Virus record (IMG/VR): IMGVR_UViG_3300030108_004301
Coordinates: 1-58,368 of that record
Origin: a virus
Lineage: Duplodnaviria; Caudoviricetes
Direction: 5' to 3' (one strand)
Length of the DNA stretch: 58,368 nucleotides
A program made the translations under genes and the position numbers. Below are positions 1 to 58,368 of the stretch, one piece after another. The notes under the pieces were generated by a model. It saw only the letters and a list, made by a program, of their open reading frames with translations. It was not told the origin of the DNA and ran no database searches. How positions within the stretch are numbered: the first letter of the stretch is position 1; the number at the start of each line of letters is the position of its first letter.

Positions 1-270
1 ATTAGTAAAACCATTGGTAAACTAGCGAATCAATATACTGTTGCAGATCATAAGGTGTTTTTAGGTGTTAGACCTGACAAATTTGTTTACCGTCACACAC
101 CACAAAACAGGATAGCTGATCAAGTAAAACTTAAAACTATTAGTCTTAATCCTTTAGCAACAACTTATGTTGACCAACTTATACAAAAACTTTTCAATTG
201 TTTTGGTATCAAATACAACAGGCGAGAAATTGTAAACATTTTGGTTGACTACAACTGCATGGAGTTATAG
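1..270 (+). CDS. hypothetical protein, 5'-truncated by window edge
   Basis: The frame of ORF 55..270 is open back to position 1 (ISKTIGKLANQY...). It may be the C-terminal part of the ORF starting at 58016. Confidence 0.55.
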   Translation: MSKTIGKLANQYTVADHKVFLGVRPDKFVYRHTPQNRIADQVKLKTISLNPLATTYVDQLIQKLFNCFGIKYNRREIVNILVDYNCMEL

Positions 271-271
271 T

Positions 272-628
272 ATGGAAAAAATTAATTGGGTTCGTAGTAA
301 TAATCTTAATGATTTTTTTAATTTATACGATAAACTACCCTCGCACATAAAAAGTGTCGTTAAAGACATTGTTGGTAAGGGTGAGTTTTTGTACTACGAT
401 TTTGAAGGTCACCCTAATAAATCTTCAGTCACAGTACCAAAAGTCTTTGATGATAATCCAAAATGTAATTGGTTTCAAATATTCAGTTATAATTGTGGTT
501 GTCAACACTTTATCATACGCAAACCTCAAAAAAATGGTGGTGTTTTGTATGAGTTGAAACTTAATGGTCACCATACTTTTGGTGTACCACCGATGTTTAT
601 TTATAAAGAAAAGGAAAAACAATGGTAA
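272..628 (+). CDS. hypothetical protein
   Basis: ATG 272 is preceded by GGAG and is in frame with track ORF 245..628. Confidence 0.65.
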   Translation: MEKINWVRSNNLNDFFNLYDKLPSHIKSVVKDIVGKGEFLYYDFEGHPNKSSVTVPKVFDDNPKCNWFQIFSYNCGCQHFIIRKPQKNGGVLYELKLNGHHTFGVPPMFIYKEKEKQW

Positions 629-789
629 AAAAACTTGCGAGTGTACTACCAAGAATATTAGAGAACATTGTAAACAATGGCGATAATACTTTTGACAAAC
701 CTTTTATTGAACAACAGTTAAAAGGGACTAGTTGGCAGTATGAGTGGGTTGACTCAAAAGATGGTAGACCACAAATTAAAATATGGTAG
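622..789 (+). CDS. small hypothetical protein (55 aa, MVKKLASVLP...)
   Basis: ATG overlaps the end of the previous gene, AAGGA lies upstream, and the ORF fills the gap. Below the ORF-track cutoff. Confidence 0.5.
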   Translation: MVKKLASVLPRILENIVNNGDNTFDKPFIEQQLKGTSWQYEWVDSKDGRPQIKIW

Positions 790-795
790 AGTGTT

Positions 796-1203
796 TTGAA
801 ACCTGAATCTAAATTGTGGCAACAGTTAAAAAAAGGGACACAGGATATGGGAGTGTTTTGGACACGCATTGAGTCGTGGTCTAGTCCTGGTGTCCCAGAT
901 GTTCACGGTATCAAAAATGGTGTTAGCTTTTGGGTTGAACTTAAGATCTCCAACTTAAAAACACTTAAATCCATTGGACTCAGCCCACATCAAAAATCGT
1001 GGCAATACAAATATTCTCAACAGTCAGGGAATATCTTTAACCTTGTCAGCCATCCTTCGTCCCGAACCTTAAAAATATTTGGTGGTTCGCGATCCCTGGA
1101 ACTTAACGATCAAAAAAGATCCTTGGTTCCTGATCTGGAGGTTCCGTTTCCTGTTGATTGGAAGATCGTTCTTGATCATATTATATCTCACTCTGGTTCT
1201 TAA
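796..1203 (+). CDS. VRR-NUC / Holliday-junction-resolvase-like PD-(D/E)XK nuclease
   Basis: Motifs E..LW, RIES...GVPD, FWVELK and LSPHQ..W, typical of phage VRR-NUC nucleases. Confidence 0.8.
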   Translation: MKPESKLWQQLKKGTQDMGVFWTRIESWSSPGVPDVHGIKNGVSFWVELKISNLKTLKSIGLSPHQKSWQYKYSQQSGNIFNLVSHPSSRTLKIFGGSRSLELNDQKRSLVPDLEVPFPVDWKIVLDHIISHSGS

Positions 1204-1266
1204 TGTGTCGTGCGATAAAAAAAGACTTGCCAATCAAGTTTGATCAAATTTGATCGGTGCCGATCG
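1064..1266. repeat. GATC/GTTC-dense motif cluster I
   Basis: 9 GATC (1091, 1108, 1118, 1132, 1164, 1174, 1242, 1252, 1262) and 7 GTTC/GAAC in about 200 bp. Confidence 0.85.
1250..1266. repeat. 17-bp direct repeat copy 1 (TTGATCGGTGCCGATCG), containing palindrome GATCGG-TG-CCGATC
   Basis: Exact copy at 1790-1806. Confidence 0.95.
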
Positions 1267-1367
1267 TTAGTTTTTTAAAGAAAACATTGGAAGACGTTTG
1301 ATGCACATTGGTTTGTATTTAGTGTAATATATAATTTTAATATTAACAATTAACATGGAGCGTCAAA

Positions 1368-1694
1368 ATGGGTTATACTAATTTTTGGCAACAACAAACA
1401 GACTTTACTCCTAGTGAGTGGTCTCAAGTTGTGACAGAAGCCGAGTACATAAAAGACTGGGCTCTTAACAATTCATTAAATGCTATAGCAAGTGTAGTTA
1501 TAGAAAAAGATCATATAATAATTGATGGTGTTCACCCTAATGTGTGTGAGAACTTTGTCCTTTACCGTAAACCACCAAATAGGGACAGACCTCAATTTTG
1601 CAAAACACAACTGCGTTTGTATGATCTAGCAGTACGGCATTTATTGAGTGTCTGTAGTGCAGTAAAAGCAGACTTTTCTCACCACGCTAATTAA
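1368..1694 (+). CDS. phage hypothetical protein (MGYTNFW...FCKT..YD.AV type)
   Basis: TATAAT-like element and GGAG upstream. N-terminal MGYT.(F/Y)W and FCKT motifs recalled from uncharacterised phage proteins. Confidence 0.75.
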   Translation: MGYTNFWQQQTDFTPSEWSQVVTEAEYIKDWALNNSLNAIASVVIEKDHIIIDGVHPNVCENFVLYRKPPNRDRPQFCKTQLRLYDLAVRHLLSVCSAVKADFSHHAN

Positions 1695-1698
1695 CAAA

Positions 1699-1806
1699 GA
1701 TCCTCGGTTCTCAGGTTCCGAGGTTCTCGGTTCTTGACTGGGGGATCATAATAGATCTTTGATGTTCTGGTTCTCATAAGAGATCTTTATTGATCGGTGC
1801 CGATCG
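1699..1806. repeat. GATC/GGTTC-dense motif cluster II, ending in 17-bp repeat copy 2 (1790-1806)
   Basis: 6 GATC (1699, 1744, 1754, 1782, 1792, 1802) and 6 GTTC (1707, 1715, 1723, 1730, 1764, 1770). Also a CCTCGG...CCGAGG inverted repeat at 1702-1723. Confidence 0.9.
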
Positions 1807-2056
1807 CAGTCGGTAAAAACGGAATAAAAAATTATGGTCATAACAAATTATTACTTTAATATTTTTAATATGTTTATGTTTATTTTAATTTACTGTATTT
1901 GCCTTTATATACTGTATAAACTGTATAACTAATTTTTAGGCTTGTAAGTAATTGTTTTTATTGTGTTTTTTACAAAACCGTACCATTTACAAAAAACACC
2001 ACCAAAAAACCAAAAAATAATTTCTAGCTAAACCATTGGTTTTATTGCCTTTTTAC

Positions 2057-2123
2057 ATTGTTATAAAAATACTGCTTATTGTTATAAAAATAAATGGTAT
2101 AATTAATTATGCCAATAGGCATA
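2057..2123 (+). promoter_or_regulatory. extended -10 promoter (TGgTATAAT 2095-2103) with upstream 15-bp direct repeat and downstream palindrome
   Basis: ATTGTTATAAAAATA at 2057 and 2078 (21-bp period). TATGCC-AATA-GGCATA at 2108-2123. Confidence 0.65.
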
Positions 2124-2153
2124 TTAATATTAACAAAAATAAGGTAAAAACAA

Positions 2154-2639
2154 ATGTTAAAAACTTTACAAAAAAATAAGGCAGTAAGTTTTAAACAAGT
2201 TATTTTAGTTAGCAACCATATAGGCAAAACAACTGCTTATAAACCTTTTACAACTGCAAGCGTAAAACAGTTTGTAAACGCAAATGGTGGCGGTAGTTAT
2301 AATAATATTACTGTTACGCCTTGCAATAATGTAAACCTAAAAAATACACCACCAATTAGTTTTGGTTATAATGGTGGTAAAGGCACTAAGCATAAAAACT
2401 TTGGTGGCACTAGGGCTTTAATACTAAATAGCTTTTTATTTGGTGTTACTGCAAACCATGCACCCGCTTTAAATGGTAATGGCAACTATAATTTAGGTGC
2501 AATACTTAACGCATTAAAGGTGCATAAAGTTAGCCCTACTTTGTGGGGTTGTGTGTTTTTGCTAAATGGTGGCACTAGCCCTAGCAATAACGCTTATGGC
2601 ACTAGCTTTATTAAGTTAGTAGCTAACCAAACTAAATAA
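2154..2639 (+). CDS. Asp/Glu-free basic hypothetical protein, paralogue of 56419..56850
   Basis: 161-aa ORF with its own promoter, AAGGT RBS and terminator. Aligns by eye with the 56419 protein (QFV...GG, P..NV.L.N..P..FGY.G, G.RA.I.N..L.G, GG.SPS....T..IKLV). Confidence 0.85.
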   Translation: MLKTLQKNKAVSFKQVILVSNHIGKTTAYKPFTTASVKQFVNANGGGSYNNITVTPCNNVNLKNTPPISFGYNGGKGTKHKNFGGTRALILNSFLFGVTANHAPALNGNGNYNLGAILNALKVHKVSPTLWGCVFLLNGGTSPSNNAYGTSFIKLVANQTK

Positions 2640-2658
2640 CTTTTTACTTACTGCCTAT

Positions 2659-2698
2659 AGCCCTAAGTACTTTTAAAAAGGTACTTAGGGCTTTTTTA
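2659..2698 (+). terminator. intrinsic terminator
   Basis: AGCCCTAAGTAC / GTACTTAGGGCT 12-bp stem followed by a T-run. Confidence 0.85.
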
Positions 2699-3006
2699 TT
2701 GGGCTTGTTTTATTTTGCTTTTTTGCACCCCCCTAGAGAGCTTTGCATTACACAAGGCGTCAGCGTAATGCAAGTTTTGGACGATTCTTTGGATATGAAA
2801 AAAATATCATAGACCGTACCCCCTTTACTGTTTGTTTTGATAATAGGTTCATTGCCCTTGAAAAATTTTCGATATATAAATAAAGTATGAATGAAACCCA
2901 ACAACAGCTGATTTTTATTTTAATTGTTTTTGAAATATGTTTACATTTGGCAGAAATATGGTTTGATTTTATGCAGCACATTCATTTTTACGGATTTGAG
3001 TGGTAA

Positions 3007-4494
3007 ATGACTCATTTAAAAATGAACAATAATTTAGATTTTATACCTGAAGAAAAATTAAAGAACTATGCTAATTTGATTAGTAAGGCAAAGGAGCTGA
3101 CTGATGCAGAAAAGGCTCGTTTGGATTTTATGCAGTTTACAAAAATGGTTTGGCCAGAGTTTATAGAAGGTAGCCACCATAAGATAATGGCGAAAAAATT
3201 TAATTTACTGGCAGAGGGTAAGTTAAAACGATTGATAGTGAATATGCCACCACGACACACGAAATCTGAATTTTCAAGTTTTTTACTTCCAGCGTGGCTG
3301 ATAGGTAAAAAGCCGAATTTAAAAATTATGCAGACTACACACACAGCTGAGTTAGCCTTTAGGTTTGGTAGAAAAACAAGAAACTTGATGAACTCACAGG
3401 AATACAAAAAAGTATTTAACAAAGTAAATTTGAGAGTGGACAGCCAAGCGGCAGGACGATGGGAAACAGAAAACGGTGGAGAGTATTTTGCGGCAGGAGT
3501 AGGAGGAGCGGTGACTGGTCGAGGTGCGGATTTATTAATAGTGGATGACCCTCATAGTGAGCAAGATGCACTGAGCCCAACTGCTTTAGAAAATGCTTAT
3601 GAATGGTATACATCGGGACCCCGACAGCGTTTGCAACCTGGAGGCAGCATAGTAATAGTAATGACACGCTGGGCAGAAAACGATTTAACAGGGAAGTTGA
3701 TACGCCAACAAGCTAGAGATATATTAGCCGATAAGTGGGAAGTAATAGAATTCCCCGCTTTGATGCCCGAAAGTGATGAGCCGATGTGGCCTGAGTTTTG
3801 GAATAAGAAAGATTTATTAAATGTAAAAGGAAGTTTATCAGTAGCCAAGTGGGAAGCCCAATGGCAACAAAACCCGACAAGTGAAGCGTCGGCACTTTTA
3901 AAAAGAGATTGGTGGAAGCGGTGGAAGAAAAAAGAAATGCCACCTTTGGAATATATAATGCAAAGTTATGATACAGCGTTTAATAAAAACAATAATGCTG
4001 ACTATAGTGCGATTACAACTTGGGGAGTATTTTACCCAGAAGAAACAGGAACACCGAATATAATTTTATGTGATGCCCGAAAAGATCGATGGGAGTTTCC
4101 TGAATTACGACGAGTAGCGTTAGAAGAATATAAGTATTGGGATCCTGAATGCGTATTAATTGAAGCAAAAGCGAGTGGTATGCCATTGACCCAAGAACTA
4201 CGGAATATGGGAATCCCAGTCATGAACTACAGCCCAAGTAGAGGGAATGATAAATTTGCTCGTGTAAATTCAGTTGCACCAATAGTCGAAAGTGGGTTAG
4301 TATGGGTTCCAGATACTCGTTGGGGTGAAGAAGTAATAGAAGAGTGTGCTGCTTTCCCTGCTGGAGAACACGATGATTATGTTGATACAGTTACACAGGC
4401 GTTACGAAGATTTAGAGAAGGCGGCTTTATATCTCACCCTGATGATTACGAAGAAGATCGTATTGGTATCAACAGAGAAAGGATTTATTACTGA
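3007..4494 (+). CDS. terL: terminase large subunit
   Basis: Walker A-like MPPRHTKS, Walker B LLIVDDP, VMTRW motif, and C-terminal RNase H-like nuclease (SYDTA, HDDYVD). Confidence 0.96.
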   Translation: MTHLKMNNNLDFIPEEKLKNYANLISKAKELTDAEKARLDFMQFTKMVWPEFIEGSHHKIMAKKFNLLAEGKLKRLIVNMPPRHTKSEFSSFLLPAWLIGKKPNLKIMQTTHTAELAFRFGRKTRNLMNSQEYKKVFNKVNLRVDSQAAGRWETENGGEYFAAGVGGAVTGRGADLLIVDDPHSEQDALSPTALENAYEWYTSGPRQRLQPGGSIVIVMTRWAENDLTGKLIRQQARDILADKWEVIEFPALMPESDEPMWPEFWNKKDLLNVKGSLSVAKWEAQWQQNPTSEASALLKRDWWKRWKKKEMPPLEYIMQSYDTAFNKNNNADYSAITTWGVFYPEETGTPNIILCDARKDRWEFPELRRVALEEYKYWDPECVLIEAKASGMPLTQELRNMGIPVMNYSPSRGNDKFARVNSVAPIVESGLVWVPDTRWGEEVIEECAAFPAGEHDDYVDTVTQALRRFREGGFISHPDDYEEDRIGINRERIYY

Positions 4495-6878
4495 TGGCTG
4501 AAGAAATAGAACAAATTAAAAAACCATCAAATGTAGAAAAGAGTTTAATTTCTAATGATGTGTTGAGTGAATTTTCTGTTGAGGAAGAAAACCTTCAAGG
4601 ACAGGAAGATGATTTTTTAAATATGGATGTTGAAGTTGAAACAGATGATGAAGGTGGAGCAGAAGTTACTTTTGGTGAACAAGAAGAAGAGACAGGTGTA
4701 GAACCTGATGATTTTTTTGGGAACTTGGTCGATGGACTTTCTGAATCAACTTTATCAGAAATATCCCGTTATGTTATGACTTCTGTTGAAGAAGATAAAA
4801 ACAGTCGTAAGGATTGGGAAGACAGTTACACAAATGGATTAGATTTATTAGGGCTGCGTTATGAAAACAGAACAGAACCTTTTGATGGTGCTACTGGTGT
4901 AGTGCATCCAATATTAAATGAGGCAGTTACACAGTTTCAGGCAGGAGCGTATAAAGAAATGTTACCTTCATCGGGACCTGTTCGTGCTCAAATTGTAGGT
5001 GAACCTACTGCGGAAATAGAAAAACAGGCACAGCGAGTAGAAGATTACATGAATTATCAAATTATGTATGAAATGGAAGAGTACGAACCAGAGTTTGACC
5101 AGATGTTATTTTTCTTAGGGTTGGCTGGAAGTGCATTTAAAAAAGTTTATTTTGATGATTTACTCAAAAGACCAGTAAGTAAGTTCATACCAGCAGAAGA
5201 TGTGGTCGTACCGTATACTGCTTCTGACTTACGATCGGCTGAGCGTGTTTCTCATGTCATAAAAATGAATGAAAATGAACTGCGTAAGTTACAAGTGAGT
5301 GGTTTTTACAAAGATATGGAACTAAAAGGCGGTTTAACAGAGGATTCTTCGCCCATTGATGAAAAATATGATGAGATTGAAGGTAAATCAACAAACTCTT
5401 ACGAGGAAGAATACACTTTATATGAGTGTCATTGCTATTTTGACCTTGAAGAGTACCCTGACAGGAAGGTTGATGGCGAAAATTCAGGCATAAAACTACC
5501 TTATATCGTTACAGTTTGTTCAGACACGCAAGATGTACTGAGTGTAAGAAGAAATTTTTTGCCTGATGACGCAAAAAAAGACAAAATACCACATTTTGTG
5601 CAATATAAGTTCACTCCTGGACTAGGTTTTTATGGTTTTGGACTAATTCACTTGCTTGGTAACCTTTCTAGAACTGCAACTGCTAATTTAAGACAATTAA
5701 TTGATGCAGGAACGCTATCAAATATGCCAGCAGGATTTAAAGCGAGGGGTTTACGCATAGCTGATGACTCAGAACCTTTACAACCTGGAGAATTTAGAGA
5801 TGTTGATGTTCCAGGAGGTGATTTACGCACAAGTTTGATGGCTTTACCTTACAAAGAACCTTCAGGAACGCTGTTTCAGCTGATGGGTTTTGTTGTACAG
5901 TCAGCTCAACGGTTTATTGGAACAACTGATATTGGTGTAGGTGACGGAAACCAAGAAACACCAGTCGGTACAACTATTGCGTTGTTAGAAAGGGGAGCTA
6001 GAATAATTTCTGCTGTCCATAAACGATTACACGCTAGTTTAAAAAATGAATTGAAGTTATTAGCACGATTATTTGGACAAGATCCAAACCCTTACCCTTA
6101 CCCTGTTGGTGTTGATGCACAAGTAAAGACTACAGATTTTGATGCTCGTATCGATATTATACCCGTTAGTGACCCTAATATTTTTAGTATGTCGCAAAGA
6201 GTAGTTTTAGCACAAGAACAATTAAAACTTGCGAGTGCTGCACCAGATTTGCACAACCTTTATGAATCATACCGTCGTGTGTATGAGGCGTTAGGTGTAA
6301 AGAATGTAGATCAGATATTAAAACCTCGCATGGTTCCTATGCCTAGAGACCCAGCCCAAGAAAACCAAGATGCCTCAGTTGCTGCGGCTGGTCAAACTAA
6401 ATTACAGGCATACCCTACGCAAAATCACGATGCTCATATCGCTGTTCATTTGGCGTATATGCAATCAAAAGTTGCTAAGATGCAACCAGCAGTTTTACTT
6501 ACTTTAGAAAAACATATTTTTGAACATATCGGTTTGAAAGCTCAAGTATTGGCTGCTCAACAACTACAACCACAGGAACAACAAAACCCAGATCTTGTTG
6601 CTTCTAAGGTAGCAGAAATACAATCACAGTTAATGCTTGATTATTTACAAAAGAATCCTCCGCAACCAGACCAAGAACCATTGGTGGCGTTAAAACAACA
6701 AGAACTTGCTCTTCGTGCTCAAGAACAACAAACAGATGCGTTCAACGAGCAACAAAAATTAAAACAAGAGCAAATGAAAACACAACAACAAGGTTCTATT
6801 GCTAGGGAACGCATACAATCTACTGAGGATATAGCCAATATGCGAGCTCAAATAGCTTTAGAAAGAACACGAAAATAA
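4494..6878 (+). CDS. portal protein
   Basis: 794 aa directly after terL. Motifs GSAFKKVY, GFYGFGLIH, LRQLIDAG and PVGTT.AL of P22-like portals, with a coiled-coil C-terminus. Confidence 0.9.
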   Translation: MAEEIEQIKKPSNVEKSLISNDVLSEFSVEEENLQGQEDDFLNMDVEVETDDEGGAEVTFGEQEEETGVEPDDFFGNLVDGLSESTLSEISRYVMTSVEEDKNSRKDWEDSYTNGLDLLGLRYENRTEPFDGATGVVHPILNEAVTQFQAGAYKEMLPSSGPVRAQIVGEPTAEIEKQAQRVEDYMNYQIMYEMEEYEPEFDQMLFFLGLAGSAFKKVYFDDLLKRPVSKFIPAEDVVVPYTASDLRSAERVSHVIKMNENELRKLQVSGFYKDMELKGGLTEDSSPIDEKYDEIEGKSTNSYEEEYTLYECHCYFDLEEYPDRKVDGENSGIKLPYIVTVCSDTQDVLSVRRNFLPDDAKKDKIPHFVQYKFTPGLGFYGFGLIHLLGNLSRTATANLRQLIDAGTLSNMPAGFKARGLRIADDSEPLQPGEFRDVDVPGGDLRTSLMALPYKEPSGTLFQLMGFVVQSAQRFIGTTDIGVGDGNQETPVGTTIALLERGARIISAVHKRLHASLKNELKLLARLFGQDPNPYPYPVGVDAQVKTTDFDARIDIIPVSDPNIFSMSQRVVLAQEQLKLASAAPDLHNLYESYRRVYEALGVKNVDQILKPRMVPMPRDPAQENQDASVAAAGQTKLQAYPTQNHDAHIAVHLAYMQSKVAKMQPAVLLTLEKHIFEHIGLKAQVLAAQQLQPQEQQNPDLVASKVAEIQSQLMLDYLQKNPPQPDQEPLVALKQQELALRAQEQQTDAFNEQQKLKQEQMKTQQQGSIARERIQSTEDIANMRAQIALERTRK

Positions 6879-6887
6879 GGAAAACTT

Positions 6888-7061
6888 ATGAAAGGACAAA
6901 AAAATGTTTCAAAAAATAAAAGAAAAAATAAATTATCTGTCAAGTTTGGTGGAGGCGGTGAAGCAGTCCTCGACAAAACAGAAAATAGGGTGGCTAACGC
7001 TAATGTTTCTAGAGGCGGTGGTGCTTCTTTGGCTGGTATAGATTTTAAAGGAGTATTTTAA
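6888..7061 (+). CDS. small basic hypothetical protein (57 aa, ends RGGGASLAGIDFKGVF)
   Basis: AAGGA RBS. Fills the portal-holin gap exactly. Confidence 0.6.
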   Translation: MKGQKNVSKNKRKNKLSVKFGGGGEAVLDKTENRVANANVSRGGGASLAGIDFKGVF

Positions 7062-7454
7062 ATGTTAACAGCACTTATAGGACCAGTAACAAGTTTACTT
7101 GATAAATTTATTGAGGACAAAGATCAGAAAAACAAATTAGCTCATGAGATAGCAACAATGGCTGACAAACAGGCTCATGAGATAGCTAAGGCACAAATGG
7201 ATATAAATAAAGAAGAAGCAAAGTCTAGGCATTGGTGGATTGCTGGATGGCGTCCTGCTTGTGGGTGGATTTGCACTTTGGCTATGGGTTATCATTTTAT
7301 AATTCAACCTTTTCTTATATTTTTCCTAGCTTTATTTGGTTTAAAAATGGATATACCTACTTTTGACATGGACACGCTAATGACTGTTTTACTAGGAATG
7401 TTAGGACTTGGCGGTTTAAGATCATTTGAGAAACATAAGAAACTTACAAAATAA
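7062..7454 (+). CDS. putative holin (3TM / GTA-type)
   Basis: WRPACGW motif, hydrophobic segments and C-terminal GLGGLRSFEK. Confidence 0.75.
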   Translation: MLTALIGPVTSLLDKFIEDKDQKNKLAHEIATMADKQAHEIAKAQMDINKEEAKSRHWWIAGWRPACGWICTLAMGYHFIIQPFLIFFLALFGLKMDIPTFDMDTLMTVLLGMLGLGGLRSFEKHKKLTK

Positions 7455-7457
7455 TTT

Positions 7458-7652
7458 ATGGAAACACTTTACTTTTACGAAAAGTCACTTAAGATAATAC
7501 GCAAGAGACAAGAAGACATAAGAGAAACCATATGTCATGGTCCTGTTAACGACTTCGAGTCTTTTAAAGAGCTCCGTGCAAAATTGCAAGAGCTCGTTAT
7601 TATAGAACAGGAGTTAAAAGACCTGCTAGAAAGAGAAGAAAAAAATGGGTAA
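7458..7652 (+). CDS. hypothetical protein
   Basis: ORF within a tight operon. Confidence 0.65.
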   Translation: METLYFYEKSLKIIRKRQEDIRETICHGPVNDFESFKELRAKLQELVIIEQELKDLLEREEKNG

Positions 7653-8037
7653 ATTACTAGTTCCAGAAAGATTCGCAAAACAAGACGAACAAACATCTTT
7701 GGAAAAATTACCAACCCCGACAGGATGGAGAATACTTATCTTACCATACAGAGGTAAAGGCACAACAAAAGGTGGTGTTTACTTACCAGAAAAAACTGTC
7801 GACACTCAAGCAGTAGCTACTGTTTGCGGTTATGTCTTAAAGGTTGGACCTCTAGCATATAAAGATCAAGAAAAATTTGGAGAAACTGGTGCTTGGTGTA
7901 AAGAGCAGGACTGGGTTATTTTTGGTAGATATGCTGGTAGTCGTTTTAAAATAGAGGGTGGCGAAGTTAGAATCTTAAACGATGATGAAATTTTAGCTAC
8001 TGTCAAAGACCCAGAGGACATAGTACATCAATTTTAA
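7645..8037 (+). CDS. groES: GroES/Cpn10-like co-chaperonin
   Basis: PTGWRILI, TKGGVYLP, VLKVGP, GRYAG and ILNDDEILA motifs. Confidence 0.9.
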   Translation: MGKLLVPERFAKQDEQTSLEKLPTPTGWRILILPYRGKGTTKGGVYLPEKTVDTQAVATVCGYVLKVGPLAYKDQEKFGETGAWCKEQDWVIFGRYAGSRFKIEGGEVRILNDDEILATVKDPEDIVHQF

Positions 8038-8052
8038 CATTATGGAGATATA

Positions 8053-9012
8053 ATGCAGGAAAACACAGCAGAAAAAATTAAAGAAGAAGAAACAATAGAA
8101 GTTCCTTTAGAACAAGAAAAAACTAATAAAACTGAGAAAGCAGAAGTAACTGAGGAAAAAGAAGAGGTTACTGTTGCTACAGAAGAACAGACAAAAAATA
8201 AAGAAGAAGAGCTGAATGAGTATAGCGAAAAAGTTCAAAAGCGAATAAGCAAACTCACTGCGAAAATGAAAGAGCATGAAAGAAGAGAAAAAGCGGCTCT
8301 GCAATTTGCTGAGTCTGCTAAGCAAGAACTTGAAACCATGAAAGCTCAAACACAACAAATAGATTCTAATTATGTAAAAGAATTAGAAAACAGAGTAACT
8401 ATACAAAAAAGTGCGTTAGAAACTCAATTAAAACAAGCGATTGAATCTGGTGATACAGAAACACAAGTTAAGGTACAAACAGAATTAGCTAATTTGGCAC
8501 AAGATAATAATAGACTTGAGTATATAAAACAAGAACAAGAAAAACAAAAGGCACCTCAGCAACCAATGCAACAGCCTCAACAGCCGATGCAACAGCCTCA
8601 ACAACCCCAACAACGACCGCCTGACCCTAAAGCGTTGGCTTGGGGAGAAAAAAATAAGTGGTTTGGATCGGATGAACCTATGACTCTTACAGCCTTTAAT
8701 ATTCATAAACAACTTATACAAGCAGAGGGTTATGATGGTACCTCTGATGAATATTATGAAGAAATGGATAAGAGGATGAGGGAACAATGGCCTCAAAAAT
8801 TTAAAGAAGAAGTTACAGAACAACCGAATACAAAAAATTCAGGTCCTGCTGTTGCTTCAGTAAGTAGAAATTCTGGTAATACAAAGAAGAAATCAGTTAA
8901 GTTGACACATTCTGAACTAGCGATTGCTAAGAAATTAGGTGTCTCACCAGAACAATACGCAAAGCAAGTATTAAAACTACAAGCTGAGCGAAATGTTAAC
9001 ACTAATTCGTGA
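8053..9012 (+). CDS. putative capsid scaffolding protein
   Basis: Acidic coiled-coil upstream of the capsid genes, with a QQP low-complexity linker and C-terminal IAKKLGVSPEQYAK. Confidence 0.7.
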   Translation: MQENTAEKIKEEETIEVPLEQEKTNKTEKAEVTEEKEEVTVATEEQTKNKEEELNEYSEKVQKRISKLTAKMKEHERREKAALQFAESAKQELETMKAQTQQIDSNYVKELENRVTIQKSALETQLKQAIESGDTETQVKVQTELANLAQDNNRLEYIKQEQEKQKAPQQPMQQPQQPMQQPQQPQQRPPDPKALAWGEKNKWFGSDEPMTLTAFNIHKQLIQAEGYDGTSDEYYEEMDKRMREQWPQKFKEEVTEQPNTKNSGPAVASVSRNSGNTKKKSVKLTHSELAIAKKLGVSPEQYAKQVLKLQAERNVNTNS

Positions 9013-9024
9013 GGAGAAACTACT

Positions 9025-9483
9025 ATGGTAGATCAAACACCACGCACTTCCCAAACTAGGGAAAAACAGTCTCGAAGAAAACCTTGGAGACCACCGTCTA
9101 GTTTAGACGCACCCCCCGCACCTGAAGGATTTATTCATCGCTGGATAAGAGAATCTGTAATGGGTTTCGATGATAAAAAGAATCTTTCTGCTCGCCTACG
9201 CGAAGGCTTTGAACTTGTTCGTGCAGATGAATACCCAGATTTTGAAGCTCCCACTATTCAAGACGGCAAACACGCTGGAGTGATTGGTGTGGGTGGATTA
9301 GTTTTGGCAAGATTCCCAGTTGAATCAGCTAAAGAGAGAAAAAAGTTTTTTGAAAAAAAGACTGAGGATCAAATGACCGCTGTCGATAATGATTTAATGA
9401 GGGAAAATCATCCATCAATGCCAATCAGTAAACCTGAAAGGCAGAGTAAAATAACTTTTGGAGGCAAAAAAGCCTCTGATTAA
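9025..9483 (+). CDS. head-module hypothetical protein
   Basis: GAGGAG RBS, W.PPS.L.AP and RWIR motifs, and position between scaffold and capsid. Confidence 0.75.
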   Translation: MVDQTPRTSQTREKQSRRKPWRPPSSLDAPPAPEGFIHRWIRESVMGFDDKKNLSARLREGFELVRADEYPDFEAPTIQDGKHAGVIGVGGLVLARFPVESAKERKKFFEKKTEDQMTAVDNDLMRENHPSMPISKPERQSKITFGGKKASD

Positions 9484-9512
9484 TATTAATTTGATTTGAA
9501 AGGATCGAGAAA

Positions 9513-10130
9513 ATGGCAAATATAGATGCTGCTTTTGGGCTTAGACCCTACAAGATGCTCGGTGCGGGAACAAACTCAAATGGTGTGATGACATTCGATA
9601 TACAAACCACAGGCGTGGCTGGAACTTCAAGTGTAATTTATGAAGGTACTCCAGTAATTCCTCTAGCAAATGGTTTGGTAGATATTGTCGGAGCTGCCGC
9701 TGGTGGAACTGTTCCTCTACTCGGAGCGTTTATTGGCTGCAAGTATATTGATTTAAATGGAGATACCAAGTTCGCTAATAAGTGGCCTGGAACTTCAGCT
9801 GTAAAATCAAGTACAGCAGCGACTGCTTTGATATCTGCACACCCTGATCAATTATTTTTGATTAATGCGGATGCAGCTATGACTCAAGCAGGAGTTCACG
9901 CTAATGCAAACTTTTCTAGTGGAACATCAGGAGATGATACTACTGGTAAATCCTCAGCTGAGTTAGCAGTTAGTACTTTGAATACAACTAACACTCTTAA
10001 TATGAGAGTTGTTGGTTTTGAGGATTCACCCTCAAACTCAGATGCAACTGCTGCTGGTAGAAAAGTAATAGTAATGTTAAACAATCACTTTTATCGTTAT
10101 AATGCTAACGGTACTGGTGCTGGTATATAG
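9513..10130 (+). CDS. putative capsid decoration / minor head protein
   Basis: MAN.DA.FGLRP start, Ala/Gly/Thr-rich, immediately upstream of the major capsid gene. Confidence 0.65.
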   Translation: MANIDAAFGLRPYKMLGAGTNSNGVMTFDIQTTGVAGTSSVIYEGTPVIPLANGLVDIVGAAAGGTVPLLGAFIGCKYIDLNGDTKFANKWPGTSAVKSSTAATALISAHPDQLFLINADAAMTQAGVHANANFSSGTSGDDTTGKSSAELAVSTLNTTNTLNMRVVGFEDSPSNSDATAAGRKVIVMLNNHFYRYNANGTGAGI

Positions 10131-10141
10131 GAGGGAATGTA

Positions 10142-11050
10142 ATGGCAATAACTAGATCACAACTTCTAAAAGAACTAGAACCAGGACTAAACGCTTTATT
10201 TGGACTTGAGTATGATAGATACGACAACCAACACGCTGAAATCTACGAAACAGAAACTTCTGATCGAGCTTTTGAGGAAGAAGTAATGTTAGCTGGTTTC
10301 GGACAGGCTCCTGTTAAAGGAGAGGGTGCAGCAGTAACTTTTGATTCTGCAAACGAAGCATTCACGGCTCGTTACACTCATGAGACTATTGCGTTAGCAT
10401 TTGCTATCACTGAGGAAGCGGTAGAGGATAATCTTTATGATCGTCTTTCTAGTCGTTATACTCGTGCGTTAGCAAGGTCTATGGCGAATACTAAACAAGT
10501 GAAGGCTGCGGCTGTTTTAAACAACGCATTTGATAGTACAGTCACTTATGGAGATGGGAAAGAGCTTTGTGCTACAGACCACCCTACTACTGGTGGCGGT
10601 AACTTTAGAAATGAGTTGACTACTGCTGCTGATTTAAACGAAACATCATTAGAGCAATCATTAATTGATATTGCTGCATTTATTGATGAAAGAGGCTTGA
10701 AAATTGCTTTACAAGGAAGAAAACTTATTATTCCTTCTGCGTTGCAATTTGTAGCTGAGCGTTTAATGGCAACAAACTTGAGACCAGGAACTTCAGATAA
10801 TGATGTTAATGCTATGAGAAACATGGGTATGTTACCTGAGGGATATGTAGTAAATAACTTCTTAACTGATACGGATGCGTTCTTTATTAAAACAGACGCT
10901 CCTAATGGTTTCAAACATTTTGAAAGAGCGGCTATCAAAACATCTATGGAAGGTGATTTTGATACAGGAAATGTTAGGTACAAAGCAAGAGAAAGATACA
11001 GTTTCGGTGTATCTGACCCTCGTTGTGTGTTTGGCTCTCCTGGAGCATAA
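10142..11050 (+). CDS. major capsid protein
   Basis: MAITRSQLLKELEPGLNALFGLEY...RERYSFG.SD.R signature of a widespread aquatic phage capsid family. Strong RBS, followed by a terminator. Confidence 0.92.
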   Translation: MAITRSQLLKELEPGLNALFGLEYDRYDNQHAEIYETETSDRAFEEEVMLAGFGQAPVKGEGAAVTFDSANEAFTARYTHETIALAFAITEEAVEDNLYDRLSSRYTRALARSMANTKQVKAAAVLNNAFDSTVTYGDGKELCATDHPTTGGGNFRNELTTAADLNETSLEQSLIDIAAFIDERGLKIALQGRKLIIPSALQFVAERLMATNLRPGTSDNDVNAMRNMGMLPEGYVVNNFLTDTDAFFIKTDAPNGFKHFERAAIKTSMEGDFDTGNVRYKARERYSFGVSDPRCVFGSPGA

Positions 11051-11072
11051 CTTTCTAAAAGTTAGACTAAAT

Positions 11073-11103
11073 AAAAGGGTGACTTGCGTGTCACCCTTTT
11101 TTT
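11073..11103 (+). terminator. intrinsic terminator after the capsid gene
   Basis: AAAAGGGTGAC / GTCACCCTTTT stem followed by a T-run. Confidence 0.85.
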
Positions 11104-11120
11104 ATGTATTATTAATTTAT

Positions 11121-11191
11121 CTCGGATTAACAGCTCTAGCGACTGGCCGAGCAGACGCTAACGAAGACTCTAGAGCAAACCCTTTCGTTAG
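11121..11191 (+). ncRNA. candidate structured 5' leader (chained double pseudoknot overlapping RBS)
   Basis: Three interleaved helices: 11121-25/11147-51, 11133-39/11170-76 and 11158-66/11183-91. Confidence 0.5.
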
Positions 11192-11204
11192 GAGGTACTA
11201 AGAT

Positions 11205-11951
11205 ATGGGTAAAACACATTTCTCAGGTCCAGTATTATTTTCAAATGCTAGACCTACATTAGAAAACTTAAACATAAAAGCGTGGCCTGATCAAGTTGTT
11301 TATATGGATGACTTTACTGGCGTAGCTTTTGATAATACAAATGACTGGACTGTTGTAAAAGATTCAAGTGCTACTGTTGCATTAGATGCTGATGTTTTAA
11401 ATGGTGTAGTAAAACTTTCTTCTCAGGCTACAACTGATAACGATGGTAGTTCTATTCAAGGTAACGAAATATTTGCTTTACCTTCTACTGCTGGTGAAAA
11501 ACTTTATTTTGAAGCTCGTTTTTCTATGGCTGATGCTGATCAAATGGATTTATTTATTGGAGTTTGTGAAAACTTTGCAACAAACCCAGAAGCGTGTCTA
11601 GCAGCAGCAAACAGAATAGGTTTTCAAATTGATGATGGGGACGCTACTCCTCACCTGATTTCTGAATCTGGTGGTACAGAAACTGATACAACTTTGTCAG
11701 GAACAGCAGATGATTTTGCTGATGACACAAATGTTACTGTCAGTTTTGTTGCTACAAAAGGAACATCTACTGATACTGTTAAATACTATATCAATAGAAA
11801 ACTTGTAGGTACTCACACCACAAACATTCCAACTGCTAATATGGCTGCGGCTGCGATGGAAATTTCTGGAAACGCTACAGGAACAAAGTCTATGTCTATT
11901 GATTATATTATGGTTGCACAAGATCGTGGTGTATCTTACGCAGATTCTTAG
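11205..11951 (+). CDS. putative virion structural protein (beta-rich)
   Basis: AGGAGG RBS, THFSGPV start, Thr/Asp/Ala-rich, located after the capsid gene. Confidence 0.7.
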   Translation: MGKTHFSGPVLFSNARPTLENLNIKAWPDQVVYMDDFTGVAFDNTNDWTVVKDSSATVALDADVLNGVVKLSSQATTDNDGSSIQGNEIFALPSTAGEKLYFEARFSMADADQMDLFIGVCENFATNPEACLAAANRIGFQIDDGDATPHLISESGGTETDTTLSGTADDFADDTNVTVSFVATKGTSTDTVKYYINRKLVGTHTTNIPTANMAAAAMEISGNATGTKSMSIDYIMVAQDRGVSYADS

Positions 11952-11960
11952 GAGTTATAG

Positions 11961-12074
11961 ATGGTAAAGACAACTAAGAAAACCGAAACTAAAAAAACTA
12001 AAACATTAAAACTTCCTCCTTGGAGTGCAGAATATAAAGCTGCAATTTTAGATGGAAGAATTAAGGAGAAATAA
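11961..12074 (+). CDS. small Lys/Thr-rich peptide (37 aa)
   Basis: AGGAG RBS. Its stop abuts the next ATG. Confidence 0.5.
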   Translation: MVKTTKKTETKKTKTLKLPPWSAEYKAAILDGRIKEK

Positions 12075-12683
12075 ATGGCAGGATCTGATGTAGAATCAAG
12101 TTTTATTGAAGCTGCTGCTGCTGACACCGATGGAGTTTGTGCGAGTCAAACTCCTGGTTCAGCCACCAATATGACTATAAATGGTGCGTTAGCAGATAGT
12201 GGTTCCGTAACTTTTGATCAACCAAGAAACCTTACTATAGCTTCAGCTGGAGACGATAGTGGTAAAACTTTTACCGTTACAGGAACAGATGAAACAGGTA
12301 CAGCACAAACTGAAGTGATAACGGGAGCAGATACAGGTACTGCAACTGGTTCTAGTTTTTTTGCGACTGTAACACAAATAGCAACGAGTGCTGCAACAGC
12401 AGGAGCTGTTACTGTTGGTTCTGGTACTTCTATAGCAGCAGTTATGTTTAGAGGCAGAATGCGTTTAAAAGGTCTTTATGTTGTAAACGGTGCTTCTGCA
12501 AAAACTATAAATTTCAGACAAACTTCTGGTACAGGCTCAATCAGAATGAAATTTGCTACCACAGCTGGAGTAAATACTAATTCATATCCTGATATTCCTG
12601 GCGAGGGTATTTTGTTTGAATCTGGTGGTTATATTACTTTTACTCAAGCTGATTTTACTGCAATGACTGTGTTTTTTGCTTAG
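12075..12683 (+). CDS. putative virion structural protein
   Basis: MAGSDV start, Thr/Ala/Gly-rich, with IPGEGILF motif. Confidence 0.7.
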   Translation: MAGSDVESSFIEAAAADTDGVCASQTPGSATNMTINGALADSGSVTFDQPRNLTIASAGDDSGKTFTVTGTDETGTAQTEVITGADTGTATGSSFFATVTQIATSAATAGAVTVGSGTSIAAVMFRGRMRLKGLYVVNGASAKTINFRQTSGTGSIRMKFATTAGVNTNSYPDIPGEGILFESGGYITFTQADFTAMTVFFA

Positions 12684-12684
12684 T

Positions 12685-12990
12685 ATGACTAAAACAAATA
12701 AACGCATACCAAGAAAAAAAGGACAACCAGTAGGTAGTAAAAAACACTCTGACTTATACACGGATGAAAATCCTAAAGGAACGATAAGAGGTTTAAAATT
12801 CGCTACAGTAGCAGATGCTAAAAAATCGGTAAGTAAAATAAAAAATTCTGGAAAAACTCATGCTCACAAAACCCAAGCAGCGATAGCAATGGAACAACGA
12901 GCTAGAGTTGCTGGAAAAACTGGAGCAGCTAGTGTGTATAGAACATTTATAAATCAACAAAAGAAAAAAACCAAAAGAAAGGTTGCATAA
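12685..12990 (+). CDS. basic hypothetical protein
   Basis: SDLYTDENPKGT and MEQRA motifs; Lys-rich. Confidence 0.7.
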   Translation: MTKTNKRIPRKKGQPVGSKKHSDLYTDENPKGTIRGLKFATVADAKKSVSKIKNSGKTHAHKTQAAIAMEQRARVAGKTGAASVYRTFINQQKKKTKRKVA

Positions 12991-13274
12991 TGGCTACTAC
13001 AAAGGATGTAAAAAGAACACCCAGCGGTAAAATTGTTTATAGAGGAGAAACTTTTTCTGGTTTTAATAAACCGAAAAAAACACCATCTGGACCTAAAAAA
13101 TCGGCTGTTTTAGCGAAGGTTGGTTCAAATATAAAACTTGTTAGGTTTGGTGACCCTAATATGAAGATAAAAAAAGACATTCCTGCACGAAGAAAATCCT
13201 TTCGTGCAAGACATAATTGTGCTACTGCTAAAGATAAGTTTAGTGCAAGATATTGGAGTTGTAAGGCGTGGTAA
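12990..13274 (+). CDS. basic hypothetical protein
   Basis: VRFGDPNM...RRKSFRARHNC...ARYWSC motif. Confidence 0.75.
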   Translation: MATTKDVKRTPSGKIVYRGETFSGFNKPKKTPSGPKKSAVLAKVGSNIKLVRFGDPNMKIKKDIPARRKSFRARHNCATAKDKFSARYWSCKAW

Positions 13275-13465
13275 CAAAAAAAGAATCAGAAAAAATATCT
13301 AACCTAGAAATAGATGTTAAGGTTATCATGGAAAAAGTAGATACTATTGAAAACAACCATCTTGCTCACATGAAAAAAGATATTGATTCTCTTAATAATA
13401 AAATATGGGGTATTGTAACATTAGCCATTGTCCAGCTTTGTGCTATTTTACTTACTACAATCTAA
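13268..13465 (+). CDS. small coiled-coil protein with C-terminal TM helix
   Basis: NNHL.H motif followed by a hydrophobic tail. Confidence 0.6.
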   Translation: MVTKKESEKISNLEIDVKVIMEKVDTIENNHLAHMKKDIDSLNNKIWGIVTLAIVQLCAILLTTI

Positions 13466-13728
13466 TGCCGATAACACGCTCCCAAATGACAAAACAAATA
13501 TCCAAGGGAACAAAGAAAAAGAAAAAAGTAAAGATTCCAAAAAAATATTTAGCTGGTTTATCTGGTAAAGAATTAGCTAAACGGAAAAAAGAGATTAACA
13601 AAAACGCAAGAAAATCTTCAAAAGACCCATCAGCATATAAGTTTGCTACTGATTTTACTGCTGGTGGAAAGAGAAGAAAAACAAAAGAATCTAAACATAC
13701 CAAAAAATTTAGGAGGATGTATGGTTAA
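13465..13728 (+). CDS. Lys-rich hypothetical protein
   Basis: ATG overlaps the previous stop (TAATG). Motifs PKKYL.GL and SKHTKKF..MYG. Confidence 0.7.
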   Translation: MPITRSQMTKQISKGTKKKKKVKIPKKYLAGLSGKELAKRKKEINKNARKSSKDPSAYKFATDFTAGGKRRKTKESKHTKKFRRMYG

Positions 13729-13855
13729 AAAAACTAAAAACAAAAAAAGTTTTGCTAAAAATGGTAAAACTAACGGTTTATCAGCTAAACAGAAAAAATT
13801 ACCTAAATCTCTTCAAGCTGCTATCTTAAAAGCTAAGAAGAAAAAAAGAGGCTAA
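13721..13855 (+). CDS. Lys-rich peptide
   Basis: AGGAGG RBS; LS.KQKKLP..LQ motif. Confidence 0.6.
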   Translation: MVKKTKNKKSFAKNGKTNGLSAKQKKLPKSLQAAILKAKKKKRG

Positions 13856-13856
13856 A

Positions 13857-14123
13857 ATGGCGTTAAGTGCGAAAACTAAAAAAACTTTAGCTGAAAAAGC
13901 TAAAAAAGCTAGAGCCAAAGGTAAAAAAGTAACTGCTGGTCAATTAGCAAGAGTGTATAACAAAGGTCTTGCCGCTTATAGAACAGGACACCGTCCAGGA
14001 GCCTCACCTAATCAATGGGCTATGGCTAGGGTAAACTCTGTGCTTACTGGTGGAAAAGCTGCAAAAGTAGACGCTCACATTTTTGGTAAAGGTAAAAAGA
14101 AAAAGAAAACTACAACAGCATAG
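13857..14123 (+). CDS. basic hypothetical protein (DUF5824-like)
   Basis: VY.KG.AAY.TGHRPG...QWA.ARVNS motif. Confidence 0.7.
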   Translation: MALSAKTKKTLAEKAKKARAKGKKVTAGQLARVYNKGLAAYRTGHRPGASPNQWAMARVNSVLTGGKAAKVDAHIFGKGKKKKKTTTA

Positions 14124-14131
14124 GGGAAAAT

Positions 14132-14818
14132 ATGCCTCATTTAATTAGCAATATCCCTTACTTTAAGTGTTGGGTTAGAAGAGAATTTACTGTAAATCAC
14201 GAAAGGTATCATGGAGAGTATCTTCATGCGATGGCTATAGCGGTCAATACAATACCAGATAGATGTTTAAGTTTCCAAGTTATTTTTACTGGTTGTGAAT
14301 CTGATGATTCCCCAAAAGAACAAAATGTTCATGGTGGAGCGATGTGGGCGAGAATGCCTATAAGTGCTTTAGTTGCCGACACTCCTTTGCAAGAGTGGCC
14401 AGAGGTTATGCAAACTCATTTAGTGCAACCTTGGGATTGTTCTTCACGAGATCATTCGTGTATTGTTATGGAAAGAACGAGTTCTTCTCCTTGGCGTTGC
14501 AAAATCGATGGAAAGTTTTATACTGGTAAATATATGTTTACGATTGATTACACAAATAACTCTATTGCTGATGATCCTGCTCAACATAAGCAGTCTCATG
14601 TTATTGAGTTAGTTGATGCTGGAAAGTGGACAGGTAACATTGTCGCTTTACCTAATAACAGGGTTAGGGCTACTAGTCCTGCGTTATGGGAAACTGGAGA
14701 AGGACCACCTGACTTTAAACCTAGTCAGTGGACACATTCAGCAGAATCTCATGATAGCTATATGGATGCAAATATAACTTTTAATAACCTTTATTCAGGA
14801 GATAAAAATGAAAAATAA
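14132..14818 (+). CDS. phage hypothetical protein
   Basis: GGAMWARMPI, QPWDC, HKQSH and ALPNNRVR motifs. Confidence 0.8.
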   Translation: MPHLISNIPYFKCWVRREFTVNHERYHGEYLHAMAIAVNTIPDRCLSFQVIFTGCESDDSPKEQNVHGGAMWARMPISALVADTPLQEWPEVMQTHLVQPWDCSSRDHSCIVMERTSSSPWRCKIDGKFYTGKYMFTIDYTNNSIADDPAQHKQSHVIELVDAGKWTGNIVALPNNRVRATSPALWETGEGPPDFKPSQWTHSAESHDSYMDANITFNNLYSGDKNEK

Positions 14819-15014
14819 AGTATCAGACAGAGGTTCAGTGGTTGAGACTGAACTTGCTCAAAAACCTAAAAAGAAAATGGGCGGAGGAATGATGAAAAAG
14901 AAAAATTATGCTAAAGGCGGTATGATGAACAAGAAAAACTTTGCTAAAGGTGGTATGATGAACAAGAAAAATTATGCTAAAGGTGGCAAAGTAATCAAAG
15001 GACCATACAGCTAA
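14808..15014 (+). CDS. Lys/Gly/Met-rich peptide with tandem repeats
   Basis: AGGAG RBS; three MMxKKN(Y/F)AKGG units. Confidence 0.7.
   Translation: MKNKVSDRGSVVETELAQKPKKKMGGGMMKKKNYAKGGMMNKKNFAKGGMMNKKNYAKGGKVIKGPYS
14889..14987 (+). repeat. 3 x 33-bp in-frame tandem repeat
   Basis: Units start at 14889, 14922 and 14955 (ATGATGAAxAAGAAAAAxTxTGCTAAAGGxGGx). Confidence 0.9.
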
Positions 15015-15151
15015 TGGCTAGAAAAGGCTTATACGCTAACATACACGCTAAAAGAAAAAGAGGCGGTAAAATGCGTAAAAAAGGAGCTAAAGGTGCTCCA
15101 ACAGCGGCTAACTTTGCCGCAGCAAAACTAACAGCAAGGAAAAAATCATGA
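15014..15151 (+). CDS. small basic peptide (MARKGLYANIHAKRKR...)
   Basis: Overlapping TAATG and ATGA junctions on both sides. Confidence 0.65.
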   Translation: MARKGLYANIHAKRKRGGKMRKKGAKGAPTAANFAAAKLTARKKS

Positions 15152-16050
15152 CTACTTCCTCTTCAAAAGATTTTGAATTAGATGTAGCTGATTACATTGA
15201 AGAAGCATTTGAAAGATGTGGTTTAGAGGTACGAACTGGTTACGACCTTAAAACTGCAAGACGCTCTTTAAATATTTTATTTGCTGATTGGGCTAATAGA
15301 GGTTTAAACCGTTGGACAATTAGCCAAGAAACTTTAAGTTTAGCCAATGGTATAAGCGAATATCCTTTAGGTACGCTTACTTTATCAGTTGCCTCTTCTG
15401 CAAGTTTTTCTGTTGGCGAAACGATAACAGGAGGAACAAGTTCAGCAACAGCCTCTGTTACTAGCATACCCTCTTCGACTTCTTTAGCTATTACAATACC
15501 CTCTGGAACTTTTACTTCATCAGAAACAATAACAGGAGGAACAAGCTCAGCTTCGACAACTTCTAGTGGTACTGTAAGTTTTTCTGATGTTATCTCAAGT
15601 ATAGATATTTTATCAGCTGTGGTAAGACAAAATGATGGCACTTCTACACAGTCCGATACATCGATAACAAGAGTAAGTAGAGATACTTTTTTATCTATTT
15701 CAAATAAAAGAAGCACTTCTACACCTAGTCAGTTTTATGTAGATAGACAAATAATTCCAACACTACGATTATGGCCGACACCAAATTCTTCTTCTTTAAA
15801 ATTAGTATTTGACAGATTAACAAGAATTGAAGACGCAGATGCAGATGTTAATACAGTTGATGTACCCTTTAGATTTTATCCTTGTTTGACAGCTGGATTA
15901 GCTTATTATATAGCTATGAAGAAAACACCAGAACGAGTAAAACTTTTAAAAGCTGTGTATGAAGAAGAGTTTGAAAGAGCAGCAGCAGAAGATAGAGACC
16001 GTTCTAGTTTAAGTTTAACCCCAAGCAGCACTTATTATCAATTAATATGA
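15148..16050 (+). CDS. head-tail adaptor / tail tubular-A-like protein with Ser/Thr-rich insertion
   Basis: IEEAFER.G, ARRSLN...WANRGLN, P.QFYVDR and PFRF..CL..GLAYY motifs. Confidence 0.7.
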   Translation: MTTSSSKDFELDVADYIEEAFERCGLEVRTGYDLKTARRSLNILFADWANRGLNRWTISQETLSLANGISEYPLGTLTLSVASSASFSVGETITGGTSSATASVTSIPSSTSLAITIPSGTFTSSETITGGTSSASTTSSGTVSFSDVISSIDILSAVVRQNDGTSTQSDTSITRVSRDTFLSISNKRSTSTPSQFYVDRQIIPTLRLWPTPNSSSLKLVFDRLTRIEDADADVNTVDVPFRFYPCLTAGLAYYIAMKKTPERVKLLKAVYEEEFERAAAEDRDRSSLSLTPSSTYYQLI

Positions 16051-16355
16051 AATACGCTAGTGGAAAATATTCTAAGTTTATATCCGACCGAAGTGGGATG
16101 GAATTTCCGTACAGGGAAAGAGTTAAAGAGTGGAATGGTTTTATAGTTCATAGAAGTGAATACGAGGCTAAACACCCACAACTAGAACCTAAAAGACCAC
16201 CATTTGAACCCCAAGCGTTGATGGATCCAAGAACACCACAACCTGAAACATTTACAATACAAGTAAGTGAAACTTTTTTAAGTGATAACGGTATAGAAAG
16301 TAAATCAATACACGGAACAAGTGGTGTTGGTGAAGTTAAGGTGGTGACCTCATGA
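16047..16355 (+). CDS. hypothetical protein
   Basis: YASGK..ISDRSG..FPY...EWNG...E.KHPQL motif; lies in the tail module. Confidence 0.7.
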   Translation: MKYASGKYSKFISDRSGMEFPYRERVKEWNGFIVHRSEYEAKHPQLEPKRPPFEPQALMDPRTPQPETFTIQVSETFLSDNGIESKSIHGTSGVGEVKVVTS

Positions 16356-17002
16356 GTTGGACACTTACCACTTTAAAAAACGCTATACAAGATTACACTC
16401 AAAACACTGAAACAACTTTTGTAAATAACCTGAATAACTTTATAATTACAACTGAAGAAAGAATACTAAAACAAGTAGATTTAGATTATTTTAGAAAAAA
16501 TGTTACTGGTAGTATGTCTTCTGGTAATAAGTTTTTGCAAGTGCCTGATGATTATCTGGCTTCTTTTTCACTTTCTTTTACAAACTCTGACGCAGAAACA
16601 CAGTTTTTGCTGCAAAAAGATGTGAACTATATACAGACATTTACACCAAAAGGTAATACAACAACTGGAAACCCAAGATTTTATGCCTTGTTTGATGTTA
16701 GTAATTTTATACTTGCTCCAACACCTAGTGACGATTTTTCTACTGAACTTCATTATTATTATAGACCGACTTCTATTACTGCTACAAGCGATGGTACTTC
16801 TTGGTTAGGAACAAACGCTCAAGATGCTATGTTGTATGGCACATTATGTGAGGCTTATACTTTTATGAAGGGTGATGATGATTTATTTAAGATATATTTA
16901 GCTAGGTTTCAAGAGTCTTTACTTAGATTAAAAGATTATGGGGAAGCACGAGAAAATTCTGATGCTTATAGGCAAGGTTTAGTATCTACTCGTAGAACAT
17001 AA
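16352..17002 (+). CDS. putative tail adaptor / tubular protein
   Basis: L..AIQDYT, LAPTP and LYG.L.EAY.FMKG motifs. Confidence 0.7.
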   Translation: MSWTLTTLKNAIQDYTQNTETTFVNNLNNFIITTEERILKQVDLDYFRKNVTGSMSSGNKFLQVPDDYLASFSLSFTNSDAETQFLLQKDVNYIQTFTPKGNTTTGNPRFYALFDVSNFILAPTPSDDFSTELHYYYRPTSITATSDGTSWLGTNAQDAMLYGTLCEAYTFMKGDDDLFKIYLARFQESLLRLKDYGEARENSDAYRQGLVSTRRT

Positions 17003-17007
17003 GGTAA

Positions 17008-17736
17008 ATGAAAAAAAGTTTAAAGGGGAAGAAGATAGCATTAGTAGGACTAGGTCTTACATTTTCAGACTTTATTTTATCTAAAATGCGTAGCGAAGAA
17101 TACGATGAAACTTGGGTAATAAACTCAATGTCAGGTATTATATATCACGATAGGGTTTTTATGATGGATCCTCCTTCTAGGTTTTTAGATGATATCAAAG
17201 CGGGTAAACAAACTAAAATCATGCAAAAAATACTTAAAACCCATAAAGGTCCTATATATAGTTGTGAAAAAGATAAAAGGTGTCCAGGAGTTGTTGAGTA
17301 TCCTTTAGAAGAAGTAATTACAACAACTGGTTTAGCTTACCTTAACAATACGACAGCTTACGCCATAGCTTTTGCTGTAGCTAACGAAGTTGGTTCTTTA
17401 CATATTTTTGGTATTGATTTTAGTTATCAAAAAACTCCGCACTTTGCTGAGGCGGGTAGAGCTTGTTGTGAGTTTTGGGTGGCTACTGGTATAGCAAAAG
17501 GTATGAAAATAGAGGTTGCTCATAACTCCCCGTTTTTAGATACAAATGTACCACCCGAACAAAAACTATATGGGTATCATAGATTAAAAGACCCTCTTGT
17601 AGTTTCTACAGAAAACTCTTCTTTACTTGTTTCAAAAAAATCTTTGTTACCACCAGAACCTTTGGATGATAAACAAAAATACTTTGTTTGGGGAAGAGAC
17701 GACATAAAAGGGTTTACTTATGATGAGAATAAATAA
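17008..17736 (+). CDS. hypothetical protein, possible MAF/GT29-like (sialyltransferase-like) fold
   Basis: N-terminal IALVGLG, W.IN, NTT.YAIA.A and LHIFGIDF motifs. Fold assignment is tentative. Confidence 0.5.
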   Translation: MKKSLKGKKIALVGLGLTFSDFILSKMRSEEYDETWVINSMSGIIYHDRVFMMDPPSRFLDDIKAGKQTKIMQKILKTHKGPIYSCEKDKRCPGVVEYPLEEVITTTGLAYLNNTTAYAIAFAVANEVGSLHIFGIDFSYQKTPHFAEAGRACCEFWVATGIAKGMKIEVAHNSPFLDTNVPPEQKLYGYHRLKDPLVVSTENSSLLVSKKSLLPPEPLDDKQKYFVWGRDDIKGFTYDENK

Positions 17737-17773
17737 ATTGCATTTTATTTGTAAATTTTTTATTTTATAAAGT

Positions 17774-18064
17774 ATGTTTGATTTAAATGCTGGAGCACAA
17801 ATAAATAATGTCGGAGTTACCACCTCTGATAATGGTGGTCTTTCTACCGAACAAATCATGGAAATGGCTATAAATAAAATAATGTTTTTATCAAAAGATG
17901 CTCCTCCAGCAATTAGGGAACAAGCTGAGGCTTTTAGACAAAATCTAAAACAAGTATTATTTTATCATCTCAGCTTGGCAAGAAGAGAAGAGCGTGGTAC
18001 AATCTGTCATGTGATTCGTCAAAACGGACACAAAGAGTTAGCAAATTTGATAAGGAGGCTGTGA
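17774..18064 (+). CDS. hypothetical protein
   Basis: V.TS.NGG and APP.IR.QAEAF motifs. Confidence 0.7.
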   Translation: MFDLNAGAQINNVGVTTSDNGGLSTEQIMEMAINKIMFLSKDAPPAIREQAEAFRQNLKQVLFYHLSLARREERGTICHVIRQNGHKELANLIRRL

Positions 18065-18516
18065 TGGCAATAACTCAAGCGATGTGTACATCTTTCAAAA
18101 AAGAATTACTTACAGCTACACATAATTTTACAACAGGACAAAACAGTTTTAAGTTGGCTTTATATGCTATATCTGGTGGAGGAAAATCAAGCACAACTGC
18201 TACTTTAGGTGCTGCGACAACTGCTTTTGTTACAACAGGCGAAGTTGCCTCTAGCGGAACATATGCAACAGGAGGATCAGCTTTAACTAATGTTACACCA
18301 ACATCTTCTGGAACAGTAGGTTTTTGTGATTTTGCTGATTTAAGTTATACAACTGCTACAATAACAGCTAGAGGGTGTTTAATTTATAACAGTTCACAAA
18401 GTAATAAAGCTGTTTGTGCTTTAGATTTTGGAGGAAATAAAAGTTCTTCTAGTGGTACATTCACAATACAATTTCCAACAGCGGCTTCAAGCACAGCGAT
18501 TATAAGAATTTCTTAA
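18064..18516 (+). CDS. virion structural protein (tail-associated)
   Basis: MAITQAMCTSFK.ELL...FKLALY...LDFGG.K...GTFTIQFP; AGGAGG RBS. Confidence 0.75.
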   Translation: MAITQAMCTSFKKELLTATHNFTTGQNSFKLALYAISGGGKSSTTATLGAATTAFVTTGEVASSGTYATGGSALTNVTPTSSGTVGFCDFADLSYTTATITARGCLIYNSSQSNKAVCALDFGGNKSSSSGTFTIQFPTAASSTAIIRIS

Positions 18517-18954
18517 ATGTCCAATAGCACTTTACAAGGTTGGAGTAGAGGTGCTTGGAACGATGGACCTTGGAACCAAACTACTCCTGTTGTAATTCAA
18601 TCGGGTGTTTCAGGAACAGCAGCCACAACCACTCCTGGACAAGCTTCTATATATAGTGTTTCTGGTTTAGCTGGTACCTCAGGTCAAGGGTCTGTTACCA
18701 TAAGTCTGGTCACACCTATTTCCCCAACGGGTGTTTCAGGAACAGCTTCATTAGGCTCTGAGGTGGCGGTTGGAATAGGCACAGCCAGTCCTTCTGGTGT
18801 TTCTGCGACAGGATCTGTAGAAAGTGTTGCAGGAACGGGTAATTTTGTGGTATCAATAACAAATACTGGTTTAACTTCTGGTTTAGGTAAAATAAATATT
18901 TGGGAAAACATAGCAGTTTCTCAAACACCGAATTGGACTGAGATAGCTGCGTAA
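18517..18954 (+). CDS. Gly/Ser/Thr-rich structural protein
   Basis: GW.RG.W..G.W start and repeated GVS.T units. Confidence 0.65.
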   Translation: MSNSTLQGWSRGAWNDGPWNQTTPVVIQSGVSGTAATTTPGQASIYSVSGLAGTSGQGSVTISLVTPISPTGVSGTASLGSEVAVGIGTASPSGVSATGSVESVAGTGNFVVSITNTGLTSGLGKINIWENIAVSQTPNWTEIAA

Positions 18955-18967
18955 TAGGAGATAAATA

Positions 18968-20218
18968 ATGGCTTCAACTTATTCTACTAACTTTGGTATA
19001 GAAAAAATAGGATCAGGTGAACAATCAGGAACTTGGGGTACAACCACAAATCATAATTTAGACATTGTTGATAGATTGGGTGCTTTTAAGTCTGTTGCTT
19101 TATCTGATGCTTCTACCGCTACTCTTACTGTAAGAGAAGGATCACCTTCTAGTGGCTCTAGTAATGTACAAGATGGTATGTTTAGAGTTATTAAGTTTAC
19201 AGGAACTTTAAGTCAACATTGTACAGTAACAGTTGCACCTTCTACAACTACTGCTTACTTTCACATACAAAACGCTACTTCTGGTGGTTATAATGTTGTG
19301 ATGAAACAAGGTTCAGGTGCTGCAACGGTGACAGTACCAAATGGGTTTGCAAAACATATATATTGTGATGCTAGTGATGAAGTCATAGCGTTATCTGATA
19401 TAACAGCTTTGGGAACTTTAACTGCCACAACAAGTATCTTAAAACCTACGACAACAAATGGTGATTTAACTTTACAGGGTAATGGAACAGGAGATGTAAT
19501 ACTTGATGCAGATTTAATAAAAATAGGGAGTGGATCTGAAGATGGTGTTATAACATCTAATGGTGCGTATGATTTAATACTTGAAACAAATTCTGGTACA
19601 AATTCTTCAAAAGTAAAAATAACAGATGCGGCAAACGGTAATATTACTTTAGACACTAACGGTACAGGAAAAGTTGCTGTTGGTAGTGGGTCTGCTTCAG
19701 GTAAAATTACATCAAACGGAGCTCACGATTTAGTGATTGACACAAATGCTGGTACAAACGCAGGAACAATCACCCTTACAGATGGTTCAAACGGTGATAT
19801 AACATTTGCAACAAATGGTACGGGAGAAGTTGTTTTTTCTGATGATGTTGTTTCTAGACCACAACTAAAAGATTATGCAGAAACTCTTTATGCTAATGGT
19901 ACTAAAACTTCTGCTTTTGATTTAGATTTTACTAATGGTAATGTACAATCATTTACGGTAGGAAGTGGTACTTTTAATGTTGGTATAACTAATTCTTTAT
20001 CTAGTCATTCAAACAGTATGACAGTAATTATTACTAACGGTGGTGCAGGAACACTTTCTTTTGTTGCTGGAGGAAACGCTAGTGGGGGGAATGCAGTAAA
20101 ATTTGCTGGTGGTTCAGCTCCGACATTATCTTCTTCAGGAACAGATGTTTTAACTTTTACTACTTTTGACGGTGGCACAAACTTTTTTGGCTTTGCTGCG
20201 GGATTAGCGATGGCGTGA
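18968..20218 (+). CDS. tail fibre protein
   Basis: MASTYS...GEQSGTWG..TN.N start and repeated NG.ITL..NGTG.V units. Confidence 0.75.
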   Translation: MASTYSTNFGIEKIGSGEQSGTWGTTTNHNLDIVDRLGAFKSVALSDASTATLTVREGSPSSGSSNVQDGMFRVIKFTGTLSQHCTVTVAPSTTTAYFHIQNATSGGYNVVMKQGSGAATVTVPNGFAKHIYCDASDEVIALSDITALGTLTATTSILKPTTTNGDLTLQGNGTGDVILDADLIKIGSGSEDGVITSNGAYDLILETNSGTNSSKVKITDAANGNITLDTNGTGKVAVGSGSASGKITSNGAHDLVIDTNAGTNAGTITLTDGSNGDITFATNGTGEVVFSDDVVSRPQLKDYAETLYANGTKTSAFDLDFTNGNVQSFTVGSGTFNVGITNSLSSHSNSMTVIITNGGAGTLSFVAGGNASGGNAVKFAGGSAPTLSSSGTDVLTFTTFDGGTNFFGFAAGLAMA

Positions 20219-20221
20219 TTT

Positions 20222-21538
20222 ATGGCATTAGGAGCAAATAAAGCAGCACTACTAGGAGCGGCAGGAAGTTCAACGGTATCAGCTTTTACGATAGATCAGT
20301 CAATTAGGTTTGATGGTAGTACATCTTATTTATCTAAAGCATTTAGTGGTGCTGGGAGTTTGAGAACAGCCACTATGTCGTGTTGGGTAAAATTATGTTC
20401 TTTGAGTTCAGGAAAAGGAATATTTACTTTTATATCAGATAAACCATTAGAAATAGATTCTAACGATAATTTAAAGGTTGTTTTATTTGGTTCAACAAGA
20501 TTAATTACTGATAGAAAATTTCGTGACCTATCAGCTTGGTATCATTTTGTTTTAAGAGTAGACTCAACAGCAGCACCAGAAACATCAAGAATAATATTGT
20601 ATGTAAATGGGGAAAGAGAAACTGAGTTCAGCACAGAAAGTTATCCTAGCCAAGACGCAGATGGAAGTTTTTGGGCTAGTAATTACTTCCAAATAGGAAG
20701 AACTTATGGCACAAGTAATTATATGAATGGGTATCTAGCTGAAATAAATTATTTAGATGGTATAAGTGTTGGTCCAGAATCTTTTGGTGAGACAAACAGT
20801 AATGGTTTGTGGATTCCTAAACAATACTCTGGCAGTTATGGAACTAATGGGTTTCGTATTACTGGAGCTGATGCAAATGATTTAGGTGCAGATGCAGCTG
20901 GAAGTAATGATTTTACTGAGTATGGTTTAGACGCTACTGACAAAAAAACCGACACACCAACAAATAATCATGCTACATGGAATCCTCTTACAGCTTCAGC
21001 CCAAGCATATTCTAATGGTAATTTAAAGGCGGCTACTTCCAGTTCTGCATGGAAAGGTGGTTTGACAACTGTACAAGTTCCTCTTAATAGTGGCACTTGG
21101 TATTATGAGTGGTATGTTGATTCAGCAGGTTCAAGTAGTGGTCAAATGAGTATAGGTTGGGCAGAATCTAATAGAAGTTTAACTGATAATAATGATTCTG
21201 GTGATACTGAAGGGTGGATAACATATGCTTTAAATGGAAATTATTATGCAAGAAGTGGTAATGGTTCTTATGGTGCTAGTTATACAACAGGAAATGTTAT
21301 TGGTTGTAAGATTAATACAAATTCATCTTCAAATAATGTAGAGTGGTATAAAGATGGTGTTAGTCAAGGAACTAGAAGTGAAGCATTTAATTTAGGTGGT
21401 ACGGGTTTTATAAGTCCTTATATTTTATTATATGGTACGAGGAACGGTACTGCACGATTTGCACAAGCTGAATGGACTCAAACACCATCTGGTATTACTG
21501 AAGCCAATGCAATAAACACAACTAATTTAGGGAGTTAA
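20222..21538 (+). CDS. tail fibre / receptor-binding protein (LamG/concanavalin + SPRY-like)
   Basis: FRD.SAWYH.V, GYLAE, YGTNGF and G.WYYE motifs. Confidence 0.75.
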   Translation: MALGANKAALLGAAGSSTVSAFTIDQSIRFDGSTSYLSKAFSGAGSLRTATMSCWVKLCSLSSGKGIFTFISDKPLEIDSNDNLKVVLFGSTRLITDRKFRDLSAWYHFVLRVDSTAAPETSRIILYVNGERETEFSTESYPSQDADGSFWASNYFQIGRTYGTSNYMNGYLAEINYLDGISVGPESFGETNSNGLWIPKQYSGSYGTNGFRITGADANDLGADAAGSNDFTEYGLDATDKKTDTPTNNHATWNPLTASAQAYSNGNLKAATSSSAWKGGLTTVQVPLNSGTWYYEWYVDSAGSSSGQMSIGWAESNRSLTDNNDSGDTEGWITYALNGNYYARSGNGSYGASYTTGNVIGCKINTNSSSNNVEWYKDGVSQGTRSEAFNLGGTGFISPYILLYGTRNGTARFAQAEWTQTPSGITEANAINTTNLGS

Positions 21539-21542
21539 TAAT

Positions 21543-24278
21543 ATGGCAACACCAACAATACCAAATGGCGAAGCACATTTCTTTTCAATCATCTACGAAG
21601 GTAATGGAGGAGGTCAAAAAGTCGGTAAGTTTATACCCTTTACTGATAATCTCACGGTAGCTAATAGTTGTAGATATAATGATGAAGACAATCCGTATTT
21701 AACAAGAACTCAAAAAAGTGGAACGGGTGACCAAAAAAGAAAAGCAACTTTTTCGTGGTGGTTTAAACGAGGTAGTAGTTTTGGAACAGAAATGATTCAT
21801 ATTGGAGCTGCTGCTTCAACAAGGTTCTTAGCACGATTTGACACCTCAGATAGATTGGTGTTTCGTTTAACTAATGGAACTACAGAGTATCAAAAAATAA
21901 CAAACAGAACATTTCAAGATACTTCAAAATGGTATAACTGTGTTTGGGTAATTGACGTAAGTCAAGATACTCCCGATGATAGATCAAAAGTGTTTATAGA
22001 CGGTGAACAAGTCACTTGGGCTTCTACAGGCGACCCAGGAAAAAACACAGATGTTGTAGGATTAGCTGATGGTACAACACAAAGAATTGGTTGTGGCTCA
22101 CATTTTGTTGGACAAATTTTTGATGGGTATCTCGCTGAATTTAATTACTCTGATGGTCAGGCACTTGGTCCTTCTGATTTTGGAACAACAGACACATCAA
22201 CGGGAAGGTGGGTTCCTGTAGCTTTTCCTACAACTCTTACAACATTTACGGTCACTGTCGCCAATCCTGGAAGTGGTAATAAATATTATATAGACGGTGC
22301 TCTACAAGCTACCGTGACATTACAAGAAGGTGGGGTCTATCGTTTTGATCAAAGCGATAGTTCTAATTCTGGTCATCCACTTAGGTTTTCTACAACTTCT
22401 GATGGTAGTCATGGAGGAGGCAGCGAATATACAACTGGTGTAACAACTAATGGTACTCCAGGAAGCACAGGAGCATACACTCAAATTACTGTTGCGAGTG
22501 GAGCAGCGACTTTATATTATTATTGCACATCCCATAGTGGGATGGGAGGTACTGCTAACACTCCTGAACCTTTTGGTTCAAATGGTTTTAAACTTAAATT
22601 CCAACAATCTAATTCGTTAGGAGATGATACTTCAGGTAACGATCCTGGGAATGATTTTACTGCTTCTGATCTTACAACAGATGACCAGACCACCGATAGT
22701 CCTACCCAAAATTACCCTACTTTTGATCCTTTGAGACAAAATAGTTATACTCTTGCTGAAGGTAATTTAGATTTGTCAACTTCAACAAATAATAGACATG
22801 CTTTATCAAACCAATTAGTTCCAAAATCTGGTAAATGGTATTGGGAGGTACAACTCAAAACTAAGCCAACTGGGTCTTCTGCAGTTGGACTTGCTATTCC
22901 TACTTGGAACTTAACAGATTCTGTTGGTACTGCCGAAGGTCTAAGAGTTATTTTTAATGCTGGAAGTTCAGCTGATGGAAAAGTATATTCTACATATTCA
23001 ACATCGCAATATACTTCCTCACAACTAACAACTTTTTCTAATGATGATTATATGGGTTTTGCATACGATGCAGATACAGGAAATATGTGGATTAGTAAAT
23101 CGACTGAAGGAGGCTCAGCGACATATCTTGGTAGTGGTAACCCAGTAACAGGAGCTAATCCAGTTTTAAATGCACCCAATACTATTGATTGGAGATTTGT
23201 TACTTTAGGATATAATAATGGTAGCTCACAAAGACATATTTGGAATTTTGGTGCTAAAACATTTAATAATTCAGCTCCTACTGGATTTAGTGATTTAAAT
23301 CAAGACAATCTACCAACAACTTCAAAAGGTGTGAGTGGATTAGTGTGGATGAAAAACAGAGATGCCGCTGACAATCACCAATTATATGATAGTTCAAGAG
23401 GTAAACAAAAGGATTTACATTCTAATACAACTGATGCAGAAAGCACAACAGTTAATGGTTTATTGAAATTTTTAAAAAGTGGTCAACAAATAGAACAAAA
23501 TGGTTCTATTAATACATCTGGTGAATCGTATGTGAGTTGGAATTGGGTAGCAAATAGTGGCACTACAGAAAATATAAGTGTTGGTGGCGATATTACTATA
23601 GCTTCAGTTGTTCAGAAAAATACAACTGCTGGATTTTCTATTGTGCAATATACTGGAAATGGTTCTTCTACTCAAAAAATAGGACACGGACTGGCACAAG
23701 CACCAGAGGTTATAATTACAAAAAGATTAGATGGTACACAGAGTTGGCACGGGTATCATTCATCACAAGGTGCAACTAAATATTTCCTTTTAGATAGTAA
23801 TGCGTCATTTGCAACCTCCTCCGCTCCTTGGCAAAACCTCTCTCCAAATGCCACTTGGTTTTCTGTAGGTAATGGTAATGCAAATAAAAATACTCAAACA
23901 TATGTTGCTTATTGCTGGCATTCGGTTGAAGGTTTTAGTAAGTTTGGAAAATATACAGGAAACAATACTTCTACTGGAGATGGCACATTTGTATATACTG
24001 GATTTAGACCCGCTTGGTTGATGGTGAAAAATACTGGGTCTGGGAACTGGGTTATTATGGACTCAACTCGTTCACCAATAAATCCAGTTGCAACTTTTTT
24101 TAATGCTGATGGAACAAGTGAAGTTAACACATCTGCAAGACAGACTGATTTTTTGTCAAATGGATTTAAGTTTCGTGGAAATAATGCGGCTACAAATGCA
24201 AGTGCAACTTATGTGTATCTTTGCTTTGCTGAACATCCATTTGTTGGGGATGGAACAAATCCTGTGACTGCGAGGTAG
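21543..24278 (+). CDS. large tail fibre / receptor-binding protein (LamG + cupredoxin-like insert + SPRY + C-terminal fibre domain)
   Basis: N-terminal half paralogous to 20222. Motifs YYYCTSHSGM, GKWYWE, GFSIV.YTGNG, YVAYCW and GFRPAW. Confidence 0.8.
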   Translation: MATPTIPNGEAHFFSIIYEGNGGGQKVGKFIPFTDNLTVANSCRYNDEDNPYLTRTQKSGTGDQKRKATFSWWFKRGSSFGTEMIHIGAAASTRFLARFDTSDRLVFRLTNGTTEYQKITNRTFQDTSKWYNCVWVIDVSQDTPDDRSKVFIDGEQVTWASTGDPGKNTDVVGLADGTTQRIGCGSHFVGQIFDGYLAEFNYSDGQALGPSDFGTTDTSTGRWVPVAFPTTLTTFTVTVANPGSGNKYYIDGALQATVTLQEGGVYRFDQSDSSNSGHPLRFSTTSDGSHGGGSEYTTGVTTNGTPGSTGAYTQITVASGAATLYYYCTSHSGMGGTANTPEPFGSNGFKLKFQQSNSLGDDTSGNDPGNDFTASDLTTDDQTTDSPTQNYPTFDPLRQNSYTLAEGNLDLSTSTNNRHALSNQLVPKSGKWYWEVQLKTKPTGSSAVGLAIPTWNLTDSVGTAEGLRVIFNAGSSADGKVYSTYSTSQYTSSQLTTFSNDDYMGFAYDADTGNMWISKSTEGGSATYLGSGNPVTGANPVLNAPNTIDWRFVTLGYNNGSSQRHIWNFGAKTFNNSAPTGFSDLNQDNLPTTSKGVSGLVWMKNRDAADNHQLYDSSRGKQKDLHSNTTDAESTTVNGLLKFLKSGQQIEQNGSINTSGESYVSWNWVANSGTTENISVGGDITIASVVQKNTTAGFSIVQYTGNGSSTQKIGHGLAQAPEVIITKRLDGTQSWHGYHSSQGATKYFLLDSNASFATSSAPWQNLSPNATWFSVGNGNANKNTQTYVAYCWHSVEGFSKFGKYTGNNTSTGDGTFVYTGFRPAWLMVKNTGSGNWVIMDSTRSPINPVATFFNADGTSEVNTSARQTDFLSNGFKFRGNNAATNASATYVYLCFAEHPFVGDGTNPVTAR

Positions 24279-24323
24279 TAATTAAAAATTTTTATGATAT
24301 AGTTAACAAAAAGGAGATATAAA

Positions 24324-24953
24324 ATGTGGGCGATTGTAAAAGCAGATAAAGTAATTTCAGTTCACGCTGGTATTCCTTCTGAACTTTTTACTGGCGATAA
24401 ACGATATGATCAAAAACACCTTTCCTCTTTATCGGAAAAAGAAAAACAAGAAATAGGATTATACCCAGTAACTATGGGTGGGGAACCAGACAGCAAGTTT
24501 CACACAGTTAGTTCTGTTCAGTACAGTTTTTCTAATAAAAAAGTTACTCAAAGTTTTAGTTCTAAGGATAAAGAATTAGATGATGTAAAGGTTGTTGATG
24601 CTGATAAAAAGGCTGTATTAGATTCTGATGGAGTACAAGTTGTTCAATTAGGTCTTAAAACTATTTCAAAACAAGAGGCTAATAAAACTGCTCATTCTTT
24701 AATAAATCGTTTTGCTTGGTTAGTGGAAAGGAAAGTTTTTTCAGATACAGCTATTCCCTCTGCAGTGACTACTTATGTTGCAGCGGTACGAACAGCCGCT
24801 ACAAAAATGGCTACAGAAATCGATAAAGTTTCTTCAGTAAGTGACCTTAAAGTTCTCTACCAAGATACTTACAACGCAAAGGGAGAAAAAACTGCAACAG
24901 CAGTTATGAATGATTGGCCTAGTGAAAAAGATGTAAAAACTTATCTTAGGTAA
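24324..24953 (+). CDS. putative tail fibre assembly chaperone
   Basis: Follows the fibre genes; W...R, IPS....Y...VR and terminal WP motifs. Confidence 0.55.
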   Translation: MWAIVKADKVISVHAGIPSELFTGDKRYDQKHLSSLSEKEKQEIGLYPVTMGGEPDSKFHTVSSVQYSFSNKKVTQSFSSKDKELDDVKVVDADKKAVLDSDGVQVVQLGLKTISKQEANKTAHSLINRFAWLVERKVFSDTAIPSAVTTYVAAVRTAATKMATEIDKVSSVSDLKVLYQDTYNAKGEKTATAVMNDWPSEKDVKTYLR

Positions 24954-24958
24954 GTATT

Positions 24959-26827
24959 ATGGCTTTAACCAAACTTCAATTTAGACCTGGAATAAACAGA
25001 GATATATCTTCGTATTCTAATGAAAACGGTTGGTTAGATGGTAATAAAGTAAGGTTTAGGTTAGGTTTTCCAGAAAAAATAGGTGGTTGGGAAAAGTATT
25101 CTGGTTCAAGTTTTTTAGGCACAGCTAGAGGTTTACATAATTGGGTTGCTTTAGATGGTAACATTTTTTTAGGAATAGGAACAAGTCTTAAATACTACAT
25201 TGAACAAGGTCTAGGGTTCAATGATATAACTCCAATAAGAGAAACAACAAGTGCTGGTGATGTTACTTTTTCCGCTACTAATGGTTCTTCAACAATTACG
25301 GTTACTGATACTGGTCACGGTGCTGTACAAAATGATTTTGTTACTTTTTCTGGTGCAGCCAGTTTAGGAGGAAATGTAACTGCTGCTGTTTTGAATCAAG
25401 AATACCAAATTGCTTCTGTCCCTACTTCTAACACTTTTACTATTGTTGCTAAAGATACTTCTGGTAGTACCGTTACAGCAAGTGCCTCTGACTCTGGTAA
25501 TGGGGGAGGCAGTACCGTTGGAGCGTATCAAATTAATGTAGGTTTAGATAATATGGTTGGTGGTACTGGTTGGAGTGCTGGTACTTGGGGTAGGGGTACT
25601 TGGAATTCTAGTGCTAGTGTTACTGTAGAAGGCCAACTTAGATTATGGTCACATGATAACTTTGGTGAAGATTTGCTCATAAACCCTAGAGACGGTGGAG
25701 TATTTTTGTGGGATAAAACAAATGGCACAGGAACAAGAGCAGTTGAAGTTAGTACGGTTGCAGGAGCAAGTGATGCACCAACTGTTGCTAAACAAATTCT
25801 GGTTTCTGATAGTGACCGTCATGTTATTGCGTTTGGCACAAATACAATAGGAACTTCTGTACAAGATAATTTACTCATACGCTTTTCTGACCAAGAATCT
25901 GCTGTTAATTGGACACCGACAACTACTAATACAGCTGGAAGTTTAAAAATAGGTTCAGGTAGTAGATTTGTAACTGCTTTACAAACTAAAAGGGAAATAC
26001 TGGTATGGACTGATACTTCCCTACATTCAATGACTTTTATTGGTCCACCGTTTACTTTTGGTATTCAACAACTTGCTTCCAATATAACTATAATTGGTCC
26101 TAACGCAGCGGTTGCTGTTGAAGATACCGTGTTTTGGATGGGAAGAGATAACTTCTATGTATATAACGGTGCTACTAGTCAACTCCCTTGTAATGTAAAA
26201 GAAAAAGTGTTTTTTGATTTTAATACAGATGAAGAAGATAAAGTGTTTGCGGGAGTTAATTCTAATTTTAACGAAATATGGTGGTTTTACCCCTCAGCTT
26301 CTGCCACAGAAAACGATAGTTATGTTATATATAATTATAGTGAACAACTTTGGTATTATGGCACATTATCAAGAACAGCGTGGTTAGATAGAGGTATAAA
26401 AGAGTTTCCAATAGCTACTGGTGGTAATTATTTATTTAACCACGAAAAAGGGTACGATGACGACGGTTCAGCTATGGCAAGTGAAATAGAATCAAGTCAA
26501 ATGGACATAGCAGAAGGTGAACAGTTTATTTTTATAAATAGAATTATACCAGATTTAACATTCAATGGTTCGACTGCTTCTTCTCCTGGAGCAGATTTTA
26601 CTTTAAAAACAAGAAATTTTCCTGGAGCAACATATTCAACAACTGATACAGAAACAGTAACAAGAACAGCTACTTCTACAACAGTACCGTTTGAACAATT
26701 TACAAATCAAGCGTTTGTGCGTTTAAGAGGTAGATCGTTTGCTTTTAAAATATCTTCAAGTGGTTCAGGTGTGCGTTGGCGATTAGGATCGCCTCGGGTT
26801 GATTTCCGCTCAGATGGGAAGCGTTAA
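24959..26827 (+). CDS. tail tubular-B / DNA-stabilisation-like protein
   Basis: F.PGIN, VRFR.G.PEKIGGW, IRFSDQE, EIWWFYPS, RTAW.D and WRLG..R motifs. Confidence 0.8.
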   Translation: MALTKLQFRPGINRDISSYSNENGWLDGNKVRFRLGFPEKIGGWEKYSGSSFLGTARGLHNWVALDGNIFLGIGTSLKYYIEQGLGFNDITPIRETTSAGDVTFSATNGSSTITVTDTGHGAVQNDFVTFSGAASLGGNVTAAVLNQEYQIASVPTSNTFTIVAKDTSGSTVTASASDSGNGGGSTVGAYQINVGLDNMVGGTGWSAGTWGRGTWNSSASVTVEGQLRLWSHDNFGEDLLINPRDGGVFLWDKTNGTGTRAVEVSTVAGASDAPTVAKQILVSDSDRHVIAFGTNTIGTSVQDNLLIRFSDQESAVNWTPTTTNTAGSLKIGSGSRFVTALQTKREILVWTDTSLHSMTFIGPPFTFGIQQLASNITIIGPNAAVAVEDTVFWMGRDNFYVYNGATSQLPCNVKEKVFFDFNTDEEDKVFAGVNSNFNEIWWFYPSASATENDSYVIYNYSEQLWYYGTLSRTAWLDRGIKEFPIATGGNYLFNHEKGYDDDGSAMASEIESSQMDIAEGEQFIFINRIIPDLTFNGSTASSPGADFTLKTRNFPGATYSTTDTETVTRTATSTTVPFEQFTNQAFVRLRGRSFAFKISSSGSGVRWRLGSPRVDFRSDGKR

Positions 26828-27126
26828 TGGTTTCAAGGAACTTACCACCACCTCGTTTACCTACGCCACCCCCAGAAGTCACGGTTGCGTATTTAACAGA
26901 TTTAGTAAGAGCGTTACAGTTTTTTATAACACAAGAGCAAAACCCAGGAGAGATGCGGGGAACAAAACTTGTTCTTACAAATTTACCTACAAGTGATGTA
27001 GGATTAGAGGAAGGAACTTTGTACAGAAATGAAAATATTGTAAAAGTTTCAGTTTTAGACTTTGCTTGTCCTGATGGAAGTGATATAACAGGATTAGTAG
27101 GTTCTGTAACTATAAGTATAAGCTAG
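26827..27126 (+). CDS. hypothetical structural protein
   Basis: Overlapping start; LPTS..GL..G.LY motif. Confidence 0.65.
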   Translation: MVSRNLPPPRLPTPPPEVTVAYLTDLVRALQFFITQEQNPGEMRGTKLVLTNLPTSDVGLEEGTLYRNENIVKVSVLDFACPDGSDITGLVGSVTISIS

Positions 27127-27175
27127 TTCTTGCAGAAAACAAAAGTCTAGTTTATGATGATGTAATGGAGAGCAT

Positions 27176-28972
27176 ATGATTGGTATTGAAAATTTAGGTC
27201 GTTTTGAGGAACAACCACTAGTCCCAGAAACTGGTATTCACAATATTCGTAAAGCAGCCGATATGTTGGCTGATTTTGGTCGTAACGGAGATACATATAT
27301 AATACACGCTGCAGAAGGCGAAACTGTTGTTCCTATGGAAGTCTTTGAATCAAACCCTCGCCTTAAAAAAATGATTTTCAAACAAATAGAAGAATTAGGT
27401 CTAGAACCAGAGCGTTACATTGTAGGAAATAAATTAAATAGTATCAACCCTGTTACAGGAAAACCAGAATTTTTTGTTGGTAAACTATTTAGAGGTGTTA
27501 AAAAAGTATTCAAACCAGTTGTAAAAGCTATACAAACAGTCGCTCCAATCGCACTTCCTATTCTTGCTCCGATTGCATTACCTTTCCTTCCTTTACCCTT
27601 ATCGGCAGGAATAGGAGGTATGGTAGGAGGCCTTATAGCAGGACAAGATGCTGGTAGTGCTTTTAAATCTGGTTTATTAAGTGGTGGTTTAGCAGGATTA
27701 GGAAATATAGCTTTTGGTGGACCAAGTGGATTTGGTTCTGGTACTTTTTTTGGAAGTCGTTTAAATCCTACTGCTACTCTTGCTAGTTATTTTGCTCCTG
27801 GAGGATTAGGTTTTGCAGGACCTCCAACATCTATAACAAACCCTTTAAGTGGTGCTCTTGGTGGACCAACATCTCCAAGCAACCTTATTAGTAGAGCACA
27901 AAGTGGACTTCCTGGAGGATCGGCTTCAGGTTTTGTAGGTGGAGGGGATCCAATCGGCACAAACTTTGGTACAGGAACTACACCACTAGCTATGGCTTCT
28001 CGTGCTGCCCCGACTCCTATGGCAAGACCTCCAGTTCCAATAAATCTTTCTTCAGGACCAGTTTATACACCTCCAGTTACAGGAGTCATGGATGTTGTTC
28101 CCCCAACAGATTTTGGTACAGGAACTATTACACCATTAGCTATGTCCTCTCAATTACCAGTAACTCCTATGGCAAGACCTTCAGTTATACCTGATGCTGG
28201 AAATATAAATTATCAACAAATAGCTGGAATGGGCTCTCCACCAGCAAATTTAGTACAAACAAGTAATGTAGTACCACCAATGAGTAATGTGACATCACCA
28301 CCATCAGGAGGTGGCGGTATATTAGATACTTTAAAAGGTGGAGTAGATAAAACAAAACAATTTGTAGGTGGTGTTTATGATAAATACCTTTCACCAAACA
28401 GAGTTTCCATTCAACCTTCCGCTGCTGATATAAAAGCTGCTTATCAAAGTAAGTTAGCGGATTACGCATCAGCAGGAATAACATTAACACCAGCTGATCA
28501 AAAAGCACTTTATGATGCAACACAATCATCAATGCAACCTTCTTTCCTCCGTAGATATGCTCCTCTCGGTGCTGTAGGTTTAGGAACTATAGCCGCTGTC
28601 AGTGCTTTAAGTGATGACGAGGAAGACCAAGGACCATTAACAATGGCAGATTTACAAGAACAAACAGGACCAACAGGCACAGAGTTATATCAACAAAATC
28701 CAACACGCTATGGTTTTGATCAAGGTTTTTATGGTCGTAACCCTTATTACCAAGCTATTCGTTACACTCCTCCATATGTACAAGCAAAAGAGGGGGGCGA
28801 AATAGTTGGTCCAGGAACAGCTACAAGTGATTCAGTTCCTGCTTTATTAAGTGATGGTGAGTTTGTTATGACTGCTGGTGCTGTGCGTGGTGCTGGTGGT
28901 GGCAACCGTGCAGAAGGAGCACGAAGAATGTACGATATGATGAAACAATTTGAACAAAGAGTTACAACATGA
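27176..28972 (+). CDS. internal virion / DNA ejection protein
   Basis: GR.GDT...H and INP.TG.PEF N-terminal motifs, hydrophobic Gly-rich segment, C-terminal GPGT.TSDS.PA.LSDGEFV. Confidence 0.7.
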   Translation: MIGIENLGRFEEQPLVPETGIHNIRKAADMLADFGRNGDTYIIHAAEGETVVPMEVFESNPRLKKMIFKQIEELGLEPERYIVGNKLNSINPVTGKPEFFVGKLFRGVKKVFKPVVKAIQTVAPIALPILAPIALPFLPLPLSAGIGGMVGGLIAGQDAGSAFKSGLLSGGLAGLGNIAFGGPSGFGSGTFFGSRLNPTATLASYFAPGGLGFAGPPTSITNPLSGALGGPTSPSNLISRAQSGLPGGSASGFVGGGDPIGTNFGTGTTPLAMASRAAPTPMARPPVPINLSSGPVYTPPVTGVMDVVPPTDFGTGTITPLAMSSQLPVTPMARPSVIPDAGNINYQQIAGMGSPPANLVQTSNVVPPMSNVTSPPSGGGGILDTLKGGVDKTKQFVGGVYDKYLSPNRVSIQPSAADIKAAYQSKLADYASAGITLTPADQKALYDATQSSMQPSFLRRYAPLGAVGLGTIAAVSALSDDEEDQGPLTMADLQEQTGPTGTELYQQNPTRYGFDQGFYGRNPYYQAIRYTPPYVQAKEGGEIVGPGTATSDSVPALLSDGEFVMTAGAVRGAGGGNRAEGARRMYDMMKQFEQRVTT

Positions 28973-29946
28973 GCACACAAACGGTAATACAAAGAGAAGC
29001 ACCAGATATTGAAGCCCTTAAAATAGGGTTAATGGAACAAGCAAAATCTCTTACAGGAACAGAACCAGAAGGAGGATTGCCAAATATACAAGTAGCAGGA
29101 GCTGACCCTTTACAAACAGCGGCTTCTGAATTAGCGGCTACAGGGATCGGGGCTTATCAACCTTTCCTTACTGCTGGTCAATCAGCTTTATCAAGTGGGA
29201 TAGGCGTGTTAGCAGCAGGACAACCATTAGCACAGGCATATACAACAGGACAACAAGTTGTTCCTGGATTTACTGCTGGTACATATGATCCTACTTCTGT
29301 TACAAATTTTATGAACCCTTATCAGGCACAAGTTACTGATGCAGCATTAGAACAACTACAAAATAGGTTGAATGCTCAAGCTATACAAGCAGGAGCATTT
29401 GGTGGAGATCGTAGCGAACTTTTTAGTAGGGATGCTTTAGCGAGAGCAGCGTTAGAAGATTATGCTCGTAATTACGAACAAGCTCAACAAGCATCTATGA
29501 CAGCATTTGAAAACCAACAAAGAAGATCACAAGAGGCATTTGAGCAACAACAAAGAAGACAACTAGAAACAGGAAGATTGGTCGGTGCGTTAGGAACAGA
29601 AGGAGCAAGAACATTGGGCGATTTGGGTATTAGACAAGCTGGTATAGGAGAACTGGCTACAAACTTAGGACAACAAGATGTTGATACATTGGCAAGACAA
29701 GGTTTAACAAATAGACAAATATCGCAATCTATTTTAGATGCACAAAGGCAAAGTGACCTTCAACAAATATATGAACCTTACCAAAGATTAGGTTTTTATA
29801 GTGATATATTGAGAGGTGCTCCTACAACACAACAAACATTAACTGCGAGTACTTCACCTCAACCTAGCTTATTAAACCAGATAGTCGGTACTGGTATTGC
29901 TGGGTTAGGTTTATATGGACAAGCAAAGACAGCGGGGATAGTATGA
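28969..29946 (+). CDS. internal virion / pilot-like ejection protein
   Basis: Gln/Ala-rich; FMNPY, AGAFGG.R and EPYQRL.F motifs. Confidence 0.7.
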   Translation: MSTQTVIQREAPDIEALKIGLMEQAKSLTGTEPEGGLPNIQVAGADPLQTAASELAATGIGAYQPFLTAGQSALSSGIGVLAAGQPLAQAYTTGQQVVPGFTAGTYDPTSVTNFMNPYQAQVTDAALEQLQNRLNAQAIQAGAFGGDRSELFSRDALARAALEDYARNYEQAQQASMTAFENQQRRSQEAFEQQQRRQLETGRLVGALGTEGARTLGDLGIRQAGIGELATNLGQQDVDTLARQGLTNRQISQSILDAQRQSDLQQIYEPYQRLGFYSDILRGAPTTQQTLTASTSPQPSLLNQIVGTGIAGLGLYGQAKTAGIV

Positions 29947-32582
29947 TACCACCAGTAATGAATAGACCAATGTTTAATCAAGCACAACCACAGTTACAAG
30001 CACCACAAATGAGTATGAACCCACAAGCACAGGCACAAGTACAGATGGCTGAAAAACAGGCTTCTGCACAAGCATTAGCTGGAATGGCACAAGGTATTGA
30101 AGACCTTAACCAACAACTTGAAAACGCTGAAAACTATACTGGTGTTATGGACGCATTAAGAGGTAATACTGCATCTGTAAAAGAAAGAAGAGGTGAACTT
30201 GCTCAATTAGTTGGTGACAAAGATGCAAACAAAACGCCTGAATCAGTATTAACTTTGGTTCAACCAACGATGATGTTTTTAGAAGTTGCTGAAGGTGCTC
30301 AACAAAATGCTCCAGGAGGGATCAGTAACCTCCCCGTACAACCTTCTGGAGCACAACAAACAATGCCGTCTGGAGGTGGCGGTATAACAAATTTTTTCGC
30401 AGGAGTTAGGTCTCCAGGAACTCAAGAAGCTGTAGCTAGAATGGAACAAGGCGAACAGCCAGTAAAAAGATTTGAGGGTAGTCCACAGCAAGGGGAAATT
30501 GTAACGACCTTGTCTCCTTTACAACTACAAACAGTAACACCACAGGATATATTTGCACAGTATCCAGCCGCTCAACAATTTATAACTGCACCTGTTGCTC
30601 CTGGACCATTTGAAGAATATTTAGGTAAAGCTAAAAGTTCAATCGGTTCTTTCATTCCACAAGCAAGATCTACAACAGATATTCTAAAAGAGTACCAAAC
30701 AACATTAGGTGATCCTACTAAAGATTTAGCTAAGTCTAGTTTTTATGGTGGTTTAACAAAATTTGGAGCTCAATTAGCCCAAAAACCAGGAGGCGTTTTT
30801 GCTGGTGGTGCAGAGGCTCTTACAGATGTTGCTCCAGGAATTAGTGAAGATTTTACTAAAGTTACTCAAGCAAAAACAAAACAAGACCAAGCAATGAAAC
30901 TAGCCGCACTACGACAATCTGAGGCTGAAAAAAAGGCTTTTGACCAAAATATGTTTAGTCTTGCTTCTAATGTTTATAATAATCATATGAAACTACAAAC
31001 AGACTTTACACAAAACTACAAAGATTACCAAAAACAAATTTTTCAAGCGGCTCAAGGTCTTGCAGTAAATCAGCAAAAAGTAGCTAATGATGTGGCTCAA
31101 GCTACTTACAACATGAAACAAAAATTTGCAGGAAAAGAACCGAAGGCTTATGTAACTAAAGAAAGTTTAGCCAGTACAGATCCTAACACACCACTAGATC
31201 AAATCACAGTTCAAAGGGATATAAATACTGGTAACTTTGTTACTGAGGTTGCTCCTGGAAAATATGAAGTAGTAGATATGAGCAAATACACACCTATGAG
31301 TGAAGCTGTTGCAGCGACAGCAAAATTAAAAAGGGGAGATAAAACACAAGATGGTGTTATATTAGACAAGAGTACAGGAAGACCAAAACCCATAAAATAT
31401 ATTCTTAAAAAAGGTCAATTTTATATAATCGATAAAAGTGAAGCTGAAGGAGAAATAAATATGAGAACACCTGAAGCAAATGATAGGTTTACTCCCTCAC
31501 CTTATAAAGATGTTGTAGATATAAAAGAGGTAGGAAACCAAAGAATAATTACTTATAATTATGATGGAACACCGATTAGATATGCAGATATTATGGAAAT
31601 ACCTCAAAGAGATGCGAGAACAGGAGAAAATATTCTTGGTGATGATGGCTTACCGATTATGGTAAAACAAGGAACACCAGAATCTATGGTAACTTCAAGA
31701 TTAGACCAAAACGGTGAACCGATAAGAGGTGCTGACGGTAAGATAATTTATGAACCATTATTCAAACAATCAGTTACTGATGAAACTCCTTTTGTACAAA
31801 GAACAGAAATTCCTGTTTTAATGAATATGTCTGAAAAACAAGTACAAGCGAAACAAAAGGCTATAAGTGAAATAACTAGATTAGAAGGTTTAACAAAAGA
31901 ATTATTTCAACTTGGTTTAGAGGGAACTAACTATGGTTTCGTTGCTACAGTTGAAAATATCGTTAATAACAACCTTGAAGGTATTATGCCTAGTAGTTTG
32001 CAACTTTCTCAAACAAGAAGAGCATATATTGATAAGTTAGTAAAACAAATAAAAAGAACAGAAGTTATAACTCAGTTGGCTTCTGACAAAAACTCTGTAA
32101 CAGAGCAAACCTTAGTAATGAAAAACTTAGTAGGAGATGCTGATGGTTTATTTAAATCCCCTAGAGCAGAACTTATAGCATTACAAGAATATTTAAGGTT
32201 TGCTCAAAACAAAAAAAGACAACTCCAAGCAGAGTTAGATGGTAATACCTCATATCTAAGATTCACAAAAATACCAACTGGAGAAAAAGATAATCCATTT
32301 ACTTATGATAAAGATTCATTAAATTACATTAAAACATTGTTTCAAAACCCAGCAACCGTTAAAATAGCTCAAGATAAAGGATTATTTTTACAAGTGCCTA
32401 TAACAGCTTATCAAAGTTATGAAAAAAGAAATTTAGAAAATTTAAAATCTATACCTAATGTAGATCCTGCTCTTATAGCAAGATCAGAGGAAAAATTAAG
32501 AAGTTATCAACAAGATATACAACAAGGTATAGAATTTAAATTAGAAAACATATTAGATATTGAACAATTATTAGGACCATAA
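29943..32582 (+). CDS. large internal virion protein
   Basis: 879 aa in the ejection cluster; R.MF start and TPESVL.LVQP motif. Confidence 0.65.
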   Translation: MIPPVMNRPMFNQAQPQLQAPQMSMNPQAQAQVQMAEKQASAQALAGMAQGIEDLNQQLENAENYTGVMDALRGNTASVKERRGELAQLVGDKDANKTPESVLTLVQPTMMFLEVAEGAQQNAPGGISNLPVQPSGAQQTMPSGGGGITNFFAGVRSPGTQEAVARMEQGEQPVKRFEGSPQQGEIVTTLSPLQLQTVTPQDIFAQYPAAQQFITAPVAPGPFEEYLGKAKSSIGSFIPQARSTTDILKEYQTTLGDPTKDLAKSSFYGGLTKFGAQLAQKPGGVFAGGAEALTDVAPGISEDFTKVTQAKTKQDQAMKLAALRQSEAEKKAFDQNMFSLASNVYNNHMKLQTDFTQNYKDYQKQIFQAAQGLAVNQQKVANDVAQATYNMKQKFAGKEPKAYVTKESLASTDPNTPLDQITVQRDINTGNFVTEVAPGKYEVVDMSKYTPMSEAVAATAKLKRGDKTQDGVILDKSTGRPKPIKYILKKGQFYIIDKSEAEGEINMRTPEANDRFTPSPYKDVVDIKEVGNQRIITYNYDGTPIRYADIMEIPQRDARTGENILGDDGLPIMVKQGTPESMVTSRLDQNGEPIRGADGKIIYEPLFKQSVTDETPFVQRTEIPVLMNMSEKQVQAKQKAISEITRLEGLTKELFQLGLEGTNYGFVATVENIVNNNLEGIMPSSLQLSQTRRAYIDKLVKQIKRTEVITQLASDKNSVTEQTLVMKNLVGDADGLFKSPRAELIALQEYLRFAQNKKRQLQAELDGNTSYLRFTKIPTGEKDNPFTYDKDSLNYIKTLFQNPATVKIAQDKGLFLQVPITAYQSYEKRNLENLKSIPNVDPALIARSEEKLRSYQQDIQQGIEFKLENILDIEQLLGP

Positions 32583-35500
32583 TGTTTGACTTACCAACAG
32601 AAAAACGATCATTAGATCCCAACTTACCAATGCCAACGGGAAGTCCTATGGATACAGCTACTCAAGCAGACCCAGACTCTGCGGTTAAATTACAAACTCA
32701 AACTGTGTTGCAACCAGCTGACGAAAAACTTGGTTTAGGAGGATTCCAACGAACAATAAATCAATTAGCATACGGTGCTAATGAATATATTTTAGCTTTA
32801 CCTGATATGGTTATAAATGCTTTTTTGGATGCAAAAGGTTTAGCTACTGGTGACCCAGTAGAAAACAAAAACTTACTTACACGATTATTTAATTCTGGTG
32901 ATTACGAAACAGTAAGAACAATAATTCCTGGTGTATTAAATTTAGGTTTAGGTCAAAAGGTAGGACCTCAGGGAGCGATACAACAAGTTGCTCGCTCAGC
33001 AGGAGAAGGTTTAGGTATCGGTACTTTGTTTGGTGCAGGAACTATAGGAGCAACATCAGGGTTAGCCAGTCAAACAGGGAGTAAAGTAGTAAAAGATTTA
33101 ACTTCTGATATTCCCACACAGGGCGTAAAAAACACATCTATAAAATTACCTTTTAAAAAAGAAGCAATTGAAGTCCCAGGAACAGGTATTGTTTCAAAAT
33201 CTATAGTCGGTGATGCTATAAAAAATCCTGGAAGGGTTGCTGGTATAGAAGCTGGTTTTGGTACAGCATCAGGTGCGTTAATGGAAGTTGGTGGTGATAC
33301 AGCAGAGGTAGTAGGAGCACCAAGAGAAATAGGAGAAGTTATAGGAGCACTTTCTCCCATAGCAATAGTTGGTGGAGCGACTGCAACAGCAAATCTTGCA
33401 GGAAAAGCTGTTGAAGCGTCTCCTACTAGAAAAGTTATAGATTTTGCTAAAAAGGCAATAAGAGGTGGAGCAGATTATGCAAAAGGGAAAACTTCACCAG
33501 TATCAGAAATGACTCCTGAAAGCGTGGCTAAAAGTGAAACAAAAGAAATGAAACCAGTAAAAAAACAGGTAGGCGAGGCATTTGGTAAGGCATTTGAATC
33601 ACCAGCAGTTAGGGAAGAAGTAGCAAAAGCTGAAAAAGCTGAGCAGTTACTACAACCTTTTGCTGAAAAAGACATAATTTTTTCTCCTGGGGAACAAACA
33701 AAAGATAAAATTATTATGAAAACTGAAGAAAAAATTTTATCAAAAACAAAAGATGAAGACACTATCAGAGATAATGAAGCTAGAGTTCAAAATATAAAAA
33801 ACGCTGCAAATAAATTCATACAAGATAAATTTAGCACAAATATAAACGATACGCCTAATTATATTGTTGATGAACAATACAAAATAAACAACGGTATGAT
33901 TGAAACAAACAATGTAAAAATAAATGAAATCAATGATAAAATAGAAATGCTCAAAACTGATGGAGTAACCAAAGTAAATAATCAAGAAATTACCCTACCT
34001 AGAACAGAATCAAAAGCAGCTGAGGGTCTTCGTTTAAGGCAAAGTATAGTTAGAGCTCAAGAAGAAGCAGATAATAAAGTAAAAGCAAAAGCTGAAGAGT
34101 TAAGAATAAATACTGCTGATCCTTTACGAAAATCAGGATTAGAAGACATACAAGAAAACTTTAAACAAACTTTAGAAACAAAAACTGGTTTGACAGCAGT
34201 AAGTAACTCAAAAACAGTAAATGATTTTATCAATTATGATTTTAAGAAAAACGGTTTAAGTTTTCAGGATTGGAAAAAATTCAGGGAAGATGTGCAAACA
34301 GATTTAGCCAAAGCAGACGCAAGGTCTGACAAAAGACAAAAAAGAGATTTAGCTGCCTTGAAAAAAGTTTTAGATAATGAAATAGCACCTCTTTTTGGTC
34401 CAACTGCTAAAAACTTCGACAAATTTTTAAAATTTTATTTTGAAAATAAAATCCAACCTTTTAATAATGCTGTCGCTGTAAAAGTTTTACGACCAGATGT
34501 TGGTTTTACTAAGGAAACTCCTGTGTATAAAACAGCACCTGAGCATTTAATGAAAGAATTTGTTGAAAACACAGCCACAGCCCAACAATGGAAGAAAATT
34601 TTTGGAGGAATGGATAAAAATAGTGATGATTATAAGTCAGAATTGGAATTAATACGAAGAGCAATTAGTGATGAAATTAGGCAAAAATCTGGTTTAAGTT
34701 TAGAAAAAGGAACTTTTAAACCAGAACAAATACAAAAATACATAAACGATAAAGCGGATATGTTAAAAGAGTTTGGGTTGTTTGAAGAGTTTAACACGAC
34801 TTCAAAAGCTCTAAATAAAATGCAAGAAAGGCTTGTTTCCTTAAAAAACCGAAACAAAAGAATAAACACAAATTTAATGTATAGGAAAATAGCCTCAGCT
34901 TACAATAATGACAACCCAGAACAAGTTGTAGAAAGGGCTTTAACAAAAGATAAACTATTAGATAGATTAATAAAAGATGTAAAGAAAATTTCTATAAAAG
35001 AAGACAACCCAGAGTTGTTTAAAGAATTTCAAGGTGTTTTAGTTAATAAACTTTTAACACTATCAAAAACAGGAGCTGGAGCTCCAGGAGCTCCTTCAGG
35101 AACAATGGCAGGAGCAGACCCACAAAAGTTTTTAGCTTATTTAGTTGGTTATGAAAAACCATTAACTAAGGTTCTAGGAAAACAACATTATGATGATTTA
35201 TTAACAGTTGGTGATGCTTTTCTACGAGCAAATATTTACTCTGGTGTAAGGGGAAGAGGAAAAGAATTTGAAGGTTTTTTAAATAAGGTAGCTAGTGAAA
35301 TTGGAACAACCATACCTTCTATTTCAACGAGGTTGATTGCTATCGGCGAAAACAGAATTGGTGCTAAATCTTCTGCTGCTTGGTTTTTATCAAGAGCAAT
35401 TTCTAGCAGACAACAACAACTAATGGACAAACTGTATGAACAATCACTTTTTGATAAAAATTTAGCTAAACAATTAGCCAAACAGCACGGAAGTTTAACT

Positions 35501-35887
35501 GATGAAGCACTTGAGGCGGGTACAGCAACCATACCTAAAGATGACATTAATAGAATAAAAGGTTATTTATTCCAATTAGGTGTTCCAGGAGAATTGATAC
35601 CTTCTGGAGAAGGTGAAAAAAGTGAAAGAATTTTTGATCCATTAGGAGCCGCACCAACAGAAGATACTGGTGTACAAATAGCAAGAGCTCCCAACCCAAT
35701 GCCTCCTACTCCACCAGTTACACCTGATATGATACCACAAAGTAATGTGCCTGTTCGACCAATGGGACAATCTGGTATGGCTTCTGTAAAACCATCTGCA
35801 CAAGAACTATTTCCATTTGATCCTACTTCGGCAGCGATTGCGAGAAGAACTCCGCAACAAAGATCTGGAATAGCTTCGTTAGTGTAA
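32582..35887 (+). CDS. large internal virion protein
   Basis: 1101 aa, helical, last gene of the ejection cluster, with C-terminal LFP.D. Confidence 0.65.
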   Translation: MFDLPTEKRSLDPNLPMPTGSPMDTATQADPDSAVKLQTQTVLQPADEKLGLGGFQRTINQLAYGANEYILALPDMVINAFLDAKGLATGDPVENKNLLTRLFNSGDYETVRTIIPGVLNLGLGQKVGPQGAIQQVARSAGEGLGIGTLFGAGTIGATSGLASQTGSKVVKDLTSDIPTQGVKNTSIKLPFKKEAIEVPGTGIVSKSIVGDAIKNPGRVAGIEAGFGTASGALMEVGGDTAEVVGAPREIGEVIGALSPIAIVGGATATANLAGKAVEASPTRKVIDFAKKAIRGGADYAKGKTSPVSEMTPESVAKSETKEMKPVKKQVGEAFGKAFESPAVREEVAKAEKAEQLLQPFAEKDIIFSPGEQTKDKIIMKTEEKILSKTKDEDTIRDNEARVQNIKNAANKFIQDKFSTNINDTPNYIVDEQYKINNGMIETNNVKINEINDKIEMLKTDGVTKVNNQEITLPRTESKAAEGLRLRQSIVRAQEEADNKVKAKAEELRINTADPLRKSGLEDIQENFKQTLETKTGLTAVSNSKTVNDFINYDFKKNGLSFQDWKKFREDVQTDLAKADARSDKRQKRDLAALKKVLDNEIAPLFGPTAKNFDKFLKFYFENKIQPFNNAVAVKVLRPDVGFTKETPVYKTAPEHLMKEFVENTATAQQWKKIFGGMDKNSDDYKSELELIRRAISDEIRQKSGLSLEKGTFKPEQIQKYINDKADMLKEFGLFEEFNTTSKALNKMQERLVSLKNRNKRINTNLMYRKIASAYNNDNPEQVVERALTKDKLLDRLIKDVKKISIKEDNPELFKEFQGVLVNKLLTLSKTGAGAPGAPSGTMAGADPQKFLAYLVGYEKPLTKVLGKQHYDDLLTVGDAFLRANIYSGVRGRGKEFEGFLNKVASEIGTTIPSISTRLIAIGENRIGAKSSAAWFLSRAISSRQQQLMDKLYEQSLFDKNLAKQLAKQHGSLTDEALEAGTATIPKDDINRIKGYLFQLGVPGELIPSGEGEKSERIFDPLGAAPTEDTGVQIARAPNPMPPTPPVTPDMIPQSNVPVRPMGQSGMASVKPSAQELFPFDPTSAAIARRTPQQRSGIASLV

Positions 35888-35930
35888 TGATAAAAAAACT
35901 TACAAAACATCAAAATAAAAGGTTCGTAAA

Positions 35931-36371
35931 ATGGATCCTGTAACTGCATTAGGAGTAGCAACGACTGCGTTTAATACAATAAAGAAAGGATTCCAAATTG
36001 GTAAAGACGCACAATCAATGATGTCAGATGTTGGTAAGTGGATGTCCGCCATAGAAAGTGTTAAAAACCCTTCAAATAAAAAATCTAAAAAAATAGCTAA
36101 TGTGGAACAAGAGGCATTAGACCAGTTTGCTGCTAAGAAAAAAGCTGATGAAATGGAAAGGGAACTTAAAAATTATATTCTTGCAACATTTGGTGGAACT
36201 GCTTGGGATGAATTATTAAGAATACAAGGCCAGATAAGGAAACAAAGGAAACTACAAGAGGAATATGAGAGAAAACAAAGAGAAGATATAATCAATGCTA
36301 TTATTTTAGGGTTAGGAGTTTTAATAGGTGGTGGTGTTTTAATATGGATAGTATTGCTATATACGACGTAA
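35931..36371 (+). CDS. hypothetical membrane-anchored protein
   Basis: MDPVTAL..A..AF start, coiled coil and C-terminal TM helix. Confidence 0.75.
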   Translation: MDPVTALGVATTAFNTIKKGFQIGKDAQSMMSDVGKWMSAIESVKNPSNKKSKKIANVEQEALDQFAAKKKADEMERELKNYILATFGGTAWDELLRIQGQIRKQRKLQEEYERKQREDIINAIILGLGVLIGGGVLIWIVLLYTT

Positions 36372-36474
36372 GATATAAAAACGAATTACATAAAGAAAAA
36401 TTTCCCTCTCACAAAATTTTAGGGTATAAATGTCCAGTTGTTATTTGGAACGAAAAAGCAAAAAGATTATTTTA

Positions 36475-37923
36475 TTAAATAATCCACTCTTTATAACCCT
36501 CTGCTAATACCTGAGTACTTATATTTATTTTATCTCTTAATGCTTTTATAATTTTTTCATCAACAGTTTTTTCTACAACAATATCTACATAAGTAACTTT
36601 GTTTTCTTGTCCTATACGATGAGCTCTATCTTCACTTTGTAAACGCACCTCTAAATCATAACCATTACTATAATAAACAACAGTCTTTGCTTGGGTAAGG
36701 GTTAGTCCATATCCTCCTGTTCTAGGTTGTCCTACAAAAAACCTAAGTGGATTGTCAGGGTTTTGAAAACTAGAAACAATGGATTGTCTTTCTTCTGCAG
36801 GAGTGCCGCCATAAAAAAGTTCAACTGATTCTTTACCATATTTTTTAGATATTTCTTTTTGTATGGAAAGTATATCGTTTGTGAAGTTAGCCCAAATAAT
36901 CACTTTTCCATCTGTTTCTTCTAACAAAGACATAAGTTCAGGTAATTTATTTGTCGGTACTTTTACTTCTTCTCCTGTATCTAATTTAGCAAACCCAGAA
37001 CATATTTGTTGTAATCTAAGTATTTGTGTAAGAACAGTAGAAGTGCTAATCATACCCTCGTTTTCTGAGTTAGAAATAAAGGCTAACGCAGAACTTTTTA
37101 GTTGTTTATATAATGTGTTTTGTTCTGCAGTAAGTTCAACAGTTCTTTTAGTATATACTTTATCAGGTAAATCCAAACACTCTTCTTTTTTTACTCTGAA
37201 ACTAAAATCAGATATTATAGAATTTAATTCATCTAAATTTTGATAACCTATAATTTGGTTAAAAGAATGCGAACCCACACTTCTTCTTATTATTTTAGCA
37301 TATCTGTTTTGAAAAGTCCAAAAGGAAGAATGCCTTAAACACTTTGTATTTAAAAATTCACATTGGGTAAATAAGTCAAGTGGTGATTTTGTAACAGGCG
37401 ATCCTGTAAGTATCCTTCTGTATTCTGTATGTGCTGCAAGTTTTATAAGATTTTTTGTTCTAGTTGCTGTTCGTGATTTTATGGTTGTACTTTCATCTAC
37501 AGCGAGTAGTGATTTATTTGCTAATAAAAATTTCTGTGCGGCTGCTAAACCTTTCTTTGTAGATAAGGCCTCTACATTCATAAGAAATATTTTTAATTTG
37601 TCCATAGGTTCTAACAAAGATTTAAACTGTTTTAAATATTTTGCTGATTGGCTAGGTGACCATACAACTAAATGGGATTGTATGTGGTCGGGTAAATGTG
37701 TAGGTATTTCTTTTTGCTCCCAGTTTCTATACACACCTTTTGGTGCAATTATAAATGCTGAGCCTATTAACTTTTCATCATATAATATACTTATATTATC
37801 AATTAAAACCTTAGATTTACCAGTTCCCATATCCATAAAGTAAGCGAAATATTTTTGATAACAAGACTTTTCAAGTGCCTTTAACTGGTGTTCATAGGGT
37901 TTGAATTTAAAATTATATTTCAT
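36475..37923 (-). CDS. SNF2-family (SF2) helicase
   Basis: MDMGTGKS, VDES, LTGSP, GGYGLTL and QSEDRAHRIGQ motifs. Confidence 0.93.
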   Translation of the reverse strand: MKYNFKFKPYEHQLKALEKSCYQKYFAYFMDMGTGKSKVLIDNISILYDEKLIGSAFIIAPKGVYRNWEQKEIPTHLPDHIQSHLVVWSPSQSAKYLKQFKSLLEPMDKLKIFLMNVEALSTKKGLAAAQKFLLANKSLLAVDESTTIKSRTATRTKNLIKLAAHTEYRRILTGSPVTKSPLDLFTQCEFLNTKCLRHSSFWTFQNRYAKIIRRSVGSHSFNQIIGYQNLDELNSIISDFSFRVKKEECLDLPDKVYTKRTVELTAEQNTLYKQLKSSALAFISNSENEGMISTSTVLTQILRLQQICSGFAKLDTGEEVKVPTNKLPELMSLLEETDGKVIIWANFTNDILSIQKEISKKYGKESVELFYGGTPAEERQSIVSSFQNPDNPLRFFVGQPRTGGYGLTLTQAKTVVYYSNGYDLEVRLQSEDRAHRIGQENKVTYVDIVVEKTVDEKIIKALRDKINISTQVLAEGYKEWII

Positions 37924-38152
37924 ACCAAAAGTATATTATTTTAATTTAATCATTGACCACAAATAATTTGTCCGTGATATACTTTTTATTATACTAAATT
38001 AATTAAATTGTTTAAAAACTGTTTTTTAACAATTTAAAATATACGATATACAATATACAAAATTTCAGCTTCGCGAAACTATGTGATAAAATTTATTTAG
38101 TCTTGTTTAACGAAGTAGTGTATATTTAACAAACTGTAAGGAGGAGAAAGTC
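37924..38152. promoter_or_regulatory. AT-rich divergent intergenic control region (possible origin)
   Basis: Lies between the divergent helicase and the replication operon. TTGACC...GATATACT promoter-like elements; shares a motif block with 56951-57009. Confidence 0.45.
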
Positions 38153-38479
38153 ATGACAGTTTACATAGTTCAAGAAGTTAGGGGAAGGGATATAAGTAGT
38201 GCCAGTTCTTATGGTAATTTAGAAATACTCTTAACATCAGACCAAGTTATGGAAAACTACCCAGTAAAAGAAATGGGTATATTTCACAACAAACTTAAAA
38301 ACTTTAATGATAATGATTTTTTATTATTATCTGGTGATCCTGTTGCTATAGCGTTGGCATCTTGTATAGCAGCATCTAATAATAATGGAAGAATTAAGTT
38401 CCTTAGGTGGGACAGAAAAATGGAAACTTATTTTAAAATAGGTGCAAGAGTAGAGGAGGAACCACATGAGCGATTTTGA
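38153..38479 (+). CDS. hypothetical protein
   Basis: AGGAGGAG RBS; VY.VQE, D.LLLSGDP and L.WD motifs. Confidence 0.8.
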   Translation: MTVYIVQEVRGRDISSASSYGNLEILLTSDQVMENYPVKEMGIFHNKLKNFNDNDFLLLSGDPVAIALASCIAASNNNGRIKFLRWDRKMETYFKIGARVEEEPHERF

Positions 38480-39011
38480 AAAAGCTACTGAGGAATTAAA
38501 ATCCATATCTGAGCAAGGTATGAGTGAAGTGAGTAAATTAGCTACCAAACAAATTGAATTACAAAATGTAGTAGCAAACTTGGAATCACAATTAAAACAA
38601 GCTAAGAAAGATTTAAAAGTAGTTCAGGAAGATTTACTTCCTGCTGCTCTTTCTGAACATAATGTTACCAGTATAAATATTGAAGGTAATGAAATAAAAG
38701 TTGAAAATTTTTATAGTGCATCTATACCGAAAGACAGACAAGAACAAGCGTTCTCTTGGTTGTTGGATAATGGTTATGGTGATCTTATAAAAAATGTAGT
38801 TTCTGCAAACTTTGTGCGAGGCCAAGAAGGTAAAGCACAAGACTTTGTTGAAGAACTTGCTGGAAGAGGATTATCTGTTTCAACTAAGAAATGGGTAGAA
38901 CCGATGACTCTTAAAGCATTTGTTAAAGACCTTATTACTAAGGGACAATCAATACCAATGGATGATTTTGGTGTTTTCATCGGAACTAAAGCTAAAATAA
39001 CAAAGAAATAA
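38466..39011 (+). CDS. replication-module hypothetical protein
   Basis: AF.WL..NG.GDLIKN and V.P.TLKAFV motifs; directly upstream of the SSB-like gene. Confidence 0.8.
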   Translation: MSDFEKATEELKSISEQGMSEVSKLATKQIELQNVVANLESQLKQAKKDLKVVQEDLLPAALSEHNVTSINIEGNEIKVENFYSASIPKDRQEQAFSWLLDNGYGDLIKNVVSANFVRGQEGKAQDFVEELAGRGLSVSTKKWVEPMTLKAFVKDLITKGQSIPMDDFGVFIGTKAKITKK

Positions 39012-39023
39012 GGAGAAACAATT

Positions 39024-39833
39024 ATGGCAAAAGATAATGGTCAAACTAACCTTGACTTAAAACAAAAAGGTGCTGTCGCCACCACACAATTTGAAAGTTT
39101 TGAAGGAACTGGATTTGAGGAGGTAACGACAGAAGATTTAGCTATACCTTTTATAAGAATACTAGCACAACTAAGTCCTCAAGTAAATAAAAGGGACGGT
39201 GCTTATGTAGAGGGTGCTGAAGCAGGACACATATATAATACTGTACAAAACGAAGTATATGATGGAACACAGGGTATATCTGTTATTCCTTGTTACTATT
39301 CTAGAAAATATGTTGAATGGACACCAAGAGAAAAGGGAGGTGGTTATATTCAATCATATGCAACTACTGACCCAATAGTAAAGACCGCTGTAAAAAATGA
39401 GCTGGGACAAGATATATTACCTGATAGTGGTAACTTATTATCTAATACTTCTCACTTTTTTGTATTACATTTACATAAAACTTTAGGACCACAAAGAGGT
39501 CTTATAACTATGACCAGTACTCAATTAAAAAAGGGTAGAAAGTGGTTGACCCAAGCACAACAGTTTACTGCTAAGAAACAAAATGGTTCTATTATGCAGT
39601 TACCTCTCATGTCTCAGGTTTACACTTTAAAAACAGTTGAGGAAAAAAATGATAAAGGTAATTGGTTTGGTTGGGATATATCCCATGAAAGACAAATTGA
39701 TTTATCAAATGATTCAGAACAAAAAATATTTGAAATGGGTGTTCAGTTTGCTAAATCCATAGCTAAAGGAGAAGTAGAAATAAAGTCTGAACAAGAAAGT
39801 TCTTCTGAACCTAAAGACGAATCTGTAATGTAG
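39024..39833 (+). CDS. putative single-stranded DNA-binding protein
   Basis: DLAIP.I..L..LSPQV, Y.EW.PR, M.STQLKK.RKW and N.KG.WFGW motifs; acidic tail. Confidence 0.65.
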   Translation: MAKDNGQTNLDLKQKGAVATTQFESFEGTGFEEVTTEDLAIPFIRILAQLSPQVNKRDGAYVEGAEAGHIYNTVQNEVYDGTQGISVIPCYYSRKYVEWTPREKGGGYIQSYATTDPIVKTAVKNELGQDILPDSGNLLSNTSHFFVLHLHKTLGPQRGLITMTSTQLKKGRKWLTQAQQFTAKKQNGSIMQLPLMSQVYTLKTVEEKNDKGNWFGWDISHERQIDLSNDSEQKIFEMGVQFAKSIAKGEVEIKSEQESSSEPKDESVM

Positions 39834-39837
39834 TTAA

Positions 39838-41379
39838 ATGAACTCTAATAATTTAACAAAAACAATTGCAGAAAACTTGTTTTCAATTTTTCAGGGAAGT
39901 GATATTGCTCATGGAACATTTGTCACTAAAGGAACCTCCATAAATGGAAAAAAACAAGGTGTAGCTAAAGTTATTAGAGAACCAACAACCGTTGAGATGT
40001 GGGAAAAGCATCTCAATGGTGAGGTTGGTATAGGTATTATACCCATAAAAAGCGATAATAATTGTTTTTGGGGTGCAATAGATATTGATGAATATGATAT
40101 AAAACACAAAAAACTGTGTGAAAACCTTTTGAAAAATAAAATTCCTGCAGTAGTGGGAAGAACAAAAAGTGGTGGAGCTCACATATGGGTGTTTGTTTCT
40201 ACCGCAATCCCAGCAGAAGATATGCAAAGAAAAATGACAGAACTATCTGCTGCTCTTGGTTTTTCTGGTAGTGAAATATTTCCTAAACAAACAACTATAT
40301 TGTTAGAAAGAGGGGATACAGGAAACTTTTTAAATATGCCATACTTTTCTGGTTCTAAAAGCACACGATATGCTTTTGATGATAATGGCAACGCTGTTTC
40401 TGTAGAAGAATTTATAAAACTAGCCAAACAAAAAACGATAACACCTAACAAGTTTTTTAGTTTAGATTTTAGTTTTGGTGTTCCCAAAGAAGTTTTAAAA
40501 GATGGACCTCCGTGTTTACAGCATCTTTGTAAACAGGGTTTTGCTGAGGGATCACGAAACAATGCTCTTTTTAATTTAGGTGTTTATGCAAGATTACTAG
40601 ACCCAGATAATTGGGAAAACTTAATACAAAGATACAATATGGATTACTTAGATCCTCCTCTAAGCCACAGTGAGGTAGGAGCAGTAATAAGACAGTTAAA
40701 GAAAAAAGATTATTTTTACAAATGTGACGATCAACCGATAAAACCTTTTTGTGATAAAGAAGTATGTAAGACTAGAAAATATGGTGTAGGACCAAATGGT
40801 ATAGGTAATGATTTAAGTTCTCTAACTAAAATAGATGGTGACCCACCCATATGGATTTTAAATGTAGATGGGTTGAGAGTTGAGCTTTCTACTAATGGTT
40901 TAACTTCTCAAACACAGTTTCAAAAAGAGTGTGTTTCACAAATAAATAAATACCCACAAAGCGTCAACCAAAGGGCTTGGCAAGTAAGAATACAAACACT
41001 ATTAGATAATCTGACGATAGTCGAGGTTCCGCCTGATGCTACTATAAAAGGTGAGTTTGAAGATTTACTTCATGCGTTTGCCTGTGAGCGAGCAAAAGGA
41101 GAAGAAAAAGAAGATATTTTACAGGGAGTGGCAGTCTGGTATAATGATAAAGTATTTTTCCTAGTAAAAGATTTAAAAAAGCATTTGACCGTGAACGATT
41201 TTAACCATTACACTTCCAACAAAATAACACTAAGATTACAAGATTTAAAATCAGAAAAAACATTTTGGAGGGTAAGAGGTAAAGGTGTTCATGTTTGGTC
41301 ACTTCCTCAGAAATATTTTAAACCACAAGAAGAGAACATACCATTACCTGATCTTCCTCAACCGAAAGATGTCATATGA
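39838..41379 (+). CDS. AEP-superfamily primase with PriCT-like domain
   Basis: IDID, TKSGGAH, GN..NMPY, PPCL and GSRNNALF motifs. Confidence 0.8.
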   Translation: MNSNNLTKTIAENLFSIFQGSDIAHGTFVTKGTSINGKKQGVAKVIREPTTVEMWEKHLNGEVGIGIIPIKSDNNCFWGAIDIDEYDIKHKKLCENLLKNKIPAVVGRTKSGGAHIWVFVSTAIPAEDMQRKMTELSAALGFSGSEIFPKQTTILLERGDTGNFLNMPYFSGSKSTRYAFDDNGNAVSVEEFIKLAKQKTITPNKFFSLDFSFGVPKEVLKDGPPCLQHLCKQGFAEGSRNNALFNLGVYARLLDPDNWENLIQRYNMDYLDPPLSHSEVGAVIRQLKKKDYFYKCDDQPIKPFCDKEVCKTRKYGVGPNGIGNDLSSLTKIDGDPPIWILNVDGLRVELSTNGLTSQTQFQKECVSQINKYPQSVNQRAWQVRIQTLLDNLTIVEVPPDATIKGEFEDLLHAFACERAKGEEKEDILQGVAVWYNDKVFFLVKDLKKHLTVNDFNHYTSNKITLRLQDLKSEKTFWRVRGKGVHVWSLPQKYFKPQEENIPLPDLPQPKDVI

Positions 41380-42017
41380 ATAATGTTTTTTTCTCTAAAA
41401 AATACCAAGCGTATGTAAGGGAAAACACTTTGGATGAGTATATTTTTGGAGAAATATCATCTGCCTATAAAGACCTTGAAATAAAAAAAGGTGATGTAGT
41501 TTTAGATTTAGGAGCAAACATAGGTGCTTTCGCAAAACAAGCAGCAGAAAAGGACGCAATCGTACATTGTTACGAGCCTGAACCTAGTAACTTTACTCTT
41601 TTACAGTTAAACAGCCCGAACACTTATAATCATAAGAAGGCGGTTGTAGGTAAACAAAATGGAAAGATAAAACTATTTATAAATTCTAAAAGAAACAAGG
41701 GTATCCATATGATAAGGCCAGTGAATGGAAGAGAAAGCATAGAAGTAGAAACTGTTTCTTTTGGTGACCTTATAAATGAAATAAAACCAAACAAAATAAA
41801 AATAGATGTAGAGGGAGCAGAGTATGATTTTTTACCTTATGAGTTTCCCAGTTTTGTAGAAAGACTTGTTATGGAAATACATTTTCAGTACGACCCTTCT
41901 TGGAGAAAACTAGGTAGGGAAGTTCATGAAAATATGATCAAGCAAGGTTTTTCTTCTTTAAAAGAATTTAAAGACACAGGGAAAAACTGGCATATTATAG
42001 GAGCGTATGTAAGATAA
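41376..42017 (+). CDS. FkbM-family SAM-dependent methyltransferase
   Basis: VLDLGANIG.F, YEP.P.N, KIDVEGAEY and MEIH motifs. Confidence 0.88.
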   Translation: MNNVFFSKKYQAYVRENTLDEYIFGEISSAYKDLEIKKGDVVLDLGANIGAFAKQAAEKDAIVHCYEPEPSNFTLLQLNSPNTYNHKKAVVGKQNGKIKLFINSKRNKGIHMIRPVNGRESIEVETVSFGDLINEIKPNKIKIDVEGAEYDFLPYEFPSFVERLVMEIHFQYDPSWRKLGREVHENMIKQGFSSLKEFKDTGKNWHIIGAYVR

Positions 42018-43537
42018 TGCACATAGTATTAGGACCTCCAGGAACAGGAAAAACAACAACTTTATTAAAGTTAGTAGAAAAGCATTTAAAACAGGGAACA
42101 CCACCAGATAAGATAGGTTATTTTGCATTTACAAAAAGAGCAGCACAAGAAGCTATCCAAAGAGCGTGTTCTGCTTTTAATATAGAAAAAAGGGATTTAC
42201 CTTATTTTAGAACTCTTCACAGTTTGGCTTTCTTGCAAGGCGGTTTTAAACAAAGCCAAATTATGAAAGGAAAAGAGTACACAAATATATCTGAGTGGCT
42301 AAGGATAGGAAGGTTTTTTAACGAAGGTTCTACAGATCAAGGACCATACAAAGATTTTGGTTACGGAGATAAATTTTTAGAGATTATAAATATTTCTAGA
42401 ATACTTAGACAACCATTACAAAGGGTTTATAAAGAAAGTATTGTTCCACTAAAAACAGATTGGAGTAAAGTTGAATATGTAAACAGAGGTATCAGACATT
42501 GGAAAGATTCTTACGGTTTGTTTGATTACACAGATATGTTAGAAACCTTTTTGAAAAGAGATTTAGCACCAAAATTAGATGTAGTGTTTATTGATGAAGC
42601 TCAAGATCTTAGTCCTATACAATGGGAAATGGTAAAAAAGTTAGAAGAAAAAAGTAAAGTTTGTTATGTAGCAGGAGATGATGACCAAGCTATATTTAGG
42701 TATGCAGGAGCAGATGTAGATTACTTTGTAAATTTAAAAGGCGAAACAACCTTTTTAAAACAAAGTTTTAGAATACCGTTTAGTCACCACTATTTATCTG
42801 CAGAGGTTATAAAAAGAGTAGTAGGTAGAAGAAAAAAATCTTTTTCACCAAAACAAGTATCAGGAAAAGTTCACTGGCATAAACACTCAGAGCAAGTAGA
42901 TGTTTCTCAGGGTGAATGGTTGTTATTAAGTAGAACAACTAGAGGTGCTCAGCAAATAGAAGAGGAAGTAAGAAAACGAGGTCATTTGTACACATACAAT
43001 GGTTCTAAAAGTATAGATACCAATGTCATTGAAGCGGTTCGGCTATGGGAATCTTTACGAGAAGGAAGTTCTCTTAACCCTTCTCAAGTAAGGTTGGTTT
43101 ACAAACACATGAACATAAACACAGAAGTTGCTTACGGATATAAGACAATGCCAAAAGCAGATGAAGATAGGTATTATAGTCTTCAAGAACTTCAACAAGA
43201 CTATGGTCTTTTACATTCTAGAAAATGGGATGAGGGTTTAGGAAAAATATCAGATAAAGATAAAGTATATATAAAAGCGTGTTTGCGGAAAGGCGAAAAA
43301 CTTACAGAAACCCCAAGGATCAGAATATCAACAATACATTCCTCTAAAGGTTCTCAATCAGAAAATGTTATGTTGTTGACAGAAACAATGAAGAGACCTT
43401 ATTCAATGTGGAGAAAAAACAATTCTTTTGAGGAAGATGAAGCAAGAGTGTTCTATGTAGGACTAACACGATCACAGCAAAACCTACATTTGATCCACCC
43501 AATGTTTAGTCAGGGTTACCCTCTTCCTGTACGATAA
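42017..43537 (+). CDS. UvrD/Rep-like SF1 helicase
   Basis: GPPGTGKTT, TLHS, IDEAQD, GDDDQAI, STIHSSKG and FYVGLTR motifs. Confidence 0.93.
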   Translation: MHIVLGPPGTGKTTTLLKLVEKHLKQGTPPDKIGYFAFTKRAAQEAIQRACSAFNIEKRDLPYFRTLHSLAFLQGGFKQSQIMKGKEYTNISEWLRIGRFFNEGSTDQGPYKDFGYGDKFLEIINISRILRQPLQRVYKESIVPLKTDWSKVEYVNRGIRHWKDSYGLFDYTDMLETFLKRDLAPKLDVVFIDEAQDLSPIQWEMVKKLEEKSKVCYVAGDDDQAIFRYAGADVDYFVNLKGETTFLKQSFRIPFSHHYLSAEVIKRVVGRRKKSFSPKQVSGKVHWHKHSEQVDVSQGEWLLLSRTTRGAQQIEEEVRKRGHLYTYNGSKSIDTNVIEAVRLWESLREGSSLNPSQVRLVYKHMNINTEVAYGYKTMPKADEDRYYSLQELQQDYGLLHSRKWDEGLGKISDKDKVYIKACLRKGEKLTETPRIRISTIHSSKGSQSENVMLLTETMKRPYSMWRKNNSFEEDEARVFYVGLTRSQQNLHLIHPMFSQGYPLPVR

Positions 43538-43627
43538 CAAAAGAAATAAAAAAAGTTATCAGTAGCAATAATTTATATACAATTAATAATGTATTAAATG
43601 TTAATAATTTTTAAAGAAAGGAAATTT

Positions 43628-44653
43628 ATGTCGCATTTAGTAGAAACAATGGCTTATGCTGGAGAAGTTCCTTGGCATGGTCTAGGCAAACAAGTATCTG
43701 ACAATATGTCACCAAGTGATATGTTAAAAGCTGCTGAACTTGACTGGACAGTTACCAAGAGACCAGCATATACAATAGACAAGCCAGATTGTTGGAACAT
43801 AGTTGACCCAACTGGGGAAGCTAACTTTCTTCGTTGTGAAGATAATTACTTCCTAGTTCGTGATAGTGATAATAAAATACTATCACCTTGTGGGGAAAAC
43901 TATGTACCTTTTCAAAACGCAGAAGTGATGAGCTTTTTTAAGAAGTTTACACAAGCTGGACAAATGAAAATGGATACAGCAGGAAGCTTGAAACATGGTA
44001 AAGATATTTGGGGTTTAGCCAAACTCAGCGATAACTTTACACTTCCAGGAGATGACCGTATGGAGGGTTATCTTCTTTTAAATAATAGTCATCAGGTTGG
44101 TAAAGCTATGACTATTATGTTCACGCCTGTCAGGGTTGTGTGTAATAACACTCTTACTATGGCACTTGATTCAGGAGCAGAACGCTTCAGAGTTTTACAT
44201 TTACAAATGTTTGACGAAGAGGTAAAAAAAGCTGCTGAGGAAGCACTTGGTTTGAGTAACGCCTTATCCAAAACATTTAGTGAACAAGCTAATTTTTTAA
44301 GTTCCAAGAGGGCAAGAAGCCCAGAACTTGAAAAGTTTATAGCTGAACTTTTTCAACCCAATCTTTTGATTGAACGAGGTAAGGTCTCTGACCATTCCAA
44401 ACTTCCGCCAATACAAGATGAGTTTAAAAGGAACGCTGAACTTGTTTATGACGCAGTTGAGACTTCTCCTGGAGCAAGTCTTAAATCTGCAAAGGGTACT
44501 TGGTGGGGTGCTTTGAACGCTGTGACTTATGTTGTAGACCACAAGAAAAAATCACAAGAAAAGGGTAATTCTCTTCATTCTGCGTGGTTTGGTTCTGGAG
44601 CACAAGTAAAACGCAAGGCACTTAAGAAAGCACTTGAGTACGCAGAGGCGTAG
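43628..44653 (+). CDS. DUF932-family protein
   Basis: PWHGLG, TAGSL..G, TPVRVVCNNTL and GTWWGALNAVT motifs. ATG 43628 follows GAAAGGA. Confidence 0.85.
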   Translation: MSHLVETMAYAGEVPWHGLGKQVSDNMSPSDMLKAAELDWTVTKRPAYTIDKPDCWNIVDPTGEANFLRCEDNYFLVRDSDNKILSPCGENYVPFQNAEVMSFFKKFTQAGQMKMDTAGSLKHGKDIWGLAKLSDNFTLPGDDRMEGYLLLNNSHQVGKAMTIMFTPVRVVCNNTLTMALDSGAERFRVLHLQMFDEEVKKAAEEALGLSNALSKTFSEQANFLSSKRARSPELEKFIAELFQPNLLIERGKVSDHSKLPPIQDEFKRNAELVYDAVETSPGASLKSAKGTWWGALNAVTYVVDHKKKSQEKGNSLHSAWFGSGAQVKRKALKKALEYAEA

Positions 44654-44687
44654 GGGGATAAATTAAAGTTTGTCCTTGATTTTATTA

Positions 44688-44696
44688 TGGTATAAT
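44688..44696 (+). promoter_or_regulatory. extended -10 promoter for the modification operon
   Basis: TGgTATAAT. Confidence 0.55.
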
Positions 44697-44721
44697 ATTA
44701 TATTGTTTTTGTTAATATATA

Positions 44722-44780
44722 AGCCCAGTGATGTGTTGAGTCCTTTCGTACAGCATATCGCTGGGTTACCATAGAAAGGG
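44722..44780 (+). ncRNA. candidate cis-regulatory hairpin/pseudoknot with anti-SD loop
   Basis: 17-bp stem 44722-38/44751-67 with 4 G-U pairs. Loop UCCUUUC is complementary to the SD GAAAGGG at 44774-80. Confidence 0.55.
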
Positions 44781-44785
44781 TTAAA

Positions 44786-45709
44786 TTGAACACAACTCCC
44801 CAAACATTATTTCAACAAGATAAAGTAGAAAGTTTTTATAATTGGATTAATGAACGCCACAAAATATATCAAAAAAGATTACAAGGTTATCCTCCTCCGT
44901 GGACTGATGACCCAATACTACAGAAATATAAATTCACAAACCCATTCAGAGAAAACGATCGTGTTACTGTATGGATGAGAAACAACTGGACAACACCAAA
45001 CGACAACAAAAAGAATGCTGCTGAAATTATATTTAATTGCTGTTTGTTTAGAATGATAGGCACTATAGAATTTGCTGAAGATCACGGTTGGGTAAAAAAT
45101 AATTGGAATCCAGAAAAAACTAAAAAAATAATAGAAGATAGGTTAAGTAAAAAACAAAGAACATTTACTGGAGCATATATAATTACGAATCAGGGTATTT
45201 CTGCACCTAAAAAAGATGTAGTTGTAGATGAGTTCCTTGTACCGATTTGGAAAAACAAAAATGCAATTGCTGAAAATGCAGCTCATTATCAAACATTACA
45301 AAAAACCCACGAAAAATTAGGTGAATACAAAGGGTGGGGAGGCGGTGGTTTTATGGCTTATGAAGTTGTTTCTGACCTTAATTATACCTCTGTTCTAAAC
45401 AAAGCAGCGGATCGTTACACTTGGGCAAATGCAGGACCAGGAGCAATACGAGGAATAAATAGAATAGAAGGTGCTAACTTAAAACGATCTATGAAACCAG
45501 AAATATCTAATCAAAAAATGCAAAAAATTTTAGATTTAAAGTATGTTTATACTGCCGAACACATTGATGTTGCTTCTGTCGATATGAGAACAATAGAACA
45601 CAGTTTGTGTGAGTGGGATAAATATGAGAGAGTAAGACTCAATCAAGGCAGACCAAGAAGTAAGTTTTCTTGGAGCCATAACAAAATAGATAGTGGAGGA
45701 GTAAGATGA
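44786..45709 (+). CDS. aGPT-Pplase1 / 5-hmdU DNA kinase helical-domain-like DNA base-modification protein
   Basis: ERH.IY..R..G...PWT.DPIL..YKFTN.FRE.DR, F.AYEV..DL, GPGA.RG and IEH.LCE.DKY motifs; TTG start. Confidence 0.82.
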   Translation: MNTTPQTLFQQDKVESFYNWINERHKIYQKRLQGYPPPWTDDPILQKYKFTNPFRENDRVTVWMRNNWTTPNDNKKNAAEIIFNCCLFRMIGTIEFAEDHGWVKNNWNPEKTKKIIEDRLSKKQRTFTGAYIITNQGISAPKKDVVVDEFLVPIWKNKNAIAENAAHYQTLQKTHEKLGEYKGWGGGGFMAYEVVSDLNYTSVLNKAADRYTWANAGPGAIRGINRIEGANLKRSMKPEISNQKMQKILDLKYVYTAEHIDVASVDMRTIEHSLCEWDKYERVRLNQGRPRSKFSWSHNKIDSGGVR

Positions 45710-47010
45710 AATTTCTAATTACTTTTTTTCAGATACAAGATTATGGTGGAATAATAAACCATACCGAATATTTAACAGCAGGACTTAAGGAACTAGGACA
45801 TACTGTTGATATAGCTATGCTTGTTCCAAAGCACGGAGTTGTAAGAACAAGTTTACCAAAAGATATAGAAGATAAAACTAAGTATTCAATAAACCCAAAA
45901 GGAACTAACCTTTATCACAATCAAGCTAGAGGTTGGTATGGTATGACCAAAATACCTTATTTAAATGAGTACAGAAAAAATAAGTTTAAGGAAGATTGTT
46001 CTAATTATGACGCAGTCATTTGGCAAATTCCTGTTCCTACACTCAGTAAAGAAAACAAAGGTGTAAAAGATTGGTATGACTTATATAGCACAGGAACTAA
46101 AAACATAGCTGTCATACACGATGGTAACCTACCAAACTTATATCCTCATTTAGCGAGTGTTCAAAATAAGTTTTATTCTATGATTTGTGTTCATGAATCA
46201 GCATTTGAATCTGCTGAAAACATACAAATACCTAGAATGTTAGTTGTAAACCCTCATGACATACAAAAACAAGGACAGTATGGACAAAAGAAGTTTGAAG
46301 AAAAAGATGGTTTAGTTGCCATACAAATATTCAAAGGGTGGAAAAGAGTAGACTCTTTAGTACGAGCTATACCTTTTATGAACAATAAAGAACAAAAAAT
46401 TGTTGGAGGAGCAGGAATAGAATATAGATATATGACTAGCAAAGAAAAGTGCAAACCAAAATACTTTGAATCAAATGGTTCCAGAATATGGGATAATGCC
46501 TTAGCAAGTGGAATGGAATATGTTGGTGTTGTTGATAATGAAAAAGTATTTAATTATCTAAACAATGCAAAAGTACACATAGACCCAAGTTGGTCAAAAA
46601 AATATCACGCCTTTGGTTCTCATTTTAATAGAACAACAATTGAAGCTATGATATCAGGTTGCTTACCTATCGCTACAGATTTAGGTATGGGTAATTCTGA
46701 TATATTTAAAAAGAATAAAAACTATGTAGAAATATCACACGAAGCTACACCAAAACAATTTGCAGAAATTGTTGACGATTGTTTACAAAATAAAAGTAAG
46801 TGGCAAACGATTACAGATAATAATTGTGAAAAGCTACAAGAGTTCGACATGAAAAAAGTAGCAGATGAATATGTTGAAATTATTAAAGGCGGCTATGATA
46901 CGAAAAAAATAAAGAATGGACTAAACAACAATGAAATTATTACAAAATGCAACGATAATTTAGAATTTTTTAATTTTGGATTCCGTATGGAGCTCCCTCG
47001 ATCTGATTGA
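45706..47010 (+). CDS. GT-B (GT4-like) glycosyltransferase
   Basis: N-terminal GG...H...L..GL...GH.V, K..KRVD.LVRA and C-terminal DPS....EAM..G..PIA motifs. Confidence 0.82.
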   Translation: MKFLITFFQIQDYGGIINHTEYLTAGLKELGHTVDIAMLVPKHGVVRTSLPKDIEDKTKYSINPKGTNLYHNQARGWYGMTKIPYLNEYRKNKFKEDCSNYDAVIWQIPVPTLSKENKGVKDWYDLYSTGTKNIAVIHDGNLPNLYPHLASVQNKFYSMICVHESAFESAENIQIPRMLVVNPHDIQKQGQYGQKKFEEKDGLVAIQIFKGWKRVDSLVRAIPFMNNKEQKIVGGAGIEYRYMTSKEKCKPKYFESNGSRIWDNALASGMEYVGVVDNEKVFNYLNNAKVHIDPSWSKKYHAFGSHFNRTTIEAMISGCLPIATDLGMGNSDIFKKNKNYVEISHEATPKQFAEIVDDCLQNKSKWQTITDNNCEKLQEFDMKKVADEYVEIIKGGYDTKKIKNGLNNNEIITKCNDNLEFFNFGFRMELPRSD

Positions 47011-47066
47011 GGGTGTTCCGCATACAAAACTACCTTGCTAATAATAATGAAAACACAGGAGGAAAT

Positions 47067-48062
47067 ATGGAACATATAGCGGCTAGGAATGTAAGTGACG
47101 GCCTTTACCTTACAAAATTAAGTCTTTTAGAAGTAGGGAAGAAAGAAAACACGAGAAACGGTTGGGTTTTAGAATTTCCCACTCCTTTTTGCGTGACATA
47201 TACTCATCCAACAGAAAGAGTTTTATTTTATCCAGAAAGAGATGCTAACCCTTTTTTTCATTTGATGGAATCTTTGTGGATGTTGGCAGGAAGAAATGAT
47301 GTTGAGTGGATTTCTAAGTATAATAAAAGGATTTCTGATTACAGTGATAATGGAAGAACATTTCATGGAGCATATGGACATCGGTGGCGTAATCATTTTA
47401 GGGGAGGACCAAAAGAGTTTAAAGATCAGTTAGACCAAGTTATGATTAGATTACATAAATTTCCAAATGATCGTAGGGCTGTTGTTTCTATGTGGGATCC
47501 TAATGTTGATTTAGTAATGCACAATGATGGAAAGGATTATCCTTGTAACACTCAAATATTTTTTTCTAAAAGAGGGAAAGTTTTAAATATGACAGTGATA
47601 AATAGAAGTAATGATATTGTGTGGGGATTATTTGGTGCTAATGCAGTTCATATGTCTATGTTACAAGAATATATGGCAGCTAGAACAGAAAGCGAAGTTG
47701 GAACATATATTCACTTTAGTAACAATGCTCACGCTTACTTGGATACATTAGAAAAAATAAAAGATATGCAACCAGATTATGAATCTTATTTAATTATTGG
47801 GGACGATGCTTCACAATACCACTCACAACCGTTAGTAGATAACTGGTTAACTTTTGATGAAGAGTTAGCATTATGGTTTAGGAATGAGGAGGTAAATGTC
47901 TTTGAAAATAAATTTCTTTCTCTTACAGCTTTTAGAGTAAGGGAGGGTTGGCACTTTTGGAAACAAAAGAATATAAACAAAGCTATCGAAATATGTAAAA
48001 CGATAGAAGATCGTGCTTGGCGTAAAGCGTGTGTGGAGTGGCTTGAAAGGAGGAACAAATGA
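47067..48062 (+). CDS. thymidylate-synthase-superfamily enzyme, probable dUMP hydroxymethylase
   Basis: RDANPFF, GAYG.RWR, DRRAV..MWD, catalytic YPCN, RSND..WG..GAN (Asn indicates dUMP specificity) and NNAHAY. AGGAGG precedes ATG 47067. Confidence 0.85.
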   Translation: MEHIAARNVSDGLYLTKLSLLEVGKKENTRNGWVLEFPTPFCVTYTHPTERVLFYPERDANPFFHLMESLWMLAGRNDVEWISKYNKRISDYSDNGRTFHGAYGHRWRNHFRGGPKEFKDQLDQVMIRLHKFPNDRRAVVSMWDPNVDLVMHNDGKDYPCNTQIFFSKRGKVLNMTVINRSNDIVWGLFGANAVHMSMLQEYMAARTESEVGTYIHFSNNAHAYLDTLEKIKDMQPDYESYLIIGDDASQYHSQPLVDNWLTFDEELALWFRNEEVNVFENKFLSLTAFRVREGWHFWKQKNINKAIEICKTIEDRAWRKACVEWLERRNK

Positions 48063-48460
48063 AAAGCAGAATACTTCAGGAAGTTGAAAAACTAGCACAA
48101 GAAGATGCCTTTAAGTTAGAAGAGGCTGAAAAATCTTATGGTGATAGTTGGAAAAAAAGGGGAGGCGTTGGTGCATTCATGATGTTAGCTAGAAAATGGG
48201 ATAGAATAGCTCAGCAAAACAGCATGAAAAACACAGGATACGATATATTTAAGGCAATAAAGCAAGACGGTTATTCTGAAACAGGATTGTTAGATGATAT
48301 CCGTGACTTAAGAAGGTATTTACTTTTAGTAGAGGCTGAAATGTTTTTAAGAAGAGAGGGTGATCATCCTGTTAAAAGACATTTAAACACACAGTTCAGT
48401 CCTTATGAAAATGAAGAGGGTATGATTAGTGATAGTTGTGAGTGGAGAACAGATGAATGA
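48059..48460 (+). CDS. nucleotide-modification-associated (Nmad/MazG-like all-helical) protein
   Basis: SYG.SWKKRGG.GAFMMLARKWDR...D.I.DLRRYLLLVE motif, directly after the TS homologue. Confidence 0.65.
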   Translation: MKSRILQEVEKLAQEDAFKLEEAEKSYGDSWKKRGGVGAFMMLARKWDRIAQQNSMKNTGYDIFKAIKQDGYSETGLLDDIRDLRRYLLLVEAEMFLRREGDHPVKRHLNTQFSPYENEEGMISDSCEWRTDE

Positions 48461-48617
48461 TAAACTTTCTCAGTCAGTTATTGTTTTCTGCTCAGAATGT
48501 AACATCACACAGAGAAAAACTTGGAGAAAAATTAAGAACAAGTGGCCTCGGTGTAAAAAATGTAAACAACAAATGGTGGTGAAAATATATGGGTCAAATA
48601 CCTCTACTTCAACCTGA
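48453..48617 (+). CDS. small zinc-finger-like protein
   Basis: CxxC...CxxC; GGAG upstream. Confidence 0.5.
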   Translation: MNDKLSQSVIVFCSECNITQRKTWRKIKNKWPRCKKCKQQMVVKIYGSNTSTST

Positions 48618-50454
48618 ATACGAATGGGTAATGCCAGATGAGTTTCCTGACTTATCAGGTTTTAAAGAAATTTCTATAGACTTAGAAACTTGTGATAAGA
48701 ATCTACTTACCAATGGTTCTGGGTGGGCTAGAAAAGACGGCTATGTTATAGGTATCGCTGTTGCTACAGAAGGCTTCTGTAAATATTTTCCTATACAACA
48801 TGAGATAGGACCTAACCTTGACAAAAATGTCACTCTTAACTGGTTACGAGAAGTTGTTTCCTTTCCTGATAAAAAGTATATTTTCCACAATGCTCCGTAT
48901 GATGTAGGGTGGTTGATCGCAGAGGGAGTGTTCGTAAAGGGAGAAATAATAGATACTATGGTTGTTGCTCCTTTGCTTGATGAAAATAGGTTCAGTTATT
49001 CTTTAAACGCTTTAGCCAGAGATTATCTACAAGATAGAAAATCAGAAGTTGGTTTAAGAGAGGCAGCTGATGCTTTTGGAGTAAATGCAAAAAGTGAAAT
49101 GTATAAACTTCCCGCTCACTATGTCGGTGAGTATGCAGAACACGATGCTAGTCTCACACTTAAACTTTGGAATCATTTTAAAACACTAATTATAAAAGAA
49201 GATATAAAAGAAATATTTGAACTAGAAACTAAAGTTTTAAAAACTATAATTCCTATGAGAAAACAAGGTGTTCGGGTTGATTTAGAAAAAGCAGAAAAAA
49301 TTAAAAAACTTTTTGAAGAAAAAGAAAATACTTTACTTACAGAGATTAAAAATGAATCTGGTGTTTTAGTAGAAATATGGGCGGCAGATAGTGTTGCAAA
49401 AGTTTTTGATTCTTTAAAACTTTCCTACGGAAGAACAGAAAAGACACAAGCACCGTCGTTCACAAAAGGTTTCTTAGCAAACCACAAACACCCGATTGCT
49501 AGAAAAATAGTACAAGCTAGAGAATATAATAAGGCAAGAACTACTTTTATCGACACAATACTAAAACATCAAACAAAGGGTAGAATACACGCTGAGTTAC
49601 ACCCTCTTAGAAGTGATCAAGGTGGAACAGTCACTGGAAGGTTTAGTTACAGTAATCCTAACTTACAGCAAGTGCCTATAAGGAATAATGAACTAGGACC
49701 AATGATAAGAAGTTTATTTCTGCCTGAAGAAAAATGTAGTTGGGGTATCTTTGATTATTCTAGCCAAGAGCCTAGGATTGTTGTTCATTACGCAAAACTT
49801 ATGAAGTTCCAAAAAGCAGAAGAATTTGCTGAACAATACCAAAAAGATTCAAGAACTGACTTCCATCAAATGGCGGCAGATATTGTAGGTGTGCCAAGAA
49901 AACAAGCTAAAAACATTAATTTGGGGTTGTTCTATGGCATGGGAACTAAGAAACTAGCAAACCAGTTGGACTTACCATACGAAGATGCCAAAGAACTTTT
50001 TGCTGAGTATCACACTAAACTACCTTTTGTAAAAGAACTTGCAGAATATTCTAGTAATAGGGCTTCTCATAAAGGTTTAATAAGAACTCTGTTAGGGAGA
50101 AAGTGTAGGTTCGATAAGTGGGAACCTAATAAGTACGGTATATCAAAACCTTTGAATTACCAAGAAGCGTTCGCTGAACATGGACCTTCTATTCGCAGAG
50201 CCTTTACATATAAGGCTCTAAATAAATTAATTCAGGGAAGTGCAGCTGATCAAACAAAAGCAGCGATGGTCGCACTTTATGAAGAAGGTATTTTACCAAT
50301 GATACAAGTACACGATGAACTAGACATAAGCATAGAAGATGAGAGCCAAATGAAAAAGGTAATAAGTATTATGGAAGAATGTGTTGATTTAGAGGTTCCT
50401 AGCGTTGTTGACACTGAACTAGGACCAAATTGGGGTGAGTGCGTTGAAAAATAA
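48589..50454 (+). CDS. polA: family A DNA polymerase with 3'-5' exonuclease
   Basis: DLET, HNA.YD, TGRFS...PNLQQ, motif A DYSSQEPR, motif B KNINLGLFYG and motif C VHDE. Confidence 0.95.
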   Translation: MGQIPLLQPEYEWVMPDEFPDLSGFKEISIDLETCDKNLLTNGSGWARKDGYVIGIAVATEGFCKYFPIQHEIGPNLDKNVTLNWLREVVSFPDKKYIFHNAPYDVGWLIAEGVFVKGEIIDTMVVAPLLDENRFSYSLNALARDYLQDRKSEVGLREAADAFGVNAKSEMYKLPAHYVGEYAEHDASLTLKLWNHFKTLIIKEDIKEIFELETKVLKTIIPMRKQGVRVDLEKAEKIKKLFEEKENTLLTEIKNESGVLVEIWAADSVAKVFDSLKLSYGRTEKTQAPSFTKGFLANHKHPIARKIVQAREYNKARTTFIDTILKHQTKGRIHAELHPLRSDQGGTVTGRFSYSNPNLQQVPIRNNELGPMIRSLFLPEEKCSWGIFDYSSQEPRIVVHYAKLMKFQKAEEFAEQYQKDSRTDFHQMAADIVGVPRKQAKNINLGLFYGMGTKKLANQLDLPYEDAKELFAEYHTKLPFVKELAEYSSNRASHKGLIRTLLGRKCRFDKWEPNKYGISKPLNYQEAFAEHGPSIRRAFTYKALNKLIQGSAADQTKAAMVALYEEGILPMIQVHDELDISIEDESQMKKVISIMEECVDLEVPSVVDTELGPNWGECVEK

Positions 50455-50971
50455 ACTTGAGTTTTATGAACTGATACAAAAAAGATTAAAAGGTGGTGAT
50501 GTTTTAAGGTATCATACTAGACCTGAAGTTGCTGATAAACAAGATGTTGCTGCTCACAGTTGGCGTTCTTTGGTTCTGCTTACCACACTCTGGCCAGACG
50601 CAAGTAAAAACAGTATCTTATTTGTTCTTTATCATGATGTAGCTGAGCTAGAAATAGGAGATGTTCCCGCCACGACAAAATGGAAATACAAAGATTTAGC
50701 AAAAACCTTAACGGTAATAGAAAACGACTATGAGGATTTGTTGTGCCTTCCAGTGAAATATGTTGATCTTTCAGAAGAGGAACAACAAAGAGTAAAGATA
50801 GTAGATATCCTTGAATTAGTTTTTCATTGTCATAAACAAATGCAAAAAGGTAATTCTCTTGCGAGCGATATATTTTACAGAGGCATTGATTTTTTGTATT
50901 CAAACTTTAAATACAGTAAGGATTATGTTTTGATAGAAACTGTATTAGAAAAAATGAAAGGAGAGCCATGA
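50435..50971 (+). CDS. HD-domain 5'-deoxynucleotidase (YfbR-like)
   Basis: RYH, V..HS, YHDVAE...GD.P...K and K.VD.LE motifs. Confidence 0.82.
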   Translation: MSALKNKLEFYELIQKRLKGGDVLRYHTRPEVADKQDVAAHSWRSLVLLTTLWPDASKNSILFVLYHDVAELEIGDVPATTKWKYKDLAKTLTVIENDYEDLLCLPVKYVDLSEEEQQRVKIVDILELVFHCHKQMQKGNSLASDIFYRGIDFLYSNFKYSKDYVLIETVLEKMKGEP

Positions 50972-51495
50972 AAGAAAATTTTAAAGAATGTTTAGATATT
51001 ATTTTAAAGCACGAAGGTGGTTTCGTTAACCACCCTAAAGATCCAGGAGGAGCAACCAACTTAGGAGTCACAAAGCGAACATTAGAAAAATTTCTTGGTA
51101 AAGAAGTTTCTGTTGATGATGTAAAAAACCTAACCAAAGAAACAGCAGGGGAAATATATAAACAAAGATACTGGGATTCTTTAAAAGGTGACGATCTTCC
51201 TTCTGGTGTTGATCTTTCATTGTTTGATTGGGGTGTAAACTCTGGACCAGCCCGAGCAGCCAAATCTTTACAAAAAATATTAAGTGTTAGTGCAGATGGA
51301 ATCATAGGAAACCAAACACTCGCGGCTCTTGTTGGTTGTCCCTTACCTTTGATTTTAGAAAGAATACACGAATCACGCAAAAAATTTTACGAATCACTTA
51401 AAACTTTTGAAACATTTGGGAAAGGTTGGCTTCGTAGAAATGATGAAACACTTTCTGAAGCAAAAAGACTTTTACATTGGTCAGAAAAAGTATGA
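50968..51495 (+). CDS. endolysin, glycoside hydrolase family 108 with peptidoglycan-binding domain
   Basis: HEGG.VNHP.DPGG.TN.GVT, FD.GVNSG, DG.IG..T and FG.GW.RR motifs. Confidence 0.92.
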   Translation: MKENFKECLDIILKHEGGFVNHPKDPGGATNLGVTKRTLEKFLGKEVSVDDVKNLTKETAGEIYKQRYWDSLKGDDLPSGVDLSLFDWGVNSGPARAAKSLQKILSVSADGIIGNQTLAALVGCPLPLILERIHESRKKFYESLKTFETFGKGWLRRNDETLSEAKRLLHWSEKV

Positions 51496-51725
51496 TGAAA
51501 GAAACAGTAGAATTTATAGCAGTTATATCTGCGATAGCGAGTGTATATCTCTATGGAAATGGTTGGCGATACTCTGGTCATTTTGGTTTAGTAAGTCAAA
51601 TATTTTGGTGGTTGTTCACTTATATGAACAACCTTAACTCTATGTATATACTGTGTTTTTTCATGACAGTGATGCACATACGCAATATTTTCAAGATGAA
51701 CAAAAAAGAAACACCTAGAAAATAA
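51492..51725 (+). CDS. small membrane protein
   Basis: Three hydrophobic segments; overlaps the endolysin stop. Confidence 0.6.
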   Translation: MMKETVEFIAVISAIASVYLYGNGWRYSGHFGLVSQIFWWLFTYMNNLNSMYILCFFMTVMHIRNIFKMNKKETPRK

Positions 51726-51775
51726 ACTTTGGTACATTATAATTAATATTAATAAAACCCCATAAGGAGAAAGTT

Positions 51776-52096
51776 ATGGAACTATTAACAAAAACTCAAG
51801 AGCAAAAGCTCATTGAGAATGAAACAAACAATGTAGATGACGCTAAAGTTGTTGTCAAGTTGTTTAATCCTGAAGGAGCGGGTACTTGGTTTCTTCACAA
51901 ACTTATAAAAGAAGATGATATTGCTTATGGTTTATGTCATATTATGGAGCCAGAGTATGGTGCAGTTAGTATGCGTGAACTAAGAGAATATATTGGTCGC
52001 ATGGGTTTAGGTATCGAACGAGACAGATACTTCCCTGAAAACAAATATACTATCTCTGAAATAAAAGCTAAACTTGAACAAGGGGAAACATTATGA
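51776..52096 (+). CDS. DUF2958-like protein
   Basis: VVKLFNP.G.GTW, YGLC...PEYG.VS..EL and IERD.YF motifs. Confidence 0.8.
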   Translation: MELLTKTQEQKLIENETNNVDDAKVVVKLFNPEGAGTWFLHKLIKEDDIAYGLCHIMEPEYGAVSMRELREYIGRMGLGIERDRYFPENKYTISEIKAKLEQGETL

Positions 52097-52308
52097 CCGA
52101 AGTAAATACTAAAGAGCAAACACAAACAGAATCAATGATTCAAGACTGTGTTTTATGTGGTATGGAAATACCACCAGAGTACGACCCTAAAACTGGCGAG
52201 CCTTTTTGGTATGGGGGACACAACCCCCAGCCTCTAGCTAACGACGGTAGATGTTGTGATGTTTGTAATCATACCAAAGTAATTCCAGCAAGAATGCGAG
52301 GTATGTAA
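52093..52308 (+). CDS. Cys-rich zinc-binding hypothetical protein
   Basis: CxxC...GHNP.P...GRCCD.CN...VIPAR motif. Confidence 0.75.
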   Translation: MTEVNTKEQTQTESMIQDCVLCGMEIPPEYDPKTGEPFWYGGHNPQPLANDGRCCDVCNHTKVIPARMRGM

Positions 52309-52520
52309 TGGACATAAAGAAAATTTATGGGAAAGCAACCTTAGATAACCTTGAACAAGAGTATGAAGAACTAAGTTTAATTGATTTAGTTAAGATGAGG
52401 TTCACTTTACAAGCACACGAAAAAGCTGTGTCCCAACTCATAAAAAAGAAAAAGGGAGGTAAAGTTAAAACTGTTTCTTTCACCTACGAAAAAAGAAAGG
52501 AGGTATGTAATGGGACTTGA
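52308..52520 (+). CDS. hypothetical protein
   Basis: Translationally coupled ORF. Confidence 0.6.
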   Translation: MDIKKIYGKATLDNLEQEYEELSLIDLVKMRFTLQAHEKAVSQLIKKKKGGKVKTVSFTYEKRKEVCNGT

Positions 52521-52893
52521 TCAATACGCTTACATAGACCCAAAAGAGGGTGCTAGACACGCTAACCAAAGAAAAGAAGATTCTTTTTACTGGCGAAAAC
52601 ATTCTAGACTGCATGAATTTATGCTTTCTATTTGGATGGAACAAAACCCTGATAAATCTAGGGAAGTGTTTAACTGCCGAGATTTGTACTTATCAGAAGA
52701 AGATTTGTTAGAGTTGAGGAGGGCTCTTGAAAACAACTTTGATGATTACACCAGTGAGGGTGGTTTGTTCTGGGGACACCAATACCAAGAAGAACGAGTT
52801 GATGAATACGCTGACCAAGACTTAAATTTTGTCCAGCGAGCATTAGATGCTGTCCGCGAGGGTAAACCTGTGGTATACTCTTGTTGGTGGTAA
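52510..52893 (+). CDS. phage hypothetical protein
   Basis: MGLDQY...YWRKH..LH...FNC...VY.CWW motif; AGGAGG RBS. Confidence 0.8.
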   Translation: MGLDQYAYIDPKEGARHANQRKEDSFYWRKHSRLHEFMLSIWMEQNPDKSREVFNCRDLYLSEEDLLELRRALENNFDDYTSEGGLFWGHQYQEERVDEYADQDLNFVQRALDAVREGKPVVYSCWW

Positions 52894-52973
52894 AATATGG
52901 TAGAAGTGACTTACTTAATCTTTATCCTGCTACTTATGATAGTAGCAGGATTTTGTGTGTATCATTTATTTAA

Positions 52974-53441
52974 ATGAACATCTTTATACTGCACCCCGAC
53001 CAATCGTTGTGTGCTAAGTATCATTGCGACAAACATATCGTAAAGATGCCTTTGGAAACAACACAGATGTTGTGTTCCGTGCATTGGCGATACAACTCAA
53101 CTGCTCCCTACCTAAAAGTTCACACCAAACATCCGTGTACCTTGTGGGCTGGAGAAACAGTTGATAACTACAAATGGCTATGGGAGTTTGGTATTGAATT
53201 ATGTAAAGAGTACACTTATCGTTACGAAAGAATCCACGCTTGTGAAAAGGTTCTTGCAATTATAAAGGATCCGCCTGTAGAATTAACCAAGAGGGGAACA
53301 ACTATTTTCCCTCAAGCTATGCCAGAGGAATATAAGCATAGAGATCCTGTGGTGGCATACAGGGAATATTATAAATATGAAAAAAGGAGATTTGCCAAAT
53401 GGAAAAAAAGAAAGACACCACCGTTCATGCAACAAATGTAG
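52974..53441 (+). CDS. pyrimidine-dimer DNA glycosylase (DenV)-like protein
   Basis: MNIF.L...A..HCDKH.VKM.LE..QML, HPC..W, NY.WL, EY..RY...H and QAMP..Y motifs. Confidence 0.75.
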   Translation: MNIFILHPDQSLCAKYHCDKHIVKMPLETTQMLCSVHWRYNSTAPYLKVHTKHPCTLWAGETVDNYKWLWEFGIELCKEYTYRYERIHACEKVLAIIKDPPVELTKRGTTIFPQAMPEEYKHRDPVVAYREYYKYEKRRFAKWKKRKTPPFMQQM

Positions 53442-53629
53442 TTCAGTTTCCCACTCAAAATGCTCACGATACATTACCCTGTGATGTAGAACCAGCAGAG
53501 GTAGAAGAAAAACACATAGAAATATATTCTTGTGCTGTTTGTCACGATACACACTTTTTCTTACTCAAAGAGGAAGGTAAGATGGTTTGTGCAAAGTGTG
53601 GTCATTTTACTCCCCACAAGTGGTTTTGA
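53399..53629 (+). CDS. zinc-ribbon hypothetical protein
   Basis: NVVQFP plus CxxC...CxxC; AGGAG RBS. Confidence 0.65.
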   Translation: MEKKKDTTVHATNVVQFPTQNAHDTLPCDVEPAEVEEKHIEIYSCAVCHDTHFFLLKEEGKMVCAKCGHFTPHKWF

Positions 53630-53958
53630 GTAAAAAAACTACACCTTGATTATAAAATAAGTTATATTATTATAAAAAAGGTAAGTATGATGAGTGAGCA
53701 ATTATTTCACAAAAAATTTTACGAAGAGTTACTTGAATTAAAAATAAGTAAACTCACGCAAGAGGAATACAAAGATGCTGTTTCTTTTTTGTATCACAGA
53801 TATTTTCTCACAAGCAATAAGAATGATTGATGCTGGTAAATTTGTTGAGGAAATGGATAACTTGTGTAAAAGGTGTTTTGGTCATACGGAGTGGAGAATA
53901 CACGCAAACTCTGATGAAACACTTACCATCGTATTTATAAATAAGAAGGGAAATACTA

Positions 53959-54129
53959 ATGCCGAAAAGTAAAGGATATAAAAAGCGAAAAACATTAGGT
54001 ATCACAGAAGATGCCTTCTCTGCTTTGGCTAAACTATCTAAAGAATTAGAAAAAAGTATGGGTTTTAGAGTAACTCAGAACGATGCAATACTTTATTTGA
54101 TAAAACAATACGCCAACAATAATGAGTAG
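53959..54129 (+). CDS. putative ribbon-helix-helix DNA-binding protein (56 aa)
   Basis: RKTLGITEDAFSALAKLSKEL...TQNDAILYLI beta-alpha-alpha pattern; AAGGG RBS. Not in the ORF track. Confidence 0.5.
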   Translation: MPKSKGYKKRKTLGITEDAFSALAKLSKELEKSMGFRVTQNDAILYLIKQYANNNE

Positions 54130-54475
54130 AATAAACGGACATAATCCAAGAAACACAAAAAGTTTATTTGAAAGGATACAAACTATCTTTGATCGTAACC
54201 ATTTAGATGTGTTTCACGAACCTATCATGCACCACATAGAAGAGTATTCTTTTTTAGCAAGGTATGATGACGATGAAGATTATGTGCAAAGAATATTAAT
54301 CTTGTTTCATAAGTACATTGACCCCAAAACATCAAAATCTCAAAGAAAAGCTATGGACTTGGTATTTAAAGTGTTTATGGGGATATCTTTGGTTGACCTT
54401 ATGAGCACTTGTAGAGACCAATATGACTGGCAAACTCTAGAAGATTTTGAAATAGGGGGAGGTGAAAAGCAATGA
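54122..54475 (+). CDS. hypothetical protein
   Basis: 117-aa coupled ORF. Confidence 0.65.
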   Translation: MSRINGHNPRNTKSLFERIQTIFDRNHLDVFHEPIMHHIEEYSFLARYDDDEDYVQRILILFHKYIDPKTSKSQRKAMDLVFKVFMGISLVDLMSTCRDQYDWQTLEDFEIGGGEKQ

Positions 54476-54690
54476 TAGAAGCAGTAGTAGGCGGACTTTT
54501 AAGTGTCCTTGTCAATACAATACAAATACAAAACGCTGACTTTTTTTATTGGAGAGCTGAAAATGAAAAAAATAAAGAGTGCCGTTGGGAGTATGTAGGT
54601 AAGACACCAGCAAATCCCAACGAACCATCTCTTGCATTTTTTGATAATGTGTGGTGGAAGCACATTTGTGAGGATAAGCCCGATGATTAA
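54472..54690 (+). CDS. hypothetical protein
   Basis: GGAGG RBS; C.W.YVG motif. Confidence 0.65.
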   Translation: MIEAVVGGLLSVLVNTIQIQNADFFYWRAENEKNKECRWEYVGKTPANPNEPSLAFFDNVWWKHICEDKPDD

Positions 54691-54786
54691 TTTTATTCTT
54701 ATATATTGTCTAGCTCTCTACATACTTTATGTTATCTACCGATAACAAAGGAATGTATTTTCAAGGTGTAATTTAGTATATTTAAT

Positions 54787-54830
54787 ATGTACAGTTTTTG
54801 TTTTTTTGTAATAGTTCAAAAACTGTACAT
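54787..54830. repeat. perfect 14-bp inverted repeat
   Basis: ATGTACAGTTTTTG (54787-800) / CAAAAACTGTACAT (54817-830). Confidence 0.9.
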
Positions 54831-55012
54831 TGGAGTGGTGTATATCCCAGTCCCACTAAGTCTCTTACTTGAGGAAAGTTTGAGGCGGTCCCGATGAGTG
54901 GCGGATAGCTAACAGATGGCGAGAGTTGACGGACTTAAGATTGTGGGTGGCAAATATCTTGGCGTGTTGGATTACCAGAAGTTCAAGAAGTAAGTGTTAG
55001 CTCATCACTCCA
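54831..55012 (+). ncRNA. candidate ~180-nt structured non-coding RNA
   Basis: GC-richer, ORF-free intergenic block closed by a 10-bp terminal helix, with several long-range complementary segments. Confidence 0.6.
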
Positions 55013-55047
55013 CATATTAACATTAACCATTCTATAAGGAGAAAGTT

Positions 55048-55257
55048 ATGGAATTAAAAAAATATGTAATCATTACATACGCTCAAGCAACTTTCAAGTA
55101 TTATGTTGACGCTAAGTCAACAAAAGATGCGGAAAGCAAGTATCTTAGAGGGTGGGCTGAAATACACAACGATGGTATGCCAACCGATGTTCACGATGAA
55201 CAGATTGATGAAATTTACTGTGATACTTCTACCCACAAGAAAGTGAGGTTAAAGTGA
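55048..55257 (+). CDS. hypothetical protein
   Basis: AAGGAG RBS; ATATTAACATTAAC leader. Confidence 0.7.
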   Translation: MELKKYVIITYAQATFKYYVDAKSTKDAESKYLRGWAEIHNDGMPTDVHDEQIDEIYCDTSTHKKVRLK

Positions 55258-55478
55258 GTAAGCAACCAAAACCAACACGAATAAGTATTGAGTTTCCTAG
55301 TGAGGAAGCAGCGATTCATTGGTACAAAAGGTATGTTCCAAATTATATACAAGCCGACTCAGCTTTATTTAAAAACGATGCTTTACTTGACAAAGCAATG
55401 AAAAATAAATGGGTTATTAAATCTGAAACATTCAACGGTTTCCGTGTCGAGTGGAAAGATGAATGGATGTGGTTATGA
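55254..55478 (+). CDS. hypothetical protein
   Basis: GAGG RBS; overlapping GTG start. Confidence 0.6.
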   Translation: MSKQPKPTRISIEFPSEEAAIHWYKRYVPNYIQADSALFKNDALLDKAMKNKWVIKSETFNGFRVEWKDEWMWL

Positions 55479-55961
55479 GTAGAAAATACACAATACATTG
55501 GGATGTAGAACAAATTACTAAGATCCTACAAAAAGGGTATACTGGTTCTTTTTCTTCTGAGGAAGAAGCTGAGCACACTATTGATAAAGTAGTTGACAGT
55601 ATAGCCCACGACACTATTTTTAATTATAAAGTAACGAGGGAGTGAGTAATGCTAAATTTCCAAGTTCCTAACATTGAAGGTGCTCTCAAGTGGCTAAAAA
55701 CTTGTCCGTACGAATATACTATCTCATCTATGCAAGGTGGGTTCATTCATGTCAAAATATTCATCCCTATGAACAAGGAGGTAAAAATTGAAGAGAAGTA
55801 AAAAGTGGATTCAAGCACAAGCCGTGGACATTAGCAAAGGAATAATTGAAGATCACAAGTGGGATTATTTACAAGACCACCTTTACGACGAAACACAAGA
55901 AACTCGTGATGCTGTTTCTTACGAAATGTCTATTTTAAAAATTAAACCAAGGAGGTAAAAA

Positions 55962-56249
55962 GTGAAAAATGACAAACCCTACACTCTCGGTGAAGCCGAT
56001 GTTCTGGTTCAGGATTTGCTCCGCACCAACAAGCAATATCTAAAAGTATTTCAACCTGATCACCCGTATGGTGATGATCACAACACCGACTATGTTCAAC
56101 TGTTCATGGTTCTTAAAGTTCTGGCTCTCAGGGTTCCTGAAGTGTCAGAATATATACAAAAACAAATCGACTGGATGCACCAACAACTAGCCAAACAAAC
56201 TGTCAAGCGTAAAAAACAGACCAATTTAAGCACCGTCAGACAGTCTTAA
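55962..56249 (+). CDS. hypothetical protein (coding sequence GTTC/GATC-rich)
   Basis: AGGAGG RBS before GTG. Confidence 0.65.
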   Translation: MKNDKPYTLGEADVLVQDLLRTNKQYLKVFQPDHPYGDDHNTDYVQLFMVLKVLALRVPEVSEYIQKQIDWMHQQLAKQTVKRKKQTNLSTVRQS

Positions 56250-56368
56250 ATACTTTTGTAATGGTTTAGTACCTTATAAAAATAGATGTACTGGTGGTGC
56301 TTATTTTATAACGATTAAAAAAATGTCGTTCACGAGTTATAAATACTGTACATCTTTTATAAAATGTG

Positions 56369-56394
56369 TATACTGATATCATGCCATTTGGCAT
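56369..56394 (+). promoter_or_regulatory. -10 element (TATACT) plus ATGCCA-TT-TGGCAT palindrome
   Basis: Same palindrome type and spacing as upstream of the paralogue at 2109-2122. Confidence 0.6.
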
Positions 56395-56418
56395 TTTTAA
56401 ACAACCATTGTAGAAAGG

Positions 56419-56850
56419 ATGGTAAACATGAGTAAAATAGCTCAACTATCGCCTACTCAGGCAAAACCAACTGTAAAAGTTGCTGAACTTATAGTAAAAG
56501 AGGATGAACTCTCTTACGAGCAAATTTTTCAGTTTGTCAAACAACACGCTGGAGGTAACGAGGGCAATGTAAACATTGTTCCTCTTCCAAATGTTGATCT
56601 TGATAATAAAAAACCTGTCCCCTTTGGATATGGCGGCAAAAAAGACGGTGTGAGAGCCAAAATTCAAAACATGATACTTAAGGGTATTAAAGGTGACCAC
56701 ACTCTTAAAACTATGCTTGATGTGACCTGCAAAATGTTTGGTCACTCCAAGAAAAAACCTTGCGTCCTACACGCACTAATGCACGGAGGCTACAGTCCTT
56801 CTAGCAAATTTTGGCTTACTCCTTACATCAAATTAGTTGTAAAGTCATAA
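56419..56850 (+). CDS. hypothetical protein, paralogue of 2154..2639 (true start may be 56428)
   Basis: GAAAGGA RBS, motifs shared with the 2154 protein, followed by a UUCG hairpin. Confidence 0.85.
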   Translation: MVNMSKIAQLSPTQAKPTVKVAELIVKEDELSYEQIFQFVKQHAGGNEGNVNIVPLPNVDLDNKKPVPFGYGGKKDGVRAKIQNMILKGIKGDHTLKTMLDVTCKMFGHSKKKPCVLHALMHGGYSPSSKFWLTPYIKLVVKS

Positions 56851-56860
56851 CATAAACTGT

Positions 56861-56886
56861 GGGGGAAGGGCTTCGGCTCTTCCTTC
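56861..56886 (+). terminator. stable cUUCGg hairpin (terminator or processing signal; weak U-tail)
   Basis: GGGGGAAGGGC-TTCG-GCTCTTCCTTC. Confidence 0.6.
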
Positions 56887-57067
56887 AAGTTTCAAGTTTG
56901 CTATATAGTAGTAAAATGAAATAAGTGTAAAATCAAATTTTAACTTTCTCCAATATACAATATATAGCTATATCCGATATATTTTGAAAACTATTTCAGC
57001 CACGCGAAAACAATCGACTTTGAATTTAAATTTGCATCTTTTCAAAAACTCTACTATTATACAAAGT

Positions 57068-57616
57068 ATGGCGATCGCTAAACAAACACATAAGAATAAA
57101 CTTGAGGTAGTAGCTAATCCCCGCAGGGAAAAACAAATTACTCCCAAACAAGAAGAGTTCGCAAGATTGTATGTCTGCGAGGACATTACACAAACTGAAG
57201 CAGCGATAAAAGCTGGATACTCTAAAAATTCAGCTCATGTGATTGCTTCGCAACTTCTCGATGGGCGATCGTTTCCTCATGTAATCAACCGAATACGAGA
57301 ACTGAAAATAGAATTATCTCGTAAATATGAAGTTTCCTTTGAAGGTCATGTAAAAAAGTTGGCTGAGATTAGGGATTCTGCGATCGGTTCTGGTAATTTC
57401 GCAGCGGCTGTCGCTGCTGAAAAATCTCGTGGTCAGGCGGCAGGATTGTACATCGATCGTAAAGAAATACTACACGGAAAAATTGACCAGATGAGTAGAG
57501 AAGAAGTTATGAAGGAAATACAAAGATTACAACAAGAATATCCTGCTTTGGCAACCTTTAGTGCCGACAATGTTGTAATAGAAGGTGATTCTAAAGAGTT
57601 GAAAACAAAGGACTAA
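57068..57616 (+). CDS. terS: terminase small subunit
   Basis: ITPKQEEFARLYV...TQTEAAIKAGYS...A...AS.LL HTH signature. ATG 57068 is in frame with track ORF 56984. Confidence 0.85.
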   Translation: MAIAKQTHKNKLEVVANPRREKQITPKQEEFARLYVCEDITQTEAAIKAGYSKNSAHVIASQLLDGRSFPHVINRIRELKIELSRKYEVSFEGHVKKLAEIRDSAIGSGNFAAAVAAEKSRGQAAGLYIDRKEILHGKIDQMSREEVMKEIQRLQQEYPALATFSADNVVIEGDSKELKTKD

Positions 57617-57689
57617 TTAGTGCTTTTTCCAGATATTGTTGCTTAGTATAATGTAAATGTAAGATATTAACATTAACAAGGAGCATAAG

Positions 57690-57941
57690 ATGGCGATTAA
57701 AGCTACTGAAAGCAAATTTACTTACGAGCTAACTGGTTATGAGTTAGCAACTTATTTAATTGAGCGTTTTGGTAAAACACCAGAAAGTGCAATTAAAGAA
57801 ACCAACGACGCTGCAAAGTGGGACAAAGCGTTTTTTGTAAGACTTGATGAAACAGATATTTTAAACCTCAAGCAAAAAACAATTGATTATTTTAAATCAC
57901 TTACAGTTGTTGATATGACTGGCAAAAATACTTCGTCCTGA
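57690..57941 (+). CDS. hypothetical protein
   Basis: TATAAT, ATATTAACATTAAC leader and AAGGAG RBS upstream. Confidence 0.7.
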   Translation: MAIKATESKFTYELTGYELATYLIERFGKTPESAIKETNDAAKWDKAFFVRLDETDILNLKQKTIDYFKSLTVVDMTGKNTSS

Positions 57942-58015
57942 TTTATTTTTTTACTTCTTGATTTTTGTTGGTGTTATTATTTTAATGTAATACTAACAAA
58001 AACAAGGAGTTATTC

Positions 58016-58368
58016 ATGACTTATAATTACGATTTTTTTAAGTTTAAAGAGATCCACTTACAAACACATAAAGATCAAGCCATTGGTTGTATAAACGAGT
58101 GGTTTTTTGGGTGTGACAAACCAACTATCACTGATTTTAAACAACAATGGGATTCTTTTACAGTTTGCCATTATATTATTGAGCTTATAAAAACTAAATC
58201 CAAAAGTTGTACTCGTGTTTTTATCGGGGATAACCATCACGGTTTACGCGAAGGTAAAAAAATAAAACTTTTCTTTGGTGAGTCTTTATTCAAACAAACA
58301 AATTGTGATTTTCCTCATTATGAAATTTTTCACAATGGTAAATATTATTTTGAAGTGCTAACTGATTC
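58016..58368 (+). CDS. hypothetical protein, 3'-truncated by window edge (MTYNYDFFKFKEIH...)
   Basis: AAGGAG RBS; frame open to the last base. Confidence 0.65.
   Translation, partial: MTYNYDFFKFKEIHLQTHKDQAIGCINEWFFGCDKPTITDFKQQWDSFTVCHYIIELIKTKSKSCTRVFIGDNHHGLREGKKIKLFFGESLFKQTNCDFPHYEIFHNGKYYFEVLTD

What the first reader, a model, noticed from the sequence alone, without database searches (positions are those of the whole stretch)
1840..2735. ~900-bp island with no GA and only one TC, holding a complete recoded transcription unit
Seen: from 1840 to 2735 there is no GA and one TC (2023). GA and TC are reverse complements, so one dinucleotide is purged from both strands, where local composition would give tens of each. 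The constraint shapes every element. The promoter is an extended -10 without TTGACA, the RBS is AAGGT rather than the usual AGGAG, all Ser codons are AGY, the stop is TAA, the terminator complies, and the 161-aa protein has no Asp or Glu (GAN codons). Inference: selection acts on the DNA itself at dinucleotide level. The leading model is that the phage's own thymidine hypermodification (44786-48460) targets 5'-TC-3', and this unit must stay unmodified, e.g. as first-entering DNA read by host RNA polymerase or as the packaging end. An alternative is a first-injected segment cleared of host-defence targets containing GA/TC (GATC, GANTC, GAAC/GTTC, DarT-type TNTC), analogous to T5 first-step-transfer DNA.
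Basis: partly seen in the sequence, partly recalled or inferred. Interest (0 to 1): 0.95.

Follow-up and report, generated by a model that had tools for sequence, protein, structure and literature searches.

The report
Phage gene purged of GA/TC dinucleotides
An abundant group of uncultured ocean phages keeps one small gene, with its promoter and terminator, completely free of the DNA letter pair GA/TC on both strands, most likely so that this one gene escapes the chemical modification the phage puts on the rest of its own DNA.

Summary
Window 1840-2735 has 0 GA and 1 TC, against about 93 expected. No other dinucleotide pair, and no other place in the 58-kb genome, shows anything similar.

It is not a one-off. 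The purged stretch is the terL-proximal copy of a two-paralog family of small basic proteins, with no Pfam or PHROG hit and no Foldseek fold match. I found it in an uncultured clade related to HTVC023P-type pelagiphages. In most relatives this copy, about 90-300 bp upstream of it and about 75-200 bp downstream have zero GA/TC, although the proteins have diverged to 16-30% identity. The distal paralog always has normal composition.

The purge overrides conserved Asp residues. It extends beyond the predicted promoter and terminator. It uses any substitution route rather than one mutational signature. It has relaxed or been lost repeatedly, even between phages with identical TerL. This points to selection on double-stranded DNA.

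Every near-complete genome with the family carries a 5-hmdU DNA kinase cassette. Published work shows that this chemistry acts at TG/TC dinucleotides and can block bacterial RNA polymerase. My best reading (about 0.4) is a hypermodification-free transcription unit.

The parts
1840..2735 (.). GA/TC-free island: 0 GA and 1 TC (at 2023) on the + strand, so the same holds on the - strand
   Evidence: about 93 expected, 1 observed. The gaps are 713 and 185 bp; the next longest in the window is 69 bp.
2154..2639 (+). ORF of 161 aa with no Asp or Glu. It is the terL-proximal ('recoded') paralog of a small basic protein family of unknown fold.
   Evidence: ORF. Family alignment A1. 116 cluster representatives, 34 with no D/E. 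AlphaFold2 pLDDT 83, pTM 0.80. No PDB or BFVD fold match at E<=0.001. No Pfam or PHROG hit.
2095..2103 (+). Extended -10-like TGgTATAAT. This is a candidate promoter; no TSS data exist.
   Evidence: Read. The consensus scan, which requires a -35 hexamer, does not list it. Relatives have clearer TTTACA/TTGTAA-N17-TATATT/TATAAT promoters inside their islands.
2141..2145 (+). AAGGT ribosome-binding site, 8 nt before the ATG. It contains no GA.
   Evidence: Read. Relatives use AGG/GGGG-type sites, never GGAG/GAGG.
2659..2698 (+). Intrinsic terminator (15-bp stem, 4-nt loop, T-run) inside the island
2728..2739 (+). Right boundary: a C-run followed by TAGAGA. The first GA after the island is at 2736. 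A C-run followed by GAGA or GAC marks the right edge in most lineages.
1744..1811 (.). Array of GATC sites with 10-bp spacing, directly left of the island, in a flank that is GA/TC-rich (18.7 per 100 bp)
   Evidence: all 7 GATC-N6-GATC matches in the whole window start at 1108, 1164, 1242, 1252, 1744, 1782 and 1792. Flank density.
1108..1265 (.). Second GATC-N6-GATC array, at the place where relatives carry the upstream region of the distal paralog. The window lacks the distal paralog.
3007..4494 (+). Large terminase gene, 371 bp downstream of the last codon of the island protein
44786..48460 (+). Thymidine-hypermodification cassette: 5-hmdU DNA kinase domain (44786-45709), glycosyltransferase (45706-47010), thymidylate-synthase homologue (47007-48062) and an unknown 133-aa ORF (48059-48460)
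   Evidence: A YfbR-like 5'-deoxynucleotidase lies at 50435-50971.
56984..57616 (+). Small terminase subunit. It shows that the island protein is not TerS.
   Evidence: phrog_51 E 7.8e-19. PF03592 E 1.5e-13.

Best explanation
**Shown.** The island is a complete small transcription unit: promoter, ribosome-binding site, 161-aa ORF and terminator. Strong, long-lasting selection on double-stranded DNA keeps the dinucleotide 5'-TC-3' (GA on the other strand) out of it. It is the terL-proximal copy of a duplicated gene for a small basic protein of unknown fold. The distal copy, where present, has ordinary composition.

**Inferred cause.** These phages replace T by 5-hydroxymethyl-dU. They then hypermodify a sequence-defined subset through a 5-hmdU DNA kinase. 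In this clade that subset would be T followed by C, which is 16% of all T in this genome. On that reading the island is the only stretch of virion DNA with no hypermodified base.

**Inferred benefit.** Such a unit could be read at full rate by the host RNA polymerase from fully modified DNA, either on entry or very late in infection. It would also be invisible to anything that senses or cuts hypermodified DNA. The ordinary paralog and all other genes would be subject to the modification.

**Not known.** What the protein does, and why only this gene needs the exemption.
For: **1. Scale of the depletion.**

**2. Exactly one island per genome, and only GA/TC.** This holds in 5 of 5 island-bearing complete genomes (G000-G004), although G004's island is interrupted: its longest gaps are 274, 174 and 162 bp.

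**3. Conservation among relatives.**
- Among 80 terL relatives, 37 have a stretch of at least 500 bp with at most 2 hits just upstream of terL. A further 12 have 300-499 bp, 17 have none, and 14 lack enough upstream sequence.
- At gene level there are 32 strict, 21 low and 13 normal proximal copies, and 42 distal copies, all normal.

**4. DNA-level selection.**
- Both complementary dinucleotides are purged.
- In L063 and L051 the purge starts 41 and 81 bp upstream of the predicted -35 and runs about 100-120 bp past the predicted terminator.
- The density jumps from 0 to the genome mean at the right edge.

**5. Selection rather than mutation bias.**
- Only 9 of 42 differences between relaxed and strict alleles are of the TC/TT or GA/AA type.
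- Asp columns conserved in distal and normal-proximal copies are replaced in strict copies.

**6. Link to the cassette.**
- The kinase is present in G000, in 10 of 10 tested relatives and in 6 of 6 further near-complete records with the family.
- The 4 outgroup phages lack both the kinase and the family.

**7. Literature (passages read).**
- Resistant restriction sites in M6, ViI and phiW-14 point to TG/TC, attributed to the 5-hmdU kinase (PMC6449724).
- TG sites are almost fully occupied in phage SH-Ab 15599, with TC to a lesser extent (PMC13458397).
- Phosphorylation of a 5hmU template by 5-HMUDK cut E. coli RNA polymerase transcription to 37% of natural DNA and 10% of the 5hmU template (PMC6457204).
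- Host END nucleases sense diverse hypermodified DNA (bioRxiv 10.1101/2025.03.31.646159, abstract).

**8. Stoichiometry.** 6041 of 37,504 T (16.1%) lie in TC context. This is near the roughly 14% reported for phage SH-Ab 15599 (PMC13458397).
Against: - The modification context in this clade has not been measured, so TC is an inference from the island itself.
- Relatives with the same kinase, TS homologue and 133-aa ORF carry a proximal copy with normal GA/TC. G006 (complete) and the fragments G007, G008 and G010 are such cases. The purge is therefore not a necessity of having the cassette.
- No phage gene correlates with the island state.
- The state differs between phages with identical TerL. 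That fits a variable external agent better than a fixed internal one.
- 0 of 5 other kinase-bearing phages (PhiJL001, YuA, PaMx11, CN1, RHph_I65) have any dinucleotide-free island or the protein family.
- No other region of the window is even mildly depleted: the lowest other 500-bp window has 33 against a median of 52. All other genes must therefore be transcribed through TC sites.
- The co-occurrence of family and cassette is phylogenetically one clade against its outgroup. It amounts to a single event.
Confidence: 0.4

Rival explanations
1. A host-encoded, or competitor-encoded, enzyme acts on DNA at TC/GA. Candidates are a DNA ADP-ribosyltransferase, a TC-preferring deaminase, or a frequent-cutting or nicking nuclease. 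The island would be a target-free 'lifeboat' gene, plausibly a counter-defence protein, that stays expressible while the rest of the genome is attacked.
For: - The trait is labile: at least 12 state changes on the family tree.
- It differs between phages with identical TerL.
- No phage gene tracks it.
- The proximal copy evolves fast and is swapped between lineages. In L057 against L058 the flanks are about 100% identical and the gene about 92%; in L001 against the window the island is 91% identical while TerL is 100%. Such behaviour is typical of arms-race genes.
Against: - No defence with pure 2-bp specificity is known to me (recalled, not searched).
- Damage elsewhere in the genome would still kill the phage unless the protein acts very fast or benefits kin.
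- This does not explain the perfect co-occurrence with the hypermodification cassette.
Confidence: 0.2
2. Self-binding avoidance. The basic family proteins bind TC/GA-containing repeats: GATC arrays at 10-bp spacing, or (TCA)n and (TCAAG)n runs just upstream of the genes. They may also coat TC-modified DNA. The proximal unit is kept free of sites so that it is not bound or silenced by its own product.
For: - All 7 GATC-N6-GATC matches in the 58-kb window lie just upstream of the island or of the distal-paralog slot. In G001 5 of 6 matches lie next to the island, and in G003 7 of 7.
- The left flanks are GA/TC-rich: mean 12.5 per 100 bp, up to 20.7, against a locus mean of 9.9.
- (TCA)n and (TCAAG)n runs are seen.
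- The proteins are strongly basic.
Against: - The arrays are absent upstream of many copies: 17 of 28 strict, 3 of 12 low, 1 of 12 normal and 12 of 34 distal copies have them.
- A DNA-binding protein with only 2-bp specificity is unlikely.
- No DNA-binding fold was recognised.
Confidence: 0.12
3. The island is at or next to a physical genome end or packaging start. It would be first-entering DNA, like the T7 leading end or T5 first-step-transfer DNA, or a terminal repeat. It must lack the target for mechanical or defence reasons.
For: - Its size (600-1000 bp) resembles the T7 leading segment (recalled).
- Phased repeat arrays next to it resemble pac sites or terminal-repeat flanks (the resemblance is recalled).
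- It lies between terS and terL.
- Several IMG/VR contigs start in or next to the island: L008, L064, L068, L074 and L080.
Against: - Contig starts inside the island fit assembly breaks at a hypervariable locus. G004's two ends overlap at 93% identity in the island part and 99% beside it.
- The contigs of G001, G002, G003 and G006 have short matching ends, as circular assemblies do, and the island lies at various positions in them.
- Relatives without the purge are viable.
- No read-level data could be had.
Confidence: 0.08
4. RNA-level selection. The mRNA must lack GA and UC to resist an endoribonuclease, of host or phage origin. A natural analogue is the engineered ACA-less mRNA that survives MazF.
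For: The purge roughly matches a transcription unit, from promoter region to just past the terminator, in lineages such as L058.
Against: - The two purged dinucleotides are reverse complements of each other. By chance that is 1 in 15 for two independent RNA motifs.
- The purge covers predicted non-transcribed DNA: 41-81 bp upstream of the -35, about 100-120 bp beyond terminators, and about 255 bp upstream of the window's candidate -10.
Confidence: 0.07
5. Local mutational exhaustion. A TC-specific cytosine deaminase acting on this unit converts every TC to TT, and every GA to AA on the other strand.
For: - AA and TT are enriched in the window's island: 142 each, against 109-127 and 89-115 expected.
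- Asn is the commonest replacement at several conserved Asp columns.
- The locus is hypervariable.
Against: - Only 9 of 42 relaxed-versus-strict differences are TC/TT or GA/AA. TC/CC (7) and TC/GC (6) are about as common.
- GC-rich islands exist (L019).
- Several Asp columns go to Ala, Ser, Gln or Pro.
Confidence: 0.03

Closest known systems
Dinucleotide-specific thymidine hypermodification through 5-hmdU DNA kinase (phages M6, ViI, phiW-14, SH-Ab 15599)
   Same: - The same enzyme family (PF18723) and a TS-like hydroxymethylase are present.
- Published contexts are T followed by G or C, with near-full occupancy at TG in one phage (PMC6449724 and PMC13458397, passages read).
- The modified fraction is similar: 16% of T here lies in TC.
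   Different: - No modification-free island has been described for those phages. I found none in 5 relatives of that group.
- Here the context would be TC only, because CA/TG is not depleted in the island.
- The chemistry in this clade has not been measured.
Restriction-site-free leading DNA (T7 early region before gene 0.3; T5 first-step-transfer DNA lacking EcoRI sites). Recalled, not searched.
   Same: A local stretch of phage DNA is cleared of an enzyme's target. It contains or precedes a gene that must act before or despite that enzyme.
   Different: - Those cases avoid specific 4-7 bp recognition sites at a known entering end.
- Here a bare dinucleotide is purged on both strands over one gene. 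That forces a protein with no Asp or Glu.
- The position relative to the genome ends is unknown.
- Close relatives lack the purge.
Cleavage-site-free mRNAs (ACA-less mRNA resistant to MazF). Recalled.
   Same: A whole gene is recoded to lack a very short nuclease target while still encoding a protein.
   Different: That case is RNA-level and single-stranded. Here both complementary dinucleotides and apparently untranscribed flanks are purged.
Methylation-sensitive GATC clusters upstream of phage genes or sites (Mu mom with OxyR; P1 pac). Recalled.
   Same: Phased GATC arrays sit immediately upstream of the unit and are unique in the genome.
   Different: - No Dam-type methylase was seen among the ORFs I scanned. 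I did not run a dedicated methylase search.
- The arrays are absent in many lineages.
- Their function has not been tested.

Membership tests
5-HMUDK-type thymidine hypermodification system | 5-hmdU DNA kinase (aGPT-Pplase1 / HMUDK) gene | tested here: met
   PF18723, E 7.3e-54, at 44786-45709. Homologues in phage records are annotated aGPT-Pplase1.
5-HMUDK-type thymidine hypermodification system | Thymidylate-synthase-like dUMP hydroxymethylase, plus a downstream transferase | tested here: met
   PF00303, E 1.6e-24, at 47007-48062. Group-1 glycosyltransferase at 45706-47010. These are homology hits only; no activity was tested.
5-HMUDK-type thymidine hypermodification system | Hypermodified thymidine in virion DNA, in a defined sequence context (here proposed to be TC) | not testable with these tools
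   Only Logan contigs were on offer, with no raw reads or signal data. The context is inferred from the island and from published TG/TC preferences.
Restriction-free leading or first-step-transfer DNA | Lies at the genome end that enters the cell first | tested here: inconclusive
   Four relatives' contigs have short matching ends, as circular assemblies do. The island lies at various contig positions. No terminus data could be had.
Restriction-free leading or first-step-transfer DNA | Avoids defined recognition sequences of host restriction systems | tested here: not met
   Every GA/TC is absent, not a particular 4-8 bp site. Palindromes without GA/TC, such as AGCT, CTAG and GTAC, are present at or above expectation in 31 pooled islands.
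Nuclease-resistant (site-free) mRNA | Depletion confined to the transcript and to the transcribed strand's motif | tested here: not met
   Both reverse-complementary dinucleotides are purged. The purge extends beyond the predicted -35 and terminator. The promoters and terminators are predictions only.
Small terminase subunit | Homology to TerS families | tested here: not met
   The island protein has no Pfam or PHROG hit. A separate TerS lies at 56984-57616.
Targeted deaminase hypermutation | Substitution spectrum dominated by TC>TT and GA>AA | tested here: not met
   9 of 42 differences between relaxed and strict alleles are of that type.

The most novel reading that the evidence does not exclude
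A phage keeps one 'epigenetically invisible' gene. By deleting every instance of its own hypermodification target (TC) from a single transcription unit, it creates the only canonical-DNA segment in a hypermodified genome. This gene is expressed at full rate from modified DNA. It cannot be sensed or cut by modification-dependent host nucleases, so it works as a modification-proof early or late switch, or as a counter-defence lifeboat. A corollary is that target-free islands would let the sequence specificity of DNA hypermodification be read directly from uncultured genomes.
Probability: 0.35. Interest if true: 0.9.

Novelty: new variant of a known kind. Interest (0 to 1): 0.85.

Why it matters
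**An extreme case of selection on DNA.** Local avoidance of an enzyme's target is known for restriction sites. A complete purge of a bare dinucleotide from one gene and its control regions, held for so long that the protein has lost every acidic residue, is to my knowledge undescribed. Two full-text searches found nothing, and the one paper on this phage group that I searched (PMC9599517) never uses the word 'dinucleotide'.

**An abundant group of phages.** The feature occurs in a large clade of uncultured marine phages related to HTVC023P-type pelagiphages. More than 599 terL relatives are in IMG/VR, and 116 protein clusters at 50% identity belong to the family.

**If it marks the hypermodification context.** It would give the first sequence-only read-out of such a specificity. 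It would also show that hypermodification has a cost that phages engineer around.

**If it marks a host or competitor enzyme instead.** It points to an unknown DNA-targeting activity with 2-bp specificity in the most abundant bacteria of the ocean.

**Either way it is testable.** The natural strict, relaxed and normal alleles in near-identical phages form a ready-made experiment.

Tried and rejected
**Function of the protein**
- Pfam and PHROG scans of the island protein gave no hit. The same was true for the normal paralogs.
- A tblastn of the island protein against 50,697 phage records gave no match.
- Foldseek against PDB and BFVD gave nothing at E<=0.001.
- A profile search of PDB sequences returned only designed armadillo repeats, with no stretch passing on its own. 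I treat these as spurious.
- The ESM Atlas returned only unnamed viral clusters. A DUF3489 lead at 0.78 is below the usable score.

**Is the family TerS?** Rejected. A true TerS lies elsewhere.

**A phage gene that tracks the island state.** I compared all ORFs of G000, G001, G002 and G006 by tblastn against 14 genomes. Nothing was consistent. The few 'minus-only' ORFs are shared only by the closely related G006, G008 and G010.

**Generality in other 5-hmdU-kinase phages.** None of the 5 has an island. PhiJL001's 1351-bp TA-free stretch reflects how rare TA is in a 62% GC genome.

**Hypermutation.** Rejected on the substitution spectrum.

**Protection of the unmodified island against 4-bp palindromic sites.** GGCC and CCGG are under-represented (z -7.6 and -4.8), but CTAG is over-represented. 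I draw no conclusion.

**Read-level tests (termini, depth, expression).** Not possible. All 24 runs offered are kept as contigs and none is RNA. The depths are per contig and are not used.

**DNA search of the island region against phage records.** No match.

**Supplementary files.** They were closed and I did not see them. Two sets may bear on the claims: the restriction tables of PMC6449724, and the genome lists of PMC9599517 (which clades carry the cassette).

**Rows dropped before counts**
- One search used family hits of at least 120 aa.
- One search used hits of at least 125 aa and collapsed identical sequences.
- One search used only + strand hits with at least 450 bp upstream and collapsed identical upstream sequences.
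- The G001 sequence used in scripts stops at 60,000 of 60,037 bp.
Full report
**1.

Window 1840-2735 (896 bp) contains no GA and one TC, at 2023. Local base composition predicts 45 GA and 48 TC. In 2000 shuffles of the island the minimum was 72 GA+TC.

The GA/TC-free gaps of 713 and 185 bp compare with a next-longest gap of 69 bp in the 58,368-bp window. None of the other nine dinucleotide pairs shows a gap beyond about 1.4 times its expected maximum.

The depletion is not a side effect of an odd protein. With the amino-acid sequence fixed and codons redrawn from the genome's own usage, the ORF would carry 29 GA/TC on average. None of 5000 draws had zero. The non-coding 314 bp upstream has 1 against 25.6 expected. 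The 96 bp downstream has 0 against 11.8 expected.

- All Ser codons are AGY, and there is no Asp or Glu.
- The stop codon is TAA.
- AAGGT lies before the ATG.
- A TGgTATAAT extended -10-like element is present.
- A strong intrinsic terminator lies at 2659-2692.

**2. What the window is.**

The window is a whole virus record, 99% complete by CheckV's estimate. Its large terminase is 61% identical to that of Pelagibacter phage HTVC027P and 58% to HTVC023P. It is therefore an uncultured relative of the HTVC023P-type pelagiphages.

- a 5-hmdU DNA kinase domain (PF18723, E 7e-54);
- a group-1 glycosyltransferase;
- a thymidylate-synthase homologue.

A YfbR-like 5'-deoxynucleotidase lies nearby. A true small terminase lies at 56984-57616.

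**3. The island is conserved and is one of two paralogs.**

I classed 80 IMG/VR loci that encode TerL relatives (77-100% identity; more than 599 exist) by the longest stretch with at most 2 GA/TC, looking up to 2.5 kb upstream of terL:

| Longest stretch with ≤2 GA/TC | Loci |
|---|---|
| ≥500 bp | 37 |
| 300-499 bp | 12 |
| None (<300 bp, with ≥1 kb upstream sequence) | 17 |
| Too little upstream sequence | 14 |

In five complete genomes there is exactly one island each, always GA/TC, although G004's island is interrupted by a few sites. A sixth complete genome, G006, has none anywhere.

The islands encode homologous proteins of 137-225 aa, 16-80% identical to the window's. They share motifs and have no Asp or Glu.

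A profile search of the loci shows the usual layout:
- A distal paralog lies about 1-3 kb upstream of terL. It always has normal composition: 6-14 GA+TC per 100 bp and 8-15 acidic residues.
- A proximal paralog lies 212-775 bp upstream of terL.

Among proximal copies of at least 120 aa, the GA+TC density splits as follows:

| Proximal copies | GA+TC per 100 bp |
|---|---|
| 32 (strict) | 0 |
| 21 (low) | 0.2-3.7 |
| 13 (normal) | 5-9 |

The window has only the proximal, strict copy.

In a library of 1.84 billion representatives the family has 116 clusters. Of these, 34 have no acidic residue and about 25 more have a single Asp.

**4. The level at which selection acts.**

Both purged dinucleotides are each other's reverse complement.

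The purge reaches past the unit's predicted signals. In L063 it starts 41 bp upstream of a 10/12 sigma-70-like promoter and runs about 120 bp past the terminator. In L051 the figures are 81 bp and about 100 bp. In the window it starts about 255 bp upstream of the candidate -10.

The right edge falls at a conserved C-run followed by GAGA or GAC in most lineages. The density returns at once to the genome mean: 10.0 per 100 bp in the next 150 bp, n = 27.

Asp columns conserved between distal and normal-proximal copies are replaced in strict copies by Asn, Ala, Ser, Gln, Pro or Lys.

Between relaxed alleles and their nearest strict relatives, 9 of 42 differing GA/TC sites are of the TC/TT or GA/AA type. 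TC/CC (7) and TC/GC (6) are about as frequent.

Population variants seen in other metagenomes keep the rule: 8 of 8 listed variants make no GA/TC, with many more rows not shown.

Together this points to purifying selection on double-stranded DNA. It does not fit an RNA-only constraint or a context-specific mutational process. One caveat applies: the promoters and terminators are predictions.

**5. The trait is labile.**

On a TerL tree the state differs between phages with identical TerL proteins: L033 against L034, L057/L059/L060 against L058, and nearly so L062 against L063.

L057 and L058 are about 100% identical in both flanks, but about 92% identical across the island, mostly at synonymous sites. 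L057's protein is still free of Asp and Glu, yet its gene holds 12 GA/TC. This looks like a recently relaxed island.

L001 has a TerL 100% identical to the window's, but its island is 91% identical.

On the family tree the distal and proximal copies form separate groups. The state of the proximal copy needs at least 12 changes. Strict lineages sit on long branches.

The locus is therefore fast-evolving and is exchanged between lineages. The constraint can be switched off.

**6. Link to the hypermodification cassette.**

The kinase is present in the window, in 10 of 10 relatives tested whatever their island state, and in 6 of 6 further records at least 90% complete that carry the family. Two fragments, 59% and 46% complete, gave no match, which proves nothing.

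The four nearest named phages (HTVC027P, 023Pt_psg01, HTVC023P, DSL-LC04) have neither the kinase nor the family, and no island within 4 kb of terL.

The co-occurrence is, however, one clade against its outgroup.

Two results go against a simple necessity:
- Genomes with the same cassette have normal proximal copies, and no phage gene tracks the state.
- Five other kinase-bearing phages have no island and no family member.

**7. What the literature adds.**

| Source | What I read | Finding |
|---|---|---|
| PMC5889632 | passages | In 2018 the motifs of thymidine hypermodification were 'not yet known'. |
| PMC8989533 | passages | 5-hmdU is converted in sequence-specific contexts. |
| PMC6449724 | passages | Resistant restriction sites in M6, ViI and phiW-14 are dominated by TG/TC. 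The authors attribute this to the 5-hmdU kinase. |
| PMC13458397 | passages | In phage SH-Ab 15599, TG sites are almost fully occupied and TC less so. The modified base is about 14%. |
| PMC6457204 | passages | Treating a 5hmU template with 5-HMUDK lowered E. coli RNA polymerase transcription to 37% of natural DNA and 10% of the 5hmU template. Bulkier groups abolished it. |
| bioRxiv 10.1101/2025.03.31.646159 | abstract | Host END nucleases sense diverse hypermodified DNA. Phages carry inhibitors of them. |
| PMC9599517 | passages | The cassette is noted in HTVC023P-type clades. The word 'dinucleotide' does not occur. |

Two full-text searches for dinucleotide-free or modification-free regions in phages found nothing relevant.

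**8. Reading.**

The only system in these genomes with a documented dinucleotide-level specificity that includes TC is the hypermodification pathway. In this genome 16.1% of T lies in TC.

The most economical explanation is that TC is the clade's modification context. The proximal paralog's transcription unit would then be kept as the one unmodified stretch. It would be freely transcribed by host polymerase from modified DNA, and invisible to modification-dependent nucleases. I put this at about 0.4.

The trait's lability and the lack of any phage-encoded correlate leave real room for three other readings:
- an external agent acting at TC/GA (0.2);
- avoidance of binding by the family's own basic proteins, suggested by the genome-unique, helically phased GATC arrays and the TC-rich repeats just upstream (0.12);
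- a role at a genome end (0.08).

RNA-level selection (0.07) and local deamination (0.03) are disfavoured by the results in section 4.

The protein's function is unknown. The model is confident (pLDDT 83, pTM 0.80) and has no fold match in PDB or BFVD.

**9. Limits.**
- No raw reads, signal data or RNA data were available. The modification context, expression timing and genome termini are therefore untested.
- Supplementary files of papers were closed.

Noticed in passing
window 1108-1265 and 1744-1811; also G001 57235-57486 and G003 45825-45885: GATC sites spaced exactly 10 bp apart form arrays that are unique in each genome and lie next to the paralog genes. All 7 GATC-N6-GATC matches of the window are here. 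G003 has 7 consecutive matches. This may be an operator, a pac-like site or a modification-sensitive site.
   Followed up: partly
L018 and L027 upstream of their islands; L063-L073 upstream of theirs: Runs such as (TCA) repeated about 12 times, (TCAAG) repeated about 4 times, and GAGAGAGA lie directly left of the GA/TC-free stretch. The target dinucleotide is therefore concentrated just outside the island.
   Followed up: partly
window 2728-2990, and the same place in relatives: Between the island and terL there is a conserved set of elements: a C-run, a hairpin (TTGCATTAC...GTAATGCAA in the window), a second C-run, and a GATAATAGGTTCATTGCCC-like motif. It may be the control region of the terL operon or a packaging signal.
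   Followed up: no
window 52974-53441: A conserved ORF matches a pyrimidine-dimer DNA glycosylase (PF03013, E 2.8e-7; T4 endonuclease V type). It is present in all compared genomes that cover the region.
   Followed up: no
window 41376-42017: An FkbM-family methyltransferase ORF (PF05050, E 4.7e-11) has no homologue in any of the 13 related genomes compared.
   Followed up: no
G004 contig ends (1-1351 against 58586-60123): The two ends of this contig overlap by about 1.35 kb. Identity is 93% over the island part and 99% beside it. The assembly went round a circle and picked up a second strain's island allele.
   Followed up: partly
31 pooled strict islands (22,256 bp): GGCC (z -7.6), CCGG (z -4.8) and AATT (z -4.3) are under-represented and CTAG (z +5.2) is over-represented, measured against a first-order Markov model of the islands. 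The meaning is unclear.
   Followed up: no
window 796-1203: A conserved ORF upstream of the paralogs has weak nuclease or resolvase-like PHROG hits (phrog_2165, E 1e-16; phrog_93). It sits between terS and terL in all relatives.
   Followed up: no

Follow-up and report, generated by a model that had tools for sequence, protein, structure and literature searches.

The DNA analyzed here, a stretch of 58,368 nucleotides that we refer to as the window, is best explained as a complete marine podovirus-type phage genome, kin to the HTVC023P-type pelagiphages. It carries two copies of a small gene, one of them (copy 2) within a zone from which the dinucleotide GA and its complement TC are purged. The genes and segments concerned are as follows:

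1695..1838, no strand: non-coding segment rich in GA/TC, adjoining the zone on its upstream side, with six GATC sites and repeated GGTTC words
1839..2736, no strand: GA/TC-free zone, 898 bp, with a lone TC at 2023
2154..2639, + strand: copy 2, the 161-aa acid-free paralogue
3007..4494, + strand: large terminase subunit (TerL), the first gene past the cassette in every relative examined
56419..56850, + strand: copy 1, the normal paralogue, 143 aa, with 11 D/E and 42 GA/TC steps
56984..57616, + strand: small terminase subunit (PF03592, E 1.5e-13)

The preliminary description of this DNA, made from the sequence alone, had proposed that the proteins encoded at 2154 and 56419 are paralogues, the former having lost every acidic residue and the latter using Asp and Glu normally. 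A BLASTP comparison of the translations of ORF 2154-2639 and ORF 56419-56850 confirmed the relationship (59.3 bits, E 1e-16, 42/128 or 33% identical, 31 gap positions), the alignment including all four stretches that had been quoted as similar, and the residue counts agree as well, with 0 D/E among 161 residues in copy 2 and 6 D plus 5 E among 143 in the translation of copy 1. A search of the window's own record located family members in exactly these two places. The true start of copy 1 is probably the ATG at 56428, giving 140 aa, because relatives start there (the 140-aa P0001); copy 2 in near-identical relatives contains 23 N and 15 K.

That the family was unknown also held, in that neither copy matches a family in Pfam-A or PHROGs and a search of solved and predicted folds gave no detectable relative for either. 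Searched by tblastn, 50,697 phage records contained no match to either copy, and megablast of the window's first 25 kb found none in annotated phages. In structure prediction both copies fold confidently (pLDDT 85.8 and 88.6) with helices and strands in a common order, and on these models they share one domain of undescribed fold. Two predictions of a complex of copy 1 with copy 2 scored 0.00, values to which we attach no weight.

The net charge of the family is basic, copy 1 included, and copy 2 is without any acidic residue; the relatives P0145, P0183 and P0130 have Ala/Lys/Pro-rich tails. In P0173 (420 aa, a singleton) the family domain, at residues 65-192, is fused to an HNH_2 nuclease (PF13391, E 9e-11), a fusion present in 1/101 cluster representatives. 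No further fusion of this kind was found at near length, a metagenome scan returned relatives of the HNH part only, and the nearest HNH relatives of P0173 have other, unnamed N-terminal parts. The basic charge, the tails and the HNH fusion are sequence hints that favor nucleic-acid binding over any of the roles named in the preliminary description, which had suggested a first-expressed protein for host takeover, anti-defense or transcription of modified DNA. DNA-mimic anti-restriction proteins of the Ocr/ArdA type are strongly acidic, with a surface that imitates DNA; this candidate role was ruled against, copy 2 being acid-free and copy 1 net basic.

The GA/TC-free zone extends from 316 bases upstream of the copy 2 start codon to 97 bases beyond its stop codon. 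GA/TC steps number 6041 among the 58368 bases of the whole window (10.35%), and the two gaps that make up the zone, 185 and 713 bases split by the TC at 2023, compare with a next longest of 69; no such gap exists in the window for any of the other nine strand-symmetric dinucleotide classes. Arithmetic from window frequencies puts the chance of a 713-base gap anywhere in the window at ~1e-29. At the codon junctions of copy 2 there are 0 GA/TC steps against 12.3 +/- 2.3 when synonymous codons were shuffled 5000 times, a count of 0 never being reached. The flanking non-coding DNA has 1 step where 25.8 are expected (1839-2153) and 0 where 11.7 are (2640-2735). The purge thus spans upstream DNA, codon junctions and terminator, and therefore acts on DNA rather than on amino acids, the loss of Asp and Glu being a by-product. 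No other gene or intergenic region in the window is purged. The ratio of GA/TC to AG/CT is equal in other intergenic DNA (250 vs 300) and in coding DNA (5749 vs 6791), and a genome-wide promoter purge is not seen in the window's intergenic DNA. At the site matching the GA/TC-rich segment at 1695..1838, relatives have either clusters of GATC or an AT palindrome with a GA-rich and a TC-rich arm.

Both copies, on one strand and with copy 2 directly upstream of the TerL gene, were found in 69/83 related marine viral loci, many of the 83 being near-duplicates, so that the family is indeed kept twice, as had been claimed. Copy 2 has at most nine GA/TC steps in 40/69 of these loci and none in 11/69, and copy 1 has 34-70. 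Across 21 sources (20 loci and the window) the observed/expected ratio of GA/TC is 0.00-0.77 in copy 2 and 0.93-1.29 in copy 1, and copy 2 shows no other purged dinucleotide in any of the 21, weakly purged lineages included. Among the copy 2 rows of the tree, each a distinct protein, 29 fall below 2 GA/TC per 100 bases, 5 are at 2-6 and 17 at 6 and above. The purge is fully complete in many copy 2 lineages, every lineage tested is GA/TC-poor, and at least 3-5 lineages are weakly purged (7-10 GA/TC per 100 bases). The homologues split by genomic position, a possibility that the preliminary description had raised, into a normal copy 1 clade (100/100 support) and the GA/TC-poor copy 2 lineages beside TerL.

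The proposal that one copy was recoded to fit the GA/TC-free zone is likewise upheld, and the recoding is conserved in relatives. Asp and Glu are absent from 14/15 of the closest full-length clusters of the 2154 protein, down to 74% identity. At 11 columns that are mostly D/E in copy 1, N is the commonest residue in 19 acid-free rows (64/209 cells), and A, T, S, G, P and Y are among the other replacements; less-purged copy 2 lineages have D/E at positions where copy 1 has D/E. Where a lineage is partly purged, the GA/TC steps that persist lie in the ribosome site and at acidic residues of the N-terminus and not toward the far end. Copy 2 is under purifying selection, with dN/dS of 0.14-0.25 and dS up to 0.73, yet no GA/TC arises. 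The cassette stands between the terminase genes at an equal position in 7/7 genomes compared. In a comparison of gene content among 7 genomes, no gene family was exclusive to purged or to unpurged genomes. Two of the relatives, G001 and G007, combine a weak purge with distinctive gene content being absent. Genome-wide, the GA/TC observed/expected ratio is 0.79-0.93 in the group and 0.98 in the cultured relative HTVC027P, a difference too small to use. Part of the stretch is contained in 20 sequencing runs from 10 studies; the four examined consisted of contigs and yielded no physical genome ends, strand or expression level. The sole expression datum is one 163-nt metatranscriptome contig that covers 2188-2350 and may represent DNA carry-over.

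Around the two genes we noted the following signals:

2057..2092, + strand: the 15-nt sequence ATTGTTATAAAAATA, present twice as an exact direct repeat at a spacing of 21 bases, just 5' of the -10-like box (family D17)
2093..2101, + strand: extended -10-like box TGGTATAAT, by eye, a candidate copy 2 promoter
2108..2123, + strand: leader hairpin TATGCCAATAGGCATA, 3' of the promoter-like box and 5' of the ribosome site
2659..2700, + strand: intrinsic-terminator-like hairpin (2659-2692, 15 pairs) and T-run, within the zone
2728..2885, + strand: conserved non-coding element, unique in the window, downstream of copy 2 and upstream of the TerL gene
2728-2733, + strand: C-run, part of the conserved element
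2745-2771, + strand: hairpin, part of the conserved element
2772-2782, + strand: AAGTTTTGGAC, part of the conserved element
2845-2877, + strand: AGGTTCATTG...TTTTCGATATAT, part of the conserved element
56381..56394, + strand: leader hairpin of copy 1, ATGCCATTTGGCAT, by eye

The preliminary description had assigned each copy its own promoter and 3' hairpin. For copy 2 the strong terminator-like hairpin stood and the consensus promoter did not, leaving the -10-like box recognized by eye; the scan, which found no + strand site between 1626 and 2837, requires a -35 hexamer that agrees at 4/6 positions or more with the consensus TTGACA, which contains GA. Copy 1 also has, by eye, a 3' hairpin. Relatives have leader hairpins with other stems at the place equivalent to that of TATGCCAATAGGCATA, the counterpart in copy 1 being ATGCCATTTGGCAT.

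The conserved element was found in 16 lineages at 35-56% G+C, with AGGTTCATTG and TTTTCGAT invariant, and searches of the window for it gave one match each. Single-sequence folds gave its hairpin 8-11 pairs, with differing stems, in 16/16 lineages; RNAalifold found no consensus structure for the element, on an alignment that was out of register at the hairpin. An Rfam search of 1600-3100 returned no family at gathering score and three chance-level matches. The element may be a packaging site, a genome end or a late promoter.

Elsewhere in the window, profile matches identified a thymidine-modification cluster, the order of which is repeated in six relatives' genomes; PolA and an HD nucleotidase follow it:

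43598..48460, + strand: thymidine-modification cluster
43598-44653, + strand: DUF932, cluster member
44786-45709, + strand: 5-hmdU DNA kinase helical domain (PF18723, E 7.3e-54, 274/281 profile positions)
45706-47010, + strand: GT1-like protein (E 4.6e-8)
47007-48062, + strand: thymidylate-synthase-like protein (PF00303, E 1.6e-24), by homology a candidate dUMP hydroxymethylase
48059-48460, + strand: 133-aa protein without assigned family, cluster member
50435-50971: HD nucleotidase, downstream of the cluster

PF18723 is present in 9/10 relatives' records, including 8/8 that are at least 90% complete, and kinase identities revealed no special kinase variant in the weakly purged lineages; the cluster is complete in G001 and G007. 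In G008 two other genes stand in the place of the GT1-like and 133-aa genes. Pfam gave no match to an amino-acid:DNA transferase in the cluster, just the GT1-like protein, and no thymine dioxygenase among the ~22/82 ORFs scanned. A dinucleotide-free zone was found in 0/4 cultured phages with the nearest kinase homologues (PhiJL001, Lucjan, WP2 and CN2), and the 50 kb of HTVC027P examined are without an annotated kinase, a zone, a family member or the conserved element.

Starting from the established paralogy, the conserved purge at the level of DNA, the purifying selection, the shared fold and the modification genes, we consider that the purge probably keeps the copy 2 stretch undecorated, and we give a probability of about one half to the fuller proposal that copy 2 is a cassette kept free of modification, encoding a small basic protein that probably binds DNA. 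An old tandem duplication would have produced two cassettes, each consisting of leader hairpin, ORF and 3' hairpin. In the one beside the TerL gene every GA/TC step would then have been removed over ~0.9 kb, at the cost to copy 2 of all its Asp and Glu, with conserved Asp replaced mostly by Asn. The phage's modification would be installed at thymines before C, a context suggested by the purge itself and presumably set by the 5-hmdU DNA kinase, so that a stretch without TC on either strand would stay ordinary DNA inside a decorated genome. Copy 2 would accordingly work in a state of the DNA that is barred to copy 1, most plausibly the fully modified incoming genome, and its product would be a nucleic-acid-binding protein required at genome entry.

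Several observations count against a modification-free cassette. The purge is relaxed in G001 and G007 despite their whole kinase cluster, 4/4 of the cultured kinase phages scanned lack a zone, the conserved element right 3' of the zone is TC/GA-rich, and a recognizable amino-acid:DNA transferase is absent. Given that no other gene or intergenic region of the window is purged, the modification cannot generally block transcription; moreover, the clustering of contig ends around the cassette and the terminase neighborhood also suit a packaging or genome-end reading. A bolder version, in which the cassette enters first as unmodified "ignition" DNA and encodes an acid-free DNA-binding reader or unlocker of the decorated genome, the normal twin serving fresh DNA, appears unlikely to us, if still worth entertaining. 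Were it true, the modification code of phages not in culture (here T before C) would be readable from sequence alone, and the family would represent a new kind of modified-DNA reader.

Host defense offers another reason to purge DNA that enters first. It was conceivable that the cassette lies at the leading end of the genome and had been cleared of a host-read motif so that its product precedes exposure of the genome; the readers could be restriction enzymes whose sites contain GA or TC, a modifier aimed at thymine or TC, or a nuclease or glycosylase that depends on modification. The cassette adjoins the unique conserved element and the TerL gene in all genomes examined, and contig ends fall within 150 bases downstream of the last copy in 13/83 loci and within 150 bases upstream of the first in 1/83, although such assembly breaks may stem from hairpins, C-runs or strain variation, and the ends of near-complete records fall at differing places relative to the cassette. 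Differences between hosts would suit the uneven purge among lineages with equal modification genes; however, the purge is complete at the level of the dinucleotide, and no restriction enzyme is known to read two-base words. If TC thymines are modified, moreover, TC/GA-containing sites elsewhere would already be protected. We regard evasion of host defense, with any of these readers, as doubtful.

Alternatively, the gene could be a bystander to packaging, the DNA by the packaging or cutting site being kept free of bulky thymine adducts so that the terminase can bind it, wrap it or complete packaging. The equal position of the cassette between the terminase genes in 7/7 genomes, the unique conserved element that follows it and the pile-up of contig ends there would all fit. 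Yet the purge ends ~40 bases past the terminator, on its upstream side it passes abruptly into a segment rich in GA/TC, and its strength does not fall off away from the element, which is itself TC-rich; in addition, the GA/TC steps that survive in partly purged lineages are those of the ribosome site and the N-terminal acidic residues and not those of the far end. We judge a packaging constraint improbable.

A mutational footprint, left without selection by a TC-specific deaminase (TC to TT, with AA opposite) that erased GA/TC locally, is already disfavored and seems to us very improbable. Such an enzyme would turn D into N and E into K, N is the commonest residue at the acidic columns, and AA/TT is slightly up in the cassette (1.19), but the most enriched class is GC/GC, and the A, T, S, G, P and Y replacements are not products of deamination. 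Furthermore, the ORF is open and under purifying selection, the borders of the zone are sharp, both strands are equally affected, and there is no known reason for one 0.9 kb to be struck across dozens of lineages. Least credible of all is selection on RNA or protein, whereby an mRNA without GA and UC escapes a ribonuclease or the function needs an acid-free protein, since, although the mRNA is indeed without both steps and the protein without D/E, the purge also takes in ~250 bases 5' of the -10-like box, the purge at codon junctions (0 vs 12.3 expected) is left unexplained by the protein, and less-purged copy 2 carries D/E at copy 1 positions.

The loss of one dinucleotide from a whole transcription unit, and of two amino acids with it, is a very strong and easily scored footprint of something that reads two bases. 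If the process is the phage's own decoration of thymine, the context of hypermodification could be deduced from the genomes of uncultured viruses alone, such modification would carry a cost that the phage dodges for one particular gene, and a widespread marine family of unknown fold would be the product that needs an undecorated template. The pair of proteins, one acid-free and one normal, further provides a natural experiment in how a fold copes without Asp and Glu.

The closest parallels are with Pseudomonas phage M6, Salmonella phage ViI and Delftia phage phiW-14, in which thymidine is hypermodified from 5-hmdU in a context-specific manner (PMC6449724, PMC8989533, PMC5889632); the available portions of these accounts state that conversion happens "in sequence-specific contexts" (PMC8989533) and that hypermodification, inferred at TG/TC steps, is ascribed to the kinase (PMC6449724). 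The window shares with these phages a thymidylate-synthase-like gene, a 5-hmdU DNA kinase and an HD nucleotidase near PolA; the transferase step of their pathway is not recognizable in it. Whereas the step inferred for them in the same portions is TG/TC, the window purges TC/GA alone and not TG/CA, and those portions mention neither a modification-free island nor an acid-free gene (PMC6449724, PMC8989533). The phage thymine dioxygenase 5mYOX97, which prefers NTC, is a precedent for a phage thymine-modifying enzyme that reads T then C (PMC13229309); its chemistry, a post-replicative oxidation of T that is ParB-dependent in some members, differs from the thymidylate-synthase-like route of the window. 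Among the HTVC023P-type pelagiphages, clades V, VIII and IX carry a thymidylate synthase and "aGPT-PPlase1", and the gene pair and the purge go unmentioned in the sections of that account at hand (PMC9599517). The window's kinase family is annotated aGPT-Pplase1 in phage records, and its TerL is 58-61% identical to that of these pelagiphages (HTVC027P and HTVC023P being named members), with genome size and gene order similar. In the main texts of the literature, no description was found of a modification-free region, an acid-free phage protein or a GA/TC-purged twin.

The first-step-transfer region of T5 and gene 0.3 of T7 are site-poor DNA that enters first, and vertebrate viruses are depleted of the CpG dinucleotide. 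In these cases and in the present zone alike, a DNA word has been removed to foil a system that reads sequence. Unlike them, the zone has wholly lost a two-base word across a single small transcription unit, with two amino acids as the price, and the reader of that word is probably the phage's own enzyme and not the host's.

The window record (58,368 bases in IMG/VR, estimated 99% complete) carries nearly all of its genes on the + strand. Pfam scans, which covered about 22 of the 82 listed ORFs, identified PolA polymerase, an AEP primase, UvrD-like and SNF2 helicases, Pam3 gp32/33/34-like proteins and DUF932, as well as the small terminase subunit (TerS), a 5-hmdU DNA kinase domain and other members of a thymidine-modification set, namely a GT1-like protein, a thymidylate-synthase-like protein and an HD nucleotidase. 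The features on which the argument turns are these:

2154-2639: copy 2, the acid-free paralogue (161 aa), inside the GA/TC-free zone (1839-2736)
2728-2885: non-coding element between copy 2 and the large terminase subunit (TerL), directly after the terminator and unique in the window
3007-6878: TerL, then a 794-aa ORF taken as the portal; named by TerL comparison and position
44786-45709: 5-hmdU DNA kinase helical domain (PF18723, E 7e-54)
56419-56850: copy 1, the paralogue of ordinary composition
56984-57616: TerS (Pfam)

By TerL identity the nearest cultured phages are 023Pt_psg01 (63.5%), DSL-LC04 (59.5%) and the Pelagibacter phages HTVC027P (61.3%) and HTVC023P (57.8%). In a passage of PMC9599517, clades V, VIII and IX of uncultivated HTVC023P-type phages are credited with a thymidylate synthase and 'aGPT-PPlase1', an older name used for the window's kinase family in some phage records. 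The kinase is present in the window and in nine of ten relatives' records, including all eight that are at least 90% complete; the single record without it is 56% complete. Beside the kinase in G008, the record behind locus L083, two unrelated genes (364 and 246 aa) replace the GT1-like gene, a hint that the end product of modification differs in this lineage. An FkbM-type methyltransferase gene between primase and helicase (41376-42017) occurs in this genome only among the seven compared (pattern 10000000). ORFs run past both ends of the window record (1-270 and 58016-58368), and about 1.5 kb including copy 2 is present at both ends of another relative's record, G006; these records look like opened circles or permuted assemblies, not natural ends.

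The preliminary description had paired the two proteins by eye, one of them stripped of acidic residues within DNA free of GA and TC, and this was borne out. BLASTP aligns the proteins over 128 columns (E 1e-16, 33% identity), the translation of copy 2 contains 0 Asp/Glu vs 11 in copy 1, and a single TC, at 2023, lies between 1838 and 2736, in a window where GA/TC occurs at 10.35% of positions. The two gaps on either side of this TC measure 185 and 713 bases, the third-longest in the window measures 69, and such gaps are absent for all other dinucleotide classes. Copy 2 uses only AGY for Ser, ATT/ATA for Ile, TTT for Phe and GGY for Gly, and stops at TAA; its codon junctions hold 0 GA/TC against 12.3 ± 2.3 over 5000 synonymous shuffles, every one of which kept at least one such step. 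The purge is a DNA-level one: the 315 non-coding bases 5' of copy 2 have 1 GA/TC where 25.8 are expected, and the 96 bases 3', including a 15-pair terminator hairpin, have 0 where 11.7 are expected. The zone thus comprises upstream DNA, leader hairpin, ORF and terminator, and it ends about 40 bases 3' of the last. The purge is confined to the zone; other intergenic DNA of the window has 250 GA/TC against 300 AG/CT, a ratio as in coding DNA, and none of the other genes has fewer than 5.8 GA/TC per 100 bases.

The DNA directly 5' of the purged cassette (1695-1838) is unusually rich in GA/TC, and relatives have 25-31 such steps in the 150 bases 3' of copy 1. The segment was compared in L022, L046, L048, L016, L071, L058 and L013, where it lies between the copies, and in L012, L075 and L077; in many lineages it is a long inverted repeat whose GA-rich and TC-rich arms flank an AT palindrome, and in AT-rich lineages, including the window, it holds GATC clusters. 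The leader of each copy contains a short hairpin downstream of the promoter-like region and ahead of the ribosome site (2108-2123 and 56381-56394), which may be an operator or an mRNA-stabilising element; in copy 2 leaders it recurs in L009, L016, L022, L037, L042, L046, L048, L051, L058 and L071, with the loop CAATAAC on differing stems in L016, L022, L042, L046 and L058. One metatranscriptome dataset contains a 163-nt contig identical to 2188-2350, which fits transcription of copy 2, but it may be carried-over DNA.

Sequence comparison shows that a large group of marine phages has long conserved the gene pair. In word-index searches, 80 protein clusters from many marine sources resembled copy 1 and 22 resembled copy 2; among the 15 closest full-length copy 2 clusters (74-96% identical) 14 lack D/E and one has a single D, and P0076, a cluster nearer to copy 1, is likewise acid-free. 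Searching 1.84 billion representatives with a profile yielded 101 clusters; 83 of their representatives are 100 residues or longer, and among these 18 are acid-free and a further 25 have less than 3% D/E. We also assembled 83 loci, from the best 80 of 104 IMG/VR stretches encoding a relative plus loci found previously. In 69 of them, many being near-duplicates, both copies lie on one strand with 368 bases to 3 kb between them, and most loci with a single copy are truncated where the contig stops; L078 has as its second copy a more distantly related ORF of 197 aa, likewise acid-free, in an 852-base GA/TC-free zone directly before TerL. Across these 69 loci, again from the best 80 of 104, copy 1 always has 34-70 GA/TC steps, and copy 2 has 0 in 11, at most 9 in 40, 14-26 in 8 and at least 28 in 21. 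Measured against each locus's own frequency in 21 sources (20 loci and the window), observed/expected GA/TC is 0.00-0.77 for copy 2 with 60-base flanks in all 21, and 0.93-1.29 for copy 1; no depletion of any other dinucleotide was found in the weakly purged lineages. In seven whole genomes TerS is followed by a conserved 135-aa gene, then by copy 1, copy 2, the conserved element, TerL and portal; the lineage of the window differs in having copy 1 upstream of TerS.

In a maximum-likelihood tree of 96 distinct rows, rooted only at its midpoint, the 43 copy 1 rows group in a single clade (100/100) and every copy 2 row falls outside, as expected for one old duplication. Homologues do split into a normal clade, copy 1, and copy 2 lineages, which include weakly purged groups. 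Strongly purged rows are scattered over the tree, weakly purged ones (7-10 GA/TC per 100 bases) fall into several groups nested within it, and the purge labels need five changes, three of them forced by well-supported branches, so that on this midpoint-rooted tree the purge was relaxed, or gained, several times; one series along successive branches runs 0, 2, 4, 8 per 100 bases. Purifying selection on the 2154 ORF was confirmed among orthologues of the window's copy 2 (dN/dS 0.14-0.25 at dS 0.32-0.73), in none of which has a GA/TC arisen. At 11 columns mostly acidic in copy 1, Asn is the commonest residue of the 19 acid-free rows (64 of 209 cells), with Ala, Thr, Ser, Gly and Lys following in that order; at three Asp columns invariant or nearly so in copy 1, Asn stands in 10, 19 and 16 of the 19. 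Weakly purged copy 2 proteins have Asp or Glu at some of the same positions as copy 1. The acid-free state therefore looks like a tolerated compromise rather than a new function.

AlphaFold2 models built with family alignments are confident for both copies (pLDDT 85.8, pTM 0.78 for copy 1; 88.6, 0.84 for copy 2) and agree in the order of their elements: after a basic, disordered N-terminus come a helix, a strand, three helices and a second strand. The family had been described as an unknown one, and fold and HMM searches agree: Foldseek found nothing similar to the models (best E 1.2 in PDB, 1.5 in BFVD), the family profile matched no PDB sequence (best E 0.47), and Pfam, PHROGs and the ESM Atlas gave no named match for either copy. 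The family as a whole has no acidic residue that is conserved throughout, and this would speak against metal-dependent catalysis. The protein has a basic net charge, relatives P0145, P0183 and P0130 have long Ala/Lys/Pro-rich tails, and P0173 (420 aa, a JGI metagenome singleton cluster) fuses the family domain (residues 65-192) with an HNH_2 nuclease domain at its C-terminus (E 9e-11); together these hint at nucleic-acid binding, a lead only. The nearest relatives of the P0173 nuclease part have other, unnamed N-terminal parts, as would be expected if that part picks the nuclease target, likewise only a lead.

As to why GA/TC is purged, restriction mapping of M6, ViI and phiW-14 DNA in PMC6449724 places hypermodified thymines, by inference, at TG or TC steps, a preference for which that paper holds the kinase responsible; PMC8989533 speaks in one statement of 5-hmdU conversion 'in sequence-specific contexts', and an excerpt of PMC13229309 gives NTC as preferred by a phage thymine dioxygenase. 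A stretch with no TC on either strand would then contain no modifiable thymine, and thymine modification in a TC context would most simply explain a two-base purge that is complete and affects both strands alike, at about even odds. The cassettes share a layout and their proteins seem equivalent, and therefore the likeliest difference is when, or from which DNA state, each copy is usable; we favour the proposal that copy 2 would be used from the fully decorated incoming genome. Against this reading stand the unpurged state of all other early and late genes of the window, so that decoration cannot block transcription in general, two complete, weakly purged genomes (G001 and G007) that retain the same modification cluster and that neither gene content nor kinase identity sets apart, the lack of any dinucleotide-free zone in all four cultured phages with the nearest kinase homologues, and the TC-rich conserved element adjoining the zone.

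That element could alternatively mark a packaging site or physical end; in that case the cassette could, by analogy with other phages, be packed last and enter a cell first. The element lies directly 3' of the cassette terminator and is conserved at the nucleotide level over lineages of 35-56% G+C (the window, L012, L016, L022, L037, L048, L051, L053, L058, L060, L071, L075, L083, L026, L042 and L013), with C-run(s), an 8-11-pair hairpin with a different stem sequence in each of the 16 lineages, AAGTTTTGGAC and an invariant AGGTTCATTG...TTTTCGAT. Besides a packaging site or a genome end, it may be the promoter or leader of the structural operon. Its words were not found in the 50 kb examined of HTVC027P, which lacks the protein family. 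Ends of assembled contigs pile up at the cassette, 13 of the 83 loci (best 80 of 104 plus those found previously) ending within 150 bases after the last family copy vs 1 before the first, and 19 vs 2 within 300 bases, but the pile-up could equally reflect assembly breaks at hairpins, C-runs or strain variation.

A literature search of full texts, exclusive of supplements, found no paper on hypermodifying phages that describes a cassette free of a dinucleotide or a paralogue free of acidic residues; motif avoidance itself is an already known kind of adaptation.

Follow-up and report, generated by a model that had tools for sequence, protein, structure and literature searches.

A conserved intergenic element of an HTVC023P-type pelagiphage with the properties of a folded plus-strand RNA, possibly the leader of a small-gene cassette

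What is the long ORF-free stretch that lies about 2 kb upstream of TerS in this phage genome, and does it act as an RNA? The window (the whole stretch of DNA that was analysed, 58,368 nucleotides) is a complete record of 58,368 bases with a CheckV completeness of 99%. A sequence-only reading of it had proposed a structured phage RNA of about 180 nt with several crossing helices at 54831-55012. In this study, we found that the element is non-coding, that its substitutions keep the pairing of a plus-strand RNA and that it is present in RNA libraries. That part of the proposal was upheld, but the multi-pseudoknot topology was left unsettled, as the core shows one-sided changes only. As RNA, the region 54787-55012 (226 bases) appears to consist of a 14-bp 5' hairpin followed by a closed multi-helix domain.

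The phage and the setting of the element

TerL shares 61-64% identity with its counterparts in phage 023Pt_psg01 and Pelagibacter phage HTVC027P, and 58% with that of HTVC023P. Based on these identities, the source phage is assigned to the HTVC023P-type pelagiphages, and the nearest isolates point to a SAR11 host. The sequencing runs holding the region are marine/seawater metagenomes, and about 14 DNA runs contain at least half of its sequence words. The record is circularly permuted, because contigs of relatives bridge window positions 58014 and 258. The element lies between the lysis/DNA-metabolism block and TerS, amid small genes without known function (Table 1). The intergenic gap that contains it, 54691-55047, is one of just two plus-strand ORF-free gaps of at least 200 nt that are unexplained by a minus-strand gene.

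The other gap (1695-2035, 341 nt) holds clustered GGTTCTC-like repeats and GATC-containing palindromes in its first part and is very AT-rich in its second part; it is a possible packaging or replication signal. A PF18723 5-hmdU DNA kinase domain (E 7e-54) and a thymidylate-synthase-like protein are encoded at 44786-45709 and 47007-48062, which suggests that the DNA of this pelagiphage may contain hypermodified thymidine. In the divergent intergenic region by the sole minus-strand gene (SNF2 helicase), a 31-40-nt motif was found at 38020-38059. It reappears upstream of TerS in three relatives (L078, L080, L104) with 85-90% identity and may be a shared promoter or regulatory motif. In many HTVC023P-type relatives (L045, L050, L053, L058, L065, L078, L084, L087, L104 and others), TerS is immediately preceded by an ORF-free region of 400-540 nt, at about 4600-5000 of each locus. 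Sequence similarity is shared by 16 of 17 of these regions, and just ~60-90 nt match the window, at 56894-56983.

The block had been described as GC-richer than its surroundings, and this was borne out (0.467 in 54850-54999 versus 0.27-0.40, about 0.36, in neighbouring windows). The five helices of the sequence-only reading, P1 to P5, are present in the sequence exactly where they had been drawn, as is the perfect hairpin abutting position 54831. The 3' strand is uninterrupted and finds its partners in three separate 5' segments (P3, P2 and P1). A repeat search independently recovered three inverted repeats, including the 14-bp hairpin. A sixth helix, P6, was added by us and is also found in the minimum free energy (MFE) fold and in the RNAalifold consensus. 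The 5' hairpin is not terminator-like, with four G-C pairs out of 14 and UUGGAG instead of a U-tract, and the terminator scan did not call it. An outer helix, 54782-90 / 55012-20, was rejected since it is not conserved in relatives.

Table 1. Positions of the features discussed, as numbered in the window
Feature	Position	Strand	Remark
TerL	3007	+	
Portal	4494	+	
Primase, helicase and family-A DNA polymerase	39.8-50.5 kb	+	
GH108 lysozyme	50968	+	
Metatranscriptome contig	54486-54941		
Metatranscriptome contig	54605-54835		
Promoter-like hexamers (putative)	54706-54733	+	TTGTCT 54706-11, 16-nt spacer, TATGTT 54728-33; found by eye
Palindrome GTTATC-TACC-GATAAC	54731-54746	.	overlaps the -10-like hexamer; occurs once in the window; a match also arises in 15 of 100 shuffles
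5' hairpin	54787-54830	+	14-bp stem 54787-54800 / 54817-54830, 16-nt U-rich loop
Metatranscriptome contig	54804-54969		
Core structured domain, closed by P1	54831-55012	+	182 nt; at least 95.6% identical in 9 of 9 copies
P1, 5' strand	54831-54840	+	UGGAGUGGUG 54831-40 / CAUCACUCCA 55003-12; 10 bp, one G-U
P4 and P5, 5' strands	54852-54862	+	P4: CCCAC 54852-56 / GUGGG 54943-47, 5 bp; P5: UAAGUC 54857-62 / GACUUA 54932-37, 6 bp
Metatranscriptome contig	54863-55001		adaptor sequence flanking
P3, 5' strand	54864-54870	+	CUUACUU 54864-70 / AAGUAAG 54988-94; 7 bp; crosses P2, P4 and P5
P2, 5' strand	54907-54914	+	AGCUAACA 54907-14 / UGUUAGCU 54995-55002; 8 bp
P6 hairpin	54967-54986	+	UUGGAUU 54967-73 / AGUUCAA 54980-86; added in the follow-up analysis
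Contiguous 3' strand of P3, P2 and P1	54988-55012	+	
Shine-Dalgarno sequence and 69-aa gene	55036-55257	+	AAGGAG 55036-41; gene 55048-55257, first of the cassette
GC-rich UUCG-loop hairpin with U-rich tail	56858-56885	+	after the 143-aa gene; found by eye; not listed by the terminator scan
TerS	56984	+	

Distribution, conservation and known families

Homologues were collected via the flanking 72-aa and 69-aa proteins, which gave 23 distinct IMG/VR contigs. The element was present in five of these 23, one of them cut by the contig end, and four different 20-22-mers of the core matched only the same five IMG/VR contigs, with the context always identical. A scan of metagenome contigs with an 18-mer gave 29 loci, of which five carry the element; one was already known, so four are new, and their context is the same. 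The other 24 loci match the 18-mer alone and were set aside as chance. The alignment contains nine full copies, seven of them distinct, and one metatranscriptome contig contributes no variant positions beyond these. Genome-wide, the carriers are 86-97% identical.

Searches with nhmmer, using the core and a profile of five copies over 110 loci, returned the known carriers only, with none among 75 further TerS-linked loci (L038-L112). A covariance model of the element matched the window alone among 95 sources (697,455 bases), with 243 bits, and it matched none of ten near-complete distant relatives including Pelagibacter phage HTVC027P. A 20-mer of the element had no match in the GTDB genomes, and the element had no blastn match in INPHARED. 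In all ten loci with distant homologues of the 72-aa gene, plus L008 with a homologue of the 69-aa gene, the genes are tightly packed without a gap. Because the homologues of the flanking genes sit in gapless arrays in the distant relatives, the non-coding block is taken to be an insertion that characterises a single sub-clade of the HTVC023P-type pelagiphages.

In relatives within the sub-clade, one or two more non-coding modules separate the core from the 69-aa gene. The additional 100-200 nt in L004, L005, L006, L007, L113 and L118 begin directly after the last base of P1 (55012). They comprise L006:2756-2951, the same stretch in L007, L118 and L113, and a shorter form, L005:2865-2967. In module B of these relatives, a hairpin and an A-rich run are accompanied by a predicted H-type pseudoknot (AAGAGG / CCUCUU), in which the loop GGUAGUUG would pair with the downstream CAACUACC. 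Module B has no Rfam match and was not found outside the sub-clade.

The identity of the core is 95.6-98.4% in all lineages, and no other local segment reaches 95.6% identity in every lineage. In the L029/L031 lineage, the upstream genes and the core both fall inside a 97% identical block (53949-55007), with 86% for the 69-aa gene and 91% for the next genes downstream. In the L113/L032 lineage, identity is about 0.5-0.8 in the upstream genes, 0.88-0.98 in the windows that hold the core and the 69-aa gene (54800-55279; 0.93-0.98 for the two together) and about 0.8 in the next genes. Thus, in each lineage the coding sequence on the more diverged side has changed more than the core. Mosaic exchange could give the same picture if its breakpoints fell at the core edges, and the core together with the 69-aa gene may represent a single mosaic block that was exchanged recently, not one kept by selection.

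An alternative is that the block is a DNA-level feature, such as a regulatory or recombination linker between mosaic modules, or a young insertion that looks conserved through the close kinship of its carriers. The close similarity of the carriers, the recombination breakpoints at both core edges and the lack of a homologue outside the sub-clade agree with it. On the other hand, the lower divergence of the core relative to the more diverged flank of each lineage does not, nor does the presence of a non-coding block of 357-560 nt in a phage genome whose genes are tightly packed. The substitution pattern, described below, bears on it more directly.

The statement that the element belongs to no known family held: none of the 4227 models of Rfam 15 reached its gathering score in the whole window. 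At E<=10, the region 54600-55200 gave only Flavo-1 (14 bits versus 42) and, opposite the hairpin on the minus strand, mir-4798 (18.9 bits versus 75), and the relatives L003, L005 and L006 gave only chance matches to microRNAs. ARAGORN found no tRNA or tmRNA in the window. A retron-type origin was searched for with the PF00078 reverse transcriptase, which had no match in the 58-kb record and matched the control genomes. No riboswitch expression platform was found, and 54300-55300 contains no terminator-like site. The antisense search revealed no target of at least 13 nt within the phage genome, and one 12-mer versus 0.6 expected. Two further candidates were rejected. A miniature inverted-repeat transposable element does not fit a single copy in the genome, always in the same context and with no GTDB match. 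The GGCG/UGGCG repeats (four copies of GGCG), considered as binding sites, are a post hoc motif, and in an unbiased 5-mer test 2873 of 5000 shuffles did as well.

The description of the block as ORF-free needs qualification, since ORFs of 36 and 25 aa lie inside it, neither of them conserved in L005 and L113. A small protein-coding ORF, either 54916-54993 (25 aa) or 54787-54897 (36 aa), might be thought to explain the sequence, as both ORFs exist in the window and L005 has an insertion whose length, 27 nt, is divisible by three. However, the 25-aa frame has no Shine-Dalgarno sequence upstream and runs into TAG after 19 codons in L005. Compared by eye across L113 and L005, it shows four base changes that replace three amino acids, two synonymous changes and the stop. 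The 36-aa frame lacks a start codon at the corresponding place in both relatives. We therefore give a coding explanation next to no chance. A coding remnant was also discarded, as tblastx of the intergenic region against the distant loci gave nothing for the core; the sole match with E < 1e-3 (E 7e-4, L038) was confined to the initial 55 nt of that region, which precede the element.

Folding and the pattern of substitutions

The folding energy of the core by itself was unremarkable. The MFE of the plus strand is -54.2 kcal/mol, which 25 of 200 shuffles also reach (z -1.14); z is 0.02 for the minus strand. The whole intergenic region reached z -2.83, with one of 100 shuffles as good. Long helices are marginally more numerous than in shuffles. 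The core has five helices of at least 7 bp versus a shuffle mean of 2.0 (100 of 2000 shuffles reach five), its longest helix of 10 bp is reached in 68 of 2000, and the 25-bp sum of its top three helices in 48 of 2000. The ordinary MFE of the core agrees with the DNA-level or neutral account introduced above.

The substitutions tell more. Our comparison is limited to seven distinct sequences, all at least 95.6% identical, and the five helices had been set before any variant was seen. Among the 43 pairs of these helices and P6, 11 vary on one side and remain paired, one is lost and none varies on both sides. For the five helices alone, nine of ten substitution events keep the pair. As the background we used the 2256 substitutions that separate the window from the same relatives elsewhere than in the element (1354 transitions and 902 transversions; C>T plus A>G 658 versus G>A plus T>C 696). 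With this background, the chance that a substitution keeps a pair is 0.32, and the probability of at least nine out of ten is 2.7e-4; with P6 included, 11 of 12 are kept (P = 4.5e-5). The kept pairs are alternations of G-C with G-U or of A-U with G-U, which on the minus strand would be C-A mismatches, and so the pairing holds only in the plus-strand RNA. The six remaining substituted columns sit in regions that are unpaired in this model.

The helices differ in how much they vary. In P1, four pairs vary on one side and all are still paired (UA/UG, GC/GU twice and GU/GC). P2 retained two one-sided changes, and its terminal A-U pair is lost in two of the seven distinct sequences. Two one-sided changes in P3 are both retained as U-G, a single C-G to U-G change in P5 occurs in L113, and P4 is invariant in the seven sequences. 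P6 also retained two one-sided changes, and the 27-nt insertion of L005/L004 falls in its loop. The unpaired G-rich stretches 54877-54906 and 54915-54931 are without variation.

The upstream hairpin shows true covariation. Among its 11 loop-proximal pairs in the seven sequences, four are changed on both sides and two more have U-G variants, with 100% of the cells paired; all four compensatory double changes occur in one lineage, L005/L113. The search for covariation among homologues that the sequence-only reading had proposed was thus partly rewarded, with four double changes in the hairpin and none in the core among the seven distinct sequences. These results support the view that 54787-55012 behaves as a selected plus-strand RNA structure. 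The DNA-level or neutral account is disfavoured by the substitution pattern, as it would explain neither the nine of ten pair-keeping substitutions, which make sense only in plus-strand RNA (P 2.7e-4), nor the compensatory changes in the adjoining hairpin, and we consider it decidedly improbable.

How the helices are arranged relative to each other is a separate matter. In the sequence-only model, P2, P3 and P5 form a local three-way junction with connecting strands of 17, 1 and 0 nt, and the distal ends are cross-connected, so that P2, P3 and P4/P5 cross mutually. The nested consensus from RNAalifold (66 pairs) keeps 11 one-sided changes and has four broken pairs. In this consensus and in the MFE fold, 54950-65 and 54988-55001 form a 3' hairpin. 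Because only one pair is broken in the pseudoknot model, the observed variation fits that model better than the nested fold, although weakly. An alternative register taken from RNAalifold, 54844-52 / 54939-49, is broken twice by variants. The changes in P1, P2, P3 and P5 are all one-sided (wobble), and several alternative nested helices fit the same changes equally. Energy does not separate nested from pseudoknotted structures, with -52.2, -53.3 and -43.0 kcal/mol for constrained folds versus the MFE of -54.2, and P3 as an isolated duplex has just -4.9 kcal/mol. We conclude that P1, P6 and the 5' hairpin are well supported, that P2, P3 and P5 are plausible and that P4 is a candidate helix, while the multi-pseudoknot topology of the core is unproven. 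The knotted topology, if real, would be an unusual fold of structural interest.

Transcription and possible roles

Metatranscriptome coverage, which had been proposed as a check, was found in assembled contigs: each of the four runs examined holds one short, low-depth contig within 54486-55001 (Table 1). In these four runs no contig covers 54400-54485 or 55002-55500, and the uncovered parts are not evidence of absence. The chance of such clustering is ~0.05 by a rough estimate, and the contigs carry no strand or end information and may include DNA carry-over; they weakly suggest that the element is transcribed and persists longer than its flanks. Two of the RNA contigs begin upstream of the putative promoter (54486 and 54605), which suggests read-through from upstream genes or a DNA signal.

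The promoter-like hexamer pair scores 8/12, below the 9/12 rule of the scan, and was uncalled. In the L005/L113 lineage, its -35 hexamer is unchanged, the -10 hexamer becomes TATATT and the spacer has four changes. In the L113/L032 lineage, the segment 54680-54739 is 0.88 identical versus 0.53-0.58 in neighbouring upstream segments. The centre of the overlapping palindrome, TTATCTACCGATAAC (54732-54746), is unchanged in L005 and L113; its first base changes from G to A and the flanking bases differ too. It is a possible operator or small hairpin. Downstream, the scan of 54300-55300 revealed no terminator-like site between 55012 and the 69-aa gene, and the hairpin at 56858-85 is probably the terminator closing the cassette 55048-56850. 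A second terminator-like hairpin, 52924-52951, with an 11-bp stem and a T-rich tail, precedes a pyrimidine-dimer glycosylase-like gene, and the two hairpins bracket the small-gene region.

Since a promoter-like region lies upstream, no terminator precedes the next gene and a terminator-like hairpin stands at the end of the cassette, we favour the reading that the element is the folded part of a long structured leader RNA heading the small-gene cassette, in preference to the ribozyme-like, protein-sponge or anti-defence roles named in the sequence-only reading, and we put this at a little short of an even chance. A sigma-70-like promoter with an overlapping palindrome (54706-54746) would drive the transcript, which would open with the 5' hairpin stacked against the self-contained 182-nt core, continue without a terminator into eight small genes (55048-56850) and end at the hairpin 56858-85. 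The end-closing helices would make the leader nuclease-resistant, so that it would outlast the coding part. The invariant G-rich unpaired stretches could be the contact surface for a factor that governs how strongly the cassette is expressed or how stable it is. The distance from the end of P1 to the Shine-Dalgarno sequence, 24 nt here and about 125-230 nt in relatives, speaks against a direct control over the start of translation.

The main rival to the leader reading, which we regard as somewhat unlikely, is a stable trans-acting RNA (an 'RNA moron'), in which the hairpin and core would be cut out of the primary transcript at the edges of the two terminal helices, accumulate and serve at a distance from their own mRNA, for example as a decoy of a host or phage protein. 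The closure by P1 and the stable hairpin before it would protect both ends, and the relatives place structured modules of 100-200 nt before the next gene and leave the core undisturbed. None of the four RNA-library contigs goes past 55001 into the downstream gene. The conservation of the core independent of either flank and its long invariant unpaired G-rich stretches are also in agreement with this rival. However, no terminator was found, the phage genome has no complementary target of at least 13 nt, the GGCG repeat is post hoc and not significant in the unbiased test, and the distribution is narrow. The data do not separate a structured leader from a released trans-acting species.

That the element is a self-cleaving or otherwise catalytic RNA, at work on the polycistronic transcript at this junction, has only a slight chance in our judgement. 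Such an activity would suit a fold that is compact, has several helices and possibly pseudoknots, and includes long unpaired stretches without variation. It would also suit the location between two gene cassettes and the sharp module boundaries at the P1 ends. However, the small self-cleaving ribozyme classes are shorter than 182 nt, and no ribozyme family of Rfam, including hammerhead, twister, HDV-like, pistol and hatchet, gave a match even at E<=10. In addition, the contigs 54486-54941 and 54804-54969 span the junction of the hairpin and P1 (54830/54831); a third contig ends 5 nt past this junction and none reaches 55012, so these edges are weakly probed.

A bolder reading, which we find unlikely, combines several of these elements into a new class of knotted phage RNA. 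Its 25-nt 3' strand would stack three helices, with the P2/P3/P5 junction cross-linked distally. A stable species of ~230 nt would be released in SAR11 infection and act in trans on the host, as a decoy of an enzyme or defence sensor, or as a catalyst. If this were true, the carrier would be a lineage of the ocean's most abundant phage group.

Comparison with known systems places the favoured leader reading in context. HK022 put RNA and the short leader transcript of the lambda late promoter are cis-acting structured phage operon leaders. The element resembles them in being a folded non-coding RNA that would head a tailed-phage operon, just behind a promoter-like sequence. Unlike put RNA, it is about three times larger, has no Rfam match and is limited to one sub-clade, and no terminators to override were identified. 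The pRNA of the phi29 family, about 120-174 nt, is phage-encoded, and its 5' and 3' ends form a closing helix. The element is likewise a phage RNA of ~170-180 nt with an end-to-end closing helix and, in the sequence-only model, a local P2/P3/P5 three-way junction. In contrast to phi29 pRNA, it has no match in Rfam, which we take to include a pRNA model, it is located 2 kb upstream of TerS and shows no connection with the portal, and its 58-kb genome encodes TerS, TerL, primase, helicase and family-A polymerase, compared with the 20-kb phi29-like phages.

IMES RNAs are orphan motifs of marine metagenomes and metatranscriptomes that have Rfam models. The element shares with them the marine origin, the presence in metatranscriptome assemblies and a conserved fold without known function; it differs in having no Rfam match, in being carried by phages and in its nine copies (seven distinct). 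Hosts of the SAR11 type use riboswitches heavily. Like riboswitch aptamers of 150-200 nt with junctions and pseudoknots, the element would be part of a 5' leader, as a closed domain of several helices whose unpaired stretches are invariant, but no expression platform or terminator was found, the distance to the RBS shifts by ~200 nt among relatives and no class matched.

If the favoured reading holds, the element is a selection-preserved folded RNA carried as an accessory module, and streamlined phages would trade RNA genes or leaders too, not only protein genes. It would also provide a defined object of 226 nt for probing, cleavage and pull-down work. The main texts of PMC9599517 and PMC12753301 contain no report of non-coding RNAs in this phage group that we found, and their supplements may list intergenic features. 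Among the titles returned from the wider full-text literature on pelagiphage non-coding RNA, we saw unrelated ones only.

The first product of the cassette, the acidic 69-aa protein, has no Pfam or PHROG family. Its AF2 model has a pLDDT of 74.7, and the best PDB folds were YkzG (E 0.14) followed by T7 Gp2 (E up to 0.27), both RNA-polymerase-binding proteins. The modelled fold raises the thought that the 69-aa protein might target the host RNA polymerase. Its nearest named Atlas cluster is DpnD/PcfM (0.89), which serves as a lead only.
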